Of a DNA stretch of 64,000 bases, positions 1-64,000 are shown one piece after another. Origin of the DNA: a virus. The stretch lies in IMG/VR virus record IMGVR_UViG_3300049844_000277, positions 36,520-100,519 of that record. The stretch is one strand, 5' to 3'. How positions within the stretch are numbered: the first letter of the stretch is position 1; each line of letters opens with the position of its first letter. The notes under the pieces are model-generated. The model was given only the letters and a program-made list of their open reading frames with translations. It was not told where the DNA came from and made no database searches. The position numbers and the translations under genes are program-made.

Positions 1-1203
1 AAACATTCCCGTAGACCCGAGTTGCTCAAGAAGCTGTGGGTGCTGTGCGAATAGGTCAAAAATATGACCTTGCATAGCTATAATACCGTCCAGCACGTGG
101 TCTGGAATCTGGGTTCCGGGCGCTAACCGCTCCACAATCATCTTAACAAATTCAGGCGTAGTGAGAATAACGCCAGCAGCGGACAGCGTAGAAAGCACCT
201 GCGCGACGGGATACTTAGATAAAGACTTTAGCGTATCGTCGTCGAACGACGGCATTCGCTGAACCGCGGGAAGAATCATATCGCGGTAACGCTGAATACC
301 GACGGCTTCCTGTTCAGACAAGGGCGACGTTTTGTGGTCAACTGCTACGCCTCGCACAATTTTATCAATGTCCGCGATTTTACGAATAGCAGCGCGCTTC
401 TCGTCCATCGCGTCTAGGTACTCACCGAGTTCAGCGGAGGTGCGTATGTTATACGCATTCTCTTCGGCTACTTTTTTGATCATATAGCCCGTGAGATCAG
501 CTGGCTTGGTTACAAAACTCAAATCGAAGAACTTTGGAGATGGATTGAGAGCTCCAGCGCGCAAGCCGCTAGCGGTTACTTGTCGCATTCCAAACTTTAG
601 GTGATCACAATACTGTTTACGTGTCGGAGCTTTGTGACCACAAACTGTGCAAACATCGTAGGCTATACGGGTTCCCATGCTTACAGCCGGATATTCTCCA
701 TCCGCGATCCGTTCCGCCAAATCCGGCGCGAGCTCATTCCTAAGTCCTAGGAGCAGCTCAACTCGATGCATTTGGGAGTTCCAAAATGCTTTGAGAATGT
801 CGCCGCAAGATTTCAGCGGATCTTTATTAAGATGGTGCCTATAGATCTTCCCGTGCGTCTCAAAACGCTTGTAATGATTCGGTAGAACTTCTTCTTGCGT
901 GACCCACGCGCCATCCGCCTGACAACAACCGCAAGTAGGTTTGAAACCGGTCTTGTAGGGGAACTCGTTGAAGCCGTCGCCATTACGGTTTAAATCGTAG
1001 GTTTCGTACGCTCCTAGCGCGATAACAAGAACAATGCTTGTTCCAGGTTTCGGCTCCACCGCTTTGATGTACTCAGACGCCTCGCTAGCCGTCTTAGTGA
1101 ACTTTTCACGCAAAGGTCTACCGTTGGCACCCCATAGAAGTACCGGTTGAACCGTTGCTTCGCCTGTAGCGAAGTGCGTGTCTAGTTCATAGATTTTCTT
1201 CAC
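1..1203 (-). CDS. Hypothetical protein, partial (C-terminus lies beyond the left window edge); zinc-finger-like Cys/His cluster
   Basis: The reverse strand stays open from 1203 (GTG that overlaps the downstream stop as GTGA) to position 1; it is not in the ORF track because it is truncated. My translation reads ...EYPAVSMGTRIAYDVCTVCGHKAPTRKQYCDHLKFGM..., showing CxxC...CxH spacing. Co-oriented and coupled with the next minus-strand genes. Confidence 0.45.
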   Translation of the reverse strand, partial: MKKIYELDTHFATGEATVQPVLLWGANGRPLREKFTKTASEASEYIKAVEPKPGTSIVLVIALGAYETYDLNRNGDGFNEFPYKTGFKPTCGCCQADGAWVTQEEVLPNHYKRFETHGKIYRHHLNKDPLKSCGDILKAFWNSQMHRVELLLGLRNELAPDLAERIADGEYPAVSMGTRIAYDVCTVCGHKAPTRKQYCDHLKFGMRQVTASGLRAGALNPSPKFFDLSFVTKPADLTGYMIKKVAEENAYNIRTSAELGEYLDAMDEKRAAIRKIADIDKIVRGVAVDHKTSPLSEQEAVGIQRYRDMILPAVQRMPSFDDDTLKSLSKYPVAQVLSTLSAAGVILTTPEFVKMIVERLAPGTQIPDHVLDGIIAMQGHIFDLFAQHPQLLEQLGSTGMF

Positions 1204-1658
1204 GCGAATAATCCTCGTAACAACTTTACCGCGTACTCCCGCCCTAGTAGCTGAACAGAACGGGTTGCGTCGTAATCGGCCCCAGACAATTTCTCAAGCT
1301 GCGCAGATAGCACATCATCAACGAGAGACGCGGCTGCCAGCTTGTGCATGAGCTCGTTAACGACAGTAGTATCCGAAGCTACCTTTTCACCAATTCCTTG
1401 GGCGGTGTTCCAAAGTTCCAAGAACGCCGTAACAGTATCCGATGACGCGCTCTTCACTGTCCCGAACAGATTATCGCACGTTGACGCCAATAGCTGCTGC
1501 GCTTCCGCTGACACTGAAGGGTCGTCACTCGCAGCCAGCTTCTCAAGCCCGGCCACGGTCTGTAGCGTCTTCCAGAACGTGGGGTAGTGCATAGCTACTC
1601 CTTGTCCGTTTCGGTCAGAGAAGTAAGCGCGCTCAGACCCTTCTGAATCTGACGCCAC
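1200..1658 (-). CDS. Hypothetical protein (152 aa)
   Basis: Intact ORF, co-oriented with neighbours, stop overlaps the next start (GTGA). No recognisable motifs. Confidence 0.45.
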   Translation of the reverse strand: MASDSEGSERAYFSDRNGQGVAMHYPTFWKTLQTVAGLEKLAASDDPSVSAEAQQLLASTCDNLFGTVKSASSDTVTAFLELWNTAQGIGEKVASDTTVVNELMHKLAAASLVDDVLSAQLEKLSGADYDATRSVQLLGREYAVKLLRGLFA

Positions 1659-1846
1659 TCCGCCAAACGCGTCATCATCTTCGCACCAATAATCTCAGAC
1701 GCCGTCTTTGCGTCTATCTCTTCCACGCCATACATTTTAGCCGCTATCTTGTTAAAGCCGAAACGACGTACCGCCTCGTGGAATTCAGGCGCGATAAACT
1801 CAGTTAAGTCTTGCATGTTAGTGCCCTCCGTACGTGGGCCGAGCAT
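1595..1846 (-). CDS. Hypothetical small protein (83 aa); true start probably downstream of the annotated one
   Basis: ORF in the minus-strand operon; its 5' end overlaps the flanking ORF, so boundaries are uncertain. Confidence 0.3.
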   Translation of the reverse strand: MLGPRTEGTNMQDLTEFIAPEFHEAVRRFGFNKIAAKMYGVEEIDAKTASEIIGAKMMTRLAEWRQIQKGLSALTSLTETDKE

Positions 1847-2825
1847 CCGCGATAGATCGCTCAGTATCCACTAAATTCTTGATAGTGGCATAATTTACGC
1901 CCGAGCCGCCAAGTACGGCTTCTCTAAGAAAAGACCTAACAGCATTAACATCTAAAGAAAGAGTAGGCGCGAATCTTACCATTGTACCGTAAGACTCTTT
2001 AAGCATCGACTTCGCCTCGGGATTACGCGAAATCGCGTCGCTTAGAACTGGGTCGGATTTGAGTAAAGTCTCGAATAGCGCTTTACGACGAGGTTCGACC
2101 ATAAAATGGTCTCTAAGCGCATCGAAACTCGTACCGATTCCGTGCGCCATTAAGCTAACCAGTGCTCCACCCGCTGACTGCCCTAAGCCTTTACCTAACC
2201 CTTCAACTACATTCTTTTGCGAAGATTCCCAGAACGTGGGTTCCGGCGGTAACGAACGTTTTACAGCACGGGACGCAGCTCTTGCGACAGCCGCTAAATC
2301 TTTTCTACGTTGTGCCCTTACTGCCGGAGGAATCTGGAAAGATGGTGTAGCTGCTTCCTTGGTCATCGAATGGAGCTCAGCTTTTTTCTCCAAAAACTTA
2401 TCCAGACTGGCGGTAATAACTCTCGTTGGATCCGCGTAAGCGTTCATGAGTTCTTCCTCATTTTGTCTCTGGGAAGCGTCAAAGGCTTTACCAAGTATAG
2501 GCGCTAAAAACGCAGTACCTATGGCGGCTCCAGCCAATCTAGGACGCTTGGAAAGAAAACCGTGTGCGCCCTGTAAACCTCGCGCTAAAACACCTGACTC
2601 GTTTGACGCAGGGGATAAAAATTTATCAATACCTCGACCAACGGTACCCGCTAAATTCTTAACACCTTCCGCGGTTCCCTTAGCGCTTTCAATAAGCGCA
2701 AGGCCACGACGTAGGTGTCCTCGTTGACCTTCGGGAAGCTCGGTGAGAACCTCGCGCGGATCTCTTCCGAGAGCCGTCTTCTCGAACAAAGCATCCACGT
2801 ATTCTTTAAAGAGTGCGTTATTCAC
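1818..2825 (-). CDS. Hypothetical protein (335 aa), Gly/Ala-rich, possible virion component
   Basis: Long intact ORF, tightly packed in the minus-strand block; no catalytic motifs recognised. Confidence 0.5.
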   Translation of the reverse strand: MNNALFKEYVDALFEKTALGRDPREVLTELPEGQRGHLRRGLALIESAKGTAEGVKNLAGTVGRGIDKFLSPASNESGVLARGLQGAHGFLSKRPRLAGAAIGTAFLAPILGKAFDASQRQNEEELMNAYADPTRVITASLDKFLEKKAELHSMTKEAATPSFQIPPAVRAQRRKDLAAVARAASRAVKRSLPPEPTFWESSQKNVVEGLGKGLGQSAGGALVSLMAHGIGTSFDALRDHFMVEPRRKALFETLLKSDPVLSDAISRNPEAKSMLKESYGTMVRFAPTLSLDVNAVRSFLREAVLGGSGVNYATIKNLVDTERSIADARPTYGGH

Positions 2826-2826
2826 G

Positions 2827-3639
2827 TCAGCGCCCTAGAGCAGGCATGTTTTTATCGACCCAAGCTAACGCCTTCGTCATTTTCTCGTAGGTCTGCCGCT
2901 CGGCGCACGCTTCCTTCAAGAGCTTCAGTTCCGGTGTTTCATCGGTCACCACGCGCTCTTGTAAAAAAGCTACCTTTTCAAAATCGGGCGGCGTGTGCTT
3001 GACGCGTAACTCCTCATACAAGAAAGCCATTTCCGCGGAAGCATCTGCGCCTAATTCTGCCCATGCGTTCTTTTCAAATTCGCTGAACTTGGGTCCGTAT
3101 CCCGGTGCTTTCTTGAATGTGCGAGCCAGGGAAGCCAATTTCTCCTCCCACTTTGCTCCGGCGGAAATCTTTTCAAGCTTAAACTCTGTAGCCAACTTTC
3201 GAAGATTCATTACAACAATATCTTCGCGGGCAGGTTTTTCAGTATACTCGGCAGTCTTCTCTTCTAGAGGTCCATCGAACTTCCGACCCAAACGCTTTTC
3301 CCGCATCATGTCGGGAACTTCGTTAGCTAGCTTATCGTTATGAACGCTGGCCGGACGAGGAGGCTCATTAGCCGTATTTAGTAGATTTCGAATTACGGTC
3401 TCAGGATCCCCTGTATCGAATTCAATCATACGGTCAGGGGCTCCTTCTTTCGCCTTGAACATGTTTTGAAAAACATAAACATTGGCCAGGCGAACAAGCG
3501 TTCGAATCTCGTCCGGATTTAGCTTGTGCTCTGAAGCAAACTTTTCGCAGAGTTCGTTAAGACTCTTTTTCGATACGAGATGCTGCTCTGCGATTCCCTG
3601 CGCATTCTTAATAAACTCATTCTCAGACCAGCGTGGCAT
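2827..3639 (-). CDS. Hypothetical protein (270 aa)
   Basis: Intact ORF, 1-nt spacing to the downstream gene, same strand as the structural block. Confidence 0.5.
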   Translation of the reverse strand: MPRWSENEFIKNAQGIAEQHLVSKKSLNELCEKFASEHKLNPDEIRTLVRLANVYVFQNMFKAKEGAPDRMIEFDTGDPETVIRNLLNTANEPPRPASVHNDKLANEVPDMMREKRLGRKFDGPLEEKTAEYTEKPAREDIVVMNLRKLATEFKLEKISAGAKWEEKLASLARTFKKAPGYGPKFSEFEKNAWAELGADASAEMAFLYEELRVKHTPPDFEKVAFLQERVVTDETPELKLLKEACAERQTYEKMTKALAWVDKNMPALGR

Positions 3640-3701
3640 TGGAAAGCTCCTTGCGAAGTTGTGTCCAGCGCCACGCTGAGTAGAAGAAGTCGGCCATGGC
3701 G

Positions 3702-4394
3702 TTAGTGCAGAATATCATCGAGCGGAACGGGAGCTTTTTCAACTGGGATTGTTTCGTCCTTACCTTCCAAGGCAATCCGTAGCTCTTCGTAAGCTTGTTT
3801 CGCTTCTTGAGGCTCCATCTTCTCAAGAATCTCTGCGTTCTTGATAGCCGTGGTCCACCACTTCTGAGCCTCCTTGGCTACGCGACTTGTAAGGCTATTC
3901 CCCTTGTGCGACATTCCTCGATAAAAAGAATCGATCATCGTATGTCGAACAATGGTACGAGTATCCACGGCGTCGCGTCCGCCATACATCCAAACCAGAT
4001 AATCTGAGCCGACCATTACGCCCGTCTTCAACAGCTCTACTGCGTAAGGGTCTCCGTCATACATGGAAGCATAGCTAATTCTTTCCAACCGGTTTCTGAA
4101 AACCGTAACATCGAAAAAGAGGTACGTGTAAGTTAGTAAAACCGATACGGGAATACTAAGTACACGCGAAACCGTAGTCGGGTCTGCGTCAGACAAAATA
4201 AACGCATCCATGACTGCACGGTGATTGCTGTCTAAGTACAAGTCGTACGCGTACTCTACCGTCGGGCTCACTTCTCCTCGGTCAACTATGTACGCGTACA
4301 ATGACTTCTCTAACTCGCCTTCAGGCGCAGGCGCAGAAGTCTTTACCATTTCCAACACCGCCTCAAACCGATGGCGGGGAGATATCTGTCGCAT
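3702..4394 (-). CDS. Hypothetical protein (230 aa)
   Basis: Intact ORF in the same operon; no recognisable motifs. Confidence 0.5.
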   Translation of the reverse strand: MRQISPRHRFEAVLEMVKTSAPAPEGELEKSLYAYIVDRGEVSPTVEYAYDLYLDSNHRAVMDAFILSDADPTTVSRVLSIPVSVLLTYTYLFFDVTVFRNRLERISYASMYDGDPYAVELLKTGVMVGSDYLVWMYGGRDAVDTRTIVRHTMIDSFYRGMSHKGNSLTSRVAKEAQKWWTTAIKNAEILEKMEPQEAKQAYEELRIALEGKDETIPVEKAPVPLDDILH

Positions 4395-4396
4395 AA

Positions 4397-7180
4397 TTAC
4401 CCCCGATATACGCTAGGGTCGTTTTGATTTCGAAGAACCAGAGTATTCTGGTTAATCTTCAAAATTAAATCACCCATTCCGCGGAATGTCGAGCGCAGAT
4501 TATCTTCCAGGGAAACGTAAGCAATGTCTCCGACATCACCCTTAATTCGAGTCTCATCCATCCAAAGAGTGAGTAAAACCCGCCCTAAGTTATCCAGAGA
4601 TTTCTCAAGATTAGGGAGATAGCCGGCAACCATTTCCTTAATCGCCGGAGCTTGGGCCATTGATGCCAGCGCTGCAGCGTCAAACGTGCCCGCGTCGTTA
4701 AGCTGCCCCGCTTGCTCAATGAATTGCGGATTCACCTGAGACTGGACGGTATCCACCGAACCGTCATCCGCTGCCATCATAGCTTGCGGAGGCTGCTGCT
4801 GCGCCTGAGCATTAGGGTCAGCGGCCATTTGAGCATTAGGGTCCGCACCCATCTGCTGCTGCGGTGCAGCCATTCCTTGAACCGGCGCGCCTGCGCCCAT
4901 CATCGACGGGTCCATTGGACCACCCATCGCAGCTGCCGCTGCGGCGGGAGCAGCTCCGGCTCCCCCGCCACTAGCAATCATACTCGCCCGCTGCTGGATG
5001 GCTTGAACCATCTGCTGCATTTGCGTCAAAGCCTGCATCTGGCTTTGAATGTTCTGCATCTGTTCAGCGACCGCCATATCAACGGGCGACGGACCTTGCG
5101 GAGGCTGCATCTGCGCCATCTGCATCTGCTGCATCGCGGCCTCAGCGGGATCGGCTTGCTCAGGCTGCTTCTCGGCGGCGCTCTTAGCGCGGCTCCGGAA
5201 TCCGGATTCCATCTTAGCCATGCTGTTGAACCGCTCCCCTGCCTGACGTGATGTCTCGCTAGCGCCGGGCTTGGAGAGGCGGGCCGAGGGCTCTTGCATC
5301 TTGCGAAGAACCGCTGAATCAGCGCTGCGTACTTTTTCAGCGATTACTCGGGGATCCCTAATTGACGTACGGTTCTCAGCAACGCTCAGCCGAGCCGCCA
5401 CCTTCTCCAACTTCTCCGGCTCAATAATCCAGAAAGAATAGTTCCCCTTCTCCGCCGCTTGCTTCAGGGCAAACTCAGCGTCATCAACAGAGATGACCGC
5501 GTCCGTTGCCAGCTTACGCAACGCTGAAACGAAGTTTGGCGCGTACTCACCAGAGATATTGAAACCATTCTCTCCGGTGTACTTCGACACCTTCACCTTC
5601 TCCGCGCCTTCAGCCAACATAGCGTCGGTCGTCCAGCAGAAGATGCTCTTCGGCGTGGTGAGGAAATCGCGCTGCGTGAGCTCATTCTTGGTTGGAAACC
5701 AAACGAAGTTGCTCGGCAAATAGACAATGTCCCCGTGCGTAGGAATCATTAGCTTACTGCCAGGATATTTATCGTCAGTAACCAGCGTCTTCTTGCCCCA
5801 AGAACCAATCACATCGATCCGTCGACTACCCTCAAAATCAGAGGTAACTGAATCAATAGTAACCGGAGCCGTGGCAACAAACGATGCACCGCGACGCTGA
5901 ACAAAGATACCCTTCTGACCCTTGCGAGGACCTGCGGCAGACGCTTCACCAACAGCCTTCTTGAAGACCTCAGAGCCTTCAAGCTGACTCATCGCTACTT
6001 GCGTACCGAGAAGGTCCGTAGAATCTATGAGGTCGCCGTCTTCGGTAATACCGACGTAACGGTCAATATGAAACTCATCCCGATAGCCGTCCTTGCCAGG
6101 GACACGGTACCGCTCATTGTGGCCCTGCATCTCATTCGCAGGTGCTGCGTTTGAGGGACGGAAACGAATGTTACGCGAAGGAATTCGCTTACCTTCAGCA
6201 TCGCCGAATAGGTTGATGGGGTTCGCGATAACTAAAGCAACAACAGGCTTACCGTCGCGCTTCCATAACTTGTAAGCACCGGCATCCTTAGGCTCATGTA
6301 AATCAAGATACGGTTGAATCGCTACCGCGCGATTAACACGCTTACGGTCATCCTTGGCGTAATAGCCCTTTACCTTCACGCCTTGAAAAGCGGCGGGTGA
6401 CTTAGGCCCAAAGATGTCTTTGAATTCAGCGGACGTAGTCTTGTCGTCCGCGACATACAACGCGCCACCATGATTCTTGATTCCACCGCCGTAGTCAGCC
6501 GTTTTCAGCGCATCGACAAGCGGCTTTTCACCATAGAACCACACCGCTTGCTTGAGCAATCGGGGCCGCGTCTCAAGCATCTTGGCCGCAGCCTTCTTGA
6601 CGCGAGAGGGCGCATTGCTGAGGAAAGTTAAAAATGAAAGCTCAGGCTCAGTCTGATTTCGTGCTTCATCAAAGACACGACTCGCCTGCTTAACCGCACC
6701 AGAGACGTCCGAGGCATAGCTGTAACGTCCAGTCGTCGGAGGAACGACCGTATTACGAATGTCGACGTCCGTCGGCATCGTTGTGGGCGGAGTTACACCC
6801 TTGCCCATTTCACCCAGAGATTGCTTGTCCAACTCCTCCAACCAGTCTTTGGATAGTGGGACGAAGACATTCAGATTCTTGTAGTACAAAATGTCCAGCG
6901 GCTTAATCTGATTATCCGCCATCACAACAGGAACGTAGAGCGTCTGCCCTCGCCTAAGGATAACAAACGCGCCGACACCCGAGCCGTCATCGGGTGAAGT
7001 TTCCAGGACTTTGAATGTAACAACGTCCGGAGCAATATTGGGTAATTTCGAGAGGAGGACGTTGTACGCCATTTGGGAAAGACCTTGGTCGAACAAAGCT
7101 TTCGCTTGATCGCCGGTTCCTCCCAGCTGTCCCATCGCTTGCGTCCTAGGCGAAATCGCTGGCATGTCATCTCCCGACAA
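4397..7180 (-). CDS. Large virion-associated protein (927 aa) with Q/M/A-rich low-complexity linker; possible portal or internal virion protein
   Basis: 927-aa ORF. About 650 aa of globular sequence, then a roughly 150-aa low-complexity MQQMQMAQMQPPQ...AAPQQQMGADPNAQ tract, then a conserved-looking C-terminal domain. Position inside the morphogenesis-like block. Confidence 0.5.
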   Translation of the reverse strand: MSGDDMPAISPRTQAMGQLGGTGDQAKALFDQGLSQMAYNVLLSKLPNIAPDVVTFKVLETSPDDGSGVGAFVILRRGQTLYVPVVMADNQIKPLDILYYKNLNVFVPLSKDWLEELDKQSLGEMGKGVTPPTTMPTDVDIRNTVVPPTTGRYSYASDVSGAVKQASRVFDEARNQTEPELSFLTFLSNAPSRVKKAAAKMLETRPRLLKQAVWFYGEKPLVDALKTADYGGGIKNHGGALYVADDKTTSAEFKDIFGPKSPAAFQGVKVKGYYAKDDRKRVNRAVAIQPYLDLHEPKDAGAYKLWKRDGKPVVALVIANPINLFGDAEGKRIPSRNIRFRPSNAAPANEMQGHNERYRVPGKDGYRDEFHIDRYVGITEDGDLIDSTDLLGTQVAMSQLEGSEVFKKAVGEASAAGPRKGQKGIFVQRRGASFVATAPVTIDSVTSDFEGSRRIDVIGSWGKKTLVTDDKYPGSKLMIPTHGDIVYLPSNFVWFPTKNELTQRDFLTTPKSIFCWTTDAMLAEGAEKVKVSKYTGENGFNISGEYAPNFVSALRKLATDAVISVDDAEFALKQAAEKGNYSFWIIEPEKLEKVAARLSVAENRTSIRDPRVIAEKVRSADSAVLRKMQEPSARLSKPGASETSRQAGERFNSMAKMESGFRSRAKSAAEKQPEQADPAEAAMQQMQMAQMQPPQGPSPVDMAVAEQMQNIQSQMQALTQMQQMVQAIQQRASMIASGGGAGAAPAAAAAAMGGPMDPSMMGAGAPVQGMAAPQQQMGADPNAQMAADPNAQAQQQPPQAMMAADDGSVDTVQSQVNPQFIEQAGQLNDAGTFDAAALASMAQAPAIKEMVAGYLPNLEKSLDNLGRVLLTLWMDETRIKGDVGDIAYVSLEDNLRSTFRGMGDLILKINQNTLVLRNQNDPSVYRG

Positions 7181-7184
7181 AAAT

Positions 7185-7240
7185 CATTGTACTACGTAAA
7201 GCGAAACGGCCGCCGGTCCATTAGGACCCAGCGGCCGTCG
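7185..7240 (-). terminator. Putative intrinsic terminator between the 419-aa and 927-aa genes (minus strand)
   Basis: GC-rich imperfect hairpin cggccgccggtccattaggacccagcggccg (with an inner GGTCC-ATTA-GGACC hairpin), followed on the minus strand by the T-rich tttcgcttt...gatttttg. Confidence 0.3.
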
Positions 7241-7268
7241 TGGGCCCACTAACTGGGAGCGAAGGAAC

Positions 7269-8528
7269 TTAGCTCGCCGAAGCCGCGATTTCTCGAATGC
7301 GACCCAGAAGAGCGCTCTCCTTCTTCTGAGCCTTACCCGATTCGTCCTCGTGCTCAACTTCCTTCTTCATCTTCTTGCCCTTCTCAGACTTCGACTCGTC
7401 GCCCTTCATACCTTCCGCGCAAGCCGCCTCTGCTGCCTTCTTCTCCGCATGCAGATGGTTTAAGTACTCCTGCCTCGCGGTGTGGTCGTACCCAATCATC
7501 CGGCTGATAGCCGCAACCTTCTCGTCATCGCTCATCTCCGGAAGGTACGGACCCACGTCTTCCGCGGTCTTCTTAAAGAGGACCAGGAAAGCATCTTCCT
7601 CTGAAGTCTTGGAAGCTTCAATGACCGAGTTCGTCCCAGCGGGGCTGTTCTTAGGCGCCTTAGGGTGCGGCATCTCAGTGCCGACATGGTGCGTCTGAGG
7701 CTCCGAGATGTTGGCGTTACCCATTCCAACTAGGTACGCCCCCTGAGGACGATTCTTTGCGTCAAGCTTCGCCACTGAATCTACCGAGTCGGTAAGCTTG
7801 TTCTTGTCCTTACCGTCATGTAGTCCAACGAGCTTATTCGCAATCTTCTTAAGCTCGGCATCAAGCCCCGCCGCCTTCGCCGAACCGGCGTCCTTCGCTA
7901 CCGAATTCGTACCAGCAGGCGTATTCGCTGGACCCTTGGGATTCTTGCTCAAGTCACCAACGTGACCCTGCATAGACTCGAGCTCAGTCTTGCCCATGCC
8001 GTGGTGATACATTCCCTCGGGTCGTTGCTTTTGGTCTAACGCAGCAACCTCCCCATTATGTGCAGCTTGCGCGGGGTCATTACCCTTGTCGCCACCGTGC
8101 ATGAGAGCGCCGCCGGATGCTTGCTTAACCTCTTCCGCAGCCTTGGTCATACAGGCAACAGCCTCTTCGCCCGCAAGAGACTCGTAGTCCGCTTGAGCAG
8201 CGGTCTTCGTAACTTCAGCAGCAGCTTTTGCTACCTCGGGGCTGGGAGGAGGAAGCGGCATACCGCCCTCACCCGGAGGACCACCGGCAGCGCCGGCCTG
8301 CTCCATGAGCGCGTGAGCAATTTCCATGAGCTTATTCGCCACAGCGGCAAGCTCTTCCGGCGAATGACCGCCCTCAGGAGAAACTTCCGGCATTGGCGCG
8401 GCTACCGGAGAATCGGCGACAGCATCCGCCGCCTCATCCATGGCTTCCTTTGACGGAAACGCGATGATCCCCTGGCGAACCAGTTCGTGTGCAACTCCCC
8501 GTGCTGCGGCGCGCTTAAAGAGTCCCAT
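7269..8528 (-). CDS. Acidic Ala-rich protein with internal tandem repeat (419 aa); scaffold- or decoration-like, hypothetical
   Basis: Two repeat units: QRPEGMYHHGMGK...GHVGD...PKGPANTPAGTNSV and NRPQGAYLVGMGN...HHVG...PKAPKNSPAGTNSV. Helical, acidic composition; flanked by a terminator-like hairpin. Confidence 0.5.
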   Translation of the reverse strand: MGLFKRAAARGVAHELVRQGIIAFPSKEAMDEAADAVADSPVAAPMPEVSPEGGHSPEELAAVANKLMEIAHALMEQAGAAGGPPGEGGMPLPPPSPEVAKAAAEVTKTAAQADYESLAGEEAVACMTKAAEEVKQASGGALMHGGDKGNDPAQAAHNGEVAALDQKQRPEGMYHHGMGKTELESMQGHVGDLSKNPKGPANTPAGTNSVAKDAGSAKAAGLDAELKKIANKLVGLHDGKDKNKLTDSVDSVAKLDAKNRPQGAYLVGMGNANISEPQTHHVGTEMPHPKAPKNSPAGTNSVIEASKTSEEDAFLVLFKKTAEDVGPYLPEMSDDEKVAAISRMIGYDHTARQEYLNHLHAEKKAAEAACAEGMKGDESKSEKGKKMKKEVEHEDESGKAQKKESALLGRIREIAASAS

Positions 8529-8633
8529 GAAAGTTTGCTCCTTTTACTTTTACTTTGGCCGGAGTGTAGGCCAATGGTTGAGATTTAACAATCAATGTAG
8601 TCGGTCGGCGCCGCTACGTACAACTTAGGAGAA

Positions 8634-9083
8634 TCACCCGCCTGAAACAACTTCAGGCTTTGTATCGAACTTGCGCCCCAGTTCGCGCCCAAGAGTTCCT
8701 AACAACATACCACCGCCAAGCTGTCCCGCAAATCCGCCCAAAGGAGCCCCTAACAGAGACCCTGTTAAATTTCCAATAGCTTGTCCTACTACTTCTCCGC
8801 GATATTCAGACGGTGTCGCCTTAGTTTGTAGTGCTGTAAACACCAAAGGAAGCGTAAGAGTTCGCGAAAGATCTCCGCCTGTACGCGGTAAACCTTGCGT
8901 GTATAATCCTGTCTCTGGGTGAAAAAGTGTGCCGTGGTATATTTGCTTTGCGGCCTCTATCGGTCTTCCAATCGCTGAAATGCGTGCCGCCGTAAGAAAA
9001 TCACGAAACGCTCCCGCGCACTTAGTAGCCTCGAAATCTCGTAGTGCGTTTGACGCGCCTGCTATATACGCCCAGTCACGCAT
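8634..9083 (-). CDS. Hypothetical protein with Gly-rich C-terminus (149 aa)
   Basis: Intact ORF 3 nt downstream of the beta' C-terminal gene on the same strand; C-terminus is GxxGxxG-rich. Confidence 0.4.
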   Translation of the reverse strand: MRDWAYIAGASNALRDFEATKCAGAFRDFLTAARISAIGRPIEAAKQIYHGTLFHPETGLYTQGLPRTGGDLSRTLTLPLVFTALQTKATPSEYRGEVVGQAIGNLTGSLLGAPLGGFAGQLGGGMLLGTLGRELGRKFDTKPEVVSGG

Positions 9084-9085
9084 AA

Positions 9086-10885
9086 TTAGTAACGCCCTTC
9101 CGGACCCATCCCAAATTCAGCCCCATAAGCATAGGCGGGTACCGGATGCGTACTGTGTAAATCAGACGCAGCGCCGGTTCGTGCCCCCTGCAGAAGGGAA
9201 TCCTTTAGATATCGGTGAGCCAAGCGCGCCATCCAGTCAGGATGTAGCAGTGGATTACGTGCCATCGGACGCATCAAAAATTCTACCCGAGGTAATGTAG
9301 TGGCGACAGATACTTCCGAAATTTTATGCTCATTCAATTTCTGTATAACTGATGGTGTTAACGGAGTTCCGGCGGTGAAGTGAAGAACTTCTTTACCGAG
9401 TACACCACCCTCCGCCTGCTTCAACGGAACAGATTTACTGTGCCGTGCTGCGGCATCTCTATACGTTGAGTAAGGAATAACCTCGCCCTTTACCAACGTA
9501 GGATGCTCATCAGTATGCTCGAGAACTTTGACGTGGTTGAGGTCCGCGCGGGCAACCAACTCAAGGTGCCGCTTGTCGACATTGAGTCCTTGTCCATGAT
9601 AGATGTCGTGCAATGTGTCCACGAGGTACTGTCGTCCGACACCAAAGCCCTTGTGATGAATGAGCTCGTCTGGTTTCGGAATTCCTTCTGATAAGACATC
9701 CCCCGCCTCTACTTTCTGTCCCACATGAACTAAGATTTTTAAGTTTGGTCCGGCGTAATGTTGTAAAGCATCAACATGCACGTATGTTCCACCGTGCGGA
9801 GCTGGGATTATTTTTGTAATAGTACCTGCGTGCTCTGCTAGCGGTGCTTTATTAATGAAGGTCTGGGGGATTTCCAAAAGCTGACGGATACCAGACATCC
9901 CCTCTAACTTGGGGGATGTACCTTTGAGTAACCGCATACCGTGCTTAGCGCCGAGCGCCATTTGAGTCAACGGTTCGGAGATAGACTGGGCGGCACGGAC
10001 TCCGACGTTAACACCGATAGCGTGCGGACGTCCTCGCTCATCTAGACCCTGGCACTTACGACAGACGCCATCCTTGGTGACGCAGGTCATTGGTGAACGC
10101 ACGTACACTGTACTGACCTTTGCCTGAAGCTTAGACGCCACTTCTTTTGTAACTAAATCATTCCGATGAAATCCAGCCTGGTCTCGAGATAAATAGCGGT
10201 CAACAATATTTCCATCGGAACTATTCATTGCGAGACCGTTATCAGTTCCGCAATCGTCCTGGGTAATAACCAGCGGATACATATTGTTGGTCATCACCTT
10301 AGACATATCGCCAGGCTCTGCGATGGCCGTATAGGTTTGTACGATGTTATGTCGCGCTTCGTTTCCTGCGGCCCAATGGTCAGCAGCGGACAACCCTTCG
10401 GCGTAGGACTTACTGATTAGCCAGGGATTTATCTCCCCTTTGCTTGTCGTAGTCGCAACCGGGGACGCAATGGTTTTCATCAGCTGCGGAATATTGCCGC
10501 GCGCACCCGACAATGCCATCGAGGTCATAGAACCTGGATGCTTTTTGGTGTGCTCAAGCATCTTCTTTTGTACATCTAAAATAATCTTCTCTTTGGCGTC
10601 TCTATTGTCCGCGTTTTTAATTGCGGCGACAGCGGGCTGCATGATGCTGTCGCGTTCTTTGTACTCCGGCGTAATGTCATCCAACCCTACAGAGACACCT
10701 TCAAGCGTAGAGATGTCGTCCCCTAAGGTTTTTAGCTTAGAGACAATTTCTACGTATTCGGCAGGATCTTCCTTGGCCAAGTCCAACATTTTCTGTTGGA
10801 ACTCTTTTTTATTTAGTGTGCCCGTAATGTGATGCTTCCCGGGCAGCAGGCTATTGACCAGAAACCTACCTAACGGCTGAGCCAT
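9086..10885 (-). CDS. rpoC: DNA-directed RNA polymerase beta' subunit, C-terminal half (separate polypeptide)
   Basis: Translation contains the conserved beta' C-terminal blocks: GVSVGLDDI, MALSGARGN...QL (trigger-loop region), ITQDDCGTDNG, MTCVTKDGVCRKCQG, GVRAAQSISEPLTQMAL, and the terminal ...ARNPLLHPDWMARLAHRYLKDSLLQGARTG region. Confidence 0.85.
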   Translation of the reverse strand: MAQPLGRFLVNSLLPGKHHITGTLNKKEFQQKMLDLAKEDPAEYVEIVSKLKTLGDDISTLEGVSVGLDDITPEYKERDSIMQPAVAAIKNADNRDAKEKIILDVQKKMLEHTKKHPGSMTSMALSGARGNIPQLMKTIASPVATTTSKGEINPWLISKSYAEGLSAADHWAAGNEARHNIVQTYTAIAEPGDMSKVMTNNMYPLVITQDDCGTDNGLAMNSSDGNIVDRYLSRDQAGFHRNDLVTKEVASKLQAKVSTVYVRSPMTCVTKDGVCRKCQGLDERGRPHAIGVNVGVRAAQSISEPLTQMALGAKHGMRLLKGTSPKLEGMSGIRQLLEIPQTFINKAPLAEHAGTITKIIPAPHGGTYVHVDALQHYAGPNLKILVHVGQKVEAGDVLSEGIPKPDELIHHKGFGVGRQYLVDTLHDIYHGQGLNVDKRHLELVARADLNHVKVLEHTDEHPTLVKGEVIPYSTYRDAAARHSKSVPLKQAEGGVLGKEVLHFTAGTPLTPSVIQKLNEHKISEVSVATTLPRVEFLMRPMARNPLLHPDWMARLAHRYLKDSLLQGARTGAASDLHSTHPVPAYAYGAEFGMGPEGRY

Positions 10886-10891
10886 GGGAAT

Positions 10892-11308
10892 CTATCTCGC
10901 CCCGTATGGGTCATTAGGAGGCGGAGGTTGTTGAGGTTGAGACGGTGTCATGGCCTGCTGTATGCCCATCATAGCTAGGGGAATAGACGCTTGAATCGCC
11001 ATATCCCGCCCAAAACTTTTTAAACCTGATTTCCAACCACCTGGCTCTTGGGCTGGCGTTGCGGGGACCTCAGGTGTCTTTGGTACAGTGTCCGCAGACG
11101 TCACTGCCGGATTGGCGGTACCACCAAAAATAGGCGGCTTGCCTGCTGGCTGCTGTACCGGCGCTGCTGGCGATGTCTTCGGCGTAACAGGTTTGCCCTT
11201 CTGACCCTTCGCGAAGCGCAGCATCTGAACGGGCGCAGGCGCAGCCGTTTTCGTAAACGTCATCCACGCATCAGTAGTTCCCACAGAATAAAAGATATCG
11301 GCAATCAT
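10892..11308 (-). CDS. Hypothetical Pro/Ala-rich protein (138 aa) inside the split-rpoC locus
   Basis: ORF whose start overlaps the upstream stop (ATGA); low-complexity PA-rich sequence. Confidence 0.35.
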   Translation of the reverse strand: MIADIFYSVGTTDAWMTFTKTAAPAPVQMLRFAKGQKGKPVTPKTSPAAPVQQPAGKPPIFGGTANPAVTSADTVPKTPEVPATPAQEPGGWKSGLKSFGRDMAIQASIPLAMMGIQQAMTPSQPQQPPPPNDPYGAR

Positions 11309-11664
11309 ATCGCAGCTCCGTCCCGACCAATGCCGGAGTAATCATACGTAGGCGAGCCGCCGCTCCAAGGACTTGATACTCCGCCCCATCGTACGGGGTT
11401 CCCAAAACGCTCGCGACGTTTATCACGCTCAGGGGAAATCCCCGGGTCCATGTCCGTAAGATGCTTAGCTAACCGCTCCGCGGCTACGTTCATATCCCCG
11501 TGCGGAATAGCATGCTGCATGGCATGAGCGGCGGTTCTCACGCCGAAATCTTCTTCTGCGCGAATTCTACCTTCAGCGTAAGCTAAATTCGTCATACGAA
11601 AACCTAGGCTACTCTCGCCCACTACGCAATCGATTAGGTGTAACAGCGTTCTCTTTCCAACCAA
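11305..11664 (-). CDS. Hypothetical protein (119 aa) inside the split-rpoC locus
   Basis: Intact ORF, ATGA overlap with the downstream gene. Confidence 0.35.
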   Translation of the reverse strand: MVGKRTLLHLIDCVVGESSLGFRMTNLAYAEGRIRAEEDFGVRTAAHAMQHAIPHGDMNVAAERLAKHLTDMDPGISPERDKRRERFGNPVRWGGVSSPWSGGSPTYDYSGIGRDGAAI

Positions 11665-11750
11665 CTAAAGCTTCGCGCTTTTTAACGGCATCCTTTAGTT
11701 TCTGCGCTAATTCTTCAGCGGCGATGCGCTGTCCTTCCTCGTAAGCGTAC

Positions 11751-12380
11751 TTAAGTACCGGCTCCACGGGAACCTCCTTCACAGAACATCATTCGCCGTA
11801 GGTCATCAGCATGCTGCTGGTCAGTAAGGACCATTTGCTCCAGCATGACCTTAAGCGACAAATTATCTCCGGCCATGTCTGACAGATGTCGTAACTCTTC
11901 AATCAATTGCTTCTCAGTTTGTAGAAGAGTCATGAAAATCTGGTGGAGGTCACTCATGTTCGGGATGACACCTACCTTAGGAATAGGTTCTCCGCCTAAC
12001 GCCGTAATCTTCATTGCGAGATGGTAGGCGTCCATCCGCTCTTCTTTGATGTGCTCTTTAAAGTGGTCGTAGATAACATCTCTAAAGTGCGCACGAATAC
12101 GATCGCCATAATTCATATACATGAAGATGATGGTATATTTGTAGCGCAGCAACTTATTACACTGAGCCACTACCTTATCCTGGGCAACCGCGAAGAATCC
12201 TTCCTCGGCCGATACAGCAAGAGGATGAGCACCAGCAGATGCTGTGGCAAGCGGAGGCATGGCGAACATCTCCTCCGTGTGCGGGGATGACTCCATTGTG
12301 TCCGCCATTGGACTGCTAGGAACTGGAAGACTCGAGCCACTCTCAGCCATGGAAGTACCCACTTTGTAGCGCTGCGTCAT
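11751..12380 (-). CDS. Hypothetical helical protein (209 aa) immediately after the rpoB-rpoC fusion; weak ferritin-like E/H spacing
   Basis: Start ATG overlaps the fusion-gene stop (ATGA). Paired E...H residues (KEHIKEERMDAYH, EQMVLTDQQH), but no clean ExxH pairs. Confidence 0.35.
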   Translation of the reverse strand: MTQRYKVGTSMAESGSSLPVPSSPMADTMESSPHTEEMFAMPPLATASAGAHPLAVSAEEGFFAVAQDKVVAQCNKLLRYKYTIIFMYMNYGDRIRAHFRDVIYDHFKEHIKEERMDAYHLAMKITALGGEPIPKVGVIPNMSDLHQIFMTLLQTEKQLIEELRHLSDMAGDNLSLKVMLEQMVLTDQQHADDLRRMMFCEGGSRGAGT

Positions 12381-15300
12381 GTACCCACCTCAACTCGAGT
12401 ATTGAGCGTAATCTCCCCGCGCTTATAGGCGGCGAGAGCTTCTTCTCTATTTTTGAAATGGCGTACTTTATCGTTCGCGGAACTCTCGGCTTTGGACGCC
12501 AAATGTACCCCAAGCATAGCTTCCATTCGTGGCGCTACCATCAAGCTATCTTTTTCACGGTCCGAGAATAGAAGGTTTGAGAGAGTCATCCCCTTCACTT
12601 CATCTATCGCGGGCTTCAGTACGGGAACGTGGATTTGGAATGTGTCCCAAACTACGAGGCCGTCGTTGACCGCGAAAATTTGTGTGTCAGGAACAATAAG
12701 GTCATAGACGGTTTCTTTTCTTAATACCTCGACCGACTCTACTAGATCCCAGGTAATTCCAACGTTCTCAACGATCCTTGCCCAAGCATCGACATCTGGT
12801 GTTTTGGCCGTCCGGAAAAAATGCAACATACGCCGAGCGTTTTGCCTCGTAACGTATGGAGCCTCTTTTCGTTTAGATCGTAGCGTAGCCAATGATGCGC
12901 AGAACGAACTATCTTCCGCGCACGGACCAGTACGGCTGGAGGCGAGGGTCATTAGATTTTTAGGAACAGGAACAATATCCACCTGATCCACAAGTTCATC
13001 AGCTTCTAGGAGGTTCAAAGCCTCCAAAGATTTAGAGTTGTTCCAAATTCCTCTACGAAGCCAGGACACGTTACGCTGGAGGTCTACGGTACTAATAGGT
13101 ATCGTATAAGCTACAGCTTTTTGGAGACGTCCCTCCTTCGGATATGCTTCGCTCACAGAACACCGGACGCCGATAGTTTGTAACAAAAAACGTAATGAAG
13201 CTGCTAACGCAGCAGACGACGTGTGAAGGGCGGCCATCACTTGAAGTTTTGCCTTACCGGCGCTGACAGTGAGTGTACCGTCACCGTTCAACATTCCGAT
13301 GAGCACACCCCACCGAGCCTCCTCAGACCAGTCCCCAAACGCTGGCACGCGTTTCGAGAGACAAGAGCGTCCGGGTACCCTCTCATCTAAGTAACAAGTC
13401 TTGAACAGCTCAACGCACTTCTGCGCACCACTAAAGTGGTCTTTGATACTTTGTCCTGTTATTCCGTTAGATGCGTCGTGTACCTCACGATACGTATTTC
13501 GCTTAATGAGCTTACCCTCAAACGCATTCACCGCGGCAGCAAAGCGTTCACGGTGCACGTCACTAACTTTCGTGTACCCGAAATAATGATCGGTTTCACC
13601 CAGTAAGAAACCGTCGGACAAGAATGCGCCGACCATCCATCCAAACTCAAAATCCCCCTGTGACCCCGTTAACGGTAAATGCCGCACAACCGGAGCTAAC
13701 TTTCCAACGGAATCCGAGGGCGCTGTTGCTTCGATCTGACCTGTTTCATGGTTATAAATACACAACGACTCATTCGTCGACGCCGTAACGCTTAAACCAC
13801 GACGCATTTCTACTTTCGCCACTTCGCATCCGTCTTCAATCGTAAGTCCTGTCACCGGGGACATTACTGATTTACTTGCGGAGTGGTCGTAAGAAAGAAC
13901 GCGAAAACCCTCCGGAACGGCGTAACTGCGAGCACCATTCTTGTCGATACTATAGGGCTCCTCAGCGTGTGGAATCTCTTGAAGCTCCGCTTCCACCAGC
14001 GCCTGTACCGCTGAGGTCCAACAAACACGAGTCTCTGCCGCGAATTTCATGGCTGTCTCCTTGGCTTCATCGCCAAGGAGCGCTTTACAAGCCGCACCTT
14101 CTGCTGTCAACACAACTTTCGTCGAACCCAAGAAACAGTTTCCATCGTAATCCGCATTGAAGCCAAGCTCTGCGAACGGATTTACGCGAATCGTCTTCCC
14201 CGCAACAGGGACGGCGTGAGCGCCAATAAACCCGTACCGGTGGAGAGTCGGAGCGCGATTCACCATCACCGGACGCTCCTTAATCTCCGCCATCAACGCG
14301 TCGTGCGCTGCCGGATGTTTCTTTTCCAACATCTCTTTCGCTTGAATGGCTCCGAAGCCGCGACGGATAAGGCGTGAGATAATAAACTTCCCGTACATGC
14401 CCCAAAGCATGTCTATCGGAATACCTATCTCATCCATGCTCAGAGAGCCGTCTGGAGCTATGGTTCCGCGGCCGGAGATATCTTGCTGCCGCTTCATTAT
14501 TCGTTTTTGGAAAAAGGAACTGTTCCCCGATACGGAAGGTTTACCGTTACGGCGAACAACTACAGTACCATTAGGGACTGTCACACAATACACGGTTCCT
14601 TTGTACGGGTACGCCTCGGTAAAAGAGCCCGACTCAATGGTGACATCAGAAAACCCCCGCACAGAAAAAAGATAATGCGGGAGATGGTGATCCTTAACTG
14701 GCGGACAAATTCCTCTAAAAATAACTTGGTAACCTATTTTTGCAGCGAGATGCTGTAGGTCATCAATTAATTGTAAACTAGCGGTACCGGCGTGAGCACT
14801 CAGCGGTTTACGCCGATAATGGGTTTTCGGGTTTTTCACGTTCTTCGCTAACGAAGGGTGAAGGGTTCCATCTCCACGCAGATATCCGCGCAATAATCCC
14901 TCTAACATAGCAGAAGGCCACGCTAAAATATCTGAAGATAAGTGTTTACTCTCGCACCCACGCCCGCAATGATGCGTTAACCAATCCGCCAGTGAGCGTA
15001 ACCTAATAGTCCACCAGATTACCTGGTATCCATCTTTACGCGTATATGTTTTGCGTACAAAGGGAATATCCAATTTTTTAAAGCACAAATCCACCGCGCG
15101 AACGTGTGGAGACGTTGCGGCTTGACACAAAGAAACCTGGGTTCCTGTTGTGGAAATCCAACCTTCCGCAATCCACCAACCTACAAACTCCGCAAAGGCC
15201 AAAGGATCTGGAGTAAATGTTCCTACTAAATTAGCCGTACGCCGTTTTTTGTTATCCGTAGAAACTTCACACGTATCTCCCGCGAAAACCAACTCCGGAA

Positions 15301-18300
15301 AAGTACCCTCCCACTCCTCAGCGCTAACCATTACCCTCCGGCGGTCCGTGCCTATAAAAGTATCCGCGCGTACCTTTTCCCACGGAGTCCAGACATAGAG
15401 CGCCTTACCGTTACTTACGCGCTTACGGCGATACGAGACTACATGTTCGTGGTTAGGTGTTACACATAAATCAAGTTCACGGCTGCGCGTATGTATCAGA
15501 TCTCCGTCGAACGGCATGGATACTAACGCGGTCGGCTTCTGCCATTCAAATTCCCGGGTGTCTAAGTTAACCGTAGCGACACGAGTTTTTCCGGTGTACT
15601 TAGAAAAACGAACCCACCCTTTTTCTGTAAGAATATCTGTTTGATCATCGTAACATTTTGGCGTAGTTTTCCCGGTAATATGCTCGAGAAATCCCTTTAC
15701 GTTTCTCTTTTGGAGTTTGGGGTTATCTGATTCGTGCGTACCAATCACGGCGCCTACCGCGTGAAACAAGTTCTGACGAAGCTTCGCTTGTTCATCCGGC
15801 GGAAGAATTGGAGATTCAATTTGCTTCCGTAATGACTGATTATGAAGGATAGCGCTTTGGTACAGGTAGTTCGAATCACCTACTACGAGCTCAGAGCCAC
15901 TCTTCCCCGGAAGAATGGGTCGCATTATTGGAGGAAGAACAGGCAACTTGGATAGGACGTACGCATCTCCCGGCTTGAGCTCCTGCCGATTCAGCGCCTC
16001 AAGGAACTTCAACTGCTTTACTGCGTCATCTAGCTTCGTACCGGAGAGCGACTTAATAGAGTTACGGAGCTCCGCGATACGCGCCTTAACGTCGATAGCG
16101 TTAAGCTTTTTCTTTACCGCAGCGCCACCATTCGTATGGTGATACTGGTCAAAATCTTTCGCGGTCATCCCCAGCAAGCGACGGGCAGGGTCGGCGAATA
16201 CAGGATTTACAACGGGCTCGGCGAGCTCAATGTGGCTCCACCGTGTTCCAGTGGTACCGCCAGTAACCGCGGGGTCAAACAATCCCCCACGTTCAGCGGC
16301 CAAATCTTTAGCGCGTACTAACTTCTCATTTTGTACTTCGCCAGATGACATCCGTAGAATGTCTTTATCGGTAAGCGGAGAGAGCGTGCTGATACTTCCA
16401 CGCGAATCAACTTTGACCCCTGCGCCATGCAGCATACCGATGAACTTGTCATAAACGAACGACGACTTGAGTGGAGGGAGAGGCAGTCCCAGCTGAATCG
16501 CCCGCCAGAACTCATCGTTCTTCTGGCTCTTAATAGCCGCCGTCTCTCGAAGCACGTTCCGCGCATTATGTGCAACGAGGGCATTGAACTCCATTTTACC
16601 GACGGCTTTCGCGCCTTCGTCACCGCCCTTAATTGGCTGCTGATTAACGTCGTACGCACCCGTACCGCGCGCGGCGTAGTTGGTCTCCGTGGTCTTAAAC
16701 AAGCGAAGTACGTATTGCGGCCCAACCAGGATTCCCGGAATCTTTTTACCCGACACAGGGTCTATCAGCGTTTCCTTGTCCTTGACCTTGTGCTCCTTCA
16801 GTAAATCCTTTGCCCACTGTACGTTGTCACGCCCTGAAAAGTTTTCAACGACAATAGGTTTACCGATTTTCTTGGCAACCTTAGCGACACACGTCTCTAG
16901 TATTTGCGACGGATTGATTCGGGAAATTACGCCAGCCGAGGTATACAAAACCTCAATCGGCTTACCCGTCTCATCTTGAAGCATCTTGTGATCGGGAACA
17001 ATAAGGGAAACAACGCCCTTGTTTCCGTGGCGTCCTGTGTTTCCGCACCATACTGATTTACCATTTCTGCGAACATACAAAACATGTCCAGGAACAGTTA
17101 CACAGTAAACTGGTGATTTGTACGAATCTACAAAACATTCCACCTGACCCTTCTGTCGTTTGATATGTCCATGATTCACAGTAGGTGTTAATTTCGAATT
17201 AATAATTCGTACCTGCCAATAATCACGACACCAAAAATCTTTACCTTTGATTGTTTGATACCCTTCAGCTTTCGCTAACGACACATTAGCAGCTTTACCA
17301 ATATGTAGTGCGAGACGCTGAACATCATCCGCCAAACGTTTGGATGTTGTTTTGTAGCATATCGGTTGGCCATTTTTAGTATGACCGTCACCCCACATCA
17401 ACCAGTTGAATAGCGTCTCTTGATCCGCTCGAGACCAAGCGAACACCTCAAGCGGGATAAATTTCTCGTAAGACTTACCGAACTGTTTAAAGTACTGCCA
17501 ATATTGCTTGGAATGAATACGAACCTTATCACCTGTGTCCGTGAATAAAATCCCTTCCTCACGAAGAAACTTTTCTAACTGTTTTCGATTTGGCTGATTA
17601 ATTTGCGTAATCTCTATGCCGTAAGTACCGGATTCTTCAATCGTAATGAGATTACCTTCAGATAAAAACGCACCGAGAAGAGCGGCTAAGGTTTTAGTCG
17701 GAAGCGCTTTATCATCTAAAACACGTAAACCCCGGCCCCCTTGTCCCGCGCGCACAGTTATCGAGTCAAATACAAACGACTCAGGAGAGTGCCCCACCCA
17801 AATCCCATCCTTCTTATAACTGACCCTTTTTCCTGCGATTTCATACGCCGGTAAAAGTTGGAAAGATTTCTCGTTGCGCGGTTGAACGTACATATGATGT
17901 CCGTCGGTCACAAACAAATCTACCTGTTGTGATTCGATGCGGTACATCCGTCCGCCTTCTGGATACGAATGAATTGCGTCGGGCTCTAGGTACTCGATAT
18001 TTTCGCCATTCTGTAACGTACAAATCTTATCCGTAATACGTACATCCGCTATCGGTTTCCACCCTTCCCACGTGAGAACCTCAGTCTCTGCATCATAACA
18101 GAGCTTGTCTCCGACGCGCATCGGCTCACGGGTCTTAACCGTTACAACGACACGCTTGTCCGTCACATAAACATCCATGACTTCACCTTCGAAGTCGTGG
18201 TCCCACGTACGAACAAGTTCCCGATACGGCGTAACTAACGTCTTCTTTAGGTTACCGAGAAGCGCATCAGACGCCGAAAGTTTACCTCGTGTGACTCCAG

Positions 18301-20887
18301 CGATGAGTATGTCGTGAGGCATAACCTTCATGCCCTTCTTCACGACACCATTGGGGTCAAGCTTACGATACTGCTCTGCGGTATACTTCGACCCGTAGTA
18401 CTGCTGATGGATATCCCTGCCAACCTTGGAGTCGCGATCTACTTCAACAACTTCCTTGTACATATGCTCTGACGTTAACTTCTCGGCGGCGCCAGAGGAG
18501 ATAACGACGGCATCGTTGGAGTTCATTCCGTAATACGGAACGTACCCTACCGTCATATTCGTACCGAGAGCGAAGGAACCGTTGCGGGTAAAATTAGACT
18601 CCGCGAGCGGCTGATCCGCTTCTACCTTATCACCAGGCTTCACCAGAATGTCGTGATGAAGGTGTGTCTTAGATGCGAACGGAAAATTATTCTCGTATGG
18701 AACCCGAATCAAATCTTTCTCAGCAGCTACCTTTTCCCGATTACGCTCGGAGAGGTAGTCCTCTTTAAACTCATCCCAGGTATACTCATCCATGGAACCG
18801 TAGCCCCAAGGAGGACCGTGCTTCTCGTAAGCGCTTTTAGCGGCCTCTTTGGAATCGAAGCCAAGCATGCACTTGTCTTCGTCGTGAGACCCATCCTTCT
18901 TGCGCTGATGTACGACGTAAACATTATCGAAAGAACCATCTTCCTTCAGATAAACGTCGACCGTTTCACCGTCGTCGCCGACGGTCTTAGGAATGTGTCC
19001 GTAGGCCACGGACATCTTCTTTTCCCACTTCTCTCCTTCGGCGTTAGTGCCGGTACGAATATCTCCCGGTTCAAGCTCAATCTTAACGAGCACACCTTGA
19101 ACAGTCTTTTGACGCTTGACCGCCCCGCCTCGTTTCTCGAAAGCGCTCTTCTCGCTTAAGAAATCTTCAGCGTGCTTCTTTCCGCTAGGGTCGATGTAGA
19201 TGTATTGCCCATCAACCTTCACTACTTTGCCCGCTACAGGTGCCGTAGGAAGAACCAGCCCCGCGAGCTCCTTCTCCCAGCTTGAATGCTCAACACCCTT
19301 CTCAGTCAACTTATTGGCGGCTGATTGTACAAGAGGTGCTTCGCGATGAACGAGAGGAAGGGCTTGTGTTTGAACCTTACCACCCATGATGGCACGGTTC
19401 CCCTGCATCGACTCAAGGAACGGGACAAGGTTAGTTGCCGGAGAATACAACTGAGCCACGTCGTACAACTGGTGAGTCACCTTTGCCGCTGGTACGTGCT
19501 CCAACTGCCCTTTGTTCATTGCGGTGACCATTCCCGTAAGCTTTTGCTTAGGGAACGCCACGACCGCCTCGGACATTTGAGCCGCAGACAGCATCTCATA
19601 CTTACCGGACTTAATGTTCTTAGCTGCGGTGTAGAGATTTCCCGTAGCATCCCGGTGCGCCATCATCGCCGTGCGAATATCAATACCAGCGCGGAAGGAC
19701 TCAGACGTACGAACGGGGTCCAGTATCCCTAGATGACTCGAATGAATAGTACGCGCTTCAGCGGGAATCGCGCGCTCATTCGGAATACCTCCTTCGCCGA
19801 GAGATGTAACACGCACAGCGTGGTCGATGGCCTCCATCGGGTTGATGTGCGTGGGAATCGAGCTCAGTTGTGAACCCGTAAGAAAACTTCGGATGCCGGG
19901 CGAAAAGGGCGACGAAGGAAGAATCGCACGGAGTTCAGTCTTATGTGTTGCGCGACCCTTTACCTTATTTGCCAGGGCACGTGCATCCAGCGTTATACGT
20001 TCCTTGATAAAATCGTCTACCGAATGATACGTCTTGAAACGTAAAGCGTCACGATCATCAGTATCCGCATTATCCCGGTACACCTGTAATAGCCGCTTCG
20101 ACGCAACGAGTAGTGCCTGCGGCGTAACCGATGAAAAAGCGTGCCCCAAGGTTTGTTGGTTAACCTCGGGATCCATAGACGTAACAGCGTAAGCTGCTCG
20201 AATAGCATCAAGCTGTGTCTCAGGATTAGTCGCAGCACGTTTAGCCGGATGCACTACTTTCTCGTAAAGCTTATTCAAATGCTTATCGTGCTTACCTTCG
20301 AAAGCCGCCTCATTTTGATGAGCGACATCCGAGCCCCAATGAGTAGAAATATCAGCGTGCGGAACGCCTAATTTTCGAAGTACGGGGTAAAGCGGAATAG
20401 ATGTCGTCCCATACTCGATGTATGGATGTCCTTGGGCAGGGTCTAACGAAAGTCGAAAATTGGTTCCCTTCGACAAGTTAAAGGCGGCCTCTAGTTCCTC
20501 ATTTCCACGTCGCCGCGTATAGACGCCAGGCTTGAGCCGAAGTTGATTTGATACGTTGTACTCGTTACCGTCCAAAATAAAAGTATGCCGTCCTGTGAAA
20601 TAAGGAAGACTCAATAACGTAAAGTTCTTAACTTTCTCAACTTCTTTACCGGAAGCATCACGTAGTGTGACGGTTCCTTTTATCGGCTCAGAAAGAGAAC
20701 CACCGCTCAATAGCGCGTGCTTTTGATCGTTTGGGCCAAAGTCCTTTTCATGGACCTTCAGGTCACTGACCTCAATACTCTTATCCCGCAATGTCAGTGG
20801 AAAAGCGTTTCGCAACGCATCGAGCGCCTTTGCACGAATTTGAACTCGACGGGACTCGGCATCGGTAAGCACGGGAGTGAGCGACAT
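12377..20887 (-). CDS. rpoBC: Fused DNA-directed RNA polymerase beta subunit plus beta' N-terminal half (2836 aa), interrupted by three LAGLIDADG inteins
   Basis: Beta motifs: N-terminal GTFILDGNEYNVSNQLRLKPGVY; VTSLGEGGIPNERAIPAEARTIHSSHLGILDPVRTSESFRAGIDI; FLESMQGNRAIMGGKVQTQALP; NMTVGYVPYYGMNSNDAVVIS; MRVGDKL/TGRHGNKGVVS split by an intein; LETCVAKVAKKIG; GTGAYDVNQQPIKGGD...GKMEFNALVAH. From about aa 1500 come beta' motifs: GHIELAEPVVNPVF; LPVLPPIMRPILP; SNYLYQSAI; NRAPTLHRYGFIGAHAVPVAGKTIRVNP; NADYDGN/TFQIHVP split by an intein. The ORF ends about 90 aa after the catalytic loop. Confidence 0.9.
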   Translation of the reverse strand: MSLTPVLTDAESRRVQIRAKALDALRNAFPLTLRDKSIEVSDLKVHEKDFGPNDQKHALLSGGSLSEPIKGTVTLRDASGKEVEKVKNFTLLSLPYFTGRHTFILDGNEYNVSNQLRLKPGVYTRRRGNEELEAAFNLSKGTNFRLSLDPAQGHPYIEYGTTSIPLYPVLRKLGVPHADISTHWGSDVAHQNEAAFEGKHDKHLNKLYEKVVHPAKRAATNPETQLDAIRAAYAVTSMDPEVNQQTLGHAFSSVTPQALLVASKRLLQVYRDNADTDDRDALRFKTYHSVDDFIKERITLDARALANKVKGRATHKTELRAILPSSPFSPGIRSFLTGSQLSSIPTHINPMEAIDHAVRVTSLGEGGIPNERAIPAEARTIHSSHLGILDPVRTSESFRAGIDIRTAMMAHRDATGNLYTAAKNIKSGKYEMLSAAQMSEAVVAFPKQKLTGMVTAMNKGQLEHVPAAKVTHQLYDVAQLYSPATNLVPFLESMQGNRAIMGGKVQTQALPLVHREAPLVQSAANKLTEKGVEHSSWEKELAGLVLPTAPVAGKVVKVDGQYIYIDPSGKKHAEDFLSEKSAFEKRGGAVKRQKTVQGVLVKIELEPGDIRTGTNAEGEKWEKKMSVAYGHIPKTVGDDGETVDVYLKEDGSFDNVYVVHQRKKDGSHDEDKCMLGFDSKEAAKSAYEKHGPPWGYGSMDEYTWDEFKEDYLSERNREKVAAEKDLIRVPYENNFPFASKTHLHHDILVKPGDKVEADQPLAESNFTRNGSFALGTNMTVGYVPYYGMNSNDAVVISSGAAEKLTSEHMYKEVVEVDRDSKVGRDIHQQYYGSKYTAEQYRKLDPNGVVKKGMKVMPHDILIAGVTRGKLSASDALLGNLKKTLVTPYRELVRTWDHDFEGEVMDVYVTDKRVVVTVKTREPMRVGDKLCYDAETEVLTWEGWKPIADVRITDKICTLQNGENIEYLEPDAIHSYPEGGRMYRIESQQVDLFVTDGHHMYVQPRNEKSFQLLPAYEIAGKRVSYKKDGIWVGHSPESFVFDSITVRAGQGGRGLRVLDDKALPTKTLAALLGAFLSEGNLITIEESGTYGIEITQINQPNRKQLEKFLREEGILFTDTGDKVRIHSKQYWQYFKQFGKSYEKFIPLEVFAWSRADQETLFNWLMWGDGHTKNGQPICYKTTSKRLADDVQRLALHIGKAANVSLAKAEGYQTIKGKDFWCRDYWQVRIINSKLTPTVNHGHIKRQKGQVECFVDSYKSPVYCVTVPGHVLYVRRNGKSVWCGNTGRHGNKGVVSLIVPDHKMLQDETGKPIEVLYTSAGVISRINPSQILETCVAKVAKKIGKPIVVENFSGRDNVQWAKDLLKEHKVKDKETLIDPVSGKKIPGILVGPQYVLRLFKTTETNYAARGTGAYDVNQQPIKGGDEGAKAVGKMEFNALVAHNARNVLRETAAIKSQKNDEFWRAIQLGLPLPPLKSSFVYDKFIGMLHGAGVKVDSRGSISTLSPLTDKDILRMSSGEVQNEKLVRAKDLAAERGGLFDPAVTGGTTGTRWSHIELAEPVVNPVFADPARRLLGMTAKDFDQYHHTNGGAAVKKKLNAIDVKARIAELRNSIKSLSGTKLDDAVKQLKFLEALNRQELKPGDAYVLSKLPVLPPIMRPILPGKSGSELVVGDSNYLYQSAILHNQSLRKQIESPILPPDEQAKLRQNLFHAVGAVIGTHESDNPKLQKRNVKGFLEHITGKTTPKCYDDQTDILTEKGWVRFSKYTGKTRVATVNLDTREFEWQKPTALVSMPFDGDLIHTRSRELDLCVTPNHEHVVSYRRKRVSNGKALYVWTPWEKVRADTFIGTDRRRVMVSAEEWEGTFPELVFAGDTCEVSTDNKKRRTANLVGTFTPDPLAFAEFVGWWIAEGWISTTGTQVSLCQAATSPHVRAVDLCFKKLDIPFVRKTYTRKDGYQVIWWTIRLRSLADWLTHHCGRGCESKHLSSDILAWPSAMLEGLLRGYLRGDGTLHPSLAKNVKNPKTHYRRKPLSAHAGTASLQLIDDLQHLAAKIGYQVIFRGICPPVKDHHLPHYLFSVRGFSDVTIESGSFTEAYPYKGTVYCVTVPNGTVVVRRNGKPSVSGNSSFFQKRIMKRQQDISGRGTIAPDGSLSMDEIGIPIDMLWGMYGKFIISRLIRRGFGAIQAKEMLEKKHPAAHDALMAEIKERPVMVNRAPTLHRYGFIGAHAVPVAGKTIRVNPFAELGFNADYDGNCFLGSTKVVLTAEGAACKALLGDEAKETAMKFAAETRVCWTSAVQALVEAELQEIPHAEEPYSIDKNGARSYAVPEGFRVLSYDHSASKSVMSPVTGLTIEDGCEVAKVEMRRGLSVTASTNESLCIYNHETGQIEATAPSDSVGKLAPVVRHLPLTGSQGDFEFGWMVGAFLSDGFLLGETDHYFGYTKVSDVHRERFAAAVNAFEGKLIKRNTYREVHDASNGITGQSIKDHFSGAQKCVELFKTCYLDERVPGRSCLSKRVPAFGDWSEEARWGVLIGMLNGDGTLTVSAGKAKLQVMAALHTSSAALAASLRFLLQTIGVRCSVSEAYPKEGRLQKAVAYTIPISTVDLQRNVSWLRRGIWNNSKSLEALNLLEADELVDQVDIVPVPKNLMTLASSRTGPCAEDSSFCASLATLRSKRKEAPYVTRQNARRMLHFFRTAKTPDVDAWARIVENVGITWDLVESVEVLRKETVYDLIVPDTQIFAVNDGLVVWDTFQIHVPVLKPAIDEVKGMTLSNLLFSDREKDSLMVAPRMEAMLGVHLASKAESSANDKVRHFKNREEALAAYKRGEITLNTRVEVGT
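12644..14137 (-). mobile_element. Intein 3 (about 498 aa, LAGLIDADG type) inserted in the catalytic NADFDGD Mg-binding loop of beta'
   Basis: Sequence NADYDGN-CFLGSTKVVL...FGWMVGAFLSDGFLLG...WGVLIGMLNGDGTLT...VYDLIVPDTQIFAVNDGLVVWD-TFQIHVPV. The flanks align with the bacterial NADFDGDQMAVHVP. The C-terminal residue appears to be Asp with Thr at +1; the exact boundary is uncertain. Confidence 0.7.
14522..15655 (-). mobile_element. Intein 2 (378 aa, LAGLIDADG type) in RNAP beta' N-terminal region
   Basis: Starts CYDDQTDILTEKGW. Motifs FVGWWIAEGW and LLRGYLRGDGTL. Ends YCVTVPNGTVVVRRNGKPSVSGN followed by Ser. Excision gives ...ITGKTTPK-SSFFQKRIMKRQQDISGRGTI, aligning with the bacterial [24 protein letters not shown]. 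Confidence 0.75.
17039..18100 (-). mobile_element. Intein 1 (354 aa, LAGLIDADG homing-endonuclease type) in RNAP beta between GDKL and TGRHGNKG
   Basis: Starts CYDAETEVLTWEGW (block A-like). LAGLIDADG-like motifs LLGAFLSEGNL and FNWLMWGDGHT. Ends ...YCVTVPGHVLYVRRNGKSVWCGN followed by Thr. Excising it restores GDKL-TGRHGNKGV, matching the bacterial GDKMAGRHGNKGV. Boundaries verified on the DNA. Confidence 0.8.
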
Positions 20888-21053
20888 GTTCGTAAGTATA
20901 GACCCTTATTTTGGTATCAGTATATGAGTCACATGCTGTGGCTCATAGAGGGAAGTACCATCACCACCACCAGAGGGGAAGTACAGTGAAAGTGGCAAGG
21001 GTACAGAAGAGGGGTGTAGTAAAAGTAACAACGAGAAAGGAAGTGAGGGCGAG

Positions 21054-21725
21054 ATGTTCCGACAGGAACTAAAGCTCCCCCTCCCCCCAATCCCGTTGCT
21101 ACGGGAAGCGCTCATCTGCGCCGTGGATGACCCTCGAAGATGGGGACAGCCAGGAACTCCGGGTGAAACAATGCCCGAAGCCAAGCAGATGAACATTCTC
21201 GCAGAAATCGCCGCCGACCTCTGCAGGGGTACGCGGTGTTTCTTCTGCGGGAGACAGCAACCGGAGACTCCTCTCGAGGATGTATACCGGTTCAATCCCA
21301 ACACCCCGCTGTGCGAATGTCTTACGCCGTATAGGCGTATGGCGTTCGATTACATCGAGGGATGGGATTGTGAGGAAGGGAAGAAGTCCATCCTCACGCA
21401 AGTGGAGAAGGGAACGATGGACCCGCAGACAAAAGTCTATCAGTATATCTGTAAGTGCGGGACGTTGGCGGTAGTCACCGCTAAAACGCTCGCGAGTGGG
21501 TTGCGAACCTATCAAAAGCACAAGAGACGTAACTTGTGCGATAGGTGCTACAAAGAGCAGGGTAGAAAGCTGGCCGCAGCTATGGTTATGGCTGCGAGGT
21601 CCAAGCATGGGGCGGAGCAAGGTCCGCATGCTAAAATTAATAAAACACCCACCCTACTGAAACCATCAGTAGATACCACAAACATAGTTGTAAATGCACC
21701 GGGGGTAGTAATCCCTCAGTGCTAG
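21054..21725 (+). CDS. Cys-rich hypothetical protein (223 aa) with several CxxC pairs (zinc-ribbon-like)
   Basis: CFFCGRQ, CECLTPY, CKCGT, CDRCYKEQ. Sits in the gap between two minus-strand genes; preferred over the antisense 176-aa ORF. Confidence 0.35.
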   Translation: MFRQELKLPLPPIPLLREALICAVDDPRRWGQPGTPGETMPEAKQMNILAEIAADLCRGTRCFFCGRQQPETPLEDVYRFNPNTPLCECLTPYRRMAFDYIEGWDCEEGKKSILTQVEKGTMDPQTKVYQYICKCGTLAVVTAKTLASGLRTYQKHKRRNLCDRCYKEQGRKLAAAMVMAARSKHGAEQGPHAKINKTPTLLKPSVDTTNIVVNAPGVVIPQC

Positions 21726-21845
21726 AAGGGACCGGTACTTGAACATCAAGTACGTCGCTTTGGTCGCCCTGATTCTGCTCGGGGTTTAAGGCCAAGGCAG
21801 CTCTCTCGTGGGAGGTATCTCTCACGAGAGAGTCTTGGTCTTGTT

Positions 21846-22343
21846 TCAAATATCAGGCTCTGGCGCAGTCCCGTCTACGCGAGGTTCCGGCTTCTTTTTT
21901 TTCGTCGGAATCTTCTCATACCAGCGTAACGAGATAATTACAGAACCATCCTTCTGCGGAATCTCTTGCTCCGAACCAAAGAGCATCTTACCCGCCAGAA
22001 TCGCATTGATTGTCTCTTCGTACTCAGGACGAGTTACGTGCGGGCACTCGTAATCGCCTGTGTCCGGTAAATTCGCTGCGCCAGAAGCGAAATCATTTCC
22101 GCAGCGGGAGCACGATTCCCATGGGCGGAAAATAGTAAACACTTTACGATGAATCTTGAAGTCATACGCCGTAACTCCGGCTATACCATCGGCCTCTGTA
22201 TCTATGACGCGATGCTTGTCGTTAAATGGTAACGGAAAACCATCTGGAAGGTCTCTTCCACGCTCATCAGGCTCAGATGGCCCCTGCATCGCGGCGCTGA
22301 GTACAGATGCGAAGTCAGAACCTACTTCAGCTTTTAACGGCAT
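21846..22343 (-). CDS. Hypothetical protein (165 aa), acidic, with CSRC...C motif
   Basis: Intact ORF directly downstream of the portal-like gene on the same strand. Confidence 0.45.
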   Translation of the reverse strand: MPLKAEVGSDFASVLSAAMQGPSEPDERGRDLPDGFPLPFNDKHRVIDTEADGIAGVTAYDFKIHRKVFTIFRPWESCSRCGNDFASGAANLPDTGDYECPHVTRPEYEETINAILAGKMLFGSEQEIPQKDGSVIISLRWYEKIPTKKKKPEPRVDGTAPEPDI

Positions 22344-22362
22344 TAATCACTCCCGAAGATAT

Positions 22363-25300
22363 TTATACAGGCTGATTTTGTTGCGCCATTTGCGCCTTCG
22401 CCTGCTGTCCTTGTTGGTTCTGAAGATCTTCCAGGCGTTGAATGACAACCGCATGCATCACAGCGTCTTCCTTACTTAAGCTATCCAACTGTGAACGCCT
22501 AGAACCAACATCCAGCCCCATGAGCTGCTGCACTATCTGGTCAGCCTGCGCGATGACCGCCTGCTGGTCGTAGTTGAGCCCAGGAGTACCTTGAGCCTGT
22601 AGCTGAACCTGCTGGGACAAGTTATTCTGTAGTTTTCGTAGCTCATTCTGGACGCGCTGATTGTGCCGCGCCTCATCAAGAGTTTCTTGTAGACGCTTCT
22701 CTCGTTCTGCGTCCAAATCAATGTCGAGTCGCTCTAGTATGGTAGTCATTGAGACGTACGAGGGACCCGCTTGCCCGGTAGCCATGCTGAGCAGTAATTG
22801 TTTAGACTCAGTGTCATCGACCATCTTCAAAGGCGTAAGTTTCGCCTCTATCTTCTCCCAGCCAAGATACCGGGACATCTGGTCGCTGTACCACTGTAGT
22901 AGGTCATTCATATCATCCGCGTGCCCTTGCGTTTGATTCTGAATGAGCCGGAGAGTTGCCTCCATGCCTGCTTTAGTTAGTCCACCGTAGAGGAACTCCT
23001 GCGGAATACCTAACGCAGCCATAATGCTCTTCTCAGCTTCTTGAAGCTCACCGAGCGTTAACATCGCCCGTCCATCGCCACCAAGATTGGATACACCAAG
23101 AGCTACTGGTGCCATCATTATGTGTAAGGGGTCACGTCGCCAGCGACGAATATTTTGTTTCATTTCATCTTGCCAACGCGCAAGAGAAATCATTTGCGTA
23201 AAATCTTGCTGTCCGTTTTGTGCGGGATGCAAGATACGCATTGGCACGACGTGCTCCAGCGCGATCGAATTTTTAGTAGCCCCACCCGCGATACAAAACG
23301 TGGAATCCTCCGCGATCTTGAAGTCAATGTATTGTTCCTCTTCCGACTCCTCTACCACGCTCACTCTCGCCGCAAAATAATCTTTCCAGAAAAAGCCACT
23401 CTTGCCGATGGTAATCTCTTCCGCATCCTCCCAATTCCATAGCGCGTAAAGCCGCTCTTGGGACGCACCGCTAACCCGTACGTGGTAACTCGGTCCGTTT
23501 GGGGTAATAACACGCCCATCAGCAAGCGCGTGAATCGGGGTAATGTGCTCACGAATCGTCGCAATACATCCTACGTGAAGGAGCATACGGTAAACATCAT
23601 ACGCAAGGCCCGCACTGGAGGTGGCGAGAGTATCTTGCCCTTCCCGCGTGTGACCATCCGCCTCCCAGAGACCTTTCAAGAATGCGAGCTTTACAGAATC
23701 CGGCGCATGAAATACTTCCGAAGGAACGCGCTTAACGCGCGCGGTTCCCGGAACCATGCCCTTGATGAGAGCCTTCACAATCACATCACACAAGGTAACC
23801 ATGCTACAGTTACCTCTCTGATTGTATCCACCGCACTCCAAGCCAAACTCTCGCCGAATTGCTTCCCGGAGGGGCTCTTCCGTCTTACTGCCCATCGCAA
23901 TCATAACGGTACGCTGGTTACAGGAACCATTTCCAACGTAATGCCCGAGGATATACGCGAAGTCCTCTGTCATCGGGCGCGTCGCGGGGAGGCGTTTTGG
24001 AACGGACCCTTCTTTCAGCTTCCTACGCGCAATCTTCCCAGGGACTCCCTTCACATGCTCACCGGCGCTCTCCGCCTCAAACGCCTGCGCGGAGGGTAAT
24101 GACATCGCGCTGTAAACGTAATTCTCGGTGTTCGCGAAACCGGTGTACTTAGCAACATCTACCTGCTGCGGCTCCGACGGAATTGTCCGGGGGTAGAGGA
24201 TATAATCACCCTTCTCGAACTGTTCCGCGGGACACATCACCTCTTCGTACAAATGCGGATTCTGAAGAATCTCCGACGACGTCTGCTTGTCTTTCGTATC
24301 CGACCGACGTGCGTCGCTTGTCCGTCGAAGGGTAAGGATGGGATGGTGCGGGGAAAATACCCCGCTGAGATGCCGAAGCCCCGAAAGCGTAATACGGCAT
24401 CCGATTTCATCATCCTTCGCATCCCGATACCACTTCTGCTCGACTGGACGCCACCGCCCGAGGTGTGTTCTCACCAAGTCGCCAACACGTACATCATCCG
24501 CGGGCACGAGACCGGTAGACGTCTCAATGAGTGTATCGAGACTGACGCACTCGTTCGCCTTCCTTAGCGTCATGGTGTAGAGGAAGAGCTTGATTGTCGA
24601 CGCAAGCGGAGGAAATCCCCACTGCTGGTCAATACCCGAAGGACTTGGAACCTTGATATGAAAAAGAGCGTCCTTCTCAAAACGAAACGTCTTGTTGTCT
24701 CGAATGTTTTCCAAGAACTCCATAGGCATCGAATTAATAAGATGCTTTGACCCCGATTTAACTTGGTCCTTAACGTCCTGCGGGATGTTATAGTAGTATA
24801 CAGATTGTCCCGTAATCGGATTGTAATCTATATCCATTAGCTTGGGATCCCACCGAATAATATGGACCCGGCTAGCAGCTAGAATCTTACGGTCAACGAC
24901 TGTACCACGCACATCTCGCTTGCAATGCAGGCAGTGGTAGGTGAAAGCCAGCGATTTCAGCTCAAACTTGTAATCAGTGTGCTGAATAGCAACGAGTTGC
25001 TGACAACTAGGACACTTCAGACTACGAACGAACGGCTTATAAATTGATGTAAAATGATTGCCATATATGTGCTTATCGAGCGACGCCATGAGAAGCGCAC
25101 TCTTAATCTTCAAAGTTTTTTCAAAAAGACGGCGATAGTTGCGCCGGAGTGCTTCATTCGATGTTCCGTACTCGAGGTCAGTTACGACGAGCTCTCCAAA
25201 TTTACGCAGAGCCGCGTAAACATGTGCACTATTATACATCAAATATTCGCACCATTTAAAGAGATCTTTTAGCTTTCTTGGTACAAAACCCGTTAGGAAG

Positions 25301-25374
25301 TCATGTGCAGGGTTTGGGTGTGAAGCCGCCCGGTCAAAAACGGACATTGTATCAGTGTTAGGAAGGTCAGCCAT
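22363..25374 (-). CDS. Putative portal / head-tail connector-like protein containing an intein (1003 aa precursor, about 576 aa spliced)
   Basis: Extein has the Q-rich C-terminal tail typical of portals (QQVQLQAQ...QQAKAQMAQQNQPV), and the gene sits first in the structural operon. N-extein has a CPSC...HCLHC zinc ribbon. The portal assignment is tentative. Confidence 0.45.
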   Translation of the reverse strand: MADLPNTDTMSVFDRAASHPNPAHDFLTGFVPRKLKDLFKWCEYLMYNSAHVYAALRKFGELVVTDLEYGTSNEALRRNYRRLFEKTLKIKSALLMASLDKHIYGNHFTSIYKPFVRSLKCPSCQQLVAIQHTDYKFELKSLAFTYHCLHCKRDVRGTVVDRKILAASRVHIIRWDPKLMDIDYNPITGQSVYYYNIPQDVKDQVKSGSKHLINSMPMEFLENIRDNKTFRFEKDALFHIKVPSPSGIDQQWGFPPLASTIKLFLYTMTLRKANECVSLDTLIETSTGLVPADDVRVGDLVRTHLGRWRPVEQKWYRDAKDDEIGCRITLSGLRHLSGVFSPHHPILTLRRTSDARRSDTKDKQTSSEILQNPHLYEEVMCPAEQFEKGDYILYPRTIPSEPQQVDVAKYTGFANTENYVYSAMSLPSAQAFEAESAGEHVKGVPGKIARRKLKEGSVPKRLPATRPMTEDFAYILGHYVGNGSCNQRTVMIAMGSKTEEPLREAIRREFGLECGGYNQRGNCSMVTLCDVIVKALIKGMVPGTARVKRVPSEVFHAPDSVKLAFLKGLWEADGHTREGQDTLATSSAGLAYDVYRMLLHVGCIATIREHITPIHALADGRVITPNGPSYHVRVSGASQERLYALWNWEDAEEITIGKSGFFWKDYFAARVSVVEESEEEQYIDFKIAEDSTFCIAGGATKNSIALEHVVPMRILHPAQNGQQDFTQMISLARWQDEMKQNIRRWRRDPLHIMMAPVALGVSNLGGDGRAMLTLGELQEAEKSIMAALGIPQEFLYGGLTKAGMEATLRLIQNQTQGHADDMNDLLQWYSDQMSRYLGWEKIEAKLTPLKMVDDTESKQLLLSMATGQAGPSYVSMTTILERLDIDLDAEREKRLQETLDEARHNQRVQNELRKLQNNLSQQVQLQAQGTPGLNYDQQAVIAQADQIVQQLMGLDVGSRRSQLDSLSKEDAVMHAVVIQRLEDLQNQQGQQAKAQMAQQNQPV
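23269..24549 (-). mobile_element. Intein (427 aa, LAGLIDADG type) in portal-like protein
   Basis: Starts CVSLDTLIETSTG (classic block A). Motifs ILGHYVGNGS and FLKGLWEADGHT. Ends YIDFKIAEDSTFCIAGGATKN followed by Ser. Boundaries verified on the DNA. Confidence 0.75.
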
Positions 25375-25430
25375 TTGCGGCCCTCAGTCGTTCTTGTTTA
25401 CGCATCCTCAGTATAGCCTTTGGAGAAGGC

Positions 25431-27488
25431 ATGCCGGAAATTTCCCTCGAACAAATAAACGGAACCGCCGTATTCACTTCGGCGGGTATGCTTCCGGGTC
25501 TAGAACGCGTTCACGCAGGAATGCTGGATGTAGATAAAAAACGCTGGTGGTTTCCAGCGTATCCTCCGTTCGGACTTCTAGCAATTAACGACCTAAAAAA
25601 AATCATAAAAGGAGTCTCGTTCTCGAAAGAAGCGATACAACAAATTGACTTCTTGGAATCCGTCCCAGAGAGATTAACAAAACGTACCCTACCAGAGGGC
25701 TTTCAATTTATCACGCAGCCGTTCGAGCACCAGATTGACGTTCTCACACACGCGCTTCACTATCCGCGCTTCGCCCTCTATCTCGATCCGGGAACCGGTA
25801 AAAGCAAGATAATGGTTGACCTCAAACGCTGCTTCCCGGACGAGCGTATGTTGGTCATCACACCCAAAGTTACTGTAGTCAATTGGGTTAGAGAAGCAGC
25901 TCAACATTCTGGAAATACTCTTAAAGCCGTAGCGCTTCAAGGTACTCCAGAACAAAAAAGAGATATCATTCGAAGGTATAAGGAGTACGATATAATCATA
26001 GCATCTTATGGAACAGCAAGGAACTTGGGATATCCCCGACTGTATCCTGAAACCTTAAAAGCGTTGAAGGCGGCTACGGAAGCAGGAACCCCTCTCACAG
26101 AGAGCGGCCTTGCAACGTTGGTAAGGGGGATTCGTTTTATTTCGGATCCAGGTAGACAATTTGATTTAGCTTTGGCGTGGGCACTCGGTGCTCCAATAGC
26201 ACGAGTATGTGCGTGGGCTGAGGAAGAATCAAAAAAAGAACCACAGTGGTTGAAAGATATTGACTTCAAAATAATAGTAGCGGACGAAAGTCAAAACCTT
26301 AACAATACGTCAGCTGACCAAACAAAAGCCGCACTAGCGTTATCTAAGCAAGCGCCGCGAAGATATTTGATGTCAGGTACTCCAACTCTCGGAGACCCGC
26401 GACATCTCTACGCGCAGATGAAGTTTCTTTCGCCGGCCATCATTCCGGAAAACTGGTTACAGTTTTCAGATATGTTCTTAGTGCGAAGCACCTACAACAA
26501 AAAAATCGTAACAGGGTTCAAGAATATAAATATCCTGAACGAGCGCGTAAACAGAGTAGCAATTCGTAAGACAAAAGAGGAGTGTCTCGATCTTCCTCCG
26601 AGAACAATCATCGACGTTCCGGTGGACTTGTCGAACGAGCAGAAAAAGCTTTACAACAAGATGGTCGAAGAGATGCAGATTGATTTGCAGGATTTCTTCG
26701 ACTCAGAAAGTACTTTAGCTGTACAAAATGCTGCGGTTCTCTTGAACAAGTTGGCACAAGTTACGTCGGGTTTTATCATCGACAGCCAGCGTAAAACTGA
26801 CCTCTGCGACACCTGTATTCACCTAGTAAAGTGCGTCGATTCAAACATCCAGCCATATACAGAACGTTGCCAGGTTGTACAAAAGAGTCCGCCTGGAAGT
26901 GTGAATCTTCTTAAAGAAAACCCAAAGCTAACTATCCTCGACGGACTGCTGGATGAAATCTTAGTGAATGAAACCTCAAAAGTAATTATTTGGGGCCAAT
27001 ATCACGCCGAACTCGATTCAATAGAGGAGCTATTACAAAAGAAGAAAATTACTCTGGTGCGTGGTGGAGAAGGGAATATTCAGAAGAGAATAGATACGTT
27101 CAACCTCGACCCAGACTGTCGCGTATACCTCAGTCACGTAGCAACTGGTGTAGGTATTACTCTGAACTCTGCCGCGTACATGATTTTTTATGCGCTCCCT
27201 TGGTCACTGGGACATTATCTTCAAGCTATCGACCGAAACTTCAGAGCCGGACAGAAGATGAAGACCGTCGTATATAGGTTGATCGCCGCAGATACTGTAG
27301 ATTACTTCAAAGCATTAGCGCTCTCTGAGAAAAAAGATTTGAGCGCTATGTTGACCAATAAGATCGCGTGCGCTACGTGCACTCACGCGCAGAAATGCCT
27401 GCAAAACAATATTGAGGTATTTGAACCTGGCTGCATATATCAACGAAACGTCAAACGTACTATAGCGAAGGCGAGGGTACTCGAATGA
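25431..27488 (+). CDS. SNF2-family (Rad54-like) DNA helicase/translocase with inserted Cys cluster
   Basis: Walker A LDPGTGKS; motif II VADESQNL; motif III LMSGTPTLG; C-terminal helicase motifs GVGITLNSAAYMIFY and QAIDRNFRAGQK. Insert CDTCIHLVKC. Confidence 0.85.
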   Translation: MPEISLEQINGTAVFTSAGMLPGLERVHAGMLDVDKKRWWFPAYPPFGLLAINDLKKIIKGVSFSKEAIQQIDFLESVPERLTKRTLPEGFQFITQPFEHQIDVLTHALHYPRFALYLDPGTGKSKIMVDLKRCFPDERMLVITPKVTVVNWVREAAQHSGNTLKAVALQGTPEQKRDIIRRYKEYDIIIASYGTARNLGYPRLYPETLKALKAATEAGTPLTESGLATLVRGIRFISDPGRQFDLALAWALGAPIARVCAWAEEESKKEPQWLKDIDFKIIVADESQNLNNTSADQTKAALALSKQAPRRYLMSGTPTLGDPRHLYAQMKFLSPAIIPENWLQFSDMFLVRSTYNKKIVTGFKNINILNERVNRVAIRKTKEECLDLPPRTIIDVPVDLSNEQKKLYNKMVEEMQIDLQDFFDSESTLAVQNAAVLLNKLAQVTSGFIIDSQRKTDLCDTCIHLVKCVDSNIQPYTERCQVVQKSPPGSVNLLKENPKLTILDGLLDEILVNETSKVIIWGQYHAELDSIEELLQKKKITLVRGGEGNIQKRIDTFNLDPDCRVYLSHVATGVGITLNSAAYMIFYALPWSLGHYLQAIDRNFRAGQKMKTVVYRLIAADTVDYFKALALSEKKDLSAMLTNKIACATCTHAQKCLQNNIEVFEPGCIYQRNVKRTIAKARVLE

Positions 27489-27931
27489 GATTAATCCTAG
27501 AAAAAAACGAAATCGTCGCCATCTTGGGAAAACATTTCGACGTTGAACTAGACCCCGAAAAAGTAATCATCAAAACAGACCCGCTAGAAATCGAAGTAAG
27601 CGGAATTCCCATGACCGACGCACAACCACGAGAAGAAACGAATGTTGTAACGCTAAGGTCTGGACCAGGAACATATTCAGCGGTGAAGAGCTCTGCGGTG
27701 GATCCAACGGACATCGTCAAAAAGCGAGATGACCCCGACGCTACGACGGAACCGCCTACACCAGGAGACGATGACTTGGGCGGTCCGGGACAAGACTTAC
27801 ACCCGGCAGCAGTCCTTGCGGCATCAAAAGCTCTCGAGCGACAACTCGAACAAGAGAATCCCCTCCTTAAGAGACGAGCCGGACGAGGAACCTCTCGCGC
27901 ACCTGAAGGATTTGAAAACGAGATTACGTGA
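27485..27931 (+). CDS. Hypothetical acidic protein (148 aa)
   Basis: ORF with start/stop overlaps to both neighbours (translational coupling). Confidence 0.45.
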   Translation: MRLILEKNEIVAILGKHFDVELDPEKVIIKTDPLEIEVSGIPMTDAQPREETNVVTLRSGPGTYSAVKSSAVDPTDIVKKRDDPDATTEPPTPGDDDLGGPGQDLHPAAVLAASKALERQLEQENPLLKRRAGRGTSRAPEGFENEIT

Positions 27932-28833
27932 TGACCAAAGGCAACGTTCTGGAACAACCTCACGCGACGGGCCCGAAACCCTCACGTACACAAAAACTGT
28001 TACATCAATTAAACGTTAAGGAAGACTTTCTAGACCTTAAGCTACCCAAAGGTTTTTTCTCAAACTCGCAGTACAACAGCTGGCTAATTTGCGGTCGAGC
28101 ATACGAGTTTAAGTACGTAGAGCAAGTTCCTACGCCTGAGTACGCCTCAACAAGCCGTGGAAACGCTGTGCACGCGGGCGTAGAGCACATGCTTCGAGCG
28201 AAGCTCGCTAGCAAGCACACGACAGTAGAGGAAGGTAGAGAAGTAGTAAGTAAGGTATTCGACGAAAAAGCAAAAGGCGTTGTTGATTGGGGCGAAGAAG
28301 AACCCGGTAAGATTAAAGACGTAGCCATACGACTATTTAACACCTACGCAACATACGGATTACCGAAGGTCAATCCCATAGGGATCGAAGAAGGATTCGC
28401 GAAAAAAGTAGGTGACGTACCGATGGTTGGGTGGGTAGATTTAATCGACGAACAACCCGCCGTAGTAACCGCCAACATGGCGGAAGAGGATGCCGCACTA
28501 GCTCCAACACGCTTAATCACCGCAGACCTAAAAACCGGAAAAGCGAAATGGAGCGAAAAGGAAGTAGCACTTGACCCACAGCTGACTCTGTACTCATACG
28601 TAGTCGGAACACCTTATGTGCGTGTCGACCAACTCATCGACCACAAAAAGGCACCGACATTTCTTCAAGCTAACAGCACAAGAACTCCCCGAGATGCTGA
28701 AATTTTGGTAGAGCACGTCAACGAAGTAGCTGACTTCGTAAGAAAAGGAATCTTCCCAAAAACACACATTGATAATTGGGCATGCGACTCCGGGCATTGT
28801 TCGTTCTGGGATCTGTGTAGAGGAAAAAGATAA
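27928..28833 (+). CDS. PD-(D/E)XK nuclease of the RecB/Cas4 family (301 aa) with C-terminal Cys cluster
   Basis: GWVDLIDEQ...ITADLKTGK (DxKTG signature of RecB-family nuclease domains) and C-terminal CDSGHCSFWDLC. Confidence 0.7.
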   Translation: MMTKGNVLEQPHATGPKPSRTQKLLHQLNVKEDFLDLKLPKGFFSNSQYNSWLICGRAYEFKYVEQVPTPEYASTSRGNAVHAGVEHMLRAKLASKHTTVEEGREVVSKVFDEKAKGVVDWGEEEPGKIKDVAIRLFNTYATYGLPKVNPIGIEEGFAKKVGDVPMVGWVDLIDEQPAVVTANMAEEDAALAPTRLITADLKTGKAKWSEKEVALDPQLTLYSYVVGTPYVRVDQLIDHKKAPTFLQANSTRTPRDAEILVEHVNEVADFVRKGIFPKTHIDNWACDSGHCSFWDLCRGKR

Positions 28834-28836
28834 GAG

Positions 28837-29439
28837 ATGTACTGTGCTACATGTAATACTGACTTACCAGAATCCGCGTTCGGAGATAGAGCAGAAACAG
28901 CCTCTGGAAAACGATATTATTGTCGAAAATGCGGAACCAAGAAAAACGTACACTGGCGAAAAAAGAAAGCGGCAGAAGGTTTCTGCTATTCATGCGGTAA
29001 GCGAAAACCTCTTAAAAATAAAACACGGTGTAGGCGTTGCATAGCAATAGCGAAAAAAAGATATCTTGAGAAAACACCTGAAATGCACGCGGAAGCGAAC
29101 CTGAAACAACGAACCAGGTTGGCCGCATTAAAACGGGAAGTTTACGCCGCGTACGGCGGTTATCGCTGCGCCTGTTGTGGTGAAAAACACGAAGAATTCT
29201 TGAGTATTGATCACATAGAAGGAAACGGTAAGCAGCACCGGAAGGAAGTAGGCAGTGGGGGACGCGGTAGTGCGTTGTACAGGTGGCTAAAGAAAAATAA
29301 TTTTCCACCGGGGTTCCAGATTCTGTGCATGAACTGTAACTTTGCGATAGGACACTACGAATCGTGCCCACACAACCCCACGGTAAAAAGAGTAGTTAAA
29401 CGCAGAAGAACCAGGGAACACACATGGCCATCAAGATGA
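28837..29439 (+). CDS. HNH endonuclease with N-terminal zinc ribbons
   Basis: CACCGEKHEEFLSIDHIEGNGKQHRK...ILCMNCNFAIGH (Cys/His-box with HNH spacing); N-terminal CxxC...CxxC ribbons. Confidence 0.7.
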   Translation: MYCATCNTDLPESAFGDRAETASGKRYYCRKCGTKKNVHWRKKKAAEGFCYSCGKRKPLKNKTRCRRCIAIAKKRYLEKTPEMHAEANLKQRTRLAALKREVYAAYGGYRCACCGEKHEEFLSIDHIEGNGKQHRKEVGSGGRGSALYRWLKKNNFPPGFQILCMNCNFAIGHYESCPHNPTVKRVVKRRRTREHTWPSR

Positions 29440-29789
29440 GCATGAAGTGTACTCGTTGTCACCGCGAAGACATCCTCGAGCTGGAGACGCTCGCGGAAGC
29501 CACTGCTCTGGAGGAGCACCAGAAGCGTAAGGCGGTTGTGCTGAAGAAGCTCAAGGACTTCGTAGGAAGTCTTCCCGCAGAAGACCTCCCGGATTTCTTC
29601 GCGGTCCTAGGGGACAAGGTTCTGATTCACGACTACCTGTGCGACCCACAGGATGACTCAAAGCGCTCCTGCGCTAGTCGCGTAAGTGACTTGCTCGCGG
29701 GTGTGAACGAACTCGGCGAGCGTAAGCCGAGAACGAAGAAGGAAAAGGAAAAGGAAAAGGAAAAGGAAAAGACTCCGCAAGCGGCGTAA
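29424..29789 (+). CDS. Hypothetical protein with C-terminal (EK)n repeat (121 aa)
   Basis: ORF ending ...RKPRTKKEKEKEKEKEKTPQAA, encoded by a GGAAAA hexamer tract. Confidence 0.4.
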   Translation: MAIKMSMKCTRCHREDILELETLAEATALEEHQKRKAVVLKKLKDFVGSLPAEDLPDFFAVLGDKVLIHDYLCDPQDDSKRSCASRVSDLLAGVNELGERKPRTKKEKEKEKEKEKTPQAA

Positions 29790-29793
29790 GCGT

Positions 29794-30003
29794 ATGAAAG
29801 AGAGGATCCCTGTGCCGGATACTGAAAAATATGGCGTTGAAGAAGTAGAAAACGCGGAAAAGCTGGCGGAGGAAAACCTAAATACGTGTCCTCGATGCCG
29901 GAGTAAACTTCGTCCGCGCGACGTCACAGGGATCCTCTTGTGTTTGAAATGTGGTACCTTACCTTTTGAGGCTACGGACCATGGCACTCCGAAGTCTCGC
30001 TAA
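29794..30003 (+). CDS. Small zinc-ribbon protein (69 aa)
   Basis: CPRCRSKL...CLKCG four-Cys ribbon. Confidence 0.4.
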   Translation: MKERIPVPDTEKYGVEEVENAEKLAEENLNTCPRCRSKLRPRDVTGILLCLKCGTLPFEATDHGTPKSR

Positions 30004-30275
30004 AAATTCGGCTAGAGTTCAGCGAAAACTAGCCGCGCAGCAGCATCTCATCTACAAGCTCAAAGCCATACGAGCTTTATGGGTTACAGCCCATAATACG
30101 CCGCAGGCGATTGAGAAAATGGAACGAGAGTTTCTTTTTCTTGTAGGTGAGATAGTGGAAGGTACCCCTGTAGAAAAACTTGTTATGATCAACATAAACA
30201 AGTCAGCCTTTCTACGGGAATTTAACGACGGATAGCGTTCCCATTCAGCTAAAACACCGTACATGGAGGAGCCAC

Positions 30276-31250
30276 ATGGCTGCCGCCGAAAAACCTGTAT
30301 TGCCTACGTGGACCAAACCGAACCTCGTGACTATTGAACCAACACCGAGGAACCCTCCGAAGCTCATTGAACTCGCGGTCAAGGATATCCTCACGAAAGC
30401 GGGAGACAATATCCGAACAGGAGAACTTCCCGATATTGAAGAGCTTGCCAAGAGTATCAAAGCCGAAGGATTGCTAGAACCAATCATCGTTACTGCCGCA
30501 GAGACGCCGGGAAAGTACTCGGTGATTGCAGGGCACCGCCGACTGACCGCCGTTCGAAGCTTGGGCGAAGAATCTGTCCCTGCGTTGGTAGTAGATGCGG
30601 ATAGCAATCGACGCATCAAGCTAGCGCTCATCGAAAACATCCAACGAAAGGACATGGCTCCGTTGGATAAAGCGAAGGCGTTCGCGAAGCTCATCAAAAA
30701 TACAGGGCTGGAGCAGCAGCAAGTGGCTCAGGCTATCGGAGTTGCCCCAGGATACGTCTCACAATATTTGACTCTCCTCGCGCTACCGGAATCAGCTATC
30801 TCTGCGCTTCGAGATGAAACGCTTTCATTCACACAAGCGCGAGTTCTTTGCCGACTACTTCCGCACATAAAAGAAATCGACGCCCTAGTACTCGAAGCCT
30901 CCAACCTTACCGCTGCCGCGATGGAGACAAAGGTTGCGCATATCCTTGGGACGCTCAAAGCATCGAAAGCTGAAGCTGAAGCTGAAGCCGATGCTGAAGA
31001 TGATAAGGTAAACCCTGAGGATGCGGACGGACGTCCGAAGAAGAAGAGAGTAGCTAAGACCGTGGTACCCGATAAAGCAGTCGAGTATTACGCCGAAGCG
31101 GACTTCCATCCGCTCAAGAAAGAAGACATTCGGGAACTGATGGTCAGCTACAAGCGAAAAGAAGTAAACGCTGAGAGCGAGAAAAAGAGAGAAGAGTATC
31201 GCCTGATTCTCAAGGGAATCACGTTAGCAGCGGATCTTCGTCTTAAGTGA
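30276..31250 (+). CDS. parB: ParB/Spo0J-like partition or nuclease-domain protein
   Basis: ParB-box IAGHRRLTAVRSLG; LIENIQRKDMAPLDKAKAF; HTH GLEQQQVAQAIGVAPGYVSQYLTLL. Confidence 0.8.
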   Translation: MAAAEKPVLPTWTKPNLVTIEPTPRNPPKLIELAVKDILTKAGDNIRTGELPDIEELAKSIKAEGLLEPIIVTAAETPGKYSVIAGHRRLTAVRSLGEESVPALVVDADSNRRIKLALIENIQRKDMAPLDKAKAFAKLIKNTGLEQQQVAQAIGVAPGYVSQYLTLLALPESAISALRDETLSFTQARVLCRLLPHIKEIDALVLEASNLTAAAMETKVAHILGTLKASKAEAEAEADAEDDKVNPEDADGRPKKKRVAKTVVPDKAVEYYAEADFHPLKKEDIRELMVSYKRKEVNAESEKKREEYRLILKGITLAADLRLK

Positions 31251-31259
31251 AGAGATTCA

Positions 31260-32093
31260 CTACTCAAGAAAAACATCTTGAGACGTTTCTACTTGATTTG
31301 CCAATAAGTATGTCTTGATTTGCGCGAGAGTGTCCTTCTTAATCTGCCGGACACGTTCAGAAGATAAATCTACTCTTCTGGAAATCTGCCGGAGATTTTT
31401 AGGCTCTTCTCTCGCGCCGTAATACGCCAGGACAATATATTTATCTCGTTCGCGTAGAGATAAGTTATCTAACGCACGACGTAACATAGTAAGGCCGTAC
31501 GTATTCACTAAATCACGTTCTAAGCTCACATCGCAGTGTCCAGCTACGTCAATAGCGCCAACAGCATCCAACGTAACGTGCGGCTGCTCTACATCAACAC
31601 CGCCACCACTCTTACGTTGCGCTCTTAACGCTTTCTGCTTATGGGCAGGGACACGAATAATTCCTTGACTATCTAACTCCTCTAGTATTTTCTCGCGAAC
31701 CCACCACGCAGCGTATGTAAGAAACTTAGTATTGCGTGAGGTATCAAAACGATCCGCCGCGACTAGAAGTCCTACGTTACCGGCGGATATCAGTGACGTC
31801 AATAGTTCGTTGTCGAACTTTGGTCCCTTAGTGCGATAAGCATATTCTTTCGCTACTTTCACAACAAAGCGAAGGGCTCCCGAAATAAGTCGATCACGCG
31901 CTTTAAAGTTTCGCGGAGTATTACACCTAGGACATCGGGTAGCTGAAGATCCCAAGCTATACGAAGACCTGCACGCAGAACAAGTGCGGTAGGCCTTTAC
32001 TAGATCGCGTTCCTCTCGTTGAGGAATGAATTCATTACCACGTAAATCAGCGAAATAAGCCGAGACTACACGGTCATTGTCCATTGGGTTCAT
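31260..32093 (-). CDS. Sigma-70 family RNA polymerase sigma factor with N-terminal zinc-ribbon insertion
   Basis: Region 2.2 GNVGLLVAADRFD; region 2.3/2.4 FLTYAAWWVREKILEEL; region 4 LSLRERDKYIVLAYYG...LRQISRRVDLSSERVRQIKKDTLAQIK. Inserted CSACRSS...CPRCN. Confidence 0.8.
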   Translation of the reverse strand: MNPMDNDRVVSAYFADLRGNEFIPQREERDLVKAYRTCSACRSSYSLGSSATRCPRCNTPRNFKARDRLISGALRFVVKVAKEYAYRTKGPKFDNELLTSLISAGNVGLLVAADRFDTSRNTKFLTYAAWWVREKILEELDSQGIIRVPAHKQKALRAQRKSGGGVDVEQPHVTLDAVGAIDVAGHCDVSLERDLVNTYGLTMLRRALDNLSLRERDKYIVLAYYGAREEPKNLRQISRRVDLSSERVRQIKKDTLAQIKTYLLANQVETSQDVFLE

Positions 32094-32206
32094 TTTTAAA
32101 CGATCCTCGTTTTAGTGCTGGAAATAGTCAGAAGCTGGGAGTAAGGTGCCCGAGCAATCAACGCAACGAAACCAACAACTAATCCACAAATCAAGAAAGC
32201 ATAACA

Positions 32207-33250
32207 ATGGCTAAGAACAAAGACGTGACCCCCGCCGCGGAACCGGCCGTAATCGTTAATCCGCCGAACGCGACTTCCGCTATCGTCAAAACTGAAGAAA
32301 GCGGGTCTTCGGAGTTCGCTGCGCGCAAAGCTTTGGCCATGCGACTACCCGAAGCCATTCGACCTCGGGCCATGATGTTGAAGCGTCCTACGCCGAATGA
32401 GCTCATGGAGATTGTCATGAACCTTCCTGAGAATAGCCAGGAAGCGATGATGACTCTGGTGGCCAAGACTAACCCAGAGAAGCAGGGGTTGCACACCTCG
32501 TCTAGCGGCTTCGAGCCAACCGCGTTGAAGGTTTACCACGGTACCGGTAACGACCCCATTAGACCCCGACAAACGCTCCCAGGTCAATTCTACTCCGCGG
32601 ACTCTCGGGTTATCGGTGAGAAGTTCAACGCCGTTCCTCTGGCAATCTATGAGGGACACATCCTATGGCCAGAGAAGACCAAGGATTCCAACGAGAGTAA
32701 AGCACCTATCTGCGTTTCAGTCGACCGTAGGATGGGGAGCAAATACGGAAACTGCGACGCTTGTCCGCTTCACCCAAACCTTCGTCCGTATGCGCAGGGT
32801 GGGTGCATGCGAGAAATAACTGTGTACCTCCTCGACCAAGACATGACGTCCATCTACGAGCTCAAGTTCAGTAAGACGAGCGAGGGTGCCGGTAAGGCGC
32901 TCATGGGTGTCATGAAGAAGTCCAACTTCCTCTGGGAGCGCTGGTTTACCTTCGAGGCGAAGGAGCGAGTCGACAAGGGTAACAAGTGGTACATCATTCA
33001 GTCTAGTCCTGTTGCCGATGCTACAAAGGCAATCACGGATACGAAGTTCCATCCGCTATTCAACGCGCTCTCAAAGGTCATTGACGCGGACATCTACTAC
33101 ACGCAGATGGCGAACATCTATGACCGCGCTCGTAACAGTCCTGACTCGAGTGAATCGGTGGTAAACGCCACCCCGGTCGTAGCGTTCGATGAGAAGGCGT
33201 TTCTGAAGAGCGATACCGACGCCGTCCCGGATTACTCCAAGAACGTCTAA
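32207..33250 (+). CDS. Hypothetical protein (347 aa)
   Basis: Long intact ORF in the replication module; CDACPLHP...GGCM Cys motif; no assignable family. Confidence 0.5.
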   Translation: MAKNKDVTPAAEPAVIVNPPNATSAIVKTEESGSSEFAARKALAMRLPEAIRPRAMMLKRPTPNELMEIVMNLPENSQEAMMTLVAKTNPEKQGLHTSSSGFEPTALKVYHGTGNDPIRPRQTLPGQFYSADSRVIGEKFNAVPLAIYEGHILWPEKTKDSNESKAPICVSVDRRMGSKYGNCDACPLHPNLRPYAQGGCMREITVYLLDQDMTSIYELKFSKTSEGAGKALMGVMKKSNFLWERWFTFEAKERVDKGNKWYIIQSSPVADATKAITDTKFHPLFNALSKVIDADIYYTQMANIYDRARNSPDSSESVVNATPVVAFDEKAFLKSDTDAVPDYSKNV

Positions 33251-33288
33251 GCAATTATCGTCGTAACTAACAGGAGGGCGGGGCTCAT

Positions 33289-34128
33289 TTGAGCTCCGCT
33301 CTACCTGTCTGTGTCATTACAAAGGACGCGCACATGTCTTTACCCCTGCCCGAGTACGTACTGAAAGGCATGCCGTGGTCCATCTCTAAGGCGGGGGTAG
33401 TATCTAAGTGCTCCCAGCAATACGAATACAAATACGGCCCGCTAAGAAGAACGTACATTGAAGAAACGTCTTCTTCTGAGGAGAGCCGTATCGGAATCGC
33501 AGTACACCAAGCACTAGAGTTCAGCTTAGACAGGATTCCTGTAAAGCAAGCCTTCCAATTCGCCGCCGACAAGAATGAGCTCACGACTAACGAAGTAGAA
33601 AAGATCAAAAGTTTCTACGACCAAGTCACTCGCTTCGTCGCGTTCATCGAACGCTTTAAGGCAAAGTACGGAGTAAAGCCACAAAACGTACTCATCGAAT
33701 ACCGGATGGGGTTATCTCCGGAGTTCAAGCATACGTCATTCAACGATGACAGCGGACTATTCCGGGGCGTAATAGATTTGATGATGATAACCGAACAAGG
33801 TGACGCGGTAATCATCGACCACAAAACCGGAAAACAAAAAGAGATGTCGATGTACGAGGACCAGTGCAAAGCTTACTGCATCCTTGCTTTAGCCCTGCGC
33901 CCTGAACTCAAGGGAGTTCAAACAGCGATCAACTTCGTACAAACCGACCAGGTTAAGTGGAACTCCCGAGTAACCGCGGAAACTATCCGTGAAAAGTACT
34001 ACCCATGGCTCGTCGATTTCCTAACGCAAGCCTGTGCTGCGCTACAGAATCCTCCCCAGCCTAATGAGGGTTGGTGGTGTGGCTGGTGTGGATACAAAGA
34101 TACGTACTGCCCCAAATTCAAAAAATAA
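33289..34128 (+). CDS. Second PD-(D/E)XK RecB/Cas4-like nuclease (279 aa) with C-terminal Cys cluster
   Basis: GVIDLMMITEQGDAVIIDHKTGK (DxKTG signature) and C-terminal WWCGWCGYKDTYC. Confidence 0.65.
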   Translation: MSSALPVCVITKDAHMSLPLPEYVLKGMPWSISKAGVVSKCSQQYEYKYGPLRRTYIEETSSSEESRIGIAVHQALEFSLDRIPVKQAFQFAADKNELTTNEVEKIKSFYDQVTRFVAFIERFKAKYGVKPQNVLIEYRMGLSPEFKHTSFNDDSGLFRGVIDLMMITEQGDAVIIDHKTGKQKEMSMYEDQCKAYCILALALRPELKGVQTAINFVQTDQVKWNSRVTAETIREKYYPWLVDFLTQACAALQNPPQPNEGWWCGWCGYKDTYCPKFKK

Positions 34129-34143
34129 CCGCACGAGCTACTC

Positions 34144-37100
34144 GTGCCCACAACCCGAGGAGCTCTCATGGAGAAGCCCGCAGAAATCTGCAGCGGATGT
34201 CCTCGAGAAATCGAGACAGAGACCCATCCCTACGGTTATGTTGAATCGTGGATTGATTCAAACGCCGAACTCATCATCATAGCGGAAGCTCCTGTCTGCG
34301 ATCGCCACGGTAACGTTCCTAGCTCTTTCGACGATGACAGCGGTAAAATCATTCGAACCGCCGTATCCGAGCTACGTAACTTACCTTCGCACAGTAAGCT
34401 AGCGGTCTCGTATACGTACGCAGTACTCTGTACAAGCAACCAGGGCGACAAAGACCCCGAAAAAGCCGTACTGCAACGGTGCCGTACGCTGCTCCAAGCT
34501 GACTTACGTCGCGCAAACAAGAACGCCGTCCTGCTGGTAATGGGTATGTCTGCCCTTCGCGCACTAGAAATAAAAGCCGCGAAGTTGAAGGACATGCAGG
34601 GGCGATTACTCCAAAAGCAGAAAATTGGAGAAGGTGATGACGCTCCGATATTCGATGTCGTCGTAACCGTCTCGACAAAACAGTTGTTCGCGATGCCGGG
34701 AATCTACACGACGTTCGTAGCGGACCTGCGACGAGCTGCGGACGCTGCGAGCGCAGGTGGATTAACACACGTTACCCCACTCGAAAAACTAACCGAAAAA
34801 TACGTAATCCCGAAAACAATCGAAGAAGTACGCCAAATCTGTCGCGAAATACTGAATTATCAAGAAGGTAAAGTATCTGCAGATAACTGGCCTATCTCTG
34901 TAGACACCGAGACAAACACCAAGTTTCCACACCGAGAAAACTTGAAAGTATTGGCGGTGTCCTTCGCATGGGCGGAGGGTAAAGCTACTGCAATTCCATT
35001 AGAGCACCCCACTACACCCTACGCGTACCAAGACGCGATACCGTACGTACGCGAAGTCTTAGCGAGCAAGAAGCCGAAGTTCCTTCATAATGCTAAGTTC
35101 GACCTTAAAGTCTTCATGAAAGCGGGCTGGCCGATTAACGGGTTCGCTTGGGATAGCATGCTAGGGGAACATGCTCTCGAAGAAGATAAAAAGGGACAGT
35201 ACGGATTAAAGCAGTTGACCCGTACTTTCTTCCCGGAATTCGCGACATACGCCGACTCTCTTCAAGAAATGCTCACGCACGAAGAGGGCGACTCGCAGCT
35301 CGACAACCTGAGGAAAGCGCCAAAAGCTTCAACTTCGAAAGATGGGGGATTTGAAAGTATCCCACTTCCCACGCTATTGCTTTATGCGGCAGTCGATGCA
35401 GATATGACACGGCGGCTAGTGTTACTGCAGGAAAAAAGAATTACCGACGAGCAGAACAGAGTAATCGTAGAAACGAATATAACGAAGAGAGAGCAGGCGC
35501 TGGCGATTTCGGCGAGGAAGAAAATACGGCTGAGAATTGCGCCGCTACATAGTGAGACGGAGATGTTGAAGAAGTACATGGTGCTCTACCCCGTCCCAGA
35601 ACTCTGTTCCGCTGATAAGCCGGTAAGACAACTAGTACTGAACAACGTATTCCCCGTTACCCCAGCTCTCGCGAGAATGGAGTTTAAGGGCATACGGATA
35701 GACAGACCGTACCTAACTACGTTGCGTGAAGCGTTGGGAAAAGTCGTCACAGAAACCGCTGCAGAGCTACAGGATATGGCGGGCAGAGAGATAACTCTCA
35801 ATAGTCCGGCAGAGATAGCTGAAATCCTGTTCAACAGCGGGTTTATACATCCAACAACTCACGCCCCCACGACTTATCCCCTCACAGGCATCGGTAAGAC
35901 AAAAACGGGACAGATACAAACCACCGAGAAAGTGATGCAGTACTTGGTGGCGAAGTATCAGTGCCCCTTTGCAGCTAAAAAACTAATCTACGCCAAGGCA
36001 TATAAAGCGAAAAATACGTTCTGTCAGAATGTGTGGGATCTCTCGGAGCTCGACGGGTATCTACACACGAACTACAACCAGCACGGCACAAATTCGGGTA
36101 GACTGTCCTGTGTCGCGGGAGAAACCGTACTAGATACTAATTACGGAAAAATCGAGATACAGAATCTCGATCTGGAGAAGATGCCGGGGATTACCATCCA
36201 GACCCACGAACTCCGCGAACAACCGATTCTACGTAAAATAGAAAAAGGCATTGAAGAAATGTTCGAGGTCGAACTCGAAGACGGGCGCACCATCACCGTG
36301 ACTAAAAAACATCGCTTCTTGACGCCGACGGGGTGGAAACGACTCGAGGAACTGTCAGAAAATGCCGAAATACTCTGCGCCGCCTCCGTGGGTAGTGGAC
36401 CAAATATGCGACTCGTTACAACCCGGATAAAAAGCATACGTCCCGTAGGTCCTAAGAAAGTCTGGGACCTCACAGTAGCGGTCGATCACTCTTACATCGC
36501 CCACGGATTTGTTAACAAAAATTCCAACGATGAAAACATGCAAAACATCCCCAAGAAATTGGCGGGTGTTAACATTAAGAAAGTGTTCCTCCCGGACGAT
36601 GATTCGTATGTCTTCGTCAACGCTGATGCGAAGGGTGCCGAAGTACGAATCCTAACCGCCTACTGCCGAGACCAAGCGCTCATACAATCGCTCAACGCGG
36701 GGCAGGACACGCATTGTTTCATCGCGTCCAAGATTGTTGAAATCGTACGTCAGAGTCCTGGTGCAACGGCGGTTCTCGGAAGCATGAATCTAAGCGATGA
36801 GTATCCTCTGACGTACGAAGACTTCGCGGCTAGAGACAAGCTAAAAGAAACCAATAGTAAGTACGGGGCGATGCTCGACAAATTCAGAACCGCTGTCAAA
36901 CGCGTAGTGTTCGGTATTCTGTACGGCGCCGGTCCTCAGAAAATTGCGGAAACTATTGGTATCAGTCTAGAGCAAGCACAACAGCTCATTCACACTCTGT
37001 TCGCTTTGTTTCCGTCCATCAAGACGTACATGGCGCAGACAAAGTGGGAACTACAACAATTTAATTTAGTCGAAACGTTCTTCGGTAGACGCCGTAGATT

Positions 37101-37527
37101 TAGTGTATCGGGAGCGCCGAAGTATCAAATAGGGAGAGCTGAACGTCAGACAGTTAATTTTAAAATCCAAAGCACAAGCTCTGATATCGTAATGGGACGA
37201 TTACTAGCAATCGAAGAACCTCTCAAAGATTTGGGAGGTAGACTTCTATTGACAGTGCACGACAGCCTTGGGTTTCAAATCAAGAAAAAATATATCCGAC
37301 AGCTACCTGATTTCATTTATACGTATTTGGAGAAGGGTGCAGCAGACGCCCATCCATGGCTCCCAGTCGCATTTAAATGGGACTACGAAGTTGGGTCATC
37401 ATACGGCGAACTCAAATCACTGGAATCCTACCTTGCCAACACGAAAATAGAGGAATACTCGAACGATGCCTACGTCGCCGAGGCTTTCACAGAAGAAGAC
37501 GCAAGAACCTCCCTCTCCGAACCCTGA
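34144..37527 (+). CDS. polA: Family A DNA polymerase (Pol I-like) with N-terminal UDG-like domain and 3'-5' exonuclease domain, carrying a mini-intein
   Basis: UDG family-4-like ELIIIAEAPVCDRHG...FDDDSGKIIRTAV. Exo I SVDTETNT; Exo II FLHNAKFDLKVF; Exo III LLLYAAVDAD. Motif A NADAKGAEVRIL; motif B KRVVFGILYGAG; motif C LTVHDSLGF. GRLS/SNDENMQNIP split by the intein. Confidence 0.9.
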   Translation: MPTTRGALMEKPAEICSGCPREIETETHPYGYVESWIDSNAELIIIAEAPVCDRHGNVPSSFDDDSGKIIRTAVSELRNLPSHSKLAVSYTYAVLCTSNQGDKDPEKAVLQRCRTLLQADLRRANKNAVLLVMGMSALRALEIKAAKLKDMQGRLLQKQKIGEGDDAPIFDVVVTVSTKQLFAMPGIYTTFVADLRRAADAASAGGLTHVTPLEKLTEKYVIPKTIEEVRQICREILNYQEGKVSADNWPISVDTETNTKFPHRENLKVLAVSFAWAEGKATAIPLEHPTTPYAYQDAIPYVREVLASKKPKFLHNAKFDLKVFMKAGWPINGFAWDSMLGEHALEEDKKGQYGLKQLTRTFFPEFATYADSLQEMLTHEEGDSQLDNLRKAPKASTSKDGGFESIPLPTLLLYAAVDADMTRRLVLLQEKRITDEQNRVIVETNITKREQALAISARKKIRLRIAPLHSETEMLKKYMVLYPVPELCSADKPVRQLVLNNVFPVTPALARMEFKGIRIDRPYLTTLREALGKVVTETAAELQDMAGREITLNSPAEIAEILFNSGFIHPTTHAPTTYPLTGIGKTKTGQIQTTEKVMQYLVAKYQCPFAAKKLIYAKAYKAKNTFCQNVWDLSELDGYLHTNYNQHGTNSGRLSCVAGETVLDTNYGKIEIQNLDLEKMPGITIQTHELREQPILRKIEKGIEEMFEVELEDGRTITVTKKHRFLTPTGWKRLEELSENAEILCAASVGSGPNMRLVTTRIKSIRPVGPKKVWDLTVAVDHSYIAHGFVNKNSNDENMQNIPKKLAGVNIKKVFLPDDDSYVFVNADAKGAEVRILTAYCRDQALIQSLNAGQDTHCFIASKIVEIVRQSPGATAVLGSMNLSDEYPLTYEDFAARDKLKETNSKYGAMLDKFRTAVKRVVFGILYGAGPQKIAETIGISLEQAQQLIHTLFALFPSIKTYMAQTKWELQQFNLVETFFGRRRRFSVSGAPKYQIGRAERQTVNFKIQSTSSDIVMGRLLAIEEPLKDLGGRLLLTVHDSLGFQIKKKYIRQLPDFIYTYLEKGAADAHPWLPVAFKWDYEVGSSYGELKSLESYLANTKIEEYSNDAYVAEAFTEEDARTSLSEP
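36109..36522 (+). mobile_element. Mini-intein (138 aa, no endonuclease domain) in the PolA GRLSS-NPNLQNIP motif
   Basis: CVAGETVLDTNYGKIEI...KKVWDLTVAVDHSYIAHGFVNKN followed by Ser. Excision restores TNSGRLS-SNDENMQNIP, matching the family-A consensus. Boundaries verified on the DNA. Confidence 0.8.
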
Positions 37528-37792
37528 TGTGGTAGTGCACACGCCTCTAGCGCTACACACCAAGAACCTCAAAGAAGCTGTAGGTACCCTCGTCATCTTT
37601 TACCTCGTAAACAACGGAAGACCTCTTCGAGGAATTTTGTTGGAATATGACGATGAGACAGTAGTTATCGCTCCTAAAACTACAATTCCCCGCGAAAAGA
37701 TAGTAGCCTTCTATCAGGCCAAAAATGCTCCTCCCAAAAACAAAGAAGTTCCAAGATCTTCTGTTCGTCGATACAGAAACGACGGGACTTGA
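37466..37792 (+). CDS. Hypothetical small protein; annotated start overlaps polA, a GTG at about 37529 is more likely
   Basis: ORF running between polA and the exonuclease gene; ends uncertain. Confidence 0.25.
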   Translation: MPTSPRLSQKKTQEPPSPNPDVVVHTPLALHTKNLKEAVGTLVIFYLVNNGRPLRGILLEYDDETVVIAPKTTIPREKIVAFYQAKNAPPKNKEVPRSSVRRYRNDGT

Positions 37793-38297
37793 CCCTACTA
37801 AGCATGAGATACTCGAGGTCGCGGCGATACGTACAACGCCTGATGCGAAGCAGGTGCTGACGACGTATCACGCGAAAATAAAGCCACTACGTATCGAAAC
37901 CGCGGAACCAAAGGCTCTTGAGATAAACAAGTATTCCGCGGAGGAGTGGACCTTTGACAAGTGCGTCAATCCTGAGGTTGTGGTAAGAGCCCTAATGGCT
38001 ATGTCGCACAATACGGTGCTAGTAGGGCACAACGTATCGTTCGATGAGGGATTTCTTACGGCTTTATTGCGTCAATTCTACGCGACAGTTCCGTGGGGAT
38101 ACCATAAGATCGATACAGTCGCACTCGCGTGGCCCCTATTCATGTACACTCCCGCTGAAGGAGTGAGCTTAGAAAAGGTTTGTAGATATCTCGGTACTAC
38201 AAACAAACCTGAGCATCGAGCAATGAACGATGCCCTCGCGTGCAGGGATGTGTATTTAAGTCTGATGTCTCGTTGGGAAAAAGCTTGTGAAGCGTAA
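37725..38297 (+). CDS. DnaQ-like (DEDDh) 3'-5' exonuclease
   Basis: Exo I LFVDTETTGLDP; Exo II LVGHNVSFDEGFL; Exo III HRAMNDALACRDVY. Confidence 0.85.
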   Translation: MLLPKTKKFQDLLFVDTETTGLDPTKHEILEVAAIRTTPDAKQVLTTYHAKIKPLRIETAEPKALEINKYSAEEWTFDKCVNPEVVVRALMAMSHNTVLVGHNVSFDEGFLTALLRQFYATVPWGYHKIDTVALAWPLFMYTPAEGVSLEKVCRYLGTTNKPEHRAMNDALACRDVYLSLMSRWEKACEA

Positions 38298-38793
38298 CCT
38301 GTAGATACGTAAAATCTTTGTTCCAGTACATCTGGAGTCAGCGTAGCGCTGACATGCTTCCCAGAGCTCTTAGTTTGGTAGCCTAGCTAACAAATATAAG
38401 GTCAATGGCCGCCGGGGAAAAATGAACTCCCTGAACCCCACCGAGCTCGAGCAAACAATAAATATATAGTAGAACATAGAAAGATCTTTCCTGCCCGGTA
38501 CCATTTCGGAGTCAGCGTAGTGCTGACATATGGCCCGATGTTAGCGCGAAGCCTAGCTTCAAGCTAAGAGAAGGTCATTATGGGCCGCCTCCGCCTCAAG
38601 GGCAATATCCTTAAGTATGTGGCGCCTATATTGGACATTCCGCGGAATCATAGAACTAAGAGGAAAGACGTAGGGAGCGTAGGGATTCGAGCTGTAAACA
38701 CAGCGCCCGCGTAGTGCGGGCAGCCGTAAGCTGTTCAGATAAGCTATGAGATAAGCTTGAAATCAACCATATCCTCACTGAATGAGGAATCCC
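38298..38793. repeat. About 500-bp noncoding region with two copies of a roughly 90-bp hairpin-containing repeat and further hairpins
   Basis: GGAGTCAGCGTAGCGCTGACAT at about 38333 and GGAGTCAGCGTAGTGCTGACAT at about 38509 (7-bp stem, TAG loop). Each is followed by related ...agcctagct...aaggtcaatggccgcc segments. Also GCCCGCGTAGTGCGGGC (about 38703) and TCCTCACTGAATGAGGA (about 38773) hairpins. Lies between convergent genes. Confidence 0.6.
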
Positions 38794-40398
38794 TTACGCG
38801 TAGAATTTCAGGTCATTAGACACAAGCTTATGTGCAAACCATCCGAACAGTTGTGCATGAAGACAATCGTCAGGTAATTGGGGACTGTGTCGCCAAACCT
38901 TTTTACCTGACGACGTAACTTCTTCATAGACGTTCAGAATATCTTTAATCGCTTCACGTGATTCTTCTCGTGGCGGATATACAACCGAACCCCGCTTCAG
39001 AAACATGAGATAGTTATCAATCATCGTCGTGCGGTCAGCGAGATACCTGTCCAAGCCATTGTGCTTTATCGGCTGACCTAACGCTCCGTACTGCATCATG
39101 TGCACGCGGTGAGCGCCTAGACGGTCTCGTAGCGTCGCATTAGGTAGTGCGCCTTCGCCAGCGTCACCGATGACCATCGCAACAGCGTAATGCTGGCAAA
39201 TCGCAGCGATATTCTCGACATCTGCGACGGCGTTGCTTCCTGGGTAAATTCGGAAGTAGAGCGTACGTAACTTCTGTGTTGCGGGATGAAAGCCCCACAC
39301 CCATAGGACCGTACGGCTAACGCCCGTCGTTCCGCCGCCCGACCAATCAACGCCGGCAACAGTAATCGAACAGCCTTCCAAATTTTTACCTGGCGTAGGG
39401 GATATCTGGGGGCCTGTGCACAGTGCTTCGAGCTCCTCCAGTGAAATAAGTCTACGACCTACGGCATCTGATACACCCAAGACCTCATTGCGGAACTTAG
39501 CCGCGGAAAACATGTCATGGTCACGGAGGATATCATCCCAACGCGCCTGAGCGTCCTCGACTGCACTCGGCTTTTCGGGCGTATTTTTTACACACGACGG
39601 GATGTTCAGCGGCATAATCAATTGAGAAATGTGAAAGCCTTTAATGGAGTGTTTTCCAGTACCCTTGTCGGCAATACGCATATCGATCCACTGCCCTGCG
39701 CGGGGATTTAAAACCTTCCCACAATTAAGACAAATGGGGCCGTGTTTACCGAGAGACTTCTCACTAATAACGAAGTTGTATTTACTACACCCCTCGCACT
39801 TCATCACCCATTCGCTCTGAGAAGACTGATCCCACAAAAATTGAATGGAGTTCTCCATAGTTTTCGGAGTTCCGGCGTAAGTTTCGAACCGGTACGCGGA
39901 ATTCTTCATACACGCCAAAATTACGGGAATGACACTGTCGTATAATACGTCCTGTACTTCGTCAAACAAACAACGGTCAGCGGAAAAACCACGCGCACGA
40001 TCCGCGTCATCGGTCGCGTACGTGAACCCGTTCTCTGACCCGTTCGTATACGACCGATGTAATACGCGATCCGCGTGATCTGGAGATAAGAAGTATTTCT
40101 TAATCAACGGCGAATACGACAATGTTTTACCAACACGCGTGTTAGAGAACAAGAGAGTTTGCTCGCGTGAAGGACTGGAATAGTAACTCTTGAAAAATGG
40201 GCGAGAAACAGATTCAGATATAATAAAGTTAGCCAGAGATGTGCTTTTACTGACCTGACGCGCAGTCATCAGAAGCGTCGATTTATAACCTCCGTCATAT
40301 ATCGATTTGAAAAATGGATAGTCTGTAAGACTAAAGGGAGCGCCGTCTAGCCATAATAGACGCTCAGCCACTTCCGAAAGACGTTTACTTCCAATCAC
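38794..40398 (-). CDS. terL: Terminase large subunit (ATPase plus RNaseH-like nuclease) with zinc-ribbon insert
   Basis: Walker A LLMTARQVSKST; Walker B CLFDEVQDV; YAGTPK coupling motif; CEGCSKYNF...CLNCGK ribbon; nuclease-domain GVDWSGGG...MVIGDAGEG. Confidence 0.85.
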   Translation of the reverse strand: MIGSKRLSEVAERLLWLDGAPFSLTDYPFFKSIYDGGYKSTLLMTARQVSKSTSLANFIISESVSRPFFKSYYSSPSREQTLLFSNTRVGKTLSYSPLIKKYFLSPDHADRVLHRSYTNGSENGFTYATDDADRARGFSADRCLFDEVQDVLYDSVIPVILACMKNSAYRFETYAGTPKTMENSIQFLWDQSSQSEWVMKCEGCSKYNFVISEKSLGKHGPICLNCGKVLNPRAGQWIDMRIADKGTGKHSIKGFHISQLIMPLNIPSCVKNTPEKPSAVEDAQARWDDILRDHDMFSAAKFRNEVLGVSDAVGRRLISLEELEALCTGPQISPTPGKNLEGCSITVAGVDWSGGGTTGVSRTVLWVWGFHPATQKLRTLYFRIYPGSNAVADVENIAAICQHYAVAMVIGDAGEGALPNATLRDRLGAHRVHMMQYGALGQPIKHNGLDRYLADRTTMIDNYLMFLKRGSVVYPPREESREAIKDILNVYEEVTSSGKKVWRHSPQLPDDCLHAQLFGWFAHKLVSNDLKFYA

Positions 40399-40426
40399 AA
40401 GTTAAACCGTGGTAGGAAATGATTAA

Positions 40427-40627
40427 ATGAGCAACGTTGGACAGGAAAAAACTGTACAAGGCGAAAATTATTGGGACCGCTGCGTTATGCCACGGATTAC
40501 TCCGTACGAAGGATCGACTCTAAGCGTAGCATATAAGTGTTTCGAACTAGCCTGTAGAATCACACGATCCTTTCAACGCAAAAACATTCTTAGCGATAGT
40601 AGCGAATACGTAAGGGTCCTCGTGTAG
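40427..40627 (+). pseudogene. 66-codon ORF whose first 27 residues resemble the N-terminus of the MoxR-like gene at 41213; probable duplicated 5' gene fragment
   Basis: MSNVGQEKTVQGENYWDRCVMPRITPYEG versus MSNTAQNSVATTESYWDKYGIPRVTLHEA (12 of 27 identical, no gaps). The 3' end is overlapped by the antisense EndoVII gene. Confidence 0.35.
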
Positions 40628-41185
40628 TAAGCCGAAAGCAGCATTACAATTACCGTGCGCTAACCCCCGAACAACGCCTGTAGTGTGGTCATGGTCAATT
40701 TTCGGAACCTCAAAAAGAGGGCGATCGCATAACCAACAACGTCCCGACTGAGCGATAAGTAACGTATGCCATCGGGAAAGAGTTAGTCCGTAGGTGTGAC
40801 GTGCACGGTGTCCTGGATTAGCGAGACGCCACGCTTTTGTACGCGCTTTCGCCGTTGCCGAATTAGCACGGTAGTACGCAGCTTGATACTCTCTAATCTT
40901 ATCGCGGTTACTAGCGTAATATTTCGAAGCACGAGCCTTTACTTTCTGCGGATTAGCTTTACGGTAGTCAGCTCTTTGTAATCGGATCTCTTCCGCGTGC
41001 TCCTCCCTATAATTCTTACTGTACTTCTTAATCCGAGGCGCATTCTTCTTACTATATTTTTTCTGCTGTGCGCGAATTTCCTCACGATGCGCGTAATAGT
41101 ACTGAGCCGCCAATATTCTCGAGCAGGGCGCGCATCGCCCATCTTTGCGTTTCTCCGTACTCCCACACTTGTTACATTTTCCCAT
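40547..41185 (-). CDS. Recombination endonuclease VII family protein (T4 gp49-like, HNH-related) with basic repetitive N-terminal region
   Basis: CWLCDRPL...IDHDHTTGVVRGLAHGNCNAAFG (EndoVII zinc/His-Me signature). N-terminus has repeated KYSKKN/KYYASN basic units and a CNKCG...CAPC ribbon. Confidence 0.7.
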   Translation of the reverse strand: MGKCNKCGSTEKRKDGRCAPCSRILAAQYYYAHREEIRAQQKKYSKKNAPRIKKYSKNYREEHAEEIRLQRADYRKANPQKVKARASKYYASNRDKIREYQAAYYRANSATAKARTKAWRLANPGHRARHTYGLTLSRWHTLLIAQSGRCWLCDRPLFEVPKIDHDHTTGVVRGLAHGNCNAAFGLLHEDPYVFATIAKNVFALKGSCDSTG

Positions 41186-41212
41186 TTACACAATATACAC
41201 TAGAGCAAACAT

Positions 41213-42496
41213 ATGAGCAATACCGCGCAAAACAGCGTAGCCACCACAGAAAGTTATTGGGATAAGTACGGGATTCCTAGAGTAACACTTCACGAAGCCC
41301 TTGCACAAATTGAACTCTCCATTATCTACAATCAAACAAGAGGAGTTTTTTGTTTAATCTCAGAAGCTGGAGAAGGAAAATCGCAAGGAATTCACCAACT
41401 AGCTCGAAAACACCGAAGGCGTGTGGTGGACATCCGAACATCGCAATTTTCTATGATTGGCGCAGGTGTTCCCCAGAGAGCAGACGAAACAGGGCACTTC
41501 AAAATCGCCATCCCAAATGATTACCCGAAACCGGGAGAAAAGTGCCTACTAGTATTCGATGAAATCAACCAAGGGCAACAACACGCCGTAGCGCTATTTT
41601 TCAAACTATTGGAAGATCGAGGAATCTACGACTACACACTCCCCAACGATTGCATCATCGTTGCTTTGATGAACCCCTCGACCGCGAACTACTCAGTCAC
41701 TAAAATTGAAACTAATTCAGCTTTTAACAGACGACTACAAAAACTCTACGTATACAACACTTTCTCCGATTGGAAGAAGCACGCACAAACAAACGACTTC
41801 CACTACACAGATGGGCTTCAGAAGCCCTGCCATCCGATGGTTGTACGGTTGCTCACAGCTACTCCCGCCATGCTGTATACCGCCAAGGATAGAGACGGGA
41901 ATAAGCAGTATGCCTGTCCCGCAACCTGGCAGACCGTATCTCTGTCGCTCTACAACCTCGCCGATGCGGGCGTGGACCTCACAAGTGAGCGAGCGGAGAA
42001 TCGAATCGCCGCGTCTATCAATATCGTCAACGCGCGGATGCTCGTGGAGTTCATCAAGAACAACGAGATACTCATCGGCCCGGAAGAAGTTCTGTTCAAG
42101 TACAAGCCGAAGAGCAAGCTTCGAGAGCGAGTGCTCGAAATACAAAAGGAGCCCGGCGGTACGTACACGCAGCTCGTAGAAGATGTCGCGCAATACATCT
42201 TCCGCGAGAGACCGGAAGCCGAAGTCATCGCGCCCAACCTCGTTCAGTTCTGGCACGATATGCCGGTCGAACAAGCGCAGCCGTTCTACCAAATGCTAGA
42301 TGCTGCCTGTCAGGCACACGGCGGTATCAAGGAGCCCAAGAACGTTCAGTACATGCAGGCGCTCACCACCGCGAATCGTCAGTATCCGCTGTGGAAAGAA
42401 ATCAACGACAGAATCAACCGCATTCACGACGAGGTCGAGAAGAAGATTCATGGGCGAGGGGTCGGGAAAGACCCCATGCTCAGTGCTCAAATGTAG
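41213..42496 (+). CDS. MoxR-like AAA+ ATPase
   Basis: Walker A SEAGEGKSQ; Walker B plus MoxR signature LLVFDEINQGQQHAVALFFKLLEDRG; downstream sensor-like region. Confidence 0.7.
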   Translation: MSNTAQNSVATTESYWDKYGIPRVTLHEALAQIELSIIYNQTRGVFCLISEAGEGKSQGIHQLARKHRRRVVDIRTSQFSMIGAGVPQRADETGHFKIAIPNDYPKPGEKCLLVFDEINQGQQHAVALFFKLLEDRGIYDYTLPNDCIIVALMNPSTANYSVTKIETNSAFNRRLQKLYVYNTFSDWKKHAQTNDFHYTDGLQKPCHPMVVRLLTATPAMLYTAKDRDGNKQYACPATWQTVSLSLYNLADAGVDLTSERAENRIAASINIVNARMLVEFIKNNEILIGPEEVLFKYKPKSKLRERVLEIQKEPGGTYTQLVEDVAQYIFRERPEAEVIAPNLVQFWHDMPVEQAQPFYQMLDAACQAHGGIKEPKNVQYMQALTTANRQYPLWKEINDRINRIHDEVEKKIHGRGVGKDPMLSAQM

Positions 42497-43223
42497 CGAG
42501 CTCTCGACGCAGATGCTTGGTTCTATCTTCGACGTAACGCCAAGCAACAGCTAACCGGCCAAGCTGCGCCCCCAAGGCGGAAATATCGAACGTACGTGCT
42601 TTTCGTTCGAGCTCCTCCTTGGGGAGCGCTTGCCAAGCCGCTTCGGTTTCTTTTTGAAGCACTAAGGAATCCGCGCTCAATTTACTCGTCAACTCTTCCA
42701 ACGCGAATCCCAAGCCGACGGGTGGAAGTACTAGTCCCTCGTCGAAGAGAGATACACCGACGTACGCAGCGACGCTCTCGTCATATTCAGGTCGAGTAGA
42801 TTCACCATCAGTCAGCGCAAACAAGAGCTCCGCCTCAAAAGCGGCCCACGCCATCTGCGCTGAATCACACTTCGGCACGTCGTTCGGACTTACCATCTCC
42901 TGCGTCAAGGCGTGCGTCGTTGCGCCGAATACGCGGTAATCCCAGTAAAAGCTGGGAGTCAGCGCGAGCGCAACACCCGCCATTAATTTATCTCGATTCG
43001 AGGTGTGGATGGGTAGTTCGTGCCATAGCGTTTCAGGCTCGTAAGCCGTGAAATGTGGACCCAGTAAATAACGGGCTGATACAAGTAAGGCTGTTGCAGA
43101 CGTATCTGCGTTTTGTAGCAACTCTTTAGCGGTCTGCTCGTGTACGGACGTAGGGATGCGGAAATATGCCGCATAGGCTTCCTTTACTGCGAGACGTTGT
43201 AGCTCAGAAAGCGTCATCGACAA
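42480..43223 (-). CDS. Hypothetical protein (247 aa)
   Basis: Intact ORF, antisense to the flanking MoxR and VWA genes. Confidence 0.45.
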   Translation of the reverse strand: MSMTLSELQRLAVKEAYAAYFRIPTSVHEQTAKELLQNADTSATALLVSARYLLGPHFTAYEPETLWHELPIHTSNRDKLMAGVALALTPSFYWDYRVFGATTHALTQEMVSPNDVPKCDSAQMAWAAFEAELLFALTDGESTRPEYDESVAAYVGVSLFDEGLVLPPVGLGFALEELTSKLSADSLVLQKETEAAWQALPKEELERKARTFDISALGAQLGRLAVAWRYVEDRTKHLRRELATFEH

Positions 43224-44239
43224 TGCGCCCTCAACTGAAGCTTCAAATCCAGAGGAAGCGTATCGACTACAACAGCAAGCTTGGATTGGTCAACTTCACC
43301 CCCGGGTGCTACCTCATCTCGAAGTTCCTTGCCGCCTAAATCTTCCCAGAAAGAAGCGGGAAGCGCTGCTATCTTCTTCATCGGAACAAACGTACCACCC
43401 AAATCAACAGAATGGGCCGCCTGCTTTTCCGTATTGAACACCGTCCTCACGGCATCCGGAAGATTTCGGTCGTAGTGCTTATCTAAACCTGACTGCTCGT
43501 CGAGCTCCGCGAGAACCGACGCAAACTTCATCAAGCCTTTTCGATCAAAAATTTCTACAGGCTTCTGCTTCAAGCCGTCCGCCAAAGTTTGATACGCTAG
43601 CTTAAATACCTTCGCATCTTCGGGAAGCTTGTTTGCACGGGCCTCAACCCAATCCCGCGCGGTCTTCGTATTCGAGACTACGAGTCCCGCGAGTTGTAGG
43701 ACCTCAGGGCGGAGCTCGACGTTAAGCTCATCTGCTCGCTTCACCAACTCCGCGCAGGCCGAGACACGGTGCTCCATATCCAACTTGGGCAAGGACTCTA
43801 CCAGTTCTTCTTGTGCCCGCTTACACTGCTCAGGATTCGTCACACGAAACAGCCTAAGAGTTGGTAAAAGATATTGATTATCCTCCGAAGCTACCTTCGC
43901 CGTCTCCTCTTGGAAGATAGATTCAGGAACGGCGTATACCTCTAACGCCTGCGCGATATTCGCGCGTACCTCCTCAGGAAGCTCCGAAGCTACCTTTGAG
44001 TACGCGTAGCTCAGCATGGCGTGCTCAGGTGTATGAAGAGGAAATTTTCGCTCCGACGGCCAAGCAAAGGCCGAATCGGGAAGCGCATCAGCTTCACTCG
44101 GCTCTATCGTCGCCTGCTTAACAAACTCCTCCATAGCAGGCATACGGTTGATCTGCCGGTACAAGGTACCAAATGCGGTATCGGAAAATTGGTCAATCGC
44201 TGACATTGTTGACCTCTGCAAGAGAAGACGTCGCGTCAA
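43214..44239 (-). CDS. Hypothetical protein (341 aa)
   Basis: Intact ORF overlapping the previous gene by 10 nt on the same strand. Confidence 0.45.
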   Translation of the reverse strand: MTRRLLLQRSTMSAIDQFSDTAFGTLYRQINRMPAMEEFVKQATIEPSEADALPDSAFAWPSERKFPLHTPEHAMLSYAYSKVASELPEEVRANIAQALEVYAVPESIFQEETAKVASEDNQYLLPTLRLFRVTNPEQCKRAQEELVESLPKLDMEHRVSACAELVKRADELNVELRPEVLQLAGLVVSNTKTARDWVEARANKLPEDAKVFKLAYQTLADGLKQKPVEIFDRKGLMKFASVLAELDEQSGLDKHYDRNLPDAVRTVFNTEKQAAHSVDLGGTFVPMKKIAALPASFWEDLGGKELRDEVAPGGEVDQSKLAVVVDTLPLDLKLQLRAHCR

Positions 44240-44251
44240 GAGTATAGGCGG

Positions 44252-45946
44252 ATGTTGGGAAGTGAGCCAGCATACTTCTTAAAGGATATCCAAAAAATGT
44301 CAAACCAGCCTGAACAAGAAAATGCACTCCAGAAATCGATGGTTTTCTGGGTGTCCCGCCGAGGAGCCTCTAACTACTGGGCCTCGGTCGTGAATGGAAT
44401 GAATAAGAGGTTCTCTAACGACGAAGGAACAATGTCGGTGCAGCTCACAGAGAACTGGAAATATATCCTCACCTGCCATCTTCCAGCGTTCGAATCGTGG
44501 TCGCCGAGAATGCGACTACTTGCTCTCGTTCACGAATGCGCTCACGTAGTTCTTCAGCACATTCCCCGGCTGTTCAAGATGTTGGCCAATTGTACAGACC
44601 CGTTCGTACGCACAGCCATCACATCGACGTTCAACTTCGCAGCAGACTTCGCGGCGAATGACGCAATCGTTCGACTTGAAGACGGATTCACAGAAGCGCA
44701 CAAAGCCTTCATGCACGTCAGTCCAGACGGAAAGCCGATTCCTCTCTCCAAAGAAGAAGAGGAGAAACTTCCCGGTGAATGGCCATTTCTTTTGCCAGAA
44801 GAATTTGGACTACCTCGTGGAAAGACAATGGAAGAGTACTTCGTGCTCATCCTCAAGGACCTCCCGAAGTTCAAACAACACGTCGAGGAGATGATGAAAA
44901 ACCTCGAACGTATTCTGAGTGAAATGGGGGAAGACTCCGAAGGAGAAGGAGAGGGAGAATCAGAGGATGGAAGTGGCGGCCAGGGAAAATCTCCCTCCCG
45001 TCGAAACATTCCACCTAAAGGGATTCCCGGCATTCCCGACGAAATCGTCAAGCACGCTCTCAACTCACCAGAGACCTTCGAGATGTTGCAGAAGGCCTTT
45101 GATAAGATTTCCAGTAAAGCACACAAGCAGTGGAACGAAAAAGCAAAGGAGATGACACCTGAGGAAGCAATCTCTGCGGGCAATAAGCTCAAGAAGCACG
45201 CGCAGACGATGGTCAGGGCCGCGAATGACCGCGTAAAGAGAGACCGCGGATTCATGCCCGGCGGAGTCCAGAAGATAATTGACGCGCTGATGGAGCCGGA
45301 CCAGATTCCCTGGGATTCAATTCTTCGAGACATCATTCACGGAGCAATAAGCGCTCGCGTTCAAGAGGAGATGGTCTCTCCGAATCTGTCTCTCATCAAC
45401 GAAGACTACTTGGAGCCGTGGCCTGGGCAAACATTGGAATTTGGCTTCAACATCACCTGGATGACCGATACCTCTGGTTCGATGGGTGATAGTGAATACG
45501 CGCGGGCGTGTAACTGCATGAACTCGCTGCTTGCGCAGAACAAGTTCGTATCCGTCACATACTGCGAGTGTGACGCCATCATGCAAAAGGAGGTGAAAGT
45601 CACAAACATCGAACCGCTCACAGAGGAATACTTGAGCGAGCTCCGTACACGCCGAGGATATGGAGGAACTGTCTATACGCCGTTCTTCAAGCGCGTAATG
45701 GGTGCGGATGAACCTCGGGATTGGATTGATGGCGCACCACGACTAGAGGATGCGCATCCCAAACCGGACTTAATGGTAATCTGCACGGATGGTGGCGTTC
45801 GTCTCATGGGAGAATGCTTCCCGAAGTATCGGCCAGAATGTCCCATCATCTGGTTGTTGATGCCAGGCTGCCATGCTACGACCGGAATGGATGATGTCGC
45901 GCCGGACCGGTTGATTCAGATGTATAAAATGCGGGAGGAGGAGTAG
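44252..45946 (+). CDS. MoxR-associated protein: putative HExxH metallopeptidase domain plus von Willebrand factor A (MIDAS) domain
   Basis: LALVHECAHVVLQH (HExxH); FNITWMTDTSGSMGDSE (DxSxS MIDAS motif); acidic linker EDSEGEGEGESEDGSGG. Confidence 0.65.
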   Translation: MLGSEPAYFLKDIQKMSNQPEQENALQKSMVFWVSRRGASNYWASVVNGMNKRFSNDEGTMSVQLTENWKYILTCHLPAFESWSPRMRLLALVHECAHVVLQHIPRLFKMLANCTDPFVRTAITSTFNFAADFAANDAIVRLEDGFTEAHKAFMHVSPDGKPIPLSKEEEEKLPGEWPFLLPEEFGLPRGKTMEEYFVLILKDLPKFKQHVEEMMKNLERILSEMGEDSEGEGEGESEDGSGGQGKSPSRRNIPPKGIPGIPDEIVKHALNSPETFEMLQKAFDKISSKAHKQWNEKAKEMTPEEAISAGNKLKKHAQTMVRAANDRVKRDRGFMPGGVQKIIDALMEPDQIPWDSILRDIIHGAISARVQEEMVSPNLSLINEDYLEPWPGQTLEFGFNITWMTDTSGSMGDSEYARACNCMNSLLAQNKFVSVTYCECDAIMQKEVKVTNIEPLTEEYLSELRTRRGYGGTVYTPFFKRVMGADEPRDWIDGAPRLEDAHPKPDLMVICTDGGVRLMGECFPKYRPECPIIWLLMPGCHATTGMDDVAPDRLIQMYKMREEE

Positions 45947-45958
45947 AATAGGCGCACT

Positions 45959-46264
45959 ATGCCAACCGTCACTCCTCCAATAACTGATGACTCGGATTGC
46001 AGGGGCTACAAAGTACGATTCAACGAATCTTGGGAAGGGTCTATCTACAAAGCGAACCGTCATTGCTGGATGGCTACGCTAACCAAGAAACAGAAGAATC
46101 GCGCGCTTGTCATTCGTCCCGGAAAAAATTTTCCAAATCCTACGGAAGCGAAGAAATGGTGTGAAGAACAATTTGAACTAGAAGAAAAATCAGCGGTCCC
46201 ATACGAACAAAAACTTCGAGACGTACTCGTCGCAATCCGTAAACAAATAGAAGAAACCCTATAA
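45959..46264 (+). CDS. Hypothetical protein (101 aa)
   Basis: Intact ORF, same strand, short spacing. Confidence 0.4.
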   Translation: MPTVTPPITDDSDCRGYKVRFNESWEGSIYKANRHCWMATLTKKQKNRALVIRPGKNFPNPTEAKKWCEEQFELEEKSAVPYEQKLRDVLVAIRKQIEETL

Positions 46265-46265
46265 C

Positions 46266-46652
46266 ATGTCGCTATACAACTCGCTTTTCGGCCAAGAAAC
46301 TCTGGCCCCAGTTCTCCTAAACGCGCTGAACCTGTCTCGAGAAACCGTCGGAAGATATCGAGACTGTTATCTGGCGAAGGGGGAAGACTTAGGAATGCGC
46401 ATCATCGTATTCACGCGAAACGGTGGCGGTAATCGTGAAGACTACGAAGAAGTAACTCGCTATCTTCAAGCACATCCCCTGTACGTTCGCGACTGGGATG
46501 AAGAGTACGATTGTACTTACGCGTCGTACGAGTTTCGCGTACCAGAGTCGCTAGCCAAGGCCTTGGAAAAATTTGATGAGGAAGAACTCATGCCGCAGTA
46601 CGCACCGATGGAAAAATTCAAAGCGGTAATTGAGAAGCTCAACAGTCAGTAA
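46266..46652 (+). CDS. Hypothetical protein (128 aa)
   Basis: Intact ORF followed by a CT-rich tract and a strong terminator. Confidence 0.45.
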   Translation: MSLYNSLFGQETLAPVLLNALNLSRETVGRYRDCYLAKGEDLGMRIIVFTRNGGGNREDYEEVTRYLQAHPLYVRDWDEEYDCTYASYEFRVPESLAKALEKFDEEELMPQYAPMEKFKAVIEKLNSQ

Positions 46653-46684
46653 CAGTCCTCCTCCCCCTCCCCTTCCCCCTCTAG

Positions 46685-46721
46685 GGCTTCTACGTACGCG
46701 TAGGAGCCCTTTCTTTTTCTT
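46685..46721 (+). terminator. Rho-independent terminator
   Basis: GGGCTTCTACG-TA-CGTAGGAGCCC (11-bp stem with one G-U pair), immediately followed by TTTCTTTTTCTT. Confidence 0.7.
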
Positions 46722-46728
46722 AGGTACC

Positions 46729-47331
46729 ATGGACCTCTACTGTCTTCGTGTTCGTAGGAACATCGCTGGACGTAAATTTCCCTTCGATAGAGTGTATCTC
46801 GCGAAATACGGGGATCACGTTATATTCAAAAGATTATTCAGGTATGCCTTCATCCTTCCCGTTGAAGGCGTACTAAAGGAAACGCTGTACTGTCTCCCCA
46901 TTGAAGACAGCATGACGCACGCATTCGACAGAGTAGAAACGCCTGAGAAAATTCCAGATGTAGAGTGGAAGACGCTCATCGACTCGACGGACTGGGTACT
47001 CGCGGTACCGATTCTATCGAAGTACGTGACCGCTAACATGCCGAGATATATTATTGCCAAGTCCACGGTGCCCCGAAGAGACAAGAAAAACTCTAACGCG
47101 TGCGCAAACCCGTTTCCAAACATGACGTACTTGCAGACACCCGAGCAAAACATTCGGCCAATATGTGTCGCATGTCCGAACTTTATCCAGCATCAGAACG
47201 GTCACTGCGAACTTGGAGATAAGCTCTGCTACGACTCTCTTTCCCTGGGAATCCGAAATCACTTTGAAGAAGGCATGATGGTTCCTCCTGCCCCGGAAAA
47301 AGAACAAGTGACTGAGGAGGGGAACGACTAA
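46729..47331 (+). CDS. Cys-rich hypothetical protein (about 200 aa), first gene of the RT operon
   Basis: ATG at 46729 after the terminator (the track ORF begins earlier, at 46630, inside the CT tract). CVACPNF...HCELGDKLC. Stop overlaps the RT start (TAATG). Confidence 0.5.
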   Translation: MDLYCLRVRRNIAGRKFPFDRVYLAKYGDHVIFKRLFRYAFILPVEGVLKETLYCLPIEDSMTHAFDRVETPEKIPDVEWKTLIDSTDWVLAVPILSKYVTANMPRYIIAKSTVPRRDKKNSNACANPFPNMTYLQTPEQNIRPICVACPNFIQHQNGHCELGDKLCYDSLSLGIRNHFEEGMMVPPAPEKEQVTEEGND

Positions 47332-48467
47332 TGCCTGTCTACAAACAAAATTTCCTTGAGCGAATTGAAGTACGCGAGCCACTCATCAAAGGCGTACCCC
47401 TTATCGTCGATGACTGGAGTCTGGCATTCCAGCTAGGTTTTACGGGTAAGACCGCGTGGTACATCATCCATGAACGCGCCAGTATGTACCGGGAGTTCAT
47501 GCTGAAAAAGAAGTCTGGGGGTCTCCGTAGAACGTTTGATCCAACTAACCTCCTGCGCATTTTCCAGAAACAACTACGCGCACGCATTCTGTTCCCGCTC
47601 GTATCTCGCCTAGGTCCGCACGTAGCCGCGTATCAGGTCGGTAAGAGCACGCTTGATGCGGCAAACTGGCACCTGCGCGAGTGTAAAATCTGCGACGACA
47701 CGACCCGTCCCGGCACGAGTCCTGTGAAACATGAGTGTCCTCGACGGGGTGTGAAGTTCAAAATGGATTTGAAGGATTTCTTTCTATCGACTCGTCGGTC
47801 CTGGATACGACAGTATTTCCACGAAGTCGTCGGATACAATCACTACGTCTCGTCGATTCTGGGGCACCTACTGACGACGAGTTATAAAGATGAGCGGAGA
47901 AAAGACAGGAACGGCGTTCCGCCAGGCGCATTAACAGCTGGCGATATTTGTAATCTCATCTGTGATTGGAAGATAGATCAACCGCTTATGGCGGCACTAC
48001 CCACAGGCTGGAAGTACACACGGTACGCCGATGACTTGTATTTCTCGTACGACGCACCCCTTCCATCAAAAGAAGTAAACAAGATAATCCGACTAGCCTC
48101 GGACACCATCACCGGCTCCGGTTACCGGGTAAATTGGAAAAAGCTCCAAGTGCAACACTGGAGCCGGCCCCAGCGAGTACTAGGTATCAATATCAACAGA
48201 AAACTAAACATCCCTGCGACTGAGTACCGTCGAATGCACATGATTCTGTATAAAGCAAAGAAGCATGGATTCCAGGCGCAACTTACGTGGGCAAAGAAAG
48301 CCGATGTTCCGGAACTTCACGCCTGGATAACCGGCAAACTGAATTACTACGCGCGATTCGCACCAGATAAAACCAATAAACTACAACGGCTTTATCAAGA
48401 AGCGAAGGACGCGAATCCAAGCGAAGAGGCCGCGGTGTTCAACTTTGGAACCGGTGCAAACCCATGA
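47331..48467 (+). CDS. Reverse transcriptase (RT domain motifs 1-7 plus thumb GxxNYY), 378 aa, no endonuclease or maturase extension
   Basis: Motif 1 KKKSGGLRRTFDP; motif 2 AAYQVGKSTLDAA; motif A KFKMDLKDFFLS; motif B' GVPPGALTAGDICNLICDW; motif C TRYADDLYFS; motif 6 YRVNWKK; motif 7 RVLGININ; thumb WITGKLNYYARF. Insert CKICDD...HEC between motifs 2 and A. Confidence 0.8.
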   Translation: MPVYKQNFLERIEVREPLIKGVPLIVDDWSLAFQLGFTGKTAWYIIHERASMYREFMLKKKSGGLRRTFDPTNLLRIFQKQLRARILFPLVSRLGPHVAAYQVGKSTLDAANWHLRECKICDDTTRPGTSPVKHECPRRGVKFKMDLKDFFLSTRRSWIRQYFHEVVGYNHYVSSILGHLLTTSYKDERRKDRNGVPPGALTAGDICNLICDWKIDQPLMAALPTGWKYTRYADDLYFSYDAPLPSKEVNKIIRLASDTITGSGYRVNWKKLQVQHWSRPQRVLGININRKLNIPATEYRRMHMILYKAKKHGFQAQLTWAKKADVPELHAWITGKLNYYARFAPDKTNKLQRLYQEAKDANPSEEAAVFNFGTGANP

Positions 48468-49840
48468 ACATGTACACGGTTTGCCACGCGTACGATGCAC
48501 GTAACGCAAGGTCAGATGCACTTGCGCTTTTGTTCAATACTCCCGACACTAAAAAAATAGCAGGAATCCCTGAGCTCTCCGAAATATATCCCAACGGATA
48601 TTTCGTCACTAGTATCTCCGACATAAAATCAGGAGACCCCTACAGACACTCATACTACCAAAGACAAAGATACTCCCACAATCCTGCTCCTTACACGATG
48701 GTATCCATTTTCGCTACGTACCCCCGTCCAGATGAGGCAAAACTAAACAGCGAAGATATTTGCTTCTTCGTAAATGGAAAAACATATCAGGTTAATCTAC
48801 GTACCCGCTACAACCACTGCCTGTCGTTGTTCAAAGCGGTAGGTTGTGCGCAATGCCCTGATAACGGGCTCCCCTGCGTATCCCAGGAAGCCGAAGAGCT
48901 AATCGAGCTTGATAAGAAACTCACCGACGCCGAAAGGCCTGTGTATTTCAACGAGACAGCGTTCTCGAACAATACCGAGTTCTTGAACGATATCGACGAC
49001 ATAGAGTTCTTAAAGTACCTACAAAGAAAGCACCCGTCCCTCGGTGACTTCAAACTTGTCAAACCCGGATCAACAAGTCCACGTTCGTTCCATAGTACTT
49101 TCCGCCCGTACTGGGACCACGACTTTTCGCTAGTTCCACGTAATGAAAAAGAAAAGTCAGACGCGGCATCTCGAGCAGCACGGACACGTAAGTTCAAGAA
49201 GGAAGAATGTCCTCAGTGCGTCATCAAAGATAGCTGCTCGAATGCATCCCGGTGTGATGGTAGATATCCGCCACAGGAGACGATTATCAAGCAGGCGAAT
49301 GCGGAGCTTACTGCGGCGATAGCCGGGTCGATACTTCCCGAGTGGGCGATATGGGAAGTTGCTCGAGGCGCGGGACAAACAGCAAAACATTCCAGGTGGC
49401 ACATCATGCTCACCGGAATACTATTAGACCGATATGGAAATGGGTCTCTCCGCGCTACAGTTCACCGCGCAAAAACAGACATCGATGAGTACAAAAGACT
49501 CAATACGTACGAAGAAATCGCTGAAGTATTTAACTTAGCGAAAACGGAAAAAGATGTGCCGCCCGAGCGTGGACCACTGAGGAGCTTTGAGCTCCGCGCA
49601 GTTTGGTGGTTGGCGCTTCTTGCTCGCTCAACCGCTCGAAGGGCTACAGGTTGGGGAGGTTCCCGGTACGTCGTAAGTATCGGTGTAGATGAGAAGACCG
49701 GTATCTCGCTCGAATGGACAAACGGGCGAGATATATCCCACTGGCACAGCAACAATCTACGTAAGATTGAAGATGTATCGAGGTGCCTCACGCCGAATAG
49801 TTTGTACGGCGTAGCTAAGGAACAATTCGTTCAGCGGTAG
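48464..49840 (+). CDS. RT-associated hypothetical protein (458 aa)
   Basis: Start overlaps the RT stop (ATGA). Contains a CPQCVIKDSCSNASRCDG cluster; no recognisable catalytic motifs. Confidence 0.55.
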   Translation: MNMYTVCHAYDARNARSDALALLFNTPDTKKIAGIPELSEIYPNGYFVTSISDIKSGDPYRHSYYQRQRYSHNPAPYTMVSIFATYPRPDEAKLNSEDICFFVNGKTYQVNLRTRYNHCLSLFKAVGCAQCPDNGLPCVSQEAEELIELDKKLTDAERPVYFNETAFSNNTEFLNDIDDIEFLKYLQRKHPSLGDFKLVKPGSTSPRSFHSTFRPYWDHDFSLVPRNEKEKSDAASRAARTRKFKKEECPQCVIKDSCSNASRCDGRYPPQETIIKQANAELTAAIAGSILPEWAIWEVARGAGQTAKHSRWHIMLTGILLDRYGNGSLRATVHRAKTDIDEYKRLNTYEEIAEVFNLAKTEKDVPPERGPLRSFELRAVWWLALLARSTARRATGWGGSRYVVSIGVDEKTGISLEWTNGRDISHWHSNNLRKIEDVSRCLTPNSLYGVAKEQFVQR

Positions 49841-50918
49841 GACACACTTCCTGGTACGCAAGGAAGGCTTCTGTATCTGCGAGGAGGGCGGCCGACTGAG
49901 CTTCGTCGGCTGCTCTCTTCGCTGTCGCCGCTTCGGCGGCAGCCGTATCTGCGTCTTTCTTTTTTTGGCTCGTAATGGACACTTCACCGAGCTTATTAGT
50001 ACAGGTGAGCGCCATATCGCTTCTAAACGCTTCGAGGACTGACTGTCCGTTCGTAACTTCATCCACGACCGCTGCATCCATGGCAGTCTTAGCGGCGTCC
50101 CAGATGGCTTTCGCGCTGGTGTAGGCGCTCTTTGCGGCGTCGTAGGTAGCATTATCTGCGGTACCTGCTCGATAGGCGTCGGCCACACTAACGAACGTAG
50201 TAACTGCGTTGGTGTAGGTAACCGACGCTGAAATAAAGTTGTTGACGCTTGCCCGGTACGTGCTAATAGCCGTGTTCCCGGAGTTGAAGCGCCCCAGCAT
50301 CGCGCTACACTTCTGGCTCTCACTTAACGCCGTGACGTTGTCTTCGTTCGCCGCTGAAGCTGCGGCTGCGGTTACGGTAGCGTCCGTCGTTGCTTCGGCT
50401 GCCGTCACTTTGCTAGCCAGGTACTCGGCGTGCGCCGTAGTGTACTCGGACTCCCGTTCCGCAACGATGCCCGCGGTGAGGGGCATTGAAATCGTCGAGT
50501 AGTCTGGCGGCGAGGTAAGAGGCGCCAAAAACTGCTCGTTGTAGGTATGCCAATCGGCAATCAGATTGTCGACACGTTGTTGAATGAGAAGCTTGGCGCT
50601 CGAGGCCGTAGCAATGTCATCATAAACAACCGTGAAGTTCGTGCTGAGATAAAGGGTCTGATTTAAGCCGACCGCCGTTTCTCGGCCTAAGGACAGCGTC
50701 GTCAAATCAGCTACGTTAGCGACGCGAAGAAAAGTATCTGACTTTGGATCAACTGAGTTAACTATCTGATGGACAAAAATATTTGACGTGTACGGAGAAG
50801 GCCCGTATAGGGGGAGATCTCCTGCCTCGACCGAGTCGATGCTCGAATCAATCTTGAAGCGTTGAATACTAGCTTCGTCGAGAAATACAGTGCAACGTTG
50901 TCCAAGAGTGGTAGGCAT
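49815..50918 (-). CDS. Ala/Thr-rich structural-like protein (367 aa), possible tail fibre or adhesin component
   Basis: Composition and repeats (AAKSAYTSAKAIWDAAKTAMDAA) typical of fibrous virion proteins; convergent with the RT operon. Confidence 0.4.
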   Translation of the reverse strand: MPTTLGQRCTVFLDEASIQRFKIDSSIDSVEAGDLPLYGPSPYTSNIFVHQIVNSVDPKSDTFLRVANVADLTTLSLGRETAVGLNQTLYLSTNFTVVYDDIATASSAKLLIQQRVDNLIADWHTYNEQFLAPLTSPPDYSTISMPLTAGIVAERESEYTTAHAEYLASKVTAAEATTDATVTAAAASAANEDNVTALSESQKCSAMLGRFNSGNTAISTYRASVNNFISASVTYTNAVTTFVSVADAYRAGTADNATYDAAKSAYTSAKAIWDAAKTAMDAAVVDEVTNGQSVLEAFRSDMALTCTNKLGEVSITSQKKKDADTAAAEAATAKRAADEAQSAALLADTEAFLAYQEVCPTAERIVP

Positions 50919-50945
50919 TTTTTGTTTTTCTTGTTTCCCTTGTTC

Positions 50946-51395
50946 TTACGGCACCGTAACGGCGGTAGTGCCAATCACGAACGAGGTCGCGATTATATCA
51001 TACTCTTGCGCCAAGCTCGTCAAGCGTGACTCGATGGTCGCCGCAAAGTCGATAGCCTGATTCGCCGCAGTATACAACTGGGTAACAGTGTTTTGTCGGT
51101 AAAAGGGAATGGCGGGCGTTGCTACGTCGGGATACGTCTGCACGTCAAGCACGGTGGCTATATGGTCATAGAGGCCGTCGCTGTACCGGTACACAAACAC
51201 AGCGTCATCGATATTAACCGTACTGGTGACCGTAGCCGCAACGCTGTATTGCGCCGGTGGACCAGTAATCGTCGACTGAACCAGATTGTACGTGATGCTA
51301 GTAGCGGCCATGGTGCTCCCAGTATAGGCCGCACATCTATCCATGTCTAAACAACTTCGAATCGGCCTTTGGGATGTGCAGAAGACCATCCCCAT
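50946..51395 (-). CDS. Hypothetical structural-like protein (149 aa), Thr/Val-rich
   Basis: Intact ORF upstream of the 367-aa gene on the same strand. Confidence 0.4.
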   Translation of the reverse strand: MGMVFCTSQRPIRSCLDMDRCAAYTGSTMAATSITYNLVQSTITGPPAQYSVAATVTSTVNIDDAVFVYRYSDGLYDHIATVLDVQTYPDVATPAIPFYRQNTVTQLYTAANQAIDFAATIESRLTSLAQEYDIIATSFVIGTTAVTVP

Positions 51396-51427
51396 TCTCT
51401 ATTTCTACCGTGTAAACCCCCGAACTG

Positions 51428-51937
51428 TTGATGACGACAAACTCAGATTATTGGCTGAGATGGGCAAGCGCCCAAGGAGCTACGATGCCGGCACACTCCC
51501 GAGGTCAAAGTCAAAGTCAAATCCAAAACCCAAATCTGGACGTGTTTCTAGAAGGTGACGTATATACGACGAATTGTCGATGCTCTGATTGTGGGAACAA
51601 TCACAGGAAAACAGAAAGAAAAGAATATTACTGGGCCACGGTCTCGAACTGCCACCGTGAATTAGCTCGAGCAGCAGAGGTTTACACGGCGGTCTGGGAG
51701 CCGAACACGGCGGGGTCTACCGTCGCAAAGCAGCTCATCGTTCCGCTGACCATCGGCCTCGCGGAGCTTGAAGTTCATCCTGAAAAATTTGAGAGCATCG
51801 CTCGTCGAAGCGTGTGTGCTCCGTACGGGGGATATCAATCCTTCGTGCATTTCATCCAAGGCTATCTGCAAGCGTGCATCGAGTACCCTGACGCCACCGT
51901 GCGGGTATCTACGCATAATTGGGGGCTACGTGATTGA
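51428..51937 (+). CDS. Hypothetical protein (169 aa) with CRCSDCGNNH motif
   Basis: Intact ORF; its stop overlaps a GTG that probably starts the next gene. Confidence 0.4.
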   Translation: MMTTNSDYWLRWASAQGATMPAHSRGQSQSQIQNPNLDVFLEGDVYTTNCRCSDCGNNHRKTERKEYYWATVSNCHRELARAAEVYTAVWEPNTAGSTVAKQLIVPLTIGLAELEVHPEKFESIARRSVCAPYGGYQSFVHFIQGYLQACIEYPDATVRVSTHNWGLRD

Positions 51938-52250
51938 TCTAATCGAGCAGCTAACTCGGCAGAAGGAGTTCTCTCTTAGGACCTTTGGGCCCGGCGATTC
52001 ACGCGAGAGATTCGCTGGATTGCGGGAGCATATTGAGAAGGAACTGAGAGAGCTGGAGTCCGCCCCGTACGACTTGGAAGAGTGGATAGACATCATCTTG
52101 TTGGCGCTGGACGGCGCATGGAGGACCGGCGCAAGTCCAGCAGAGATAATCGCAATGCTCCAATACAAGCAACGAAAGAACGAAGAAAGAAAGTGGCCCC
52201 GCTGGCAAGACGTTTCGTTTGAGCGAGCGATGGAACACATCAAGGACTAA
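51929..52250 (+). CDS. MazG-like all-alpha NTP pyrophosphohydrolase (probable GTG start; track ORF 51768..52250)
   Basis: RERFAGLREHIEKELRELESA...YDLEEWIDIILLALDGAWRTGASPAEI resembles the MazG/HisE EExxE...EExxD helical motif pair. GTG at 51929 overlaps the upstream stop (GTGATTGA). Confidence 0.35.
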
Positions 52251-52499
52251 CTGCGTAGTATCCCTCCCCACGACTATGTCTGACTGCTCTTCTTCTTCCC
52301 TTCCCTCCCCTTCTTCCCTTCCCTCTTCTTCTTCCCCTTCTTTTGACGCCGACATTCTGGCCGATGCCGAATCACGCGAGTACAACGAGTTCCTTCGCCG
52401 CGCTTACCTCCGCCGACGAATAGATAAACCTGGCTCTCGGTTAATCGGATACGGCGGCATGCCGAAGAATGACCAGCAAGCGAGATTCGGGCCCGCGAT

Positions 52500-53651
52500 T
52501 TGGGAGTTTACGCCGGAGATCGCCAATATGGCGGCGCGGTATGCTTCTTATGTGCAGGGTCGGTACCTCCGATATCTCCGCGTCCGTCTTCCCCCACGAC
52601 ATCGGGAGTCATAGTCACAATGGAACGTGCGTACGGCGTAGCAATTGCCTCCATCTATTTGGAGAAGCTGAAGTATCACGTCTTTCCTATTCGGCAGATA
52701 CTCGGAATAACGACTGGAGAACCCCGCTGTGACTGTACGGATGAAACGTGTCCGAACGTCGGAAAACATCCGCGAGTAGCGTGGTCTAAGAATACTGCGA
52801 CCGCGTCTGCTTGGGAACGTTGGCCAAATGACGGCTTTGGAATCGCAACAGGTGCGCGTTCGGGTATTTGGGTCTTGGATGTCGACCCGAAGAATAACGG
52901 TCCGGAGACACTACGGGTGCTCGAGCAGGCTCCAGGGCACGCTCCATTACCCAGGACAATAACCGTAAAGACGGGCTCGGGAGGGGAACATTACTACTTC
53001 CGATATCCTGGTCCGAATTACCGTAACACCGCCGGTGCGCTCGGGTTGGGACTAGACACGCGTGGTGACGGTGGATTCGTCGTTGGGCCTGGGTCACTGC
53101 ACAAGAGCGGGCGACGGTACACGTGGAAGCATGGGCCCGCCGATGCGCCGCTCGCCGATCCGCCTGAGTGGTTGCTCAAGTTGGTGAAGCAAACAGCCAA
53201 ATACCGGCGAGACGTGAACGTTGAAAAACAAGGGCTGCACACAGCACCTGTCCCACGCGCAGAGGCGGAATATCTTCTCGAAATAATGTTGGACCCGGAC
53301 TGCAGGCTAACGCAGTGGATGCGCACGTCTCCCGACGACGTCAGCCGAGAAACGTGGCGAGGATTTGCGACAAACCTCGCTTGCGCTGTAGTCGATCATC
53401 CTGAGTTGATCGAAAAAGCCTGCGAAGCGTTCCACGAAATCTCGTCCGGATATTCGCGCTATAAGGTTTCTGAAACGGAGCGAGTATTTAGAGATTCCGT
53501 AACAGTTGCACGGGTTTACGGCCCAATGTCGTTCGAGCACATGGTGAGGTCAGGAATGCCCTCAGAGCACGCTATTCCTCCCCACGCAAAAAACTTGTTG
53601 CACTCCGCGCAGTTGGAGATGCGGAGAAAAAGGCCTCGCAAGTCGGATTGA
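52500..53651 (+). CDS. Archaeo-eukaryotic-type primase (Prim-Pol N-terminal domain) protein; true start possibly the Met at about 52620
   Basis: AEP motif I GIWVLDVDPKN; motif II TGSGGEHYYFRYPG; motif III GLDTRGDGGFVVGPGSLH. The N-terminal 40 codons of the track ORF lie in a CT-rich tract. Confidence 0.7.
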   Translation: MGVYAGDRQYGGAVCFLCAGSVPPISPRPSSPTTSGVIVTMERAYGVAIASIYLEKLKYHVFPIRQILGITTGEPRCDCTDETCPNVGKHPRVAWSKNTATASAWERWPNDGFGIATGARSGIWVLDVDPKNNGPETLRVLEQAPGHAPLPRTITVKTGSGGEHYYFRYPGPNYRNTAGALGLGLDTRGDGGFVVGPGSLHKSGRRYTWKHGPADAPLADPPEWLLKLVKQTAKYRRDVNVEKQGLHTAPVPRAEAEYLLEIMLDPDCRLTQWMRTSPDDVSRETWRGFATNLACAVVDHPELIEKACEAFHEISSGYSRYKVSETERVFRDSVTVARVYGPMSFEHMVRSGMPSEHAIPPHAKNLLHSAQLEMRRKRPRKSD

Positions 53652-53826
53652 AAAGTGGAATCCTCTCCGCTTCACACTTCACGCTTCGCGTCCGCGGCGC
53701 CTTCGAAAAACCTCGCCACACCCTTGCCGTCCGAACACATAAGCGGGTCTTCCCGTACCCACTCAGTCAAAGACGGCAAGGATGTGACGTAGGCGCCCCA
53801 CCATCCCCCACGGAAAGAGGAGCATA

Positions 53827-55728
53827 ATGCTGCTGCCTAGTCCTGCTGAGGTCAAAGAACTAATCGTCTCTGCAGCCTTTCAAAGCGATGCGTTCATCGT
53901 GGCAAAAGGCGAAAAGACGCAAACAATGAAGGATATAGAAGCTGAAAAAGCGGCCCACGCAATGGCGGCCCGTCAGTCTAGTGGTCTACCACAAAGTACA
54001 AACGCACTTCAAACTTCGCCAAACCCGGACCCTGCGCCACCTCCCGTAGTGGAGAAGTTGGCCGGGGTTCTTAAGTTCCTAATCCAGAATGACCCCGTAC
54101 TGCTAGCAAAAACGAAGATTGAATTCAAAAAGCATTTCACAGGAGTCCTGACAAAGGGAAAGCTCATCTTAGAGCCTCTTTGTGACTCCCTCTTCGATTC
54201 AGCATCGGCCGAAGACATCACCTACAAAGAATTACGTAAGTTGGGAATGCATCGGGGCGGGCAGATACCCGGCGTGGAGACGTTGGGCCGGTGGATTCGA
54301 AGTGAAGCGTATAGCCAGTGCGTACCCAACGGACCACTGACCGATGACTACGTCTCCTTAATAGTCTTACTCACGCTCGACCCTGAGCTTCTAAAGGGCA
54401 AGCTGGAGTGGGACGATATGAACAAGGCTATTACGATTAACAGAGAACCTATTGATTTAGCAAAGACAGTAAGTCGAATCCGTACGCAGATAGGGGATAC
54501 TTACTCTCAGGAAGTCGGACGCTTACGTAAAATGCGTCGAATCGTCCCCTCACATCAATCTGTAGAGCAAGCCCTGGAAGCCCTGGCGAAGGAAAATCCG
54601 TTCCACGCAACGAAAGAATGGATGGACGCGCTCCCTGCGTGGGACGGCGTCGACCGCATGCTTCCGCTCCTAAAGGCTATCAGAGGCTGGGTGGATACGT
54701 CTGCCATTGACATGCCGCAACATATAAAAGAAGAGCACGAAAGGATAAACAACCTAGCGCTGAAACAGCTAACCAAAACACTCATCGGCACGGTAGCTAG
54801 AACATACGAGCCCGGGTGTCAGATGGACACGATGTTAGTGTTAAAATCCAAGCAGGGGACCAAGAAATCCACATTATTCCGCGTACTGGCACCAGCAGGT
54901 AGGTTCTCGGCATCGCACGGTGAATTCGGGACTAAAGACTCCCGAATGGTATACACGAAGAATACCTGGGTAGAGATTGCGGAACTGAGTGGGATGCAAC
55001 GCAAAGAAATACAAACAATCAAAGCTGAAATCAGTGACCGCAGTGATGACTTCCGACCACCGTACGCTAAAGCTATCATCAATAACCCTAGGTGGTGCGT
55101 GCTCGTAGGGTCTACGAACGACGATAAGTTCCTGAAAGACCAGTCGGGGTCGCGTCGATTCTGGATTATCGTCATAGGAGACGACACGAAGGCGGATATG
55201 GTCTTCGTGGAGAACAATAAGCCACAGCTATGGGCACAGGCGGTGGCTCTCTATAAGGCTGCCCCTATGTGCCAGGACTGCCTCGCGCGGGCCGATGGGG
55301 AGACCCGCTGCCCGACGCACCGCTGGTGGCTTACCGACGAGGAGGACAGCTTCAGAGAGAAGTACAACGAGAACTTCACGGAAGTGGAACCCTACGTAGA
55401 GGCGCTCAGGGACTGGATGAGCAGCGCAATCTCGGACCGTCGTTCGTCGAAACAGGGGCTACACACGGCGGTAAAAAATACCGACCACATGACGGTCGCG
55501 CAATTTCTTCAGGAGGTCATTATGCTACCGCCAGAGAAGGTTTTTGATCGAATCCAGCAGGATAGAATGGCCCGAGCACTCAAAATTTGCGGATACACTA
55601 AAAAACACACAGAACACGGAAATATTTGGATAAGTCCAGGAATGCGCAATAGACCAGATTTGAAATTAGTCGCTAAAGAAAAAACAGAGGCGGTATCGGA
55701 GAATTTGACAAAAACGTCGGAACAATGA
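53827..55728 (+). CDS. Primase-associated SF3 helicase (P4/D5/VirE-like P-loop NTPase)
   Basis: Walker A VLKSKQGTKKST; Walker B region WCVLVGSTND; signature GSRRFWIIVIG as in P4-alpha/VirE proteins. Confidence 0.7.
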   Translation: MLLPSPAEVKELIVSAAFQSDAFIVAKGEKTQTMKDIEAEKAAHAMAARQSSGLPQSTNALQTSPNPDPAPPPVVEKLAGVLKFLIQNDPVLLAKTKIEFKKHFTGVLTKGKLILEPLCDSLFDSASAEDITYKELRKLGMHRGGQIPGVETLGRWIRSEAYSQCVPNGPLTDDYVSLIVLLTLDPELLKGKLEWDDMNKAITINREPIDLAKTVSRIRTQIGDTYSQEVGRLRKMRRIVPSHQSVEQALEALAKENPFHATKEWMDALPAWDGVDRMLPLLKAIRGWVDTSAIDMPQHIKEEHERINNLALKQLTKTLIGTVARTYEPGCQMDTMLVLKSKQGTKKSTLFRVLAPAGRFSASHGEFGTKDSRMVYTKNTWVEIAELSGMQRKEIQTIKAEISDRSDDFRPPYAKAIINNPRWCVLVGSTNDDKFLKDQSGSRRFWIIVIGDDTKADMVFVENNKPQLWAQAVALYKAAPMCQDCLARADGETRCPTHRWWLTDEEDSFREKYNENFTEVEPYVEALRDWMSSAISDRRSSKQGLHTAVKNTDHMTVAQFLQEVIMLPPEKVFDRIQQDRMARALKICGYTKKHTEHGNIWISPGMRNRPDLKLVAKEKTEAVSENLTKTSEQ

Positions 55729-56436
55729 ACTTATTAAAAAACAATAGGTGTAAGCAAGTTTCGGGCCAACAAACTTTTTCAAAAATTCCTGAAAGGGGCG
55801 TTCAGCCGCAAATGTCCGTAATTACTAAAACTCGAAGAAAAACCTGAACAGGCTGAATGCCCTGACATGGTGCTTCTTATATAAGCATGGAGTAACAGGG
55901 GTATTACTGACCCACCCTGGGTCATTTTTGACGGACACTGGGTATAAAGTTCAGAAACATATTCAGGGTATTCAGGTATTCAGTTATCCAATAAAATCAA
56001 GTACTTAGAACGAAAAATGGCTGAATACCCCCTGAATATCCCCCCCTATGGCACCAGAATTGCTTGTGCGGTCAAAATCGAACTTTCTGGGCTATTTTCT
56101 GGGCTATTATTTTGTTCAGTATTCCTTTTAACCAAATGCCCGAACTGGCGAACATTGATCACGTGCCATCCCGCGCGCCCAACATTGATCCCGTGCTGTC
56201 CGAGCCGACCCTCAGCGGGGTCAAGCTCCCGTGCTGTCCGCGCCAGCCTCCGGCCGGCCCCGCTTCCGCAAGGGAAACCTTCCCGACGTCCCGACGAAGA
56301 CTATACCCTAGCCTAGCCTTATCCTCCACCCCCGTCCCCACTCTCGCTGTAGCCGTAGATTTCCTGGCAAGTCTCGCCAAAGGCCTCCAGCGGGCCGTAG
56401 GACCGACGAACCGGCGTAACCCGGTCCGACCCCTTG

Positions 56437-56482
56437 CCCGACCCCCGAACGTCGCTCCTGCGCCCGCCTAGGCCCCTTCCCG
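56437..56482. repeat. Direct repeat copy 1 (46 bp, GC-rich)
   Basis: cccgacccccgaacgtcgctcctgcgcccgcctaggccccttcccg. Confidence 0.8.
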
Positions 56483-56562
56483 CCGGTCCGCCGAATCCGC
56501 CTCAAACCGCCCTGAGTGGCCTCCAGGCGCTCAAACGCCCCAGACCCGACCCAAGACCCTAC

Positions 56563-56608
56563 CCGACCCCCGAACGTCGCTCCTGCGCCCGCCTAGGCCC
56601 CTTCCCGG
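56563..56608. repeat. Direct repeat copy 2 (46 bp, identical)
   Basis: The same 46-mer, 126 bp downstream of copy 1. Confidence 0.8.
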
Positions 56609-56888
56609 CCTAGACTCGAGGGGAACTCTCGCCGGGAGAAGACCCTTGAAGCCCCTACCCGCCCTGACGCTTCGCGACGTCCTCAAGAACGAAATTGAAA
56701 ACGATCGACGGAACGTCGAACAGATTTCCGTCTCTCGCCAGGATTCAGTTAACCGTTCAATCGCCATATGTGCGCGCCGGTACATCGAAGCGCTGGACTT
56801 TGGCGATGAAACGTTGTTGTTTGATGCCGAAGATAATTTGCGGCTTGCGCTTGATAACGTTCGTTCTTGATTATTCGCTTACTTCAAA

Positions 56889-57446
56889 ATGTTATTTCTC
56901 GGAGTCGATCAATCACTACGCAGCTCCGGAGTGGCTGTCATTTCCGAGGAACAAGAATCTGTCTATCTTGGGCGTATAGCCCCTGCTAAGCTTTCAGATG
57001 CACCAAGGTTGGCTGCAATAAGAGACGCATTACAGACACTCATTACTACAACACCAGACATCCGCTTTGCCGCGCTAGAAGGGTACGCGTATGACGTTGG
57101 CGCTGGTAGAGTGTTTGAGCTGGGTGAAGTTGGCGCTGTTGTTAAGTTGGCGCTTTATGACGCTAAAATCCCGTTTATCGTCGTTCCGCCGGCCTCTCTA
57201 AAGCAATTCGTAGCTGACCACGGCAACGCCAATAAGACGCAAATGCGGATATCTGTATTACGTCGTTGGGGTTATGACATTACCCAGGACGACGAATGTG
57301 ATGCCTTTGGTTTGGCGCAAGTCGCTAGAGCTGTACACCTTAACAAGGGCACGACTCGCTCCGAACTCGAAGTACTGAAGAAGCTACGTACAACAGACAA
57401 GAAGGTTTCTTTAGTCAGCTTCAAGACCCGATTCCCTTCCATCTAA
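56889..57446 (+). CDS. RuvC-like Holliday junction resolvase
   Basis: N-terminal LFLGVDQSLRSSGVAVI (RuvC motif I hhGIDPG..tGhAV-like); catalytic-acid region ...ALEGYAY; C-terminal DDECDAFGLAQVA (RuvC DAADAL-like). Confidence 0.65.
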   Translation: MLFLGVDQSLRSSGVAVISEEQESVYLGRIAPAKLSDAPRLAAIRDALQTLITTTPDIRFAALEGYAYDVGAGRVFELGEVGAVVKLALYDAKIPFIVVPPASLKQFVADHGNANKTQMRISVLRRWGYDITQDDECDAFGLAQVARAVHLNKGTTRSELEVLKKLRTTDKKVSLVSFKTRFPSI

Positions 57447-57458
57447 GAGAATAAGAAT

Positions 57459-57659
57459 ATGCGTTGCTCCAACTGCGAATCCCCGATGAAGGATGTCGAC
57501 GGTATGACTGTTCGGCTTAATAAGGACAATACAGCCCTCACGCATCTCTGCGGTGAGTGTATCTCAGGAGTTTTGACGCTTAAGATTGTCTTGTCCCGTC
57601 AGCGGGCGCAGGATTCGTTTACGTTTTCTGGTTATTTGCCGGTAGCGTCGGAGAGGTGA
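57459..57659 (+). CDS. Small zinc-ribbon protein (66 aa)
   Basis: CSNC...CGEC pairs. Confidence 0.35.
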   Translation: MRCSNCESPMKDVDGMTVRLNKDNTALTHLCGECISGVLTLKIVLSRQRAQDSFTFSGYLPVASER

Positions 57660-57886
57660 GTGAGAGTGAGGAGCTTATGAGCAAGAGACGTTGCATCGAG
57701 TGCGAAGAAATAATTCCACCGGATTCTCTTTTTTACCGAGTGACTCGCCCAGGAGACCAAGCCATTGAGAGCTGCTGTGCGCGATGTGTTCCGAGCTTAC
57801 GGGCTCGCGTGAAGGCCGCCAATGCTTTGTACGTGGAATTCGGTCGCGCCGATGAGGTGGCTCCTTTACCGCAGCCGGTGAACTGA
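57656..57886 (+). CDS. Small Cys-rich protein (76 aa)
   Basis: CIECEE...CCARC; start overlaps the upstream stop. Confidence 0.35.
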   Translation: MSESEELMSKRRCIECEEIIPPDSLFYRVTRPGDQAIESCCARCVPSLRARVKAANALYVEFGRADEVAPLPQPVN

Positions 57887-57889
57887 ACG

Positions 57890-58375
57890 ATGCCTCTTTT
57901 ACCGAGTACATTGTCGTCCGGACTCATAAAGCTCGACGACCCGAGTGGTCCCAATCCCAAGAACATCCCTGCGGTAGCGCAGGCTTGGTTTAATCTTTGG
58001 TGGGACTATGCGCAGAACATGACGTACTTGGTTCCTGGAGGCGGCGGACGGCCTCTCGTCGAAAGTTCGTTCAAATCAATTTTGATGGGCGGGCTTTCAC
58101 CGGTTCCTGTGCCGATAACTTTCTTTGTAGCTTTGGGCACAGCGATGTTGGCGGCGTGGGCGACGCTAGGAACTCCGGCGACTCTCACACCGCCGATTGT
58201 ATCCCTGATTCCGCAGCCCGTACCGTTTGCACCAGCGGGCGTCGCAATAGTTCCAATCGGGATGGCATCAAAAGATAAGAAGCTTCCTCGGGCGGCGCTA
58301 GCGACGCTCATTCATACGTGGACAATCACAGCGCAGGCCGTTGGTCCCAGCGGTCCTGTGGGGCCTATCTCGTAG
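57890..58375 (+). CDS. Hypothetical Pro/Gly-rich, possibly membrane-associated protein (161 aa)
   Basis: Hydrophobic stretch ITFFVALGTAMLAAWATLG; intact ORF. Confidence 0.35.
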   Translation: MPLLPSTLSSGLIKLDDPSGPNPKNIPAVAQAWFNLWWDYAQNMTYLVPGGGGRPLVESSFKSILMGGLSPVPVPITFFVALGTAMLAAWATLGTPATLTPPIVSLIPQPVPFAPAGVAIVPIGMASKDKKLPRAALATLIHTWTITAQAVGPSGPVGPIS

Positions 58376-58699
58376 GTGACCGGGATGATTATCAGTGAAC
58401 GCGACGGGTGGGTAAACCCACGCCACGCATCCGTTGTTTATGATTTGTTCTGCCGCAACTGCTGTTTACCACGCTCGAAGCACGTCGACGGTAAGTGCTT
58501 ATTTGATTCTACCTCTTTCGAGTTTGCATCTCTGGAGCGACAAATATCACTCGCTTGCGCGCAGATGTTTGAAGGTAGGCCGGCTACTGAGCGTACGCTG
58601 GATATAGTCCAGCAGTACGCAGCTTATTTGCGAAGGGATTTATGTCTCTTGGGGTTTACAGAAAAGAATCCAACTGGAATACAGTTTAAACATGTCTGA
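58376..58699 (+). CDS. Hypothetical protein (107 aa)
   Basis: Intact ORF contiguous with neighbours. Confidence 0.35.
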   Translation: MTGMIISERDGWVNPRHASVVYDLFCRNCCLPRSKHVDGKCLFDSTSFEFASLERQISLACAQMFEGRPATERTLDIVQQYAAYLRRDLCLLGFTEKNPTGIQFKHV

Positions 58700-58943
58700 T
58701 ACTTCCGATGCGGTTGCGTATTTTCGAGACCGAGAGAAATTTTTATTCAAGCGTAGTTTGAATGAACTCTTCTCCGAGCAGGAAGCAGTGTGGGAACGCC
58801 ACTCTCGCACACTCGACCGATTCAATAGATTGACCGACGTAACGGCGGTGACCAGTGAAAATACAGTAAATATGGTAGCGGTTGATGTGTCGGGGAAGGG
58901 AATCTATTCCTCGGATGTTGGGGTATTTTTTCTAAGTCGTTAA
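58692..58943 (+). CDS. Hypothetical protein (83 aa)
   Basis: Intact ORF; start overlaps the upstream stop. Confidence 0.3.
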   Translation: MSDTSDAVAYFRDREKFLFKRSLNELFSEQEAVWERHSRTLDRFNRLTDVTAVTSENTVNMVAVDVSGKGIYSSDVGVFFLSR

Positions 58944-58955
58944 AGGAGTCTTAAA

Positions 58956-59867
58956 ATGTCTGCTCAAATTGTTCCGTTTCAGTTCGAAGGCGAAGAAGAA
59001 GTTCGAGTCATCATGAAGAACGGAGAGCCGTGGTTCGTTGCTTCAGACCTGTGTCGGGTCCTGGACATCAAGGACGTCTCCGTCGCCGTACGTAACTTCC
59101 CGGAATCACTGATTGGTCGGTGTTTAACACCGACGAGCGCGGGGGAGCGAGAAGCCATTACCCTCAGCGAAGCCGGCATGTGGCGGCTGGTCATGCGCTC
59201 CGACAAGCCCAAGGCCCTCGAGCTCCAACAGTGGCTTTCGGAGCACGTACTTCCGAGTATTCGTAAGACCGGTGTGTACTTTGCCGGGATTTCTCCTGAA
59301 TCGCTGAAAAGCCAGCGCGTTCAGCACGCTATTCAGCTCGTACACCTCACTGCTGAATTCGAGTTAGCACAGGAGCAACTTAACGAACATACCCGGCAAC
59401 TGATTCGGCAGAATCAGGCTCTCAATAAGCATGAACAACAGTTGAAGACCCTCGAAGAGACAACGGCCATCATCGACGACTACGTCACCATTAAGGGAGC
59501 CGCAAAGAAGCTCGGGGTACGCATCGATTCAACTCTCGCTGGAATGATGGGTAAAGTCGCAGCGACCCGAACTAAGCAGCGGGGGTTACTCATTCGAGAT
59601 GTTGCTGATTTACAACACGGAACAGTGCACGCATATCCTCGAGAAATCGCGGAAGAGGCAGTGCTGTTTGTAACGGCGAATGAACCACAGCGGCTCATCG
59701 AAAAACAAGAAGCCGCAGCGAAGAGGGAAGCGAAGAAGCTTGAGCAGATGAAGGAGGAAGCTAGCGCAGTTCCTACTTCTAACGGAGCGTCGAAGCATAG
59801 GCTCCAATTTATCGATCTTCCGGATGACGCATTTTTGAAGGAAGATGATAAGTCGACCATACAATGA
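58956..59867 (+). CDS. Bro-N domain protein (phage antirepressor-like) with C-terminal coiled-coil region
   Basis: VPFQFEGEEEVRVIMKNGEPWFVASDLCRVLDI...ITLSEAGMWRLVMRSDKPKALELQQWLSEHVLPSIRKTGVY matches the Bro-N signature. Confidence 0.7.
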   Translation: MSAQIVPFQFEGEEEVRVIMKNGEPWFVASDLCRVLDIKDVSVAVRNFPESLIGRCLTPTSAGEREAITLSEAGMWRLVMRSDKPKALELQQWLSEHVLPSIRKTGVYFAGISPESLKSQRVQHAIQLVHLTAEFELAQEQLNEHTRQLIRQNQALNKHEQQLKTLEETTAIIDDYVTIKGAAKKLGVRIDSTLAGMMGKVAATRTKQRGLLIRDVADLQHGTVHAYPREIAEEAVLFVTANEPQRLIEKQEAAAKREAKKLEQMKEEASAVPTSNGASKHRLQFIDLPDDAFLKEDDKSTIQ

Positions 59868-59946
59868 GCTAGGAACGCCCGTGCCTATTTCGGCGGATCT
59901 CGATGTTGAATAGTTCTGAAGAGACGATTATTTTACGGGGAATCTA

Positions 59947-60339
59947 GTGAGTATTAAGGAACAGTTAAAGAAGTACACAAAGGCGCATCACCGGTTGGAA
60001 TGGTTAGCCCGGGTTGAGGTTATACAGGAAGAGGCAGCTAAGGACGCGTATGGAGCTGCGGAGGAGATTCGTACTCGTCAGTTAGAAGTAATAACCCATT
60101 TGCTAAAGGCTGAATCTAGTAGCAAGCTCATTACGGAGCTGAAGCAGATTCGCGAACAGCGCGCGAATGACGATGATTGCGCGGATGAGACGGGAATGGA
60201 GACGTTGTGGGAGTTGGTTACGCATGGGGCTGCAGGACTTCATCACGATTTGGATTTCTCCAATAGGCGGAAACTGGACGCGTATGTTCGCGTTCTCAAC
60301 GGGATTCTTCGTATGGCTACGAAGGGGTCTGAGTACTGA
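59947..60339 (+). CDS. Hypothetical helical protein (130 aa)
   Basis: Intact ORF between the two Bro-N genes. Confidence 0.4.
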   Translation: MSIKEQLKKYTKAHHRLEWLARVEVIQEEAAKDAYGAAEEIRTRQLEVITHLLKAESSSKLITELKQIREQRANDDDCADETGMETLWELVTHGAAGLHHDLDFSNRRKLDAYVRVLNGILRMATKGSEY

Positions 60340-60376
60340 GTTCCCGGGAATCACTTTTTATTGAAAGGAGTTTTAC

Positions 60377-60691
60377 GTGGCTCTATCGACCGCATCACAC
60401 CAGTTTCAGGATTTGGGCGAGGTACGTACGGTGGTTAAGCAGGGAGAACCGTGGTTTGTCGCGGAAGATTTGTGTCAGATGCTGGGGGTAGAGGATGTTC
60501 CAGGAGCTGTTGCGCTCATTCCACGTGTTTTAAGGGAGACTGTGGAGGTTGAGACTTTAGATGGGCCGGAGCAGGCGGTGGTTCTTCGTGAATCTGGTAT
60601 GCATTTATTGGTGCAAAGAGCCAATTCGATTAATTCACTGCCCCTTCGTACGTGGTTGAAAGAAACCATTATTCCGAGCATTGAAGTGTGA
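60377..60691 (+). CDS. Second, short Bro-N domain protein (104 aa)
   Basis: HQFQDLGEVRTVVKQGEPWFVAEDLCQMLGV...VLRESGMHLLVQRANSINSLPLRTWLKETIIPSIEV. Confidence 0.65.
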   Translation: MALSTASHQFQDLGEVRTVVKQGEPWFVAEDLCQMLGVEDVPGAVALIPRVLRETVEVETLDGPEQAVVLRESGMHLLVQRANSINSLPLRTWLKETIIPSIEV

Positions 60692-60972
60692 GCAAAGAAC
60701 AGCAGCTCCAGGGAATTACGCCGTACGTACTTAGATTGAGCGCTCACTACGCTGCGTTGGGCATCGGTACGTATTACCCAAAGGGCTATAGCCAGTTCGA
60801 TCGTGTTGAAGTAGGTGTCAAGCAACCTTGGCAACCAGGCAAGCTCTTCACCGAGTCTTGTCTGATTCTCGAGGTTGCTTTTTTTAGCTCTAACGAGATG
60901 CTTCGCTACGTGGAGTTCGCACTGACGCCGGCTGGGTTTGGTGGGCGGCCGATCGTCAAAGAGATTAAGTGA
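60688..60972 (+). CDS. Hypothetical protein (94 aa)
   Basis: Intact ORF; start overlaps the upstream stop. Confidence 0.3.
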   Translation: MSKEQQLQGITPYVLRLSAHYAALGIGTYYPKGYSQFDRVEVGVKQPWQPGKLFTESCLILEVAFFSSNEMLRYVEFALTPAGFGGRPIVKEIK

Positions 60973-60979
60973 GTTATCG

Positions 60980-61396
60980 CTATAATCCGAACACGCTACT
61001 CGCCGCATCATATCCTTGTCGGTAAGCAGCAGGGTCTCCCGCCTTCTTCACCTCTTCGTAGAGCCCGCGGACCTTCTTGTCGCTCTTGTTCGCCTCGTCG
61101 TGCGCGGTCTCGTAGTTCATCCCACGGTTCTTCATCAGACGATGCTCGATGGCCTCGTGAATGACCGTTGAGACGCGGTCCTTAGGGGAGAGGTTCTTCT
61201 CCACCCACATCTCGCCTTTCGGGATGTACGAGTACCGCGAAGGGTTCCCGCCCATCGTGAAGTCGGTGTCGATGTCGTCCCGGACCTTCGTTCCGTCCAC
61301 CGTCTTTATTTTTAGCTCGTCGGGGCCTGAACGGGGCGCAGTGTCGCGGCGTTTTTCATCTGCTATTTTGGTGAGGTTCGTTGTTCTCGTAACCAT
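60980..61396 (-). CDS. Hypothetical protein (138 aa) with HEAIEH motif
   Basis: Intact minus-strand ORF; VIHEAIEHRLM resembles, but is not, a canonical HExxH motif. Confidence 0.35.
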   Translation of the reverse strand: MVTRTTNLTKIADEKRRDTAPRSGPDELKIKTVDGTKVRDDIDTDFTMGGNPSRYSYIPKGEMWVEKNLSPKDRVSTVIHEAIEHRLMKNRGMNYETAHDEANKSDKKVRGLYEEVKKAGDPAAYRQGYDAASSVFGL

Positions 61397-61561
61397 TTCT
61401 TAGTTTAGTTCATTTTGAGTAGGCTTAATTCCTTGGCGACTGTTACGGAATATCCTGAAATTCTTGTCCGGTACCCGCGACGTTGACAACTTCATGCCGC
61501 TGCCCGGTTAGGTTTGTGATGGATAGTCGTACCATGTAGAGAGTATAGCTATACTCCCTCC

Positions 61562-62122
61562 ATGCGCGTCGCCATCTATGATAAAAATCCAGGGTATGGT
61601 CTGTGGCAACACTTCCTCGCCTTAACCTGGCGCATCGGCTGCTGCATCCACTGGGTGTTCGGTAAGCTTGATGCGTATTACGGCGCATCATCGTGGGATG
61701 ATGCTTTTAAGTGGCTTGAGTCGAGGCCGGGGATGCTCACATCAGTTCAGTATTGGGGGCACGGAAGTCCCGGCACGGCGTGGCTTGCCGGGAAGCCGAT
61801 CGACGTCACCCAATTTAAACGTATCCAACATAAAGTAGTTCCGGCTACCGTCCTTTGGTTTCGTACGTGTTCGACGTTTCAAGGCGAGAGCGGACACACG
61901 GTATCGAAGTACCTGACTAACCTGCTAGGCTGTACCGTAGCCGCGCATACTCGAATCATCGGCGTATTTCAGGGCGGCTTACACACTCGACGTCCCGGCG
62001 AAGAACCAAGTTGGCCTGTGACGGAAGGCGAATTCCCGAATTCCAAATTGGCGCAGCTAGGACTTAAGTGGGGCAACAACACTGTCCTGTGCTTGGCGGC
62101 GAGAATTCCTAAGGGTTGGTAA
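61562..62122 (+). CDS. Hypothetical protein (186 aa)
   Basis: Intact ORF preceded by the 12-bp palindrome GTATAGCTATAC about 15 nt upstream. Confidence 0.4.
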   Translation: MRVAIYDKNPGYGLWQHFLALTWRIGCCIHWVFGKLDAYYGASSWDDAFKWLESRPGMLTSVQYWGHGSPGTAWLAGKPIDVTQFKRIQHKVVPATVLWFRTCSTFQGESGHTVSKYLTNLLGCTVAAHTRIIGVFQGGLHTRRPGEEPSWPVTEGEFPNSKLAQLGLKWGNNTVLCLAARIPKGW

Positions 62123-62183
62123 TAGTCTCGACTTCACTAAACCGTCTGCTTCACCAGCGCGGTAGACCTTGGGGTTTAGTGAA

Positions 62184-62256
62184 CTCCCCGAGTAGGACTC
62201 GAACCTACGACCTAGCGATTAACAGTCGCTCGCTCCACCAGCTGAGCTATCGGGGA
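62184..62256 (-). tRNA. tRNA-Asn (anticodon GTT)
   Basis: Reverse complement folds as: acceptor TCCCCGA/TCGGGGA; D arm GCTC-AGCTGGTG-GAGC; anticodon stem AGCGA/TCGCT with loop CTGTTAA; variable loop AGGTC; T arm GTAGG-TTCGAGT-CCTAC; discriminator G. No encoded CCA. Confidence 0.85.
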
Positions 62257-62261
62257 AGATG

Positions 62262-62459
62262 TTACTCTTTTTCTTTTTTAGCTTTTTCGCGGGAGATAAT
62301 CAGATTCGACGACATCGGAGTTAGTCCGTGTTTGGCGGCGAGCTTCTCTCTTACGTCTTTTGCCGCATCCATGAAACTCTTGAGAAGCTTGTTCTGCGTG
62401 AATCCATTCTTCTTTTGCAGGAATGTGATTTCCCAAGTGAACTTGACGATATCACTCAT
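62262..62459 (-). CDS. Small basic hypothetical protein (65 aa)
   Basis: Intact ORF directly upstream of the tRNA on the same strand. Confidence 0.3.
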   Translation of the reverse strand: MSDIVKFTWEITFLQKKNGFTQNKLLKSFMDAAKDVREKLAAKHGLTPMSSNLIISREKAKKEKE

Positions 62460-62466
62460 TTAGAGA

Positions 62467-62910
62467 TTACCGAGTAACGTAGACACCTAATACCACGCCC
62501 GCTATTACTCCGACGGCGAGGCCGACCCCGCCCGCGATGGCCCACGCTGGAAAAGGTCCGGGGCGTGCCTCTGCAGCGGTAGCGCGCGTCGTCTCAAGTG
62601 TGAGCAGGAAGTTCAGCCTCTCGTTATTTGATTGCAGAGTACTACACGCAGTCTTCTCGGCGTTCAGCGCTTCCTTAAGCTTGCTTACCGCTTTTTCGTG
62701 TTCTACTTTGATTTCGGCGTGCTTATTCTCCAGTTTAGTCAGCCTGTCTATTTCCAAATCCAGCGCAATCAACTTCCAAGCATCGTTGAACTCATAGCAC
62801 GCCTTATCGCCGCACATCTTCCACTTGGGGATGTACTTCAACTCGTTAGCATGCGCGGGTACAGAGAGACAGACGATGATAGTGATAGCGCCGAAGGGTC
62901 TACGGTTCAC
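62467..62910 (-). CDS. Lysis-associated membrane protein candidate: N-terminal signal peptide, coiled coil, C-terminal TM helix (unimolecular-spanin-like topology)
   Basis: MNRRPFGAITIIVCLSVPAHA signal (weak lipobox IIVC); central heptad-rich region; C-terminal WAIAGGVGLAVGVIAGVVLGVYVTR. Confidence 0.35.
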   Translation of the reverse strand: MNRRPFGAITIIVCLSVPAHANELKYIPKWKMCGDKACYEFNDAWKLIALDLEIDRLTKLENKHAEIKVEHEKAVSKLKEALNAEKTACSTLQSNNERLNFLLTLETTRATAAEARPGPFPAWAIAGGVGLAVGVIAGVVLGVYVTR

Positions 62911-63305
62911 AGCTTAACTCCCGCAAGCTTGTTGAGCGCCGTCCAGTCTTTATTTGCTACGGCTTGTAAGAGCTTCATCTGAGTTCGATGTTCTTCTTCG
63001 ATGAGATTGAGCTCTTCCTCTTTTCGCCGGACGGCTTTCAGAGATTCCTCGGCTACAACCTCGGCGACCATCCTTCGCTGCAGATTCGTCTCGACTTTCG
63101 CAGCAACGGCGGCCTGTTCAGCATCGAGCTTCCATCGATTGATTTCGTCTCGACGGATAGCCAATTCAGCGGCCCGCTTCTTAAGCAAACGATGAATCTG
63201 CACAACCATGACGGCAAGAAGTATTCCGCCTAGCAGTTTCCACCACCAGCTAGGCGGGTTCTTCACCTTCTTGGCGAGCTCGAGGATGCGGGATTTGATG
63301 GTCAC
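62907..63305 (-). CDS. i-spanin (Rz)-like type II membrane coiled-coil protein
   Basis: N-terminal TM WWWKLLGGILLAVMVV followed by a charged coiled-coil; stop overlaps the downstream start. Confidence 0.4.
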   Translation of the reverse strand: MTIKSRILELAKKVKNPPSWWWKLLGGILLAVMVVQIHRLLKKRAAELAIRRDEINRWKLDAEQAAVAAKVETNLQRRMVAEVVAEESLKAVRRKEEELNLIEEEHRTQMKLLQAVANKDWTALNKLAGVKL

Positions 63306-63323
63306 GGTTTGTTTACGTAGCTG

Positions 63324-63614
63324 TTAGGCGTCTACTGTCTCTGTTGTATCTTCTTTGGCTTCGTCGTTGGTTTCAGATTCGTCGTCGGCTTTTTCTTTAA
63401 TTTTTGGCAATACGTCGACTGTGAACGTTAGTGTCATAGGGATCGGCGTACTGTTGTTCGCATACTCGTCTACAAGCGTAGCGAGGAATACGAGCTTTAA
63501 TCTGCGTGTAGCATCCTCGGATGTGCTTCCCAAAGCCCACGCCCAGTTCAGTCCTGGGACGAAGGCTTTGTGTGTACCATCGAGCTGCTCTTCGATTCCG
63601 ATGCGGATTAGCAT
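63324..63614 (-). CDS. Small protein with HicB-like (UPF0150) N-terminal fold and acidic tail (96 aa)
   Basis: IRIGIEEQLDGTHKAFVPGLNWAWALGSTSEDATRRLKLVF resembles HicB/DUF1902 N-terminal domains; the tail is DDESETNDEAKEDTTETVDA. Confidence 0.3.
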   Translation of the reverse strand: MLIRIGIEEQLDGTHKAFVPGLNWAWALGSTSEDATRRLKLVFLATLVDEYANNSTPIPMTLTFTVDVLPKIKEKADDESETNDEAKEDTTETVDA

Positions 63615-63623
63615 TTAATAGGC

Positions 63624-64000
63624 TCAAGGAGGACTGATTGTGATCGTTCTCACTGTTCCACCGATTTTTATTTTGAGCGCGGAGCCGGTGACCCAGATGT
63701 CTCCGTCTTGTGGACTTCCTGGATCTCCTGTACGTGGTGCTATGCGTATAGTACCTCGGTTTGAGTTTATCGCAGAGAATATCGCCGCTAAGCCTGTATT
63801 TGCAATATTTTGACCATAGAAGCAGGTATGTGTACCGTTGTTACTCGTATTCGAATCAATGGAGGAGTAATAGCCTATATGCGCTGATGAGCCATTACTA
63901 GGATAGCTATAGGTGGAGAAAGCGTATCCGTCAGAACAAGATCCGATTACCGCGGCCGTCTCCGGGGAGTTTACAGTTGATGACGCGTAAATCCCGCTCG
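63624..64000 (-). CDS. Partial CDS (C-terminal about 125 aa; N-terminus beyond the right window edge), Ser/Thr/Gly-rich tail-fibre-like protein
   Basis: My reverse-strand translation is ...SGIYASSTVNSPETAAVIGSCSDGYAFSTYSYPSNGSSAHIGYY...RTGDPGSPQDGDIWVTGSALKIKIGGTVRTITISPP followed by a stop (TGA, complement of 63624-63626). Confidence 0.45.
   Translation of the reverse strand, partial: SGIYASSTVNSPETAAVIGSCSDGYAFSTYSYPSNGSSAHIGYYSSIDSNTSNNGTHTCFYGQNIANTGLAAIFSAINSNRGTIRIAPRTGDPGSPQDGDIWVTGSALKIKIGGTVRTITISPP

Follow-up and report, generated by a model that had tools for sequence, protein, structure and literature searches.

A sigma-70-family factor with an inserted zinc-ribbon-like module, encoded near a bacterial-type RNA polymerase in an uncultivated tailed phage

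Introduction

According to published reviews, phages that have their own multisubunit RNA polymerase were found without sigma homologues, and the sigma factors that phages encode serve the host enzyme (PMC7824862, PMC13282480). T4 gp55, SPO1 gp28 and the sigmas of the "group 2" jumbo phages all come from phages without their own polymerase (PMC7824862), and the specificity subunits of the jumbo-phage polymerases, phiKZ gp68 and AR9 gp226, have no sequence similarity to sigma-70 (PMC13282480). Among uncultivated Caudoviricetes, the mReC phages carry beta and beta' subunits that are recognisable with cellular profiles (Weinheimer and Aylward 2020, PMC7481178), and the main text of that paper makes no mention of sigma factors, inteins or a missing zinc domain (PMC7481178).

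In cellular enzymes, the non-conserved region (NCR) of sigma-70 contacts DNA at -16/-17 and the beta' subunit (PMC7403470). The patch formed by regions 1.2, NCR, 2.1 and 2.3 is bound by RbpA, Crl and GcrA, and the holoenzyme and the open complex are thereby stabilised (PMC7403470). The zinc-binding domain of bacterial beta' adjoins sigma-4 and can contact the promoter spacer DNA, and an attempt to obtain an E. coli strain without this domain failed (bioRxiv 10.1101/2020.01.02.893370).

Here, we describe a sigma-70-family gene in a window of 64,000 nt, by which we mean the whole stretch of phage DNA that was analysed. We favour, with moderate confidence, the reading that the phage polymerase has the product of this gene as its own sigma, with the basic zinc ribbon serving as an integral stabiliser on the surface of sigma-2. 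What we infer in this reading are the partner enzyme of the sigma, the binding of zinc and the contacts of the ribbon.

Results

Identification of a sigma-70-family gene

A previous sequence-only reading had treated positions 30276-32093 as a single sigma feature. Two genes were found inside this span, a ParB-like gene and the sigma gene (Table 1), and the motifs that had been quoted all fall within the 277-aa ORF of the latter: CSAC at aa 38-41, CPRC at aa 54-57, the region 2 motifs GNVGLLVAADRFD at aa 105-117 and FLTYAAWWVREKI at aa 124-136, and the C-terminal HTH. Both Pfam models of sigma-70 regions 2 and 4 matched this ORF above their curated cut-offs, namely Sigma70_r2 (PF04542) over aa 74-143 (E 4.1e-9, 36.5 bits vs 24) and Sigma70_r4 (PF04545) over aa 212-260 (E 4.2e-9, 36.2 bits vs 24.1). 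Further matches were obtained to PHROG 351 "RNA polymerase sigma factor" (E 1e-27) and to the NCBIfam superfamily TIGR02937, a broad "sigma70-ECF" model (70.5 bits vs a cut-off of 42.9). The PDB profile search returned RpoS, SigB and HrdB at E ~1e-26, and group 1 and group 2 sigmas were the top Foldseek matches. The proposed membership of the sigma-70 family was borne out by each of these searches.

Compared with the established groups, the phage sigma misses all equivalog and subfamily cut-offs widely. The group 1 (RpoD/SigA) model RpoD_Cterm gave 76 bits vs 354, the group 2 models TIGR02394 (RpoS) and NF005920 gave 94 vs 378.7 and 78.7 vs 464, and among the group 3 models (FliA/WhiG, sporulation) TIGR02479 and SigK gave 54.9 vs 189.6 and 54.9 vs 298.65. 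For group 4 (ECF sigmas, which have sigma-2 and sigma-4 but neither region 1.2 nor region 3.0) the picture is mixed: the protein passes the broad sigma70-ECF superfamily model, yet it has a region 1.2-like helix that aligns to SigB/HrdB, a WW dyad and a region 3.0 helix. Regions 1.1 and 3 had no Pfam match in this ORF (for region 3, none at E<=0.1), and no second sigma paralogue was found in the window. A public gene call of the sigma begins at an internal codon and yields 200 aa, which hides the ribbon described below from the public annotation.

Table 1 Features of the sigma locus and the phage polymerase, in positions of the window
Feature	Position	Strand	Basis or remark
Sigma-70-family gene, 277 aa, ATG start	31260..32093	minus	ORF and profile matches
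Region 1.2-like helices, aa 8-36	31986..32072	minus	Profile alignment to SigB/HrdB from query position 10
Predicted zinc ribbon insertion CSAC-N12-CPRC, aa 37-63	31905..31985	minus	At the place of the sigma non-conserved region
Regions 2.1-2.4, aa 64-143	31665..31904	minus	Pfam Sigma70_r2, RpoS alignment, invariant columns
Single region 3.0-like helix, aa 146-161 (RVPAHKQKALR), then disordered 3.2-like linker, aa 162-188	31530..31658	minus	
Region 4 with HTH, aa 189-265	31299..31529	minus	Pfam Sigma70_r4, RpoS alignment
Intergenic region between the divergent sigma and 347-aa genes	32094..32206		
Conserved 347-aa protein (unk347)	32207..33250	plus	True divergent neighbour of sigma
ParB-like gene	30276..31250	plus	Pfam ParB_N and HTH_ParB, PHROG ParB families
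Fused RNA polymerase beta::beta'-N gene, 2836 aa	12377..20887	minus	Pfam and NCBIfam
Site of the bacterial beta' N-terminal zinc-binding domain, a Cys-free link GGLFDPAVTGGTTGTRWSHIEL	16223..16288	minus	Alignment
Beta' C-terminal subunit gene, 599 aa	9086..10885	minus	Pfam Rpb1_5 7.6e-19
Two TATACT -10-like hexamers before the polymerase gene	20895..20924	minus	Same arrangement in relatives L001 and L017

The domain layout of the protein is given in Table 1. AlphaFold2 placed helices at residues 3-18 and 25-36 of the N-terminal part, where Y13, E28, L31 and Y35 of the region 1.2-like segment are invariant among homologues. F124, Y127, W130 and W131 were recognised as the melting residues of regions 2.1-2.4. 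Between region 2.4 and the linker the model has one helix (residues 150-161), followed by segments with pLDDT <50 within 163-187; in this model the full sigma-3 domain is absent. According to our own reading of the sequences, E246, R247, R249 and Q250 correspond to E585, R586, R588 and Q589 of E. coli.

Gene neighbourhood of the sigma gene

The adjacent gene encodes a ParB-like protein, with ParB_N (5e-17, 62.2 bits) and HTH_ParB (1.4e-15, 57.8 bits) both above their cut-offs. The two genes had been described as divergent; they are in fact convergent, lying tail to tail 9 nt apart. On the other side of the sigma gene, unk347 is the first gene of a run consisting of unk347, a PD-(D/E)XK nuclease and PolA, and it gave no match in Pfam, PHROG and NCBIfam searches. 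Small stand-alone zinc-ribbon ORFs are also found near the sigma gene (28837-29439 and 29794-30003).

The gene order PolA, unk347, sigma, ParB, SNF2 helicase, p576, p165 and RNAP-beta recurs in loci L001-L042 and L045, and the synteny spans about 40 metagenomic phage contigs with sigma identities of 28-85%. The position of unk347 is kept in nearly all syntenic loci, and the ParB-like gene lies beside the sigma gene in nearly all of them, being missing in L003 and L007. In the window, the sigma gene is about 10 kb from the polymerase genes. A DNA search of positions 28000-35900 against 50,697 phage records gave no match, and the protein-level matches in these records were below 31% identity.

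A conserved Cys4 module inserted into the sigma

The four-cysteine module lies between the region 1.2-like helix and region 2.1, which agrees with its earlier placement N-terminal to region 2. Across 25 homologues that are 46-85% identical, C38, C41, C54 and C57 never vary, nor does R61. The sole other cysteine of the window sigma is not conserved. The ribbon cysteines are not there by chance. AlphaFold2 gave block-mean pLDDT values of 83-93 over residues ~20-140, ribbon included, and means of 86-91 for the 10-residue blocks spanning aa 31-70. The Pfam DZR model matched the ribbon below its threshold (14.4 bits vs 27.3), and the zinc-ribbon call therefore rests on the cysteine pattern, two conserved CxxC knuckles about 12 residues apart, together with the structural model. 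Zinc binding by this Cys4 module is predicted.

The ribbon varies between subclades, each of which is monophyletic in crude SNF2 and p576 trees, in both copy number and insertion point. It occurs as one copy, as two tandem copies, as one copy at the region 2.2/2.3 loop or, in one lineage, not at all; one or two ribbons are present in all syntenic loci from which a sigma ORF was extracted, save L045. Its net charge is +2 to +7 over the 25 homologues (type A) and +3 to +11 in the type with the ribbon at the 2.2/2.3 loop (type C). Known activators bind the sigma regions in which the two insertion points lie, namely 1.2/NCR/2.1 and 2.3 (PMC7403470). The differences in copy number and site, the position of both sites at activator surfaces and the net basic charge suggest that the ribbon is under selection.

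The claim that a zinc ribbon is not a standard sigma feature held up against wider sampling. No CxxC motif was found in 18 of 18 sigma ORFs of other, non-syntenic phage contigs examined. Among the best 80 cellular loci from a search of 185,579 species genomes, most sigma matches begin near residue 64, past the ribbon, and the ribbon was absent from all 10 cellular sigmas inspected, which included those whose match reached furthest into the N-terminal region. A search of 1.84 billion cluster representatives yielded 38,157 sigma-like clusters at E<=1e-10; of the best 150 matches, about 20 had four cysteines at the 1.2/2.1 site and 3 had the ribbon at the 2.2/2.3 loop. A sigma of this design was found in none of the cellular genomes searched and is apparently described in none of the literature searched.

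A nearly neutral, lineage-specific insertion that staples the turn between the 1.2 and 2.1 helices without a separate function would explain why the L045 lineage does without the ribbon, and cellular sigmas do tolerate insertions of very different size at this site (the NCR). We consider this very improbable, as the four cysteines and R61 are invariant across deep divergence, the module has undergone a duplication in one subclade and is found at a different position of the same sigma surface in another, and it is essentially absent from other sigma clusters. The ribbon might instead be a regulatory or docking module, i.e. a zinc or redox switch, or a site for an anti-sigma factor or activator of phage or host origin. 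Cys4 sites can be redox sensitive, RbpA, Crl and GcrA dock on the same sigma-2 patch, and the stand-alone zinc-ribbon ORFs mentioned above lie nearby, all of which would suit such a role. However, no gene for a partner was seen to vary together with ribbon type across the loci examined, a HxxxCxxC motif of the ZAS type is missing, and the steady net positive charge better fits a contact with nucleic acid, so that a regulatory module appears decidedly unlikely.

The phage RNA polymerase

The element is a large tailed phage, its large terminase subunit (TerL) matching PHROG 675 (2.4e-41), and the statement that it encodes its own beta and beta' was confirmed by the domains found in two ORFs (Table 1). 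The window phage shows the mReC combination of tailed-phage hallmark genes with a beta/beta' detected via cellular profiles. The beta::beta'-N gene is interrupted by three inteins (17039-18100, 14522-15655 and 12644-14137, boundaries read from the sequence) and carries an inserted InPase domain at 18728-19141. Its spliced product would have 1606 aa. Intein-free orthologues occur, for example on contig Ga0393268_0000003, and an intein-free orthologue of 1604 aa was found. The fusion aligns to positions 174-550 of bacterial beta' (E 5e-47) and to beta including the flap (E 3e-37), and positions 552-1071 of TIGR02386 match the beta'-C subunit (E 6.5e-56). An Asn codon takes the place of the third catalytic Asp of beta' (NADYDGD) in the window, at position -1 of the third intein (NADYDG-N|C...), and therefore this polymerase copy may be impaired. 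The ORFs screened for alpha and omega homologues yielded neither.

Further alignment showed about 46 residues ahead of the HIEL motif in the phage beta' vs about 99 in bacterial beta'. In 42 of 42 related loci the first 140 beta' residues hold at most one cysteine, and 32 of these loci also gave a match to the short link motif; the beta' of the L045 lineage likewise has no zinc-binding domain. By these alignments, the beta' N-terminal zinc-binding domain is lost throughout the phage clade.

The docking sites for sigma are kept: the beta' clamp helices align collinearly and the beta flap-tip helix LSASDALLGNLKK is present. Both would be unexpected in an enzyme that uses no sigma, and they thus count against the alternative that the phage sigma serves to bring the host RNA polymerase to phage promoters while the phage polymerase relies on another, unrecognised specificity factor. 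That alternative accords with the published pattern, in which phage sigmas serve the host and multisubunit phage polymerases use non-sigma factors (PMC7824862, PMC13282480); in addition, the phage sigma most resembles ordinary bacterial sigmas of groups 1 and 2, its residues for reading the -10 and -35 elements are largely canonical, and several conserved proteins without a known role (p576, p165, p243-like) flank the polymerase genes and might supply such a factor. Neither an alpha or omega subunit nor a known fold was found in the ORFs of 209, 119, 138, 149, 165, 223 and 419 aa, p576, p166, p243 and unk347. Given the clade-wide linkage between the sigma and polymerase genes, and the confinement of the ribbon to this clade, we regard redirection of the host enzyme as rather unlikely.

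Promoter-like elements

TATACT hexamers are enriched in the intergenic DNA and can be assigned to a phage or a host sigma alike; the sole recurrent element, gcTATACT, with copies also at 25410-25415 and 61550-61555, resembles an ordinary host -10 box. Two hexamers stand in front of the polymerase gene. The nearer of them ends 7 nt ahead of the gene's ATG, and a leaderless mRNA is therefore predicted for this gene. Given this host-like -10 element, early expression of the polymerase probably still needs the host enzyme.

A manual comparison of 12 orthologous regions showed that a CTAC-N19/20-CAAG element in the sigma/unk347 intergenic region is common to relatives, with a degenerate copy in the window (TTAC...CAGC). 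A scan of the window for CTTG-N19/20-GTAG or TTG...TAnnnT variants gave no enrichment; the element was therefore rejected as a phage-wide promoter and is treated as locus-specific. No canonical sigma-70 promoter was found around the sigma gene in a consensus scan, k-mer enrichment in upstream regions was weak, and AGAACGA/TCGTTCT, another candidate motif, was discarded for being mostly intragenic. Promoter motif discovery upstream of phage genes, which the sequence-only reading had proposed as a check, thus yielded no phage-wide motif attributable to the phage sigma, which counts against a sigma dedicated to the phage polymerase.

Discussion

In the mechanism that we propose for a sigma dedicated to the phage polymerase, the enzyme would consist of the beta::beta'-N fusion and the separate beta'-C chain and would receive its promoter specificity from the phage sigma. 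The beta' clamp helices would receive region 2 of the sigma and the beta flap tip its region 4; the region 2.3 aromatics F124, Y127, W130 and W131 would melt a TAnnnT-type -10 element, and the conserved residues of region 4.2 would read a TTG-type -35 element. The 27-residue net-basic ribbon occupies the site that the non-conserved region has in primary sigmas. It most likely acts there as a stabiliser and would touch the beta' clamp and/or the backbone of the DNA directly upstream of the -10 element. It may partly compensate for the loss of the zinc-binding domain from beta' and for the reduction of sigma-3. In L045/L188 a beta' without the zinc domain goes with a sigma without the ribbon, and therefore the ribbon is not strictly required by that deficit.

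A bolder version of this idea is that the zinc module has moved from the core to the sigma: beta' would have lost its otherwise universal N-terminal zinc-binding domain, one or two ribbons would have taken over its task of gripping the promoter or clamping the sigma to beta', and a minimal three-chain holoenzyme of beta::beta'-N, beta'-C and sigma would do without alpha and omega. Such a transfer would parallel in outline archaeal and eukaryotic initiation, where the zinc ribbon is in TFB/TFIIB. We consider it unlikely. Tens of angstroms lie between the ribbon, on sigma-2, and the canonical place of the beta' zinc domain beside sigma-4, so that a literal replacement is unlikely. A strict coupling of the sigma ribbon to the loss of the beta' zinc domain was also considered and rejected, because L045/L188 are without both.

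The sequence-only reading had taken the sigma and the polymerase together as a "largely self-contained transcription apparatus", which we can only infer. It is favoured by the linkage of sigma and polymerase across the clade and by the retention of both docking sites, and disfavoured by the failure to find alpha or omega among the ORFs searched and by the host-like -10 element before the polymerase gene.

The sigma described here is altered in a conserved, evolvable way on a surface that is used by cellular activators, and its putative partner enzyme is without the beta' zinc-binding domain, which could not be deleted from E. coli in the hands of one study. If the three chains form an active holoenzyme, they would constitute a compact, orthogonal, sigma-dependent transcription system, a natural experiment on the need for the beta' zinc domain, the sigma NCR and alpha, and a way to test the exchange of initiation-factor modules between subunits.

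Comparison with known systems

The best sequence and fold matches of the phage sigma are RpoS, M. tuberculosis SigB and HrdB/SigA. With these group 1 and group 2 sigmas it shares the region 1.2-like helix, regions 2.1-2.4 with the FxTYAxWW melting motif, the region 3.0 helix with its conserved His, and the 4.2 HTH with E-R-x-R-Q. In contrast to them, it has neither region 1.1 nor a complete sigma-3, a zinc ribbon stands in place of the short turn or NCR, and the protein is phage-encoded close to a phage polymerase. The NCR of sigma-70 is likewise inserted between regions 1.2 and 2.1, and its contacts are those that we propose for the phage ribbon, whereas the E. coli NCR consists of about 245 helical residues and has no sequence relationship to the 27-residue Cys4 module.

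Among the activators of the same patch, the RbpA of Streptomyces binds zinc. RbpA, Crl and GcrA are separate proteins that act in trans on cellular enzymes, while the phage module is fused into the sigma of a phage whose beta' zinc domain is missing. Bacterial beta' contributes to the initiation complex a zinc-binding domain that is, like the phage ribbon, small, basic and of the Cys4 type; it belongs to a different subunit and lies beside sigma-4 and the RNA exit channel, whereas the phage ribbon is on sigma-2.

Like gp55, gp28, the jumbo-phage sigmas, gp68 and gp226, the window sigma is a phage-encoded promoter-specificity factor, here a candidate one. What sets it apart from all of these is that a genuine member of the sigma-70 family is encoded beside a phage polymerase of the bacterial type. 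With the mReC phages, the window phage shares its tailed nature and a beta/beta' found by cellular profiles. Since both a bacterial-type polymerase and a true sigma-70-family factor are encoded in this widespread clade of uncultivated phages, we suggest that the clade represents a third arrangement, next to phage polymerases without sigma homologues and phage sigmas that serve the host enzyme.

The sigma factor gene and its neighbours

The interval 30276-32093, which the sequence-only reading had assigned to one sigma factor divergent from ParB, was found to hold two genes: the sigma gene is indeed present, and the span also takes in a ParB-like gene. Since the ends of these genes lie 9 nt apart, they are convergent and not divergent; the true divergent neighbour of sigma is a conserved 347-aa ORF. 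Three small Cys-rich ORFs lie between a PD-(D/E)XK nuclease gene and the ParB-like gene, one of which, 69 aa long, is a zinc ribbon by itself, matching TFIIB-type and double-zinc-ribbon models weakly and below threshold.

Features of the window discussed in the text
Feature	Position	Strand	Details
beta' C-terminal part	9086-10885	-	599 aa
Ferritin-like protein	11751-12380	-	PF00210, E 4e-11
beta domains then beta' N-terminal domains, fused	12377-20887	-	2836 aa
Intein 3	12644-14137	-	aa 2251-2748; inside catalytic NADYDGD loop
Asn ahead of intein 3	14135-14140		AAC; codons 2250-2251 of polymerase ORF
Intein 2	14522-15655	-	aa 1745-2122; in beta'
Cys-free beta' link	16223-16288	-	GGLFDPAVTGGTTGTRWSHIEL
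Intein 1	17039-18100	-	aa 930-1283; in beta GDKL/TGRHGNKG motif
InPase domain	18728-19141	-	aa 583-720; PF18823, E 1.6e-32
TATACT hexamers	20895-20900, 20919-20924, 25410-25415, 44241-44246, 61542-61547	-
TATACT hexamer	61550-61555	+
Further intein-containing protein	22363-25374	-	1003 aa
Palindrome half-site region	25375-25430
Small Cys-rich ORFs	28837-29439, 29424-29789, 29794-30003	+
ParB-like ORF	30276-31250	+	324 aa; Pfam ParB_N E 5e-17, HTH_ParB E 1.4e-15
Sigma factor ORF	31260-32093	-	277 aa
Unknown ORF	32207-33250	+	347 aa; 113-nt intergenic region to sigma
PolA	34144-37527	+	1127 aa
Non-coding stretch	38298-38793		496 nt; repeated unit at 38334-38355 and 38508-38529
Large terminase	38794-40398		PHROG 675, E 2.4e-41
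Reverse-transcriptase-like polymerase	47331-48467	+	PHROG 2825, E 2.6e-32
CTGAATAYCC-like repeats	55795-56042	both
tRNA-Asn (GTT)	62183-62257	-

Both Pfam profiles passed their cut-offs on the sigma protein, Sigma70_r2 at residues 74-143 (36.5 bits against 24) and Sigma70_r4 at residues 212-260 (36.2 bits against 24.1); significant matches to both regions were therefore obtained, and the proposed sigma-70 membership holds. PHROG 351 "RNA polymerase sigma factor" matched at E 1e-27. A profile built from 25 homologues found, at E about 1e-26, solved chains of RpoS, SigB and HrdB/SigA; the SigB/HrdB alignment starts at residue 10 and takes in a region 1.2-like helix. Foldseek with the AlphaFold2 model returned group 1 and group 2 sigmas. 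Among NCBIfam models the superfamily model alone passed, every equivalog or subfamily cut-off being missed by a wide margin, and judged by its sequence the factor is in no named sigma subgroup. Pfam region 3 had no match in sigma. The model has only one helix there (150-161, RVPAHKQKALR), and the linker after it is disordered, pLDDT falling below 50 in segments that span residues 163-187. As we read the alignments, sigma retains the residues for melting, F124, Y127, W130 and W131 (E. coli F427, Y430, W433 and W434), and the -35 readers E246, R247, R249 and Q250 (E. coli E585, R586, R588 and Q589), and the -12 and extended -10 readers are changed (Q437 to E134, T440 to L137, E458 to K154). The window holds no second sigma; outside it, residues 3131-3353 of a 7852-aa protein of the representative library (P0266) resemble sigma (E 2.8e-28).

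A conserved zinc ribbon in sigma

The ribbon reported N-terminal to region 2 was recovered as C38-S-A-C41...C54-P-R-C57; it follows the region 1.2-like helix and precedes region 2.1, where primary sigmas have their non-conserved region (NCR). These four cysteines and R61 are invariant across 25 homologues (46-85% identity), the one further cysteine of the protein is not conserved, and the segment was modelled at block-mean pLDDT 86-91. Because the Pfam double-zinc-ribbon model stayed sub-threshold on sigma, the assignment rests on the cysteine pattern and the structural model, by which the predicted ribbon is real and conserved. The JGI gene call P0042 (200 aa) is the identical protein from residue 78 to 277, and its internal start codon cuts off region 1.2 and the ribbon. 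Since the first 77 residues are conserved at the protein level, the long form is taken as the real sigma, and database entries can conceal the ribbon.

The phage-encoded RNA polymerase

As first proposed, the phage encodes its own beta and beta', in a fused ORF and a separate beta' C-terminal ORF. The beta::beta' N-terminal fusion is kept in all related polymerase loci (L066-L107, L188), and no alpha or omega homologue was found among the ORFs screened. Without its three inteins, whose boundaries were read from sequence, the fusion has 1606 aa versus 1604 aa in an intein-free orthologue. The spliced beta' part is collinear with bacterial beta' over residues 174-550 of the latter (E 5e-47), including the clamp helices, which bind sigma region 2.2; the alignment of the beta part extends across the flap, and a flap-tip helix (LSASDALLGNLKK) is present. 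The bacterial-type beta' N-terminal zinc-binding domain is missing, and a Cys-free link stands instead. In all 42 related loci (L066-L107; 32-85% identity) the first 140 residues contain at most one cysteine, the short link motif itself being matched in 32, and the domain is likewise missing from the lineage whose sigma has no ribbon (L045/L188).

Asn stands ahead of intein 3, at the position of the third catalytic Asp of intein-free orthologues (NADYDGD-TFQ), and the intein ends in Asp, not Asn. In this particular genome, splicing may therefore leave NADYDGN and an impaired enzyme; alternatively, the chemistry of splicing may be unusual. The relative L092 has an intein at this site, yet retains Asp at -1. 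A further intein, with Hint and LAGLIDADG matches, lies in a highly conserved unknown protein (576 aa in the related locus L001), and PolA (971 aa in L001) has an extra segment after GRLS resembling a mini-intein; the window carries at least five inteins inside 25 kb. The beta part also contains an InPase domain, annotated inorganic pyrophosphatase, which is found in the L001 polymerase and is missing from the L045 lineage. A ferritin-like gene lies directly downstream of the polymerase gene, overlapping it by 4 nt.

Synteny of sigma and polymerase genes

Besides the large terminase, the window encodes endonuclease VII, primase, helicase, PolA and an anti-repressor-like gene, and no DNA similarity of its part 28000-35900 to any of 50,697 deposited phage records was found. 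Metagenomes contain many sigma homologues, the longest contigs with one reaching 190 kb. The gene order PolA, 347-aa ORF, sigma, (ParB), SNF2 helicase, p576, p165 and RNAP-beta (p576 and p165 being conserved neighbour proteins) is kept in the related loci L001-L042 and L045, across which sigma identity drops from 85% to 28%; sigma is always the sole gene on its own strand, and some 10 kb separate it from the polymerase genes. One syntenic relative, L016 (metagenome 3300014204), is very likely among the mReC phages, uncultivated Caudoviricetes with beta and beta' detectable by cellular profiles, whose description is silent in its main text on sigma, inteins and ParB (Weinheimer and Aylward 2020, PMC7481178). 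The window also has a reverse-transcriptase-like polymerase and a tRNA-Asn gene called by both ARAGORN and Rfam; the mechanically called ORF 62116-62463 encloses the latter and is therefore probably not a gene.

Distribution and architectures of the ribbon

Four architectures were sorted among the syntenic loci. Type A, the subclade of the window, has one ribbon at the 1.2/2.1 junction, and type B has two in tandem there; type C has a canonical 1.2/2.1 turn and one ribbon (CxxC-N13-CxxC) between region 2.2 (VDRY) and region 2.3 (RFLTYAAWW), and type D (L045 only) has none. In crude neighbour-joining trees, types A and B are each monophyletic for SNF2 and p576, and type C for p576 only, its SNF2 sequences having fallen below the coverage filter. 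The ribbons are basic: type A modules, of about 27 residues, have net charges of +2 to +7, and type C modules +3 to +11.

That the ribbon is not a standard sigma feature was borne out: CxxC occurred in none of 18 sigma ORFs of unrelated phage contigs from one scan, and Cys pairs in none of 10 cellular sigmas inspected, including the matches extending furthest into the N-terminal region. The best cellular match among one genome each from 185,579 species had 35% identity over residues 65-261 only. When all 1.84 billion cluster representatives were searched with a profile, 38,157 sigma-like clusters matched at E<=1e-10, of which only 84 reached E<=1e-30; about 20 of the top 150 representatives had the four cysteines at the 1.2/2.1 site and three a ribbon at the 2.2/2.3 loop. 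In these searches the ribbon is specific to this phage clade, and it evolves there.

Promoters and non-coding elements

No phage-wide promoter motif assignable to sigma was found. TATACT hexamers, usually with gc ahead, are over-represented in intergenic DNA, where 6 of the 15 in the window lie, pointing at downstream genes. Two precede the polymerase gene, the proximal one stopping 7 nt before the ATG, and another stops 6 nt before the ATG at 61562; these spacings suggest leaderless mRNAs for both genes. The arrangement before the polymerase gene recurs in L001 and L017. Because the hexamers resemble ordinary -10 boxes, early polymerase expression may depend on the host enzyme. This tempers the idea of a largely self-contained transcription apparatus, in favour of which the linkage of the phage sigma and beta/beta' genes across the clade counts.

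Elsewhere, a palindrome TTTAC-N3-5-GTAAA, which may be an operator, recurs in the divergent SNF2 helicase/p576 intergenic region of seven relatives (L001, L003, L009, L013, L014, L016 and L018); the window keeps only one half. The non-coding stretch beside the terminase gene contains a unit repeated at 174-nt spacing, each copy with a hairpin (GTCAGCGTAGYGCTGAC); it gave no Rfam or tRNA match and may be a packaging site or small RNA. Next to the helicase gene, on its downstream side, is a cluster of CTGAATAYCC-like repeats that look like iterons; they could be sites bound by ParB or belong to an origin of replication.

Possible role of the ribbon

The NCR of sigma-70 touches DNA at -16/-17 and also beta', and RbpA, Crl and GcrA share one binding patch (regions 1.2, NCR, 2.1 and 2.3), stabilising holoenzyme and open complex; RbpA also bridges sigma to the beta' zinc domain (PMC7403470). 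Because both insertion points of the ribbon (1.2/2.1 and 2.2/2.3) fall in the sigma regions forming this patch and the modules are basic, we infer that the predicted ribbon most likely stabilises sigma-2, as an integral part of the factor, on promoter DNA and/or the beta' clamp, in an enzyme that has neither a beta' zinc domain nor a full sigma-3. In bacteria the beta' zinc domain adjoins sigma-4 and is able to touch spacer DNA at -25/-26, and an attempt to obtain an E. coli strain without it failed (bioRxiv 10.1101/2020.01.02.893370). The ribbon was also considered as an obligatory replacement for that domain, which was rejected since the L045 lineage is without both modules; geometry argues against literal substitution at the position of the zinc domain.

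With span and orientation corrected, the initial observation is confirmed and its interpretation partly supported. The full-text literature searched, with partial coverage that does not prove novelty, contained no description of sigma, zinc ribbon and phage multisubunit polymerase together. Phage multisubunit polymerases have been described without sigma homologues, and polymerase-less phages as encoding sigmas that serve the host polymerase (Iyer et al. 2021, PMC7824862; 2026 review, PMC13282480); here, a sigma-70-family factor with a conserved, movable predicted zinc-ribbon module is linked to a phage-encoded bacterial-type polymerase without the beta' zinc domain.

Follow-up and report, generated by a model that had tools for sequence, protein, structure and literature searches.

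A family A DNA polymerase gene of an uncultivated virus, with a UDG-like front domain and a mini-intein whose closest relatives are split

The polA gene and its exonuclease and polymerase domains

The gene examined here lies in a 64-kb viral sequence (the window, i.e., the whole stretch of 64,000 nucleotides that was analysed) and occupies positions 34144..37527 of the + strand, exactly where an earlier note, made from the letters alone, had placed a PolA. The ORF list, Pfam and TIGRFAM profiles and an alignment to Taq polymerase identify it as a polA precursor of 1127 aa, counted from the GTG at 34144, with Pfam matches to DNA_pol_A (5.8e-66), DNA_pol_A_exo1 (1.2e-14) and Intein_splicing (35.8 bits). 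Since a GAGGAG motif lies 6 nt upstream of an ATG at 34168, and homologues begin with MSKP or MAKP at the equivalent Met, this ATG is probably the true start, giving a precursor of 1119 aa. Removal of the 138-aa intein described below would leave a mature protein with a computed length of 989 aa from the GTG or 981 aa from the ATG.

The order of domains is as had been proposed, with a UDG-like domain ahead of the exonuclease and polymerase. The 3'-5' proofreading exonuclease domain (aa ~220–425, 34801..35418, +; DNA_pol_A_exo1) has an intact DEDD-type site, comprising ExoI SVDTETN (D254, E256), ExoII NAKFDLK (D320) and ExoIII YAAVDAD (Y414, D418), and the catalytic residues of all three motifs are invariant in the homologue alignment (A1). 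The polymerase is divided into an N-extein running from the thumb to the TGR motif (aa 504–655, 35653..36108, +; the first domain of the Taq alignment), which ends in HGTNSGRLS, and a C-extein that begins SNDENMQNIP (36523..37527, +), delimited by Pfam, the Taq alignment and the homologue alignment. Between them these carry the features expected of a family A polymerase: SGR (after splicing), D827 of motif A (in NADAKGAEVR), the R/K/F/Y residues of motif B in the O-helix (RTAVKRVVFGILYG, aa 915–928), motif 6 (NFKIQSTSSD), and the H-D1040 pair of motif C. The last of these reads TVHDS (aa 1037–1041), bearing out the earlier observation that the usual HDE is here HDS; D1040 is the catalytic Asp and Ser replaces the Glu that follows it. 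The substitution is no anomaly, nor a mark of an inactive or special polymerase, because HDS is found in 118 of 121 clade members and in the polymerase of SPO1 (gp31). Identity with the aminoadenine polymerase DpoZ was also rejected, since the score of 114 bits falls below the cut-off of 500.

A megablast search with the gene matched none of 50,697 phage records, so no close cultured relative was found. At the protein level, the best full-length cultured matches by coverage are SPO1-like Bacillus phages, not N4-like ones, and identity to any cultured phage polymerase is only ~24–25%. The clade to which the gene belongs is known only from metagenomes, on contigs of up to ~195 kb. A prophage or cellular origin finds no support, as just three MAG contigs match, one of which also stands in IMG/VR as a viral genome. 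Very probably, the gene specifies the family A polymerase that replicates the DNA of an uncultivated tailed phage, itself probably large, and the enzyme is made as a precursor with a UDG-like front domain and a mini-intein.

A mini-intein at the TGR motif and its split relatives

Alignment to Taq polymerase breaks off at S655 of the query and picks up at N793/S794 from the very Taq residue where it had stopped, so the insert consists of aa 656–793 (138 aa, 36109..36522, +). It begins CVAGETV, ends GFVNKN and is followed by a +1 Ser (S794), the flanking sequences being NSGRLS and SNDENMQNIP. The closest 16 homologues (62–68% identical, 964–990 aa) are intein-less alleles in which NSGRLSSNDENMQNIP is uninterrupted and GRLSSNDENMQNIP is intact; the insertion, in frame within a conserved host motif, is exact. 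This agrees with the prior description of a 138-aa intein without a homing endonuclease, starting at CVAGETV and ending with Asn before a Ser, although two details needed revision. Where that description gave NPNLQNIP, which is the Pol I consensus, the gene has SNDENMQNIP, and the interrupted motif, while indeed conserved, is not strictly 'pre-O-helix' but the TGR motif, which lies a little upstream of motif A.

Assignment as a class-1 mini-intein rests on Pfam (PF14890, Intein_splicing, 35.8 bits, equal to the gathering score), TIGRFAM (TIGR01445, intein_Nterm, 28.2 against a cut-off of 24.5), the Taq alignment and matches to solved mini-inteins (4o1r, 3.8e-10; 1mi8, 7e-10; 2keq, 8.8e-9). Blocks A, B and F are present, and so are the terminal Asn and the +1 Ser of block G. 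Block A starts with C1 (C656, CVAGETV), which aligns with residue 1 of intein relatives; block B is T65-K-K-H68 and aligns with TGNH, TANH and TKDH of solved DnaB and DnaE inteins; block F is VWD120LTVAVDH127SY and aligns with VFDLTVPGxHNF; and block G is K137-N138 (N793), with S794 as the +1 nucleophile. In block G, Lys (codon AAA) replaces the penultimate His, which does not exclude membership of class 1 because variation at this position is tolerated in phage inteins (PMC5050341). The intein resembles the DnaB (1mi8, 4o1r) and DnaE (2keq, 4kl5) mini-inteins in size (~135–155 aa) and in having Cys1, the TxxH of block B, the D...H of block F and a terminal Asn, but differs in its host protein (PolA), its site (the TGR motif), the +1 Ser and the penultimate Lys. 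A linker of ~14 residues (A92–T105, intein numbering) occupies the usual site of endonuclease insertion or splitting; Pfam and TIGRFAM profiles detected no LAGLIDADG or HNH domain in the intein, and the ORF is single and uninterrupted, so it is not a split intein. Single-sequence AF2 modelling of the intein gave a pLDDT of 44, too low for judging the HINT fold. Bacterial intein-like (BIL) or toxin HINT domains were considered and rejected: PT-HINT scored only 15 bits, and the final Asn, the Ser at +1 and a host motif that is restored exactly are all in keeping with an intein.

A word-index protein search with the intein alone found no match. An exhaustive HMMER search of 1.84 billion representative proteins recovered 1844 relatives at E<=1e-3, and among the best ~150 about 100 are inserted at this position in PolA (...TGRL(S)|C...HN|S(S)xPNLQNIP), roughly 41 as large, 27 as mid-size, 21 as mini and 11 as split forms. 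The intein is a member of a large metagenomic family directed at this PolA site. As to a named PolA intein, the literature yielded only a remark in general terms that inteins can occur in DNA polymerase I of bacteria (PMC4760082). Both a UDG-PolA fusion and an intein at the PolA site are of kinds already known; what is unusual is that the closest relatives of this intein, the nearest seven, are all naturally split. At loci L001 and L003, and in the same order on contig P0073, PolA-N with IntN is followed by an ORF for a DUF559 (Vsr-like) protein and then by IntC with PolA-C, whereas at L005 the two polA halves are 52 nt apart and the endonuclease is absent. The first layout is identical to that of 'fractured genes', in which split inteins flank a free-standing Vsr-like homing endonuclease gene (Dassa et al. 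2009, PMC2677866), and L005 is like the endonuclease-less gp41-7 of the same study. L001 and L003 would then be fractured polA loci with a homing endonuclease gene between the halves, and L005 one without. Family A polymerase is absent from the host genes listed in that study, and the window intein, being contiguous, is not itself a fractured gene. Its endonuclease being absent, it is presumably no longer self-mobile, and it would represent a contiguous allele of a lineage that is naturally split in the most closely related phages.

How the contiguous state arose is a separate matter, concerning history and not function. In a neighbour-joining tree of the N-terminal half of the intein (91 residues, midpoint-rooted), the allele of the window pairs with the split allele of L005 in 100/100 bootstraps and is nested in an eight-tip clade whose other seven members are split; clades of at least four and at least six tips around it are otherwise all split in 86/100 and 75/100 replicates, respectively. 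Discussions of gene fracture by split inteins have treated it as effectively irreversible. The contiguous mini-intein may be a healed split intein, in which a 55-nt deletion took the IntN tail, its stop codon and part of the spacer and re-fused the halves in frame, a history we regard as a realistic possibility if somewhat short of probable. The window and L005 differ by a 55-nt block with a stop codon, and this length (3x18+1) exactly offsets the +1 frame shift between the L005 ORFs. M100 (ATG) of the window aligns with the start codon of the L005 IntC and V94 (GTG) with that of the L001 IntC, and its linker codons align with the L005 5'-UTR. A single ancestral split state is suggested by the IntN tails of L005 (SEDRDQDN*) and L001 (ERDQT*), since these look homologous. 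On the other hand, the endonuclease cassette is mobile and may convert contiguous alleles repeatedly. It is therefore plausible that fractures with homologous tails occurred several times independently, and the window may simply have the last allele not yet invaded. The window shows no scar of a deletion, and the branching order depends on 91 residues, neighbour-joining and a midpoint root.

The UDG-like domain

UDG-PolA fusions and their architecture have been described (Czernecki et al. 2023, PMC10201439), and the phage groups carrying them are the SPO1-like, SP-10, SP15-like (YerA41, phiLo) and N4-like cluster 17 phages (PMC10201439; bioRxiv 10.1101/2025.03.26.645540). The present polymerase joins this subgroup by its Pfam UDG, exonuclease and polymerase profiles, PDB profile and Foldseek matches. 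Sequence, profile and predicted fold all identify its N-terminal domain (aa ~9–212, 34168..34779, +) as a homologue of family-4 UDGs, as the earlier note had supposed for the first ~200 residues. The N-terminal 212 aa alone match Pfam UDG (PF03167) with 28.2 bits, above the gathering score of 24.3 (E 2.2e-6), and not a non-UDG family. In a profile comparison against the PDB the domain matched the family-4 UDG 4zbx (9e-16), and also TM0511, UdgX and 1ui0. An AlphaFold (AF2) model had a pLDDT of 92.5, and with this model the top 35 Foldseek matches were UdgX and family-4 UDGs (E down to 4.5e-10), matches also including the phiLo polymerase 9qhs. The cysteines C16, C19, C96 and C113 align with the four Fe-S cysteines of 4zbx and are invariant among full-length homologues; a family-4 fold with a [4Fe-4S] site is predicted.

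The active site is altered. Motif A is A-E48-A-P50-V, in which the Glu and Pro of the family-4 motif G-E-(A/G)-P-G are retained but both Gly are replaced, with F62 of SFDDDSGK as the stacking Phe. Motif B departs from the family-4 pattern H-P-(S/A), reading V-S-T-K-Q (S177-T-K179), and its catalytic His is found in none of the 121 family members. The clade is a deep, uncultivated UDG-PolA branch that has kept the Fe-S site and altered motif B. Like HDS, the UDG fusion is shared throughout the clade and occurs in the SPO1 polymerase too. It shares the UDG fold with the SP15-like phiLo polymerase and HDS in motif C with SPO1 gp31, but lacks the motif-B His of the SPO1 and SP15 types; it also differs from the N4-like type, as published, in that the motif-B region is not deleted but reads S-x-K, and the Fe-S cysteines are retained. 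By analogy with solved UDG-PolA enzymes, the domain would sit on the polymerase and touch the template strand ahead of the active site. It is more likely to be a template-binding or base-sensing module, or a glycosylase of altered chemistry, than a canonical uracil glycosylase, because a conserved S-x-K replaces the motif-B His.

Glycosylase activity as such appears doubtful from the residues present, given that the motif-B His is absent in 121/121 members and the motif-A glycines are replaced. It could still be argued that the domain is a working DNA glycosylase of non-canonical chemistry or specificity, acting, for example, on uracil or a modified pyrimidine in the template, with S-x-K substituting for the His and base surveillance coupled to replication as in the SP15-like and SPO1-like polymerases. 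Glu48, Pro50, Phe62 and the four Fe-S cysteines are conserved, and selection on the S-x-K site is indicated by the >90% conservation of S177 and K179 in a family that has diverged to ~25% identity. In SP15-like polymerases an active UDG domain, with catalytic residues H178, P55 and E53, scans the template ~5 nt ahead (Missoury et al. 2025, bioRxiv 10.1101/2025.03.26.645540), activity having been demonstrated for YerA41 and phiLo, and the nearest cultured relatives, the SPO1-like phages, have modified uracil in their DNA (hmU in SPO1; PMC10201439). Weighing against this are the clade-wide absence of the catalytic His and the view that N4-like UDG-PolAs without catalytic residues are inactive (PMC10201439); nor were thymidine- or base-modification genes seen in the 64-kb window, which is part of the genome. 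On balance, a working glycosylase seems unlikely. A broader proposal, tenable but rather speculative, is that the mini-intein is a naturally healed split and, separately, that the S-x-K domain could be a family-4 UDG variant of a new type, catalytic or base-sensing, within a replicase.

Splicing of the precursor and wider implications

The intein would be expected to excise itself by the canonical four-step route, in which an N-S acyl shift at Cys656 is followed by trans-esterification onto Ser794, cyclisation of Asn793, and an O-N shift leaving S655 joined to S794. The product, of ~989 aa, would be an active enzyme combining the UDG-like domain, 3'-5' exonuclease and polymerase, while the unspliced precursor, with the intein adjoining the polymerase active site, should be inactive. 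The penultimate Lys could slow or impair C-terminal cleavage. It occurs only in the window; the PolA-site relatives with a readable C-terminus (~105) have His there, except P0195 (Leu). That the intein is decaying and splices poorly or fails to splice, with the His-to-Lys change blocking Asn cyclisation and so either crippling polA or acting as a slow, conditional brake on maturation, is consistent with the uniqueness of K137 and with the assistance that the penultimate His gives to Asn cyclisation (PMC4031507), but is improbable. The intein keeps every other catalytic position, and the phage presumably cannot do without its polymerase. Among mycobacteriophages, moreover, certain class-1 inteins have Gly, Lys or Ser as their penultimate residue (complete splicing was seen for the one examined, which has Gly), and a block-F His, here H127, can replace the function of the penultimate one (PMC5050341). 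The intein is also under purifying selection comparable to that on the extein: pN/pS values relative to L005 (given in place of dN/dS because synonymous sites are saturated) are 0.184/0.919 for its N-terminal half and 0.226/0.781 for the N-extein. The GC content of the intein (0.488) is close to that of the gene (0.491).

In SPO1, too, a mobile element has entered this conserved stretch of a UDG-PolA gene, namely the group I intron of gene 31. Exon 1 of that gene ends at about GRLSSNEP and exon 2 starts NAQQFP, placing the intron 4–5 codons from the intein site described here, and it includes an annotated ORF for a putative homing endonuclease, gp31.2. The two elements are of different kinds, an RNA-level intron and a protein-level intein, and the endonuclease belongs to a different family. 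Together, they add a clear case to the pattern of mobile elements converging on polymerase active-site motifs.

For annotation, the locus should be read as one polymerase precursor and not as a 1127-aa enzyme with an odd insert. The retention of the Fe-S site alongside an altered motif B bears on the function of UDG domains inside replicases. More generally, the TGR motif of PolA emerges as a major, barely described homing site for inteins, with more than 100 clusters (at 50% identity), some full-size, some mini and some split. Having one contiguous and one split allele that differ by a single 55-nt block, the window and L005 are a natural pair convenient for testing the origin and reversion of split inteins, and they might also yield new cis- and trans-splicing tools with a +1 Ser. 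If the contiguous intein is indeed a healed split, it would be a reversal of gene fracture caught beside its split sister allele, and the two would be a matched cis/trans pair of closely related inteins.

The polymerase gene and its relatives

The polA gene of the window occupies 34144..37527 on the + strand, as the earlier note had placed it, and specifies 1127 aa. Judging from the sequence, translation probably begins at ATG 34168 rather than GTG 34144, since GAGGAG lies 6 nt upstream of the former and the close homologues all start MSKP/MAKP there; residue numbers used here are counted from GTG 34144. Pfam searches detected a family A polymerase (5.8e-66) and a 3'-5' exonuclease (1.2e-14) in this one ORF, bearing out the proposal that a UDG-like domain is fused ahead of both. 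The exonuclease residues D254, E256, D320, Y414 and D418, and polymerase motifs A, B and C, are invariant among aligned homologues. Motif C does read HDS, as had been noticed, but this is not an anomaly: 118 of 121 sequences have the same residues, as does SPO1 gp31 (ITVHDSIV), and HDS is therefore a clade trait common to a working replicase. A large subgroup of homologues (P0075–P0118) has an insertion of 68–160 aa after query aa 396, in the region linking the exonuclease to the thumb, possibly an analogue of the 'Insert 1' found in SP15-like polymerases.

Among 5.8 billion proteins searched, 157 were relatives at E<=1e-10. The 16 closest (62–68% identity) are 964–990 aa long, about the query length minus 138, and read NSGRLSSNDENMQNIP uninterrupted at the intein site. 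Members of the family occur commonly on viral contigs in IMG/VR, some of which reach 180–195 kb, but only three MAG contigs matched, and one of these is identical to the contig of a viral genome. Cultured phages are all distant from this polymerase: megablast of the gene against phage records gave zero matches, and the best full-length tblastn matches among cultured phages were SPO1-like and SP-10-like Bacillus phages (24–25% identity).

The resemblance of the N-terminal domain to family-4 UDG was supported by three kinds of evidence. Residues 1–212 alone matched Pfam UDG at 28.2 bits (threshold 24.3), a threshold also passed by 25 of 36 aligned relatives. When a profile built from 36 such domains was compared with solved structures, it hit the Sulfolobus family-4 UDG 4zbx first (9e-16), then TM0511, UdgX and the Thermus UDG at about 1e-7 to 1e-6. 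The AlphaFold model (pLDDT 92.5, 60-sequence alignment) gave as its best 35 Foldseek matches in the PDB only UdgX or family-4 UDGs, and then the phiLo UDG–polymerase 9qhs. The four cysteines of the 4zbx cluster have their aligned counterparts in C16, C19, C96 and C113, which are invariant across full-length homologues. Motif A is A-E-A-P-V, retaining the Glu and Pro, and the Phe of PF.G..GK is also kept. The position of motif B (H-P-S/A) is occupied by S177-T-K179; every clade member lacks the histidine there, and S177 and K179 are conserved in over 90% of the clade.

UDG–PolA fusions have been described previously, with the catalytic UDG residues lost in N4-like enzymes and kept in SPO1, SP-10 and SP-15 (PMC10201439). 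Cryo-EM of the YerA41 and phiLo enzymes revealed an active UDG domain, with key residues H178, P55 and E53, that removes dU from the template some five nucleotides before the active site (bioRxiv 10.1101/2025.03.26.645540); two of these three are retained in the window protein. The SPO1 domain retains the motif-B histidine (MIHPN), whereas the window protein does not. We infer that the domain is a homologous, Fe-S-bearing module that would contact the template, and that its glycosylase activity is doubtful or altered.

Genomic setting

The window is phage DNA, carrying genes for a terminase large subunit (38794..40398, − strand), a sigma-70-like factor (31260..32093, − strand), ParB, an SNF2 helicase, two PD-(D/E)XK nucleases, PrimPol, a VapE-like protein and RuvC, with an RNase T-type exonuclease gene just downstream of polA. 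The order sigma factor, unknown gene, PD-(D/E)XK nuclease, polA, RNase T is common to the window and L001, a related phage locus with a split polA intein. No thymidine-modification genes were seen within the 64-kb window, which is part of the genome. A reverse transcriptase gene (47331..48467, + strand; RVT_1, 2.4e-14), located between ORFs without a family match, could belong to a diversity-generating retroelement or be a defence or anti-defence RT.

A fused RNA polymerase beta/beta' ORF of 2836 aa (12377..20887, − strand) has Rpb2_3, Rpb2_6, Rpb1_1 and Rpb1_2 domains, an InPase domain (PF18823) at aa 590–709 and at least two intein-like inserts, one with LAGLIDADG_3 at aa 1166–1231 and the other with Intein_splicing spanning aa 2326–2745 (25 bits, below cut-off). 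Several such elements are therefore present in the genome. Adjoining this giant gene is another ORF, of 599 aa, that also resembles RNA polymerase beta (9086..10885, − strand; PHROG 3015, 6e-15; PHROG 25354, 1e-38). Two free-standing HNH/endonuclease VII-like ORFs (28837..29439, + strand; 40547..41185, − strand) are possible homing endonucleases of the replication and packaging region.

The mini-intein and its family

The alignment with Taq polymerase stops at query S655 and picks up at N793/S794 on the same Taq residue, which delimits the intein as aa 656–793 (138 aa, nt 36109..36522), flanked by ...HGTNSGRLS and SNDENMQNIP. The earlier note had placed it in a conserved pre-O-helix motif; the motif is indeed conserved, but it is the TGR motif, which immediately precedes motif A and does not strictly belong to the O-helix region. 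Its description as a mini-intein without a homing-endonuclease domain held up. In the polA ORF the Pfam intein splicing domain scores 35.8 bits, exactly the gathering score, and the NCBIfam intein N-terminal region 28.2 bits (cut-off 24.5). The solved mini-inteins of DnaB (4o1r, 3.8e-10; 1mi8, 7e-10) and DnaE (2keq, 8.8e-9) are significantly similar, C1, T65-x-x-H68, D120, H127, N138 and the +1 Ser are all present, and the 138 aa include no endonuclease domain. Cys90 (EILC90A; nt 36376..36378), at the end of the N-terminal half, recurs in the relatives examined, as ICCV in L005/P0039, VICA in L001/P0074 and ILCA in P0073, and might conceivably pair with Cys1 as a redox switch.

The penultimate residue is Lys (AAA), where relatives have His except for P0195 (Leu). 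Other class-1 inteins of phages have Gly, Lys or Ser as their penultimate residue; complete splicing was shown for the one tested, which has Gly, and the missing penultimate His can be replaced by one in block F (PMC5050341). Compared with L005, the nearest relative, synonymous sites are saturated (pS 0.919 in the intein, 0.781 in the extein) and non-synonymous divergence is low (pN 0.184 and 0.226, respectively), indicating that the intein has long been kept under constraint; GC content does not set the intein apart from the gene. We predict with considerable confidence that the intein is splicing-competent.

Of 1.84 billion representative proteins searched exhaustively with HMMER, 1844 were intein relatives at E<=1e-3. 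Among the best ~150, about 100 lie at the same family A polymerase site, ...TGRL(S)|C...HN|S(S)xPNLQNIP: some 41 are large (~430 aa), 27 mid-size (~280 aa) and 21 mini (128–145 aa), and the other 11 stop just past the N-terminal half. The intein is present in 8 of 80 related polA loci in IMG/VR, a patchy distribution as expected for a mobile element. Our literature search found no paper describing TGR-site PolA inteins; a survey's only statement on the subject is that inteins can occur in DNA polymerase I of bacteria (PMC4760082). A homologue with 59% identity (P0040) carries a different intein of ~376 aa, which has LAGLIDADG and Hint domains and lies within the exonuclease domain after query aa 316 (KPKxFH|N...), so the polymerase clade has at least two intein sites. 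The same stretch as the window site is broken in SPO1 gene 31 (NC_011421, 829..4488) by a group I intron, between ...GRLSSNEP of exon 1 and NAQQFP of exon 2, 4–5 codons away; this intron bears a putative homing-endonuclease ORF, gp31.2.

Split relatives and the history of the intein

Three homologues of ~740 aa stop just beyond the N-terminal intein half (IntN). In the related loci L001 and L003 the order is PolA-N+IntN, a 419-aa ORF (8189..9448 and 3210..4469, respectively) and IntC+PolA-C, the last beginning MGNRTDTRFTPRKIASIRSLGLQDVWDISVADDHSYVAHGFVNHN|SSDENMQNVP; the genes of the P0073 contig are ordered in this way too. The L003 called gene corresponding to the 419-aa ORF matches DUF559 (Vsr-like); such endonuclease ORFs of fractured polA loci are 326–419 aa long and overlap the start of the next gene. 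Dassa et al. 2009 described such a layout as a 'fractured gene', and family A polymerase does not appear among the fractured host genes that they list (PMC2677866). In L005, 52 nt separate the IntN stop from the IntC start (2659..2716), with no endonuclease between the halves. A TGA directly precedes the ATG in the IntC frame, and the position of the L001 start codon is ACG; the L005 IntC start codon seems to have moved downstream.

Two histories fit the contiguous intein of the window: it is the last un-fractured allele of its lineage, or a deletion has joined the halves of a split intein again. Relative to L005, the window DNA lacks 55 nt that specify the tail of IntN (SEDRDQDN) and its TAA stop and include some of the spacer; this length (3x18+1) matches the +1 frame offset between the two L005 ORFs. 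The ATG of M100 in the window lines up with the codon at which IntC starts in L005, and the GTG of V94 with the one at which it starts in L001. A neighbour-joining tree built on 91 aa of the N-terminal half from 45 taxa made the window the sister of L005/P0039 in all of 100 bootstraps. The other seven members of its 8-tip clade are all split, and the clades of at least four and at least six tips around it held no other contiguous allele in 86 and 75 of 100 replicates, respectively. Parsimony on this tree favours re-fusion, but the endonuclease cassette, being itself mobile, could have split several alleles in separate events, and we regard re-fusion as possible, if somewhat short of probable.

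Both the observation and the interpretation of the earlier note were right. The features of polA are of known kinds, namely a UDG–PolA fusion, a class-1 mini-intein and the HDS variant of motif C, and the gene is a new, uncultivated representative of all three. Four points deserve keeping: the window and L005 form a contiguous/split sister pair, the inteins at the TGR site of PolA make up a large family, the penultimate Lys is unique, and motif B of the UDG domain has a conserved S-x-K variant.

Follow-up and report, generated by a model that had tools for sequence, protein, structure and literature searches.

The pairing of a MoxR ATPase with a metallopeptidase-vWA cochaperone was described in group 2.2 jumbo phages, and roles in virion assembly and structural-protein processing were proposed for it (Iyer et al., 2021; PMC7824862). 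Such pairs are found in cyanophage S-TIM5 (gp057/gp056), the N4-like Pseudomonas phage Zuri (gp42/gp44) and PA5oct (gp149/gp144). The cellular systems RavA-ViaA, CbbQ-CbbO, NorQ-NorD and midasin/Rea1 likewise join an AAA_5/AAA_3 ring to a VWA partner with a MIDAS, but this partner lacks the fused peptidase of the VWA protein described here.

Our window, a stretch of 64,000 nucleotides from the IMG/VR virus record IMGVR_UViG_3300049844_000277, encodes an ATPase and a VWA protein of the same AAA_5-type and DUF2201_N-DUF2201 families as the phage pairs (PHROGs 1297/1314), in the same order and orientation with the ATPase upstream. The sequence-only reading of this DNA had called them a known functional pair, and the phage examples above bear this out. 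The pair itself was already known in phages; the split arrangement is what differs, and its mechanism remains a proposal. Here the pair is split by two conserved opposite-strand genes, on which the ATPase gene converges with overlapping stop regions, whereas most intervening genes of the known pairs have the direction of the pair itself. The order is TerL (leftward), ATPase (rightward), orf247 and orf341 (both leftward) and VWA (rightward), with the following features.

38794-40398, minus strand: TerL, large terminase subunit (PF05876 GpA_ATPase, 5e-8; phrog_675, 2e-41)
40427-40505, plus strand: remnant of the original ATPase gene 5' end, 28 nt from the TerL start (translation MSNVGQEKTVQGENYWDR...)
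40547-41185, minus strand: endonuclease VII / HNH-type homing endonuclease gene (PF02945, 2.9e-13; phrog_2914, 2e-18)
41213-42496, plus strand: predicted AAA_5-class (MoxR/midasin-like) AAA+ ATPase, 427 aa (phrog_1297, 2e-35)
42480-43217, minus strand: orf247, 245 aa from a conserved ATG at 43217 (mechanical ORF 42480-43223, 247 aa)
43214-44206, minus strand: orf341, 330 aa from a conserved ATG at 44206 (mechanical ORF 43214-44239, 341 aa)
44241-44248, minus strand: -10-like box CCTATACT, with the orf341 ATG about 35 nt downstream
44252-45946, plus strand: predicted HExxH metallopeptidase (DUF2201_N) fused to a VWA/MIDAS domain (DUF2201), 564 aa (phrog_1314, 3e-29)

The four open reading frames of the pair and its interruption, the Walker A and B motifs and the HExxH and MIDAS motifs are present at the positions that the sequence-only reading had given, including the two antisense frames of 247 and 341 codons. 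Between the ATPase and VWA genes lie 1755 nt without any plus-strand ORF longer than 82 aa.

Identity of the ATPase and the VWA protein

The ATPase contains a Walker A motif of the GxxGxGK[ST] type (GEGKS, 41369-41383, aa 53-57) and a Walker B motif of the hhhhDE type (LLVFDEINQ, 41546-41572; LLVFDE at aa 112-117), as expected for a MoxR-like AAA+ ATPase. G53, G55, K56 and E117 are invariant in our alignment A6 of 28 sequences. The window protein by itself gave only a sub-threshold match to AAA_5 (PF07728; E 0.17, 12.3 bits, under the 22-bit cut-off), while 26 of the 28 alignment members match this family and seven match AAA_3 (PF07726; E ≤0.01). Single-sequence and close-family profiles of the four proteins found no usable match in the PDB. 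The only PDB search that gave usable matches was that with the broadened ATPase profile A6, which retrieved midasin AAA domains (1e-18), followed by McrB, dynein and RNF213; bacterial MoxR structures were absent from the best 60 of its 195 matches. Moreover, its gene is followed after 1.76 kb by a co-directional VWA gene. Judged from these profiles, the protein is best classed as a divergent AAA_5-class (MoxR/midasin-like) AAA+ protein, with 23-29% identity to the isolate homologues.

The start of the VWA protein that agrees with its relatives is M16 (44297). The protein exceeds the cut-off of PF13203 (8e-7, 29.4 bits against 23.2 bits) and falls slightly short of that of PF09967 (3.5e-5, 24.3 bits against 26.4 bits); precomputed PF09967 matches exist for the VWA homologues of four loci (L009-L011 and L015), and a weak one for L016. 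HECAH (44531-44545) belongs to the longer HECAHVVLQH, giving H94, E95, H98 and a further histidine, H103, with the spacing seen in the isolate homologues, where H76, E77, H80 and H85 are invariant. The HExxH motif is kept in L001-L008. DTSGSM (45467-45484; DTSGS at aa 406-410) is followed downstream by GYGGT and CTDGG, and the MIDAS residues DxSxS, T and D are present at the sequence level, ordered as in the isolate homologues (invariant D267/S269/S271, T328 and D350), as compared by eye and not in a joint alignment. Similarly by eye, HExxHxxxxH, DxSxS, GGT and TDG agree in order and spacing with the invariants of S-TIM5, Zuri and PA5oct. The protein is about 165 aa longer than the known phage homologues, with an acidic, Gly-rich linker, and tblastn with it against 50,697 phage records found nothing at the default E limit of 1e-5. 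These motifs and profiles identify it, at the level of sequence, as a fusion of a DUF2201_N metallopeptidase with a DUF2201 VWA domain. The earlier MoxR and HExxH/VWA assignments have therefore gained support from phrog_1297 and PF13203 and, below its cut-off, from PF09967.

With regard to other phage groups, all 74 loci compared have the ATPase gene ahead of a co-directional VWA gene, while the two are directly adjacent in 37 of them. The earlier statement that they are normally adjacent thus holds for their common direction and for only half of the loci as to direct contact.

The two antisense genes and conservation of the locus

Genes orf341 and orf247 are a real, abutting gene pair: homologue searches gathered 284 proteins with orf341 as the query and 83 with orf247, and the AlphaFold2 model of orf247 has a pLDDT of 95.7. 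The stop codon of orf341, the first gene of the pair, abuts the ATG of orf247, the second, so the two are probably translationally coupled. The stop regions of orf247 and the ATPase gene overlap by 17 nt. Both proteins are acidic (pI ~5) and contain no recognizable DNA-binding motif; orf247 is all-alpha in its model, and the elongated, helical orf341 protein carries a weak DUF6582-like motif and is highly conserved at its C-terminus. Fold searches with both models gave no informative match in the PDB, and that of orf247 against BFVD returned one uncharacterized phage protein. Neither protein resembles a small terminase in sequence or fold. Searches of 50,697 phage records found nothing similar to the window at the DNA level and nothing for either protein by tblastn (E limit 1).

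For the -10-like box upstream of orf341, we scored TATAAT-like hexamers with at least five of six positions matching within -75 to -5 of a gene start. Such a box precedes orf341 in 38 of 42 distinct loci; random 70-nt segments contain one in 7% of cases, and the counts are 11/48 for TerL, 7/45 for the ATPase gene and 11/41 for the VWA gene. The box at 44241-44248 is probably part of a promoter that serves the orf341-orf247 unit. A promoter shared by the ATPase and VWA genes was considered and rejected: the conserved motif upstream of the VWA gene, AAGTATAGG, precedes the ATPase gene in only 2 of 49 loci. The motif shows no enrichment in the window; most plausibly it is the -10 box of the orf341 promoter, which runs divergently. 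A generic scan for promoters and terminators gave counts no higher than in shuffled sequence.

The window phage belongs to a clade of uncultured phages of about 165-195 kb, which is distantly related to Salmonella phage Arash through common TerL and portal families. The gene order is common to eight IMG/VR relatives and three more distant loci that were looked up individually, with identities down to 51% (TerL), 27% (ATPase) and 22% (VWA). We took a census of 80 loci with orf247 relatives, 63 of which belong to the clade and 56 of these span both flanks. All 56 show the order VWA, orf341, orf247, ATPase and TerL, and none lacks orf341 and orf247; a homologous locus without the two genes, which would have pointed to a simple insertion, was not found among them. 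An apparent ATPase gene on the opposite strand in L015 was a gene-calling error, as shown by tblastn. Since gene order in the clade is widely kept across the whole block, reverse transcriptase gene included, the fixed order says little about function either way. The window reverse transcriptase types as retron-like; a diversity-generating retroelement was rejected, with no template/variable repeat pair found. The Rfam search from 38 to 52 kb yielded no RNA family, its sole match at E ≤1, to a snoRNA family, being attributed to chance (22 bits against a threshold of 80 bits).

TerL is the head-to-head neighbor of the ATPase gene in all related loci that extend that far, with about 17-54 nt between the two starts in relatives without the endonuclease insertion. 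In the window, the segment at 40427-40505 is 65-75% identical over 75 nt to the ATPase 5' ends of the relatives, while the 5' end in use (41213) reaches only 53-60%. From this comparison, the segment is read as the original 5' end, severed by the endonuclease insertion. The endonuclease gene, which had a tblastn match in L003 only among the eight closest loci, is the mobile insertion in the locus. Around the orf341-orf247 cassette no flanking repeats were found, and there is no clear break in composition, since GC in 2-kb windows across the locus (0.47-0.53) stays inside the range of the whole window (0.47-0.55).

Relatives of orf341 and orf247 in other phages

Outside the clade, 17 metagenomic loci contain orf341-like and orf247-like genes followed, after zero to two genes, by a portal gene, and none has an ATPase, VWA or TerL match within 6 kb. 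This portal gene (~650 aa) was recognized only via phage Arash, and nothing informative came from searching the flanking genes with Pfam and PHROG. In cultured phages, orf341 and orf247 have homologues in Arash (gp242 and gp243) and in Vibrio phage D181 (VPHD181_0303-0304), which again lie next to each other in this order. The profile matches are modest, with hhalign at about 94% and HMM E values of 1e-5 to 1e-6, and the homology is strengthened mainly because two independent matches fall on adjacent genes in the right order. The Arash (289 and 159 aa) and D181 (283 and 159 aa) proteins are shorter than those of the window, and both phages have TerL and portal families in common with the window phage. 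None of the Arash ORFs of at least 60 aa in the whole genome matches the ATPase, VWA protein or reverse transcriptase, and no ATPase or VWA homologue lies beside the pair in the D181 regions examined. Conversely, in 80 loci of other phage groups that have the ATPase and VWA genes, neither orf341 nor orf247 has a homologue within 5 kb. Each module exists alone in many phages, so neither needs the other. The earlier suggestion of a four-gene unit fails as an obligate system, as strict co-occurrence is broken by the 17 loci (locally), by Arash (genome-wide) and by D181 (in the regions examined), and in the other direction by the 80 loci with the ATPase and VWA genes.

In purified Arash virions, Gp242 was detected with 21 unique peptides and 550 spectra, and Gp243 with 12 unique peptides and 359 spectra (PMC10585845). 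This proteome is permissive, listing 116 proteins that include ribonucleotide reductase and primase (PMC10585845), so that particle association is only a hint. The orf341 and orf247 proteins are probably particle-associated or function in head and portal morphogenesis.

Origin and possible function of the arrangement

We consider it likely that two independent modules were interleaved next to the terminase gene long ago and that this layout became fixed in the clade. The first module is the AAA_5-class ATPase with its HExxH metallopeptidase-VWA/MIDAS partner. The ATPase ring may remodel a client that the MIDAS domain grips via an acidic residue, a model that is underlain by knowledge of RavA-ViaA, CbbQ-CbbO and midasin, and the fused peptidase may also cleave that client. 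The second module is orf341 and orf247 with their own conserved -10-like box, and the best reading is that this pair is older than its association with the MoxR-VWA pair. A single rearrangement in the clade ancestor probably brought the orf341-orf247 cassette, inverted, into an ATPase-VWA operon. The ATPase and VWA genes now have to be transcribed separately, each being head-to-head with a packaging or virion gene. Insertion into such an ancestral operon is the most economical history, because order and orientation are as elsewhere. The earlier idea of an insertion into the pair is thus supported in part, but as an event that was neither simple nor recent. That a mobile or accessory two-gene cassette recently entered an adjacent MoxR-VWA pair might be suggested by its opposite strand, its own promoter-like box and the adjacency of the pair in half of the loci from other groups. 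However, such a recent event is scarcely credible and effectively ruled out, because the order is fixed in relatives with the lowest ATPase and VWA identities; moreover, no relative lacks the cassette, repeats and a clear GC break are missing, orf341-orf247 is a core pair in Arash-like phages and the actual mobile insertion is the endonuclease VII gene.

A clade-specific functional coupling of the four genes is possible. It is unlikely, though not far-fetched, that the four form a dedicated unit in which the MoxR-VWA-peptidase machine has orf341 and/or orf247 as its clients, substrates or adaptors. In such a scheme an acidic protein of virion or scaffold type could be held by MIDAS, remodelled by the ATPase and trimmed at HExxH, and selection for co-inheritance and coordinated expression would maintain the bracketing. 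MIDAS ligands tend towards acidic, as are both intervening proteins, and the helical, elongated orf341 with its conserved C-terminus is scaffolding-protein-like. The invariance of the layout across deep divergence, the proposal of virion-protein processing by the phage pair (Iyer et al., 2021; PMC7824862) and the presence of the Arash homologues in the virion proteome (PMC10585845) also fit this idea. Against it, many phages have one module and not the other, the genes have no promoter motif in common, the -10-like box being confined to orf341, and shared ancestry alone predicts a conserved order. It is rather doubtful that the ATPase and peptidase-VWA protein of the clade are a captured assembly or maturation machine for orf341/orf247 or for terminase and portal, with a regulatory zig-zag layout. 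Here the convergence of the ATPase gene and orf247 and the lack of a conserved -10-like box at TerL would matter: because only orf341 has such a box, TerL could be read through from the orf341 promoter, and the transcript would therefore be antisense across the whole ATPase gene. If true, this would couple late packaging-gene expression to chaperone shut-off. The same box, the fact that the pair precedes TerL in the same direction in the clade (as it also does in Arash if that record is circularized), its position upstream of the portal gene in the 17 loci and the lack of an identified small terminase gene in the window would also fit small terminase-like DNA-recognition parts, the ATPase gene being merely antisense inside a packaging operon. 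This is very improbable. Both proteins are acidic without a recognizable DNA-binding motif, and neither model resembles a solved small terminase or any other solved structure. A small terminase is not expected in purified virions, where the Arash homologues were found, as noted above.

Under the interleaving of two modules that we favor, the locus still offers concrete candidate clients for the phage MoxR/peptidase-VWA pair, namely two probable particle proteins permanently bracketed by it beside TerL. Two families without annotated function are now tied to cultured phages, Arash (gp242/gp243) and Vibrio D181 (0303/0304), in which genetics is feasible, and the orf247 family provides a confident model without an informative match to solved structures. 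As a separate observation on the databases, DUF2201 peptidase-VWA proteins were labelled 'HNH endonuclease' in the three phage GenBank records checked, a recurrent error that is flagged here.

The ATPase/VWA pair in the window and in other phages

The four ORFs were found where the sequence-only reading placed them, the motifs it quoted are present, and three starts (orf247, orf341 and the VWA gene) were shifted by aligning relatives.

Features of the four-gene locus (window coordinates)
41213-42496, plus strand: ATPase, 427 aa
41369-41383: GEGKS motif of the ATPase
41546-41572: LLVFDEINQ motif of the ATPase
42480-43223, minus strand: orf247 as a mechanical ORF; ATG by alignment with relatives at 43217, giving 245 aa
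43214-44239, minus strand: orf341 as a mechanical ORF; ATG by alignment with relatives at 44206, giving 330 aa
44252-45946, plus strand: VWA protein, 564 aa; the gene probably starts at 44297
44531-44545: HECAH motif of the VWA protein
45467-45484: DTSGSM motif of the VWA protein

The ATPase and orf247 genes are convergent with a 17-nt overlap of their stop regions, and orf341 ends in a stop codon (43214-43216) immediately next to the orf247 ATG. The VWA protein matched phrog_1314 (3e-29) and scored above the curated threshold for PF13203 (DUF2201_N, putative metallopeptidase) but slightly below that for PF09967 (DUF2201, VWA-like). Its HExxHxxxxH, DxSxS, GGT and TDG elements are ordered and spaced like the residues that are invariant in homologues from three cultured phages, as read by eye rather than from a joint alignment. 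An acidic, Gly-rich low-complexity linker (EGEGEGESEDGSGGQG...; window 44900-45010, about residues 218-255) joins its peptidase and VWA domains, varies in length and sequence between relatives and, with the next helical segment, makes the protein about 165 aa longer than the isolate homologues.

The ATPase is more divergent than the VWA protein: alone it matched only phrog_1297 (2e-35) and AAA_5 (E 0.17), and the close-family profile reached no match in PDB. In a broader alignment of 28 sequences, AAA_5 was matched by 26 and AAA_3, the core MoxR family model, by seven; the 28-sequence profile hit midasin AAA domains at 1e-18, followed by McrB, dynein and RNF213. Sequence matches thus support the designation 'MoxR-like' as far as the AAA_5 class, short of strict MoxR membership.

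Jumbo phages encode a MoxR ATPase and a vWA cochaperone with a fused N-terminal metallopeptidase, for which a role in virion assembly and structural-protein processing has been proposed (Iyer et al., 2021, PMC7824862). Tblastn with our ATPase gave distant matches in cultured phages, three of which were inspected. The partner directly follows the ATPase in S-TIM5, while a single small ORF in Zuri and four ORFs in PA5oct lie between them.

Partner genes in the three phages (DUF2201_N metallopeptidase plus DUF2201 VWA; coordinates of the extracted loci)
S-TIM5 gp056: L013, 5957-7105
Zuri gp44: L014, 6139-7302
PA5oct gp144: L012, 8934-10118

All three are labelled 'HNH endonuclease' in GenBank, which is wrong in view of their DUF2201_N/DUF2201 matches (E 1e-28 to 4e-43). 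The same error thus recurs from record to record, phrog_1314 being likewise annotated. A census outside the clade (the window's own group of uncultured large phages) yielded 80 IMG/VR loci, 74 of them informative for order. The ATPase lies upstream of the VWA gene on the same strand in every one of the 74, so this much of the earlier claim that the two are normally adjacent stood, but direct adjacency was found in only 37; the remaining 37 have a gap of 0.26-3.3 kb, whose ORFs are mostly on the same strand. Homologues of orf341, orf247 or TerL (large terminase subunit) occurred within 5 kb of the pair in none of the 80. The phage ATPase/VWA pair is already known; the variant with two opposite-strand genes between its members is new and of modest interest.

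The antisense genes with and without the pair

The order TerL(-), ATPase(+), orf247(-), orf341(-), VWA(+) is common to the eight closest IMG/VR relatives (contigs of about 179-194 kb in six), and orf233, a reverse transcriptase and orf458 come next wherever their contigs reach far enough. With the orf247 family as its seed, a census gave 80 loci, of which 63 belong to the clade. The split is fixed there: all 56 clade loci reaching both flanks have it, and three more distant loci keep the same order at identities down to 51% for TerL, 27% for the ATPase and 22% for the VWA protein. This conservation argues against a simple, recent insertion of the two antisense genes; an insertion into the pair was one of the two explanations offered by the sequence-only reading. 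An apparent exception, L015, with the ATPase called on the other strand, was a gene-calling error.

Minor variations were seen. The close relative L001 alone has a pair of small paralogues (204 and 131 aa; 9994-11000), both beginning MNFY.LG.RD..EKFAVS, inserted on the same strand between orf341 and orf247; in L068 the stretch from orf341 to VWA is longer by about 470 nt; and the ATPase match is divided over two ORFs in L037, L041, L042 and L059. The retron-type reverse transcriptase (47331-48467, plus strand; PADLOC RT_XIII at 1.6e-46, RVT_1) is found close to VWA in at least 38 loci of the clade, flanked by conserved orf233 (46630-47331) and orf458 (48464-49840). Neither template/variable repeats nor an Rfam retron RNA was found for it.

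Both antisense genes are real genes, conserved at the amino-acid level (284 homologous proteins for orf341, 83 for orf247). Their acidic products (pI about 5) had no significant sequence match in Pfam, NCBIfam, PADLOC or PDB. The orf341 protein has a weak DUF6582-like motif, and its model, of moderate confidence (pLDDT 77, pTM 0.42), is helical and multi-domain and matches only generic helical-bundle folds.

The other 17 census loci form a second group, in which orf341-like and orf247-like genes are followed, after 0-2 genes, by a same-strand gene of about 630-650 aa, and none has a match to ATPase, VWA or TerL within 6 kb. Judged by its match to Arash gp204, 'portal protein' (tblastn 2e-57, HMM about 1e-124), the downstream gene is the portal. 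In Arash, a cultured Salmonella phage, gp242 and gp243 are neighbours in the order orf341-orf247 and align with the two families by hhalign (94.3% probability, E 1e-7, 268 columns; and 93.6%, E 2e-7, respectively); Vibrio phage D181 has the same neighbouring pair. No ATPase, VWA or reverse transcriptase homologue was detected among all Arash ORFs of at least 60 aa. Gp242 and Gp243 were recovered in the Arash virion proteome with 21 unique peptides and 550 spectra and with 12 and 359, in a permissive list of 116 proteins that includes metabolic enzymes (PMC10585845).

The window also encodes two proteins matching phage multisubunit RNA polymerase beta-like PHROGs (12377-20887, minus strand, 2836 aa; 9086-10885, minus strand, 599 aa) and a sigma factor (31260-32093). 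In Arash, too, a giant RNA polymerase subunit comes after the portal, and it dominates the virion proteome.

Transcription and probable history of the split

In 38 of 42 distinct loci, a TATAAT/TATACT box precedes orf341 by 5-75 nt. The corresponding rate is 7% for random 70-nt segments, and for the upstream regions of ATPase, TerL and VWA it is 16-27%. In the window the box is as follows.

44241-44248, minus strand: -10-like box, CCTATACT on that strand, upstream of orf341

In several of the relatives inspected, the -35 position that goes with this box overlaps VWA's start codon and ribosome-binding site, and the TerL-ATPase gap (about 17-54 nt) seems to have room for little besides two ribosome-binding sites. 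The split ATPase/VWA pair thus cannot be one operon. A transcript from the orf341 box may read antisense across the ATPase gene to TerL. No motif common to ATPase and VWA that would back co-regulation was found.

The sequence-only reading was right about the split itself, and its interpretation is partly supported. The locus is two independent modules interleaved, and this distribution of the genes does not support an obligate four-gene unit. A clade-specific client relationship between them is attractive but unsupported. Because the ATPase and VWA genes keep the order and orientation seen everywhere else, the simplest history would be a single ancient transfer of an orf341-orf247 cassette into an ATPase-VWA operon. 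The split has stayed fixed ever since, but the gene order around it has too.

Homing elements near the locus

Features related to homing endonucleases (window coordinates)
40427-40505: remnant of the ATPase 5' end, first ~26 codons of the original gene, upstream of the endonuclease gene
40547-41185, minus strand: endonuclease VII/HNH homing endonuclease gene, between TerL and ATPase
22363-25374, minus strand: portal gene homologue, 1003 aa versus about 620-650 aa in three relatives

Of the eight closest relatives, just one contains a match to the endonuclease gene. The remnant stands at exactly the canonical 28-nt distance from TerL and is closer to the relatives' ATPase 5' ends than is the functional 5' end at 41213. 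The endonuclease gene sits within the former ATPase 5' end, the functional gene having a recoded replacement, and the whole resembles the trace that homing would leave. On these facts the mobile insertion here is the endonuclease gene and not the antisense genes. Moreover, the portal homologue contains Hint and LAGLIDADG domains, so that an intein with a homing endonuclease appears to interrupt it. A second endonuclease VII/HNH-type gene (28837-29439, plus strand; phrog_2255 at 2.6e-14) lies among replication genes. Taken together with the insertion at 40547 and the portal intein, it suggests that this genome has seen heavy traffic of homing endonucleases.
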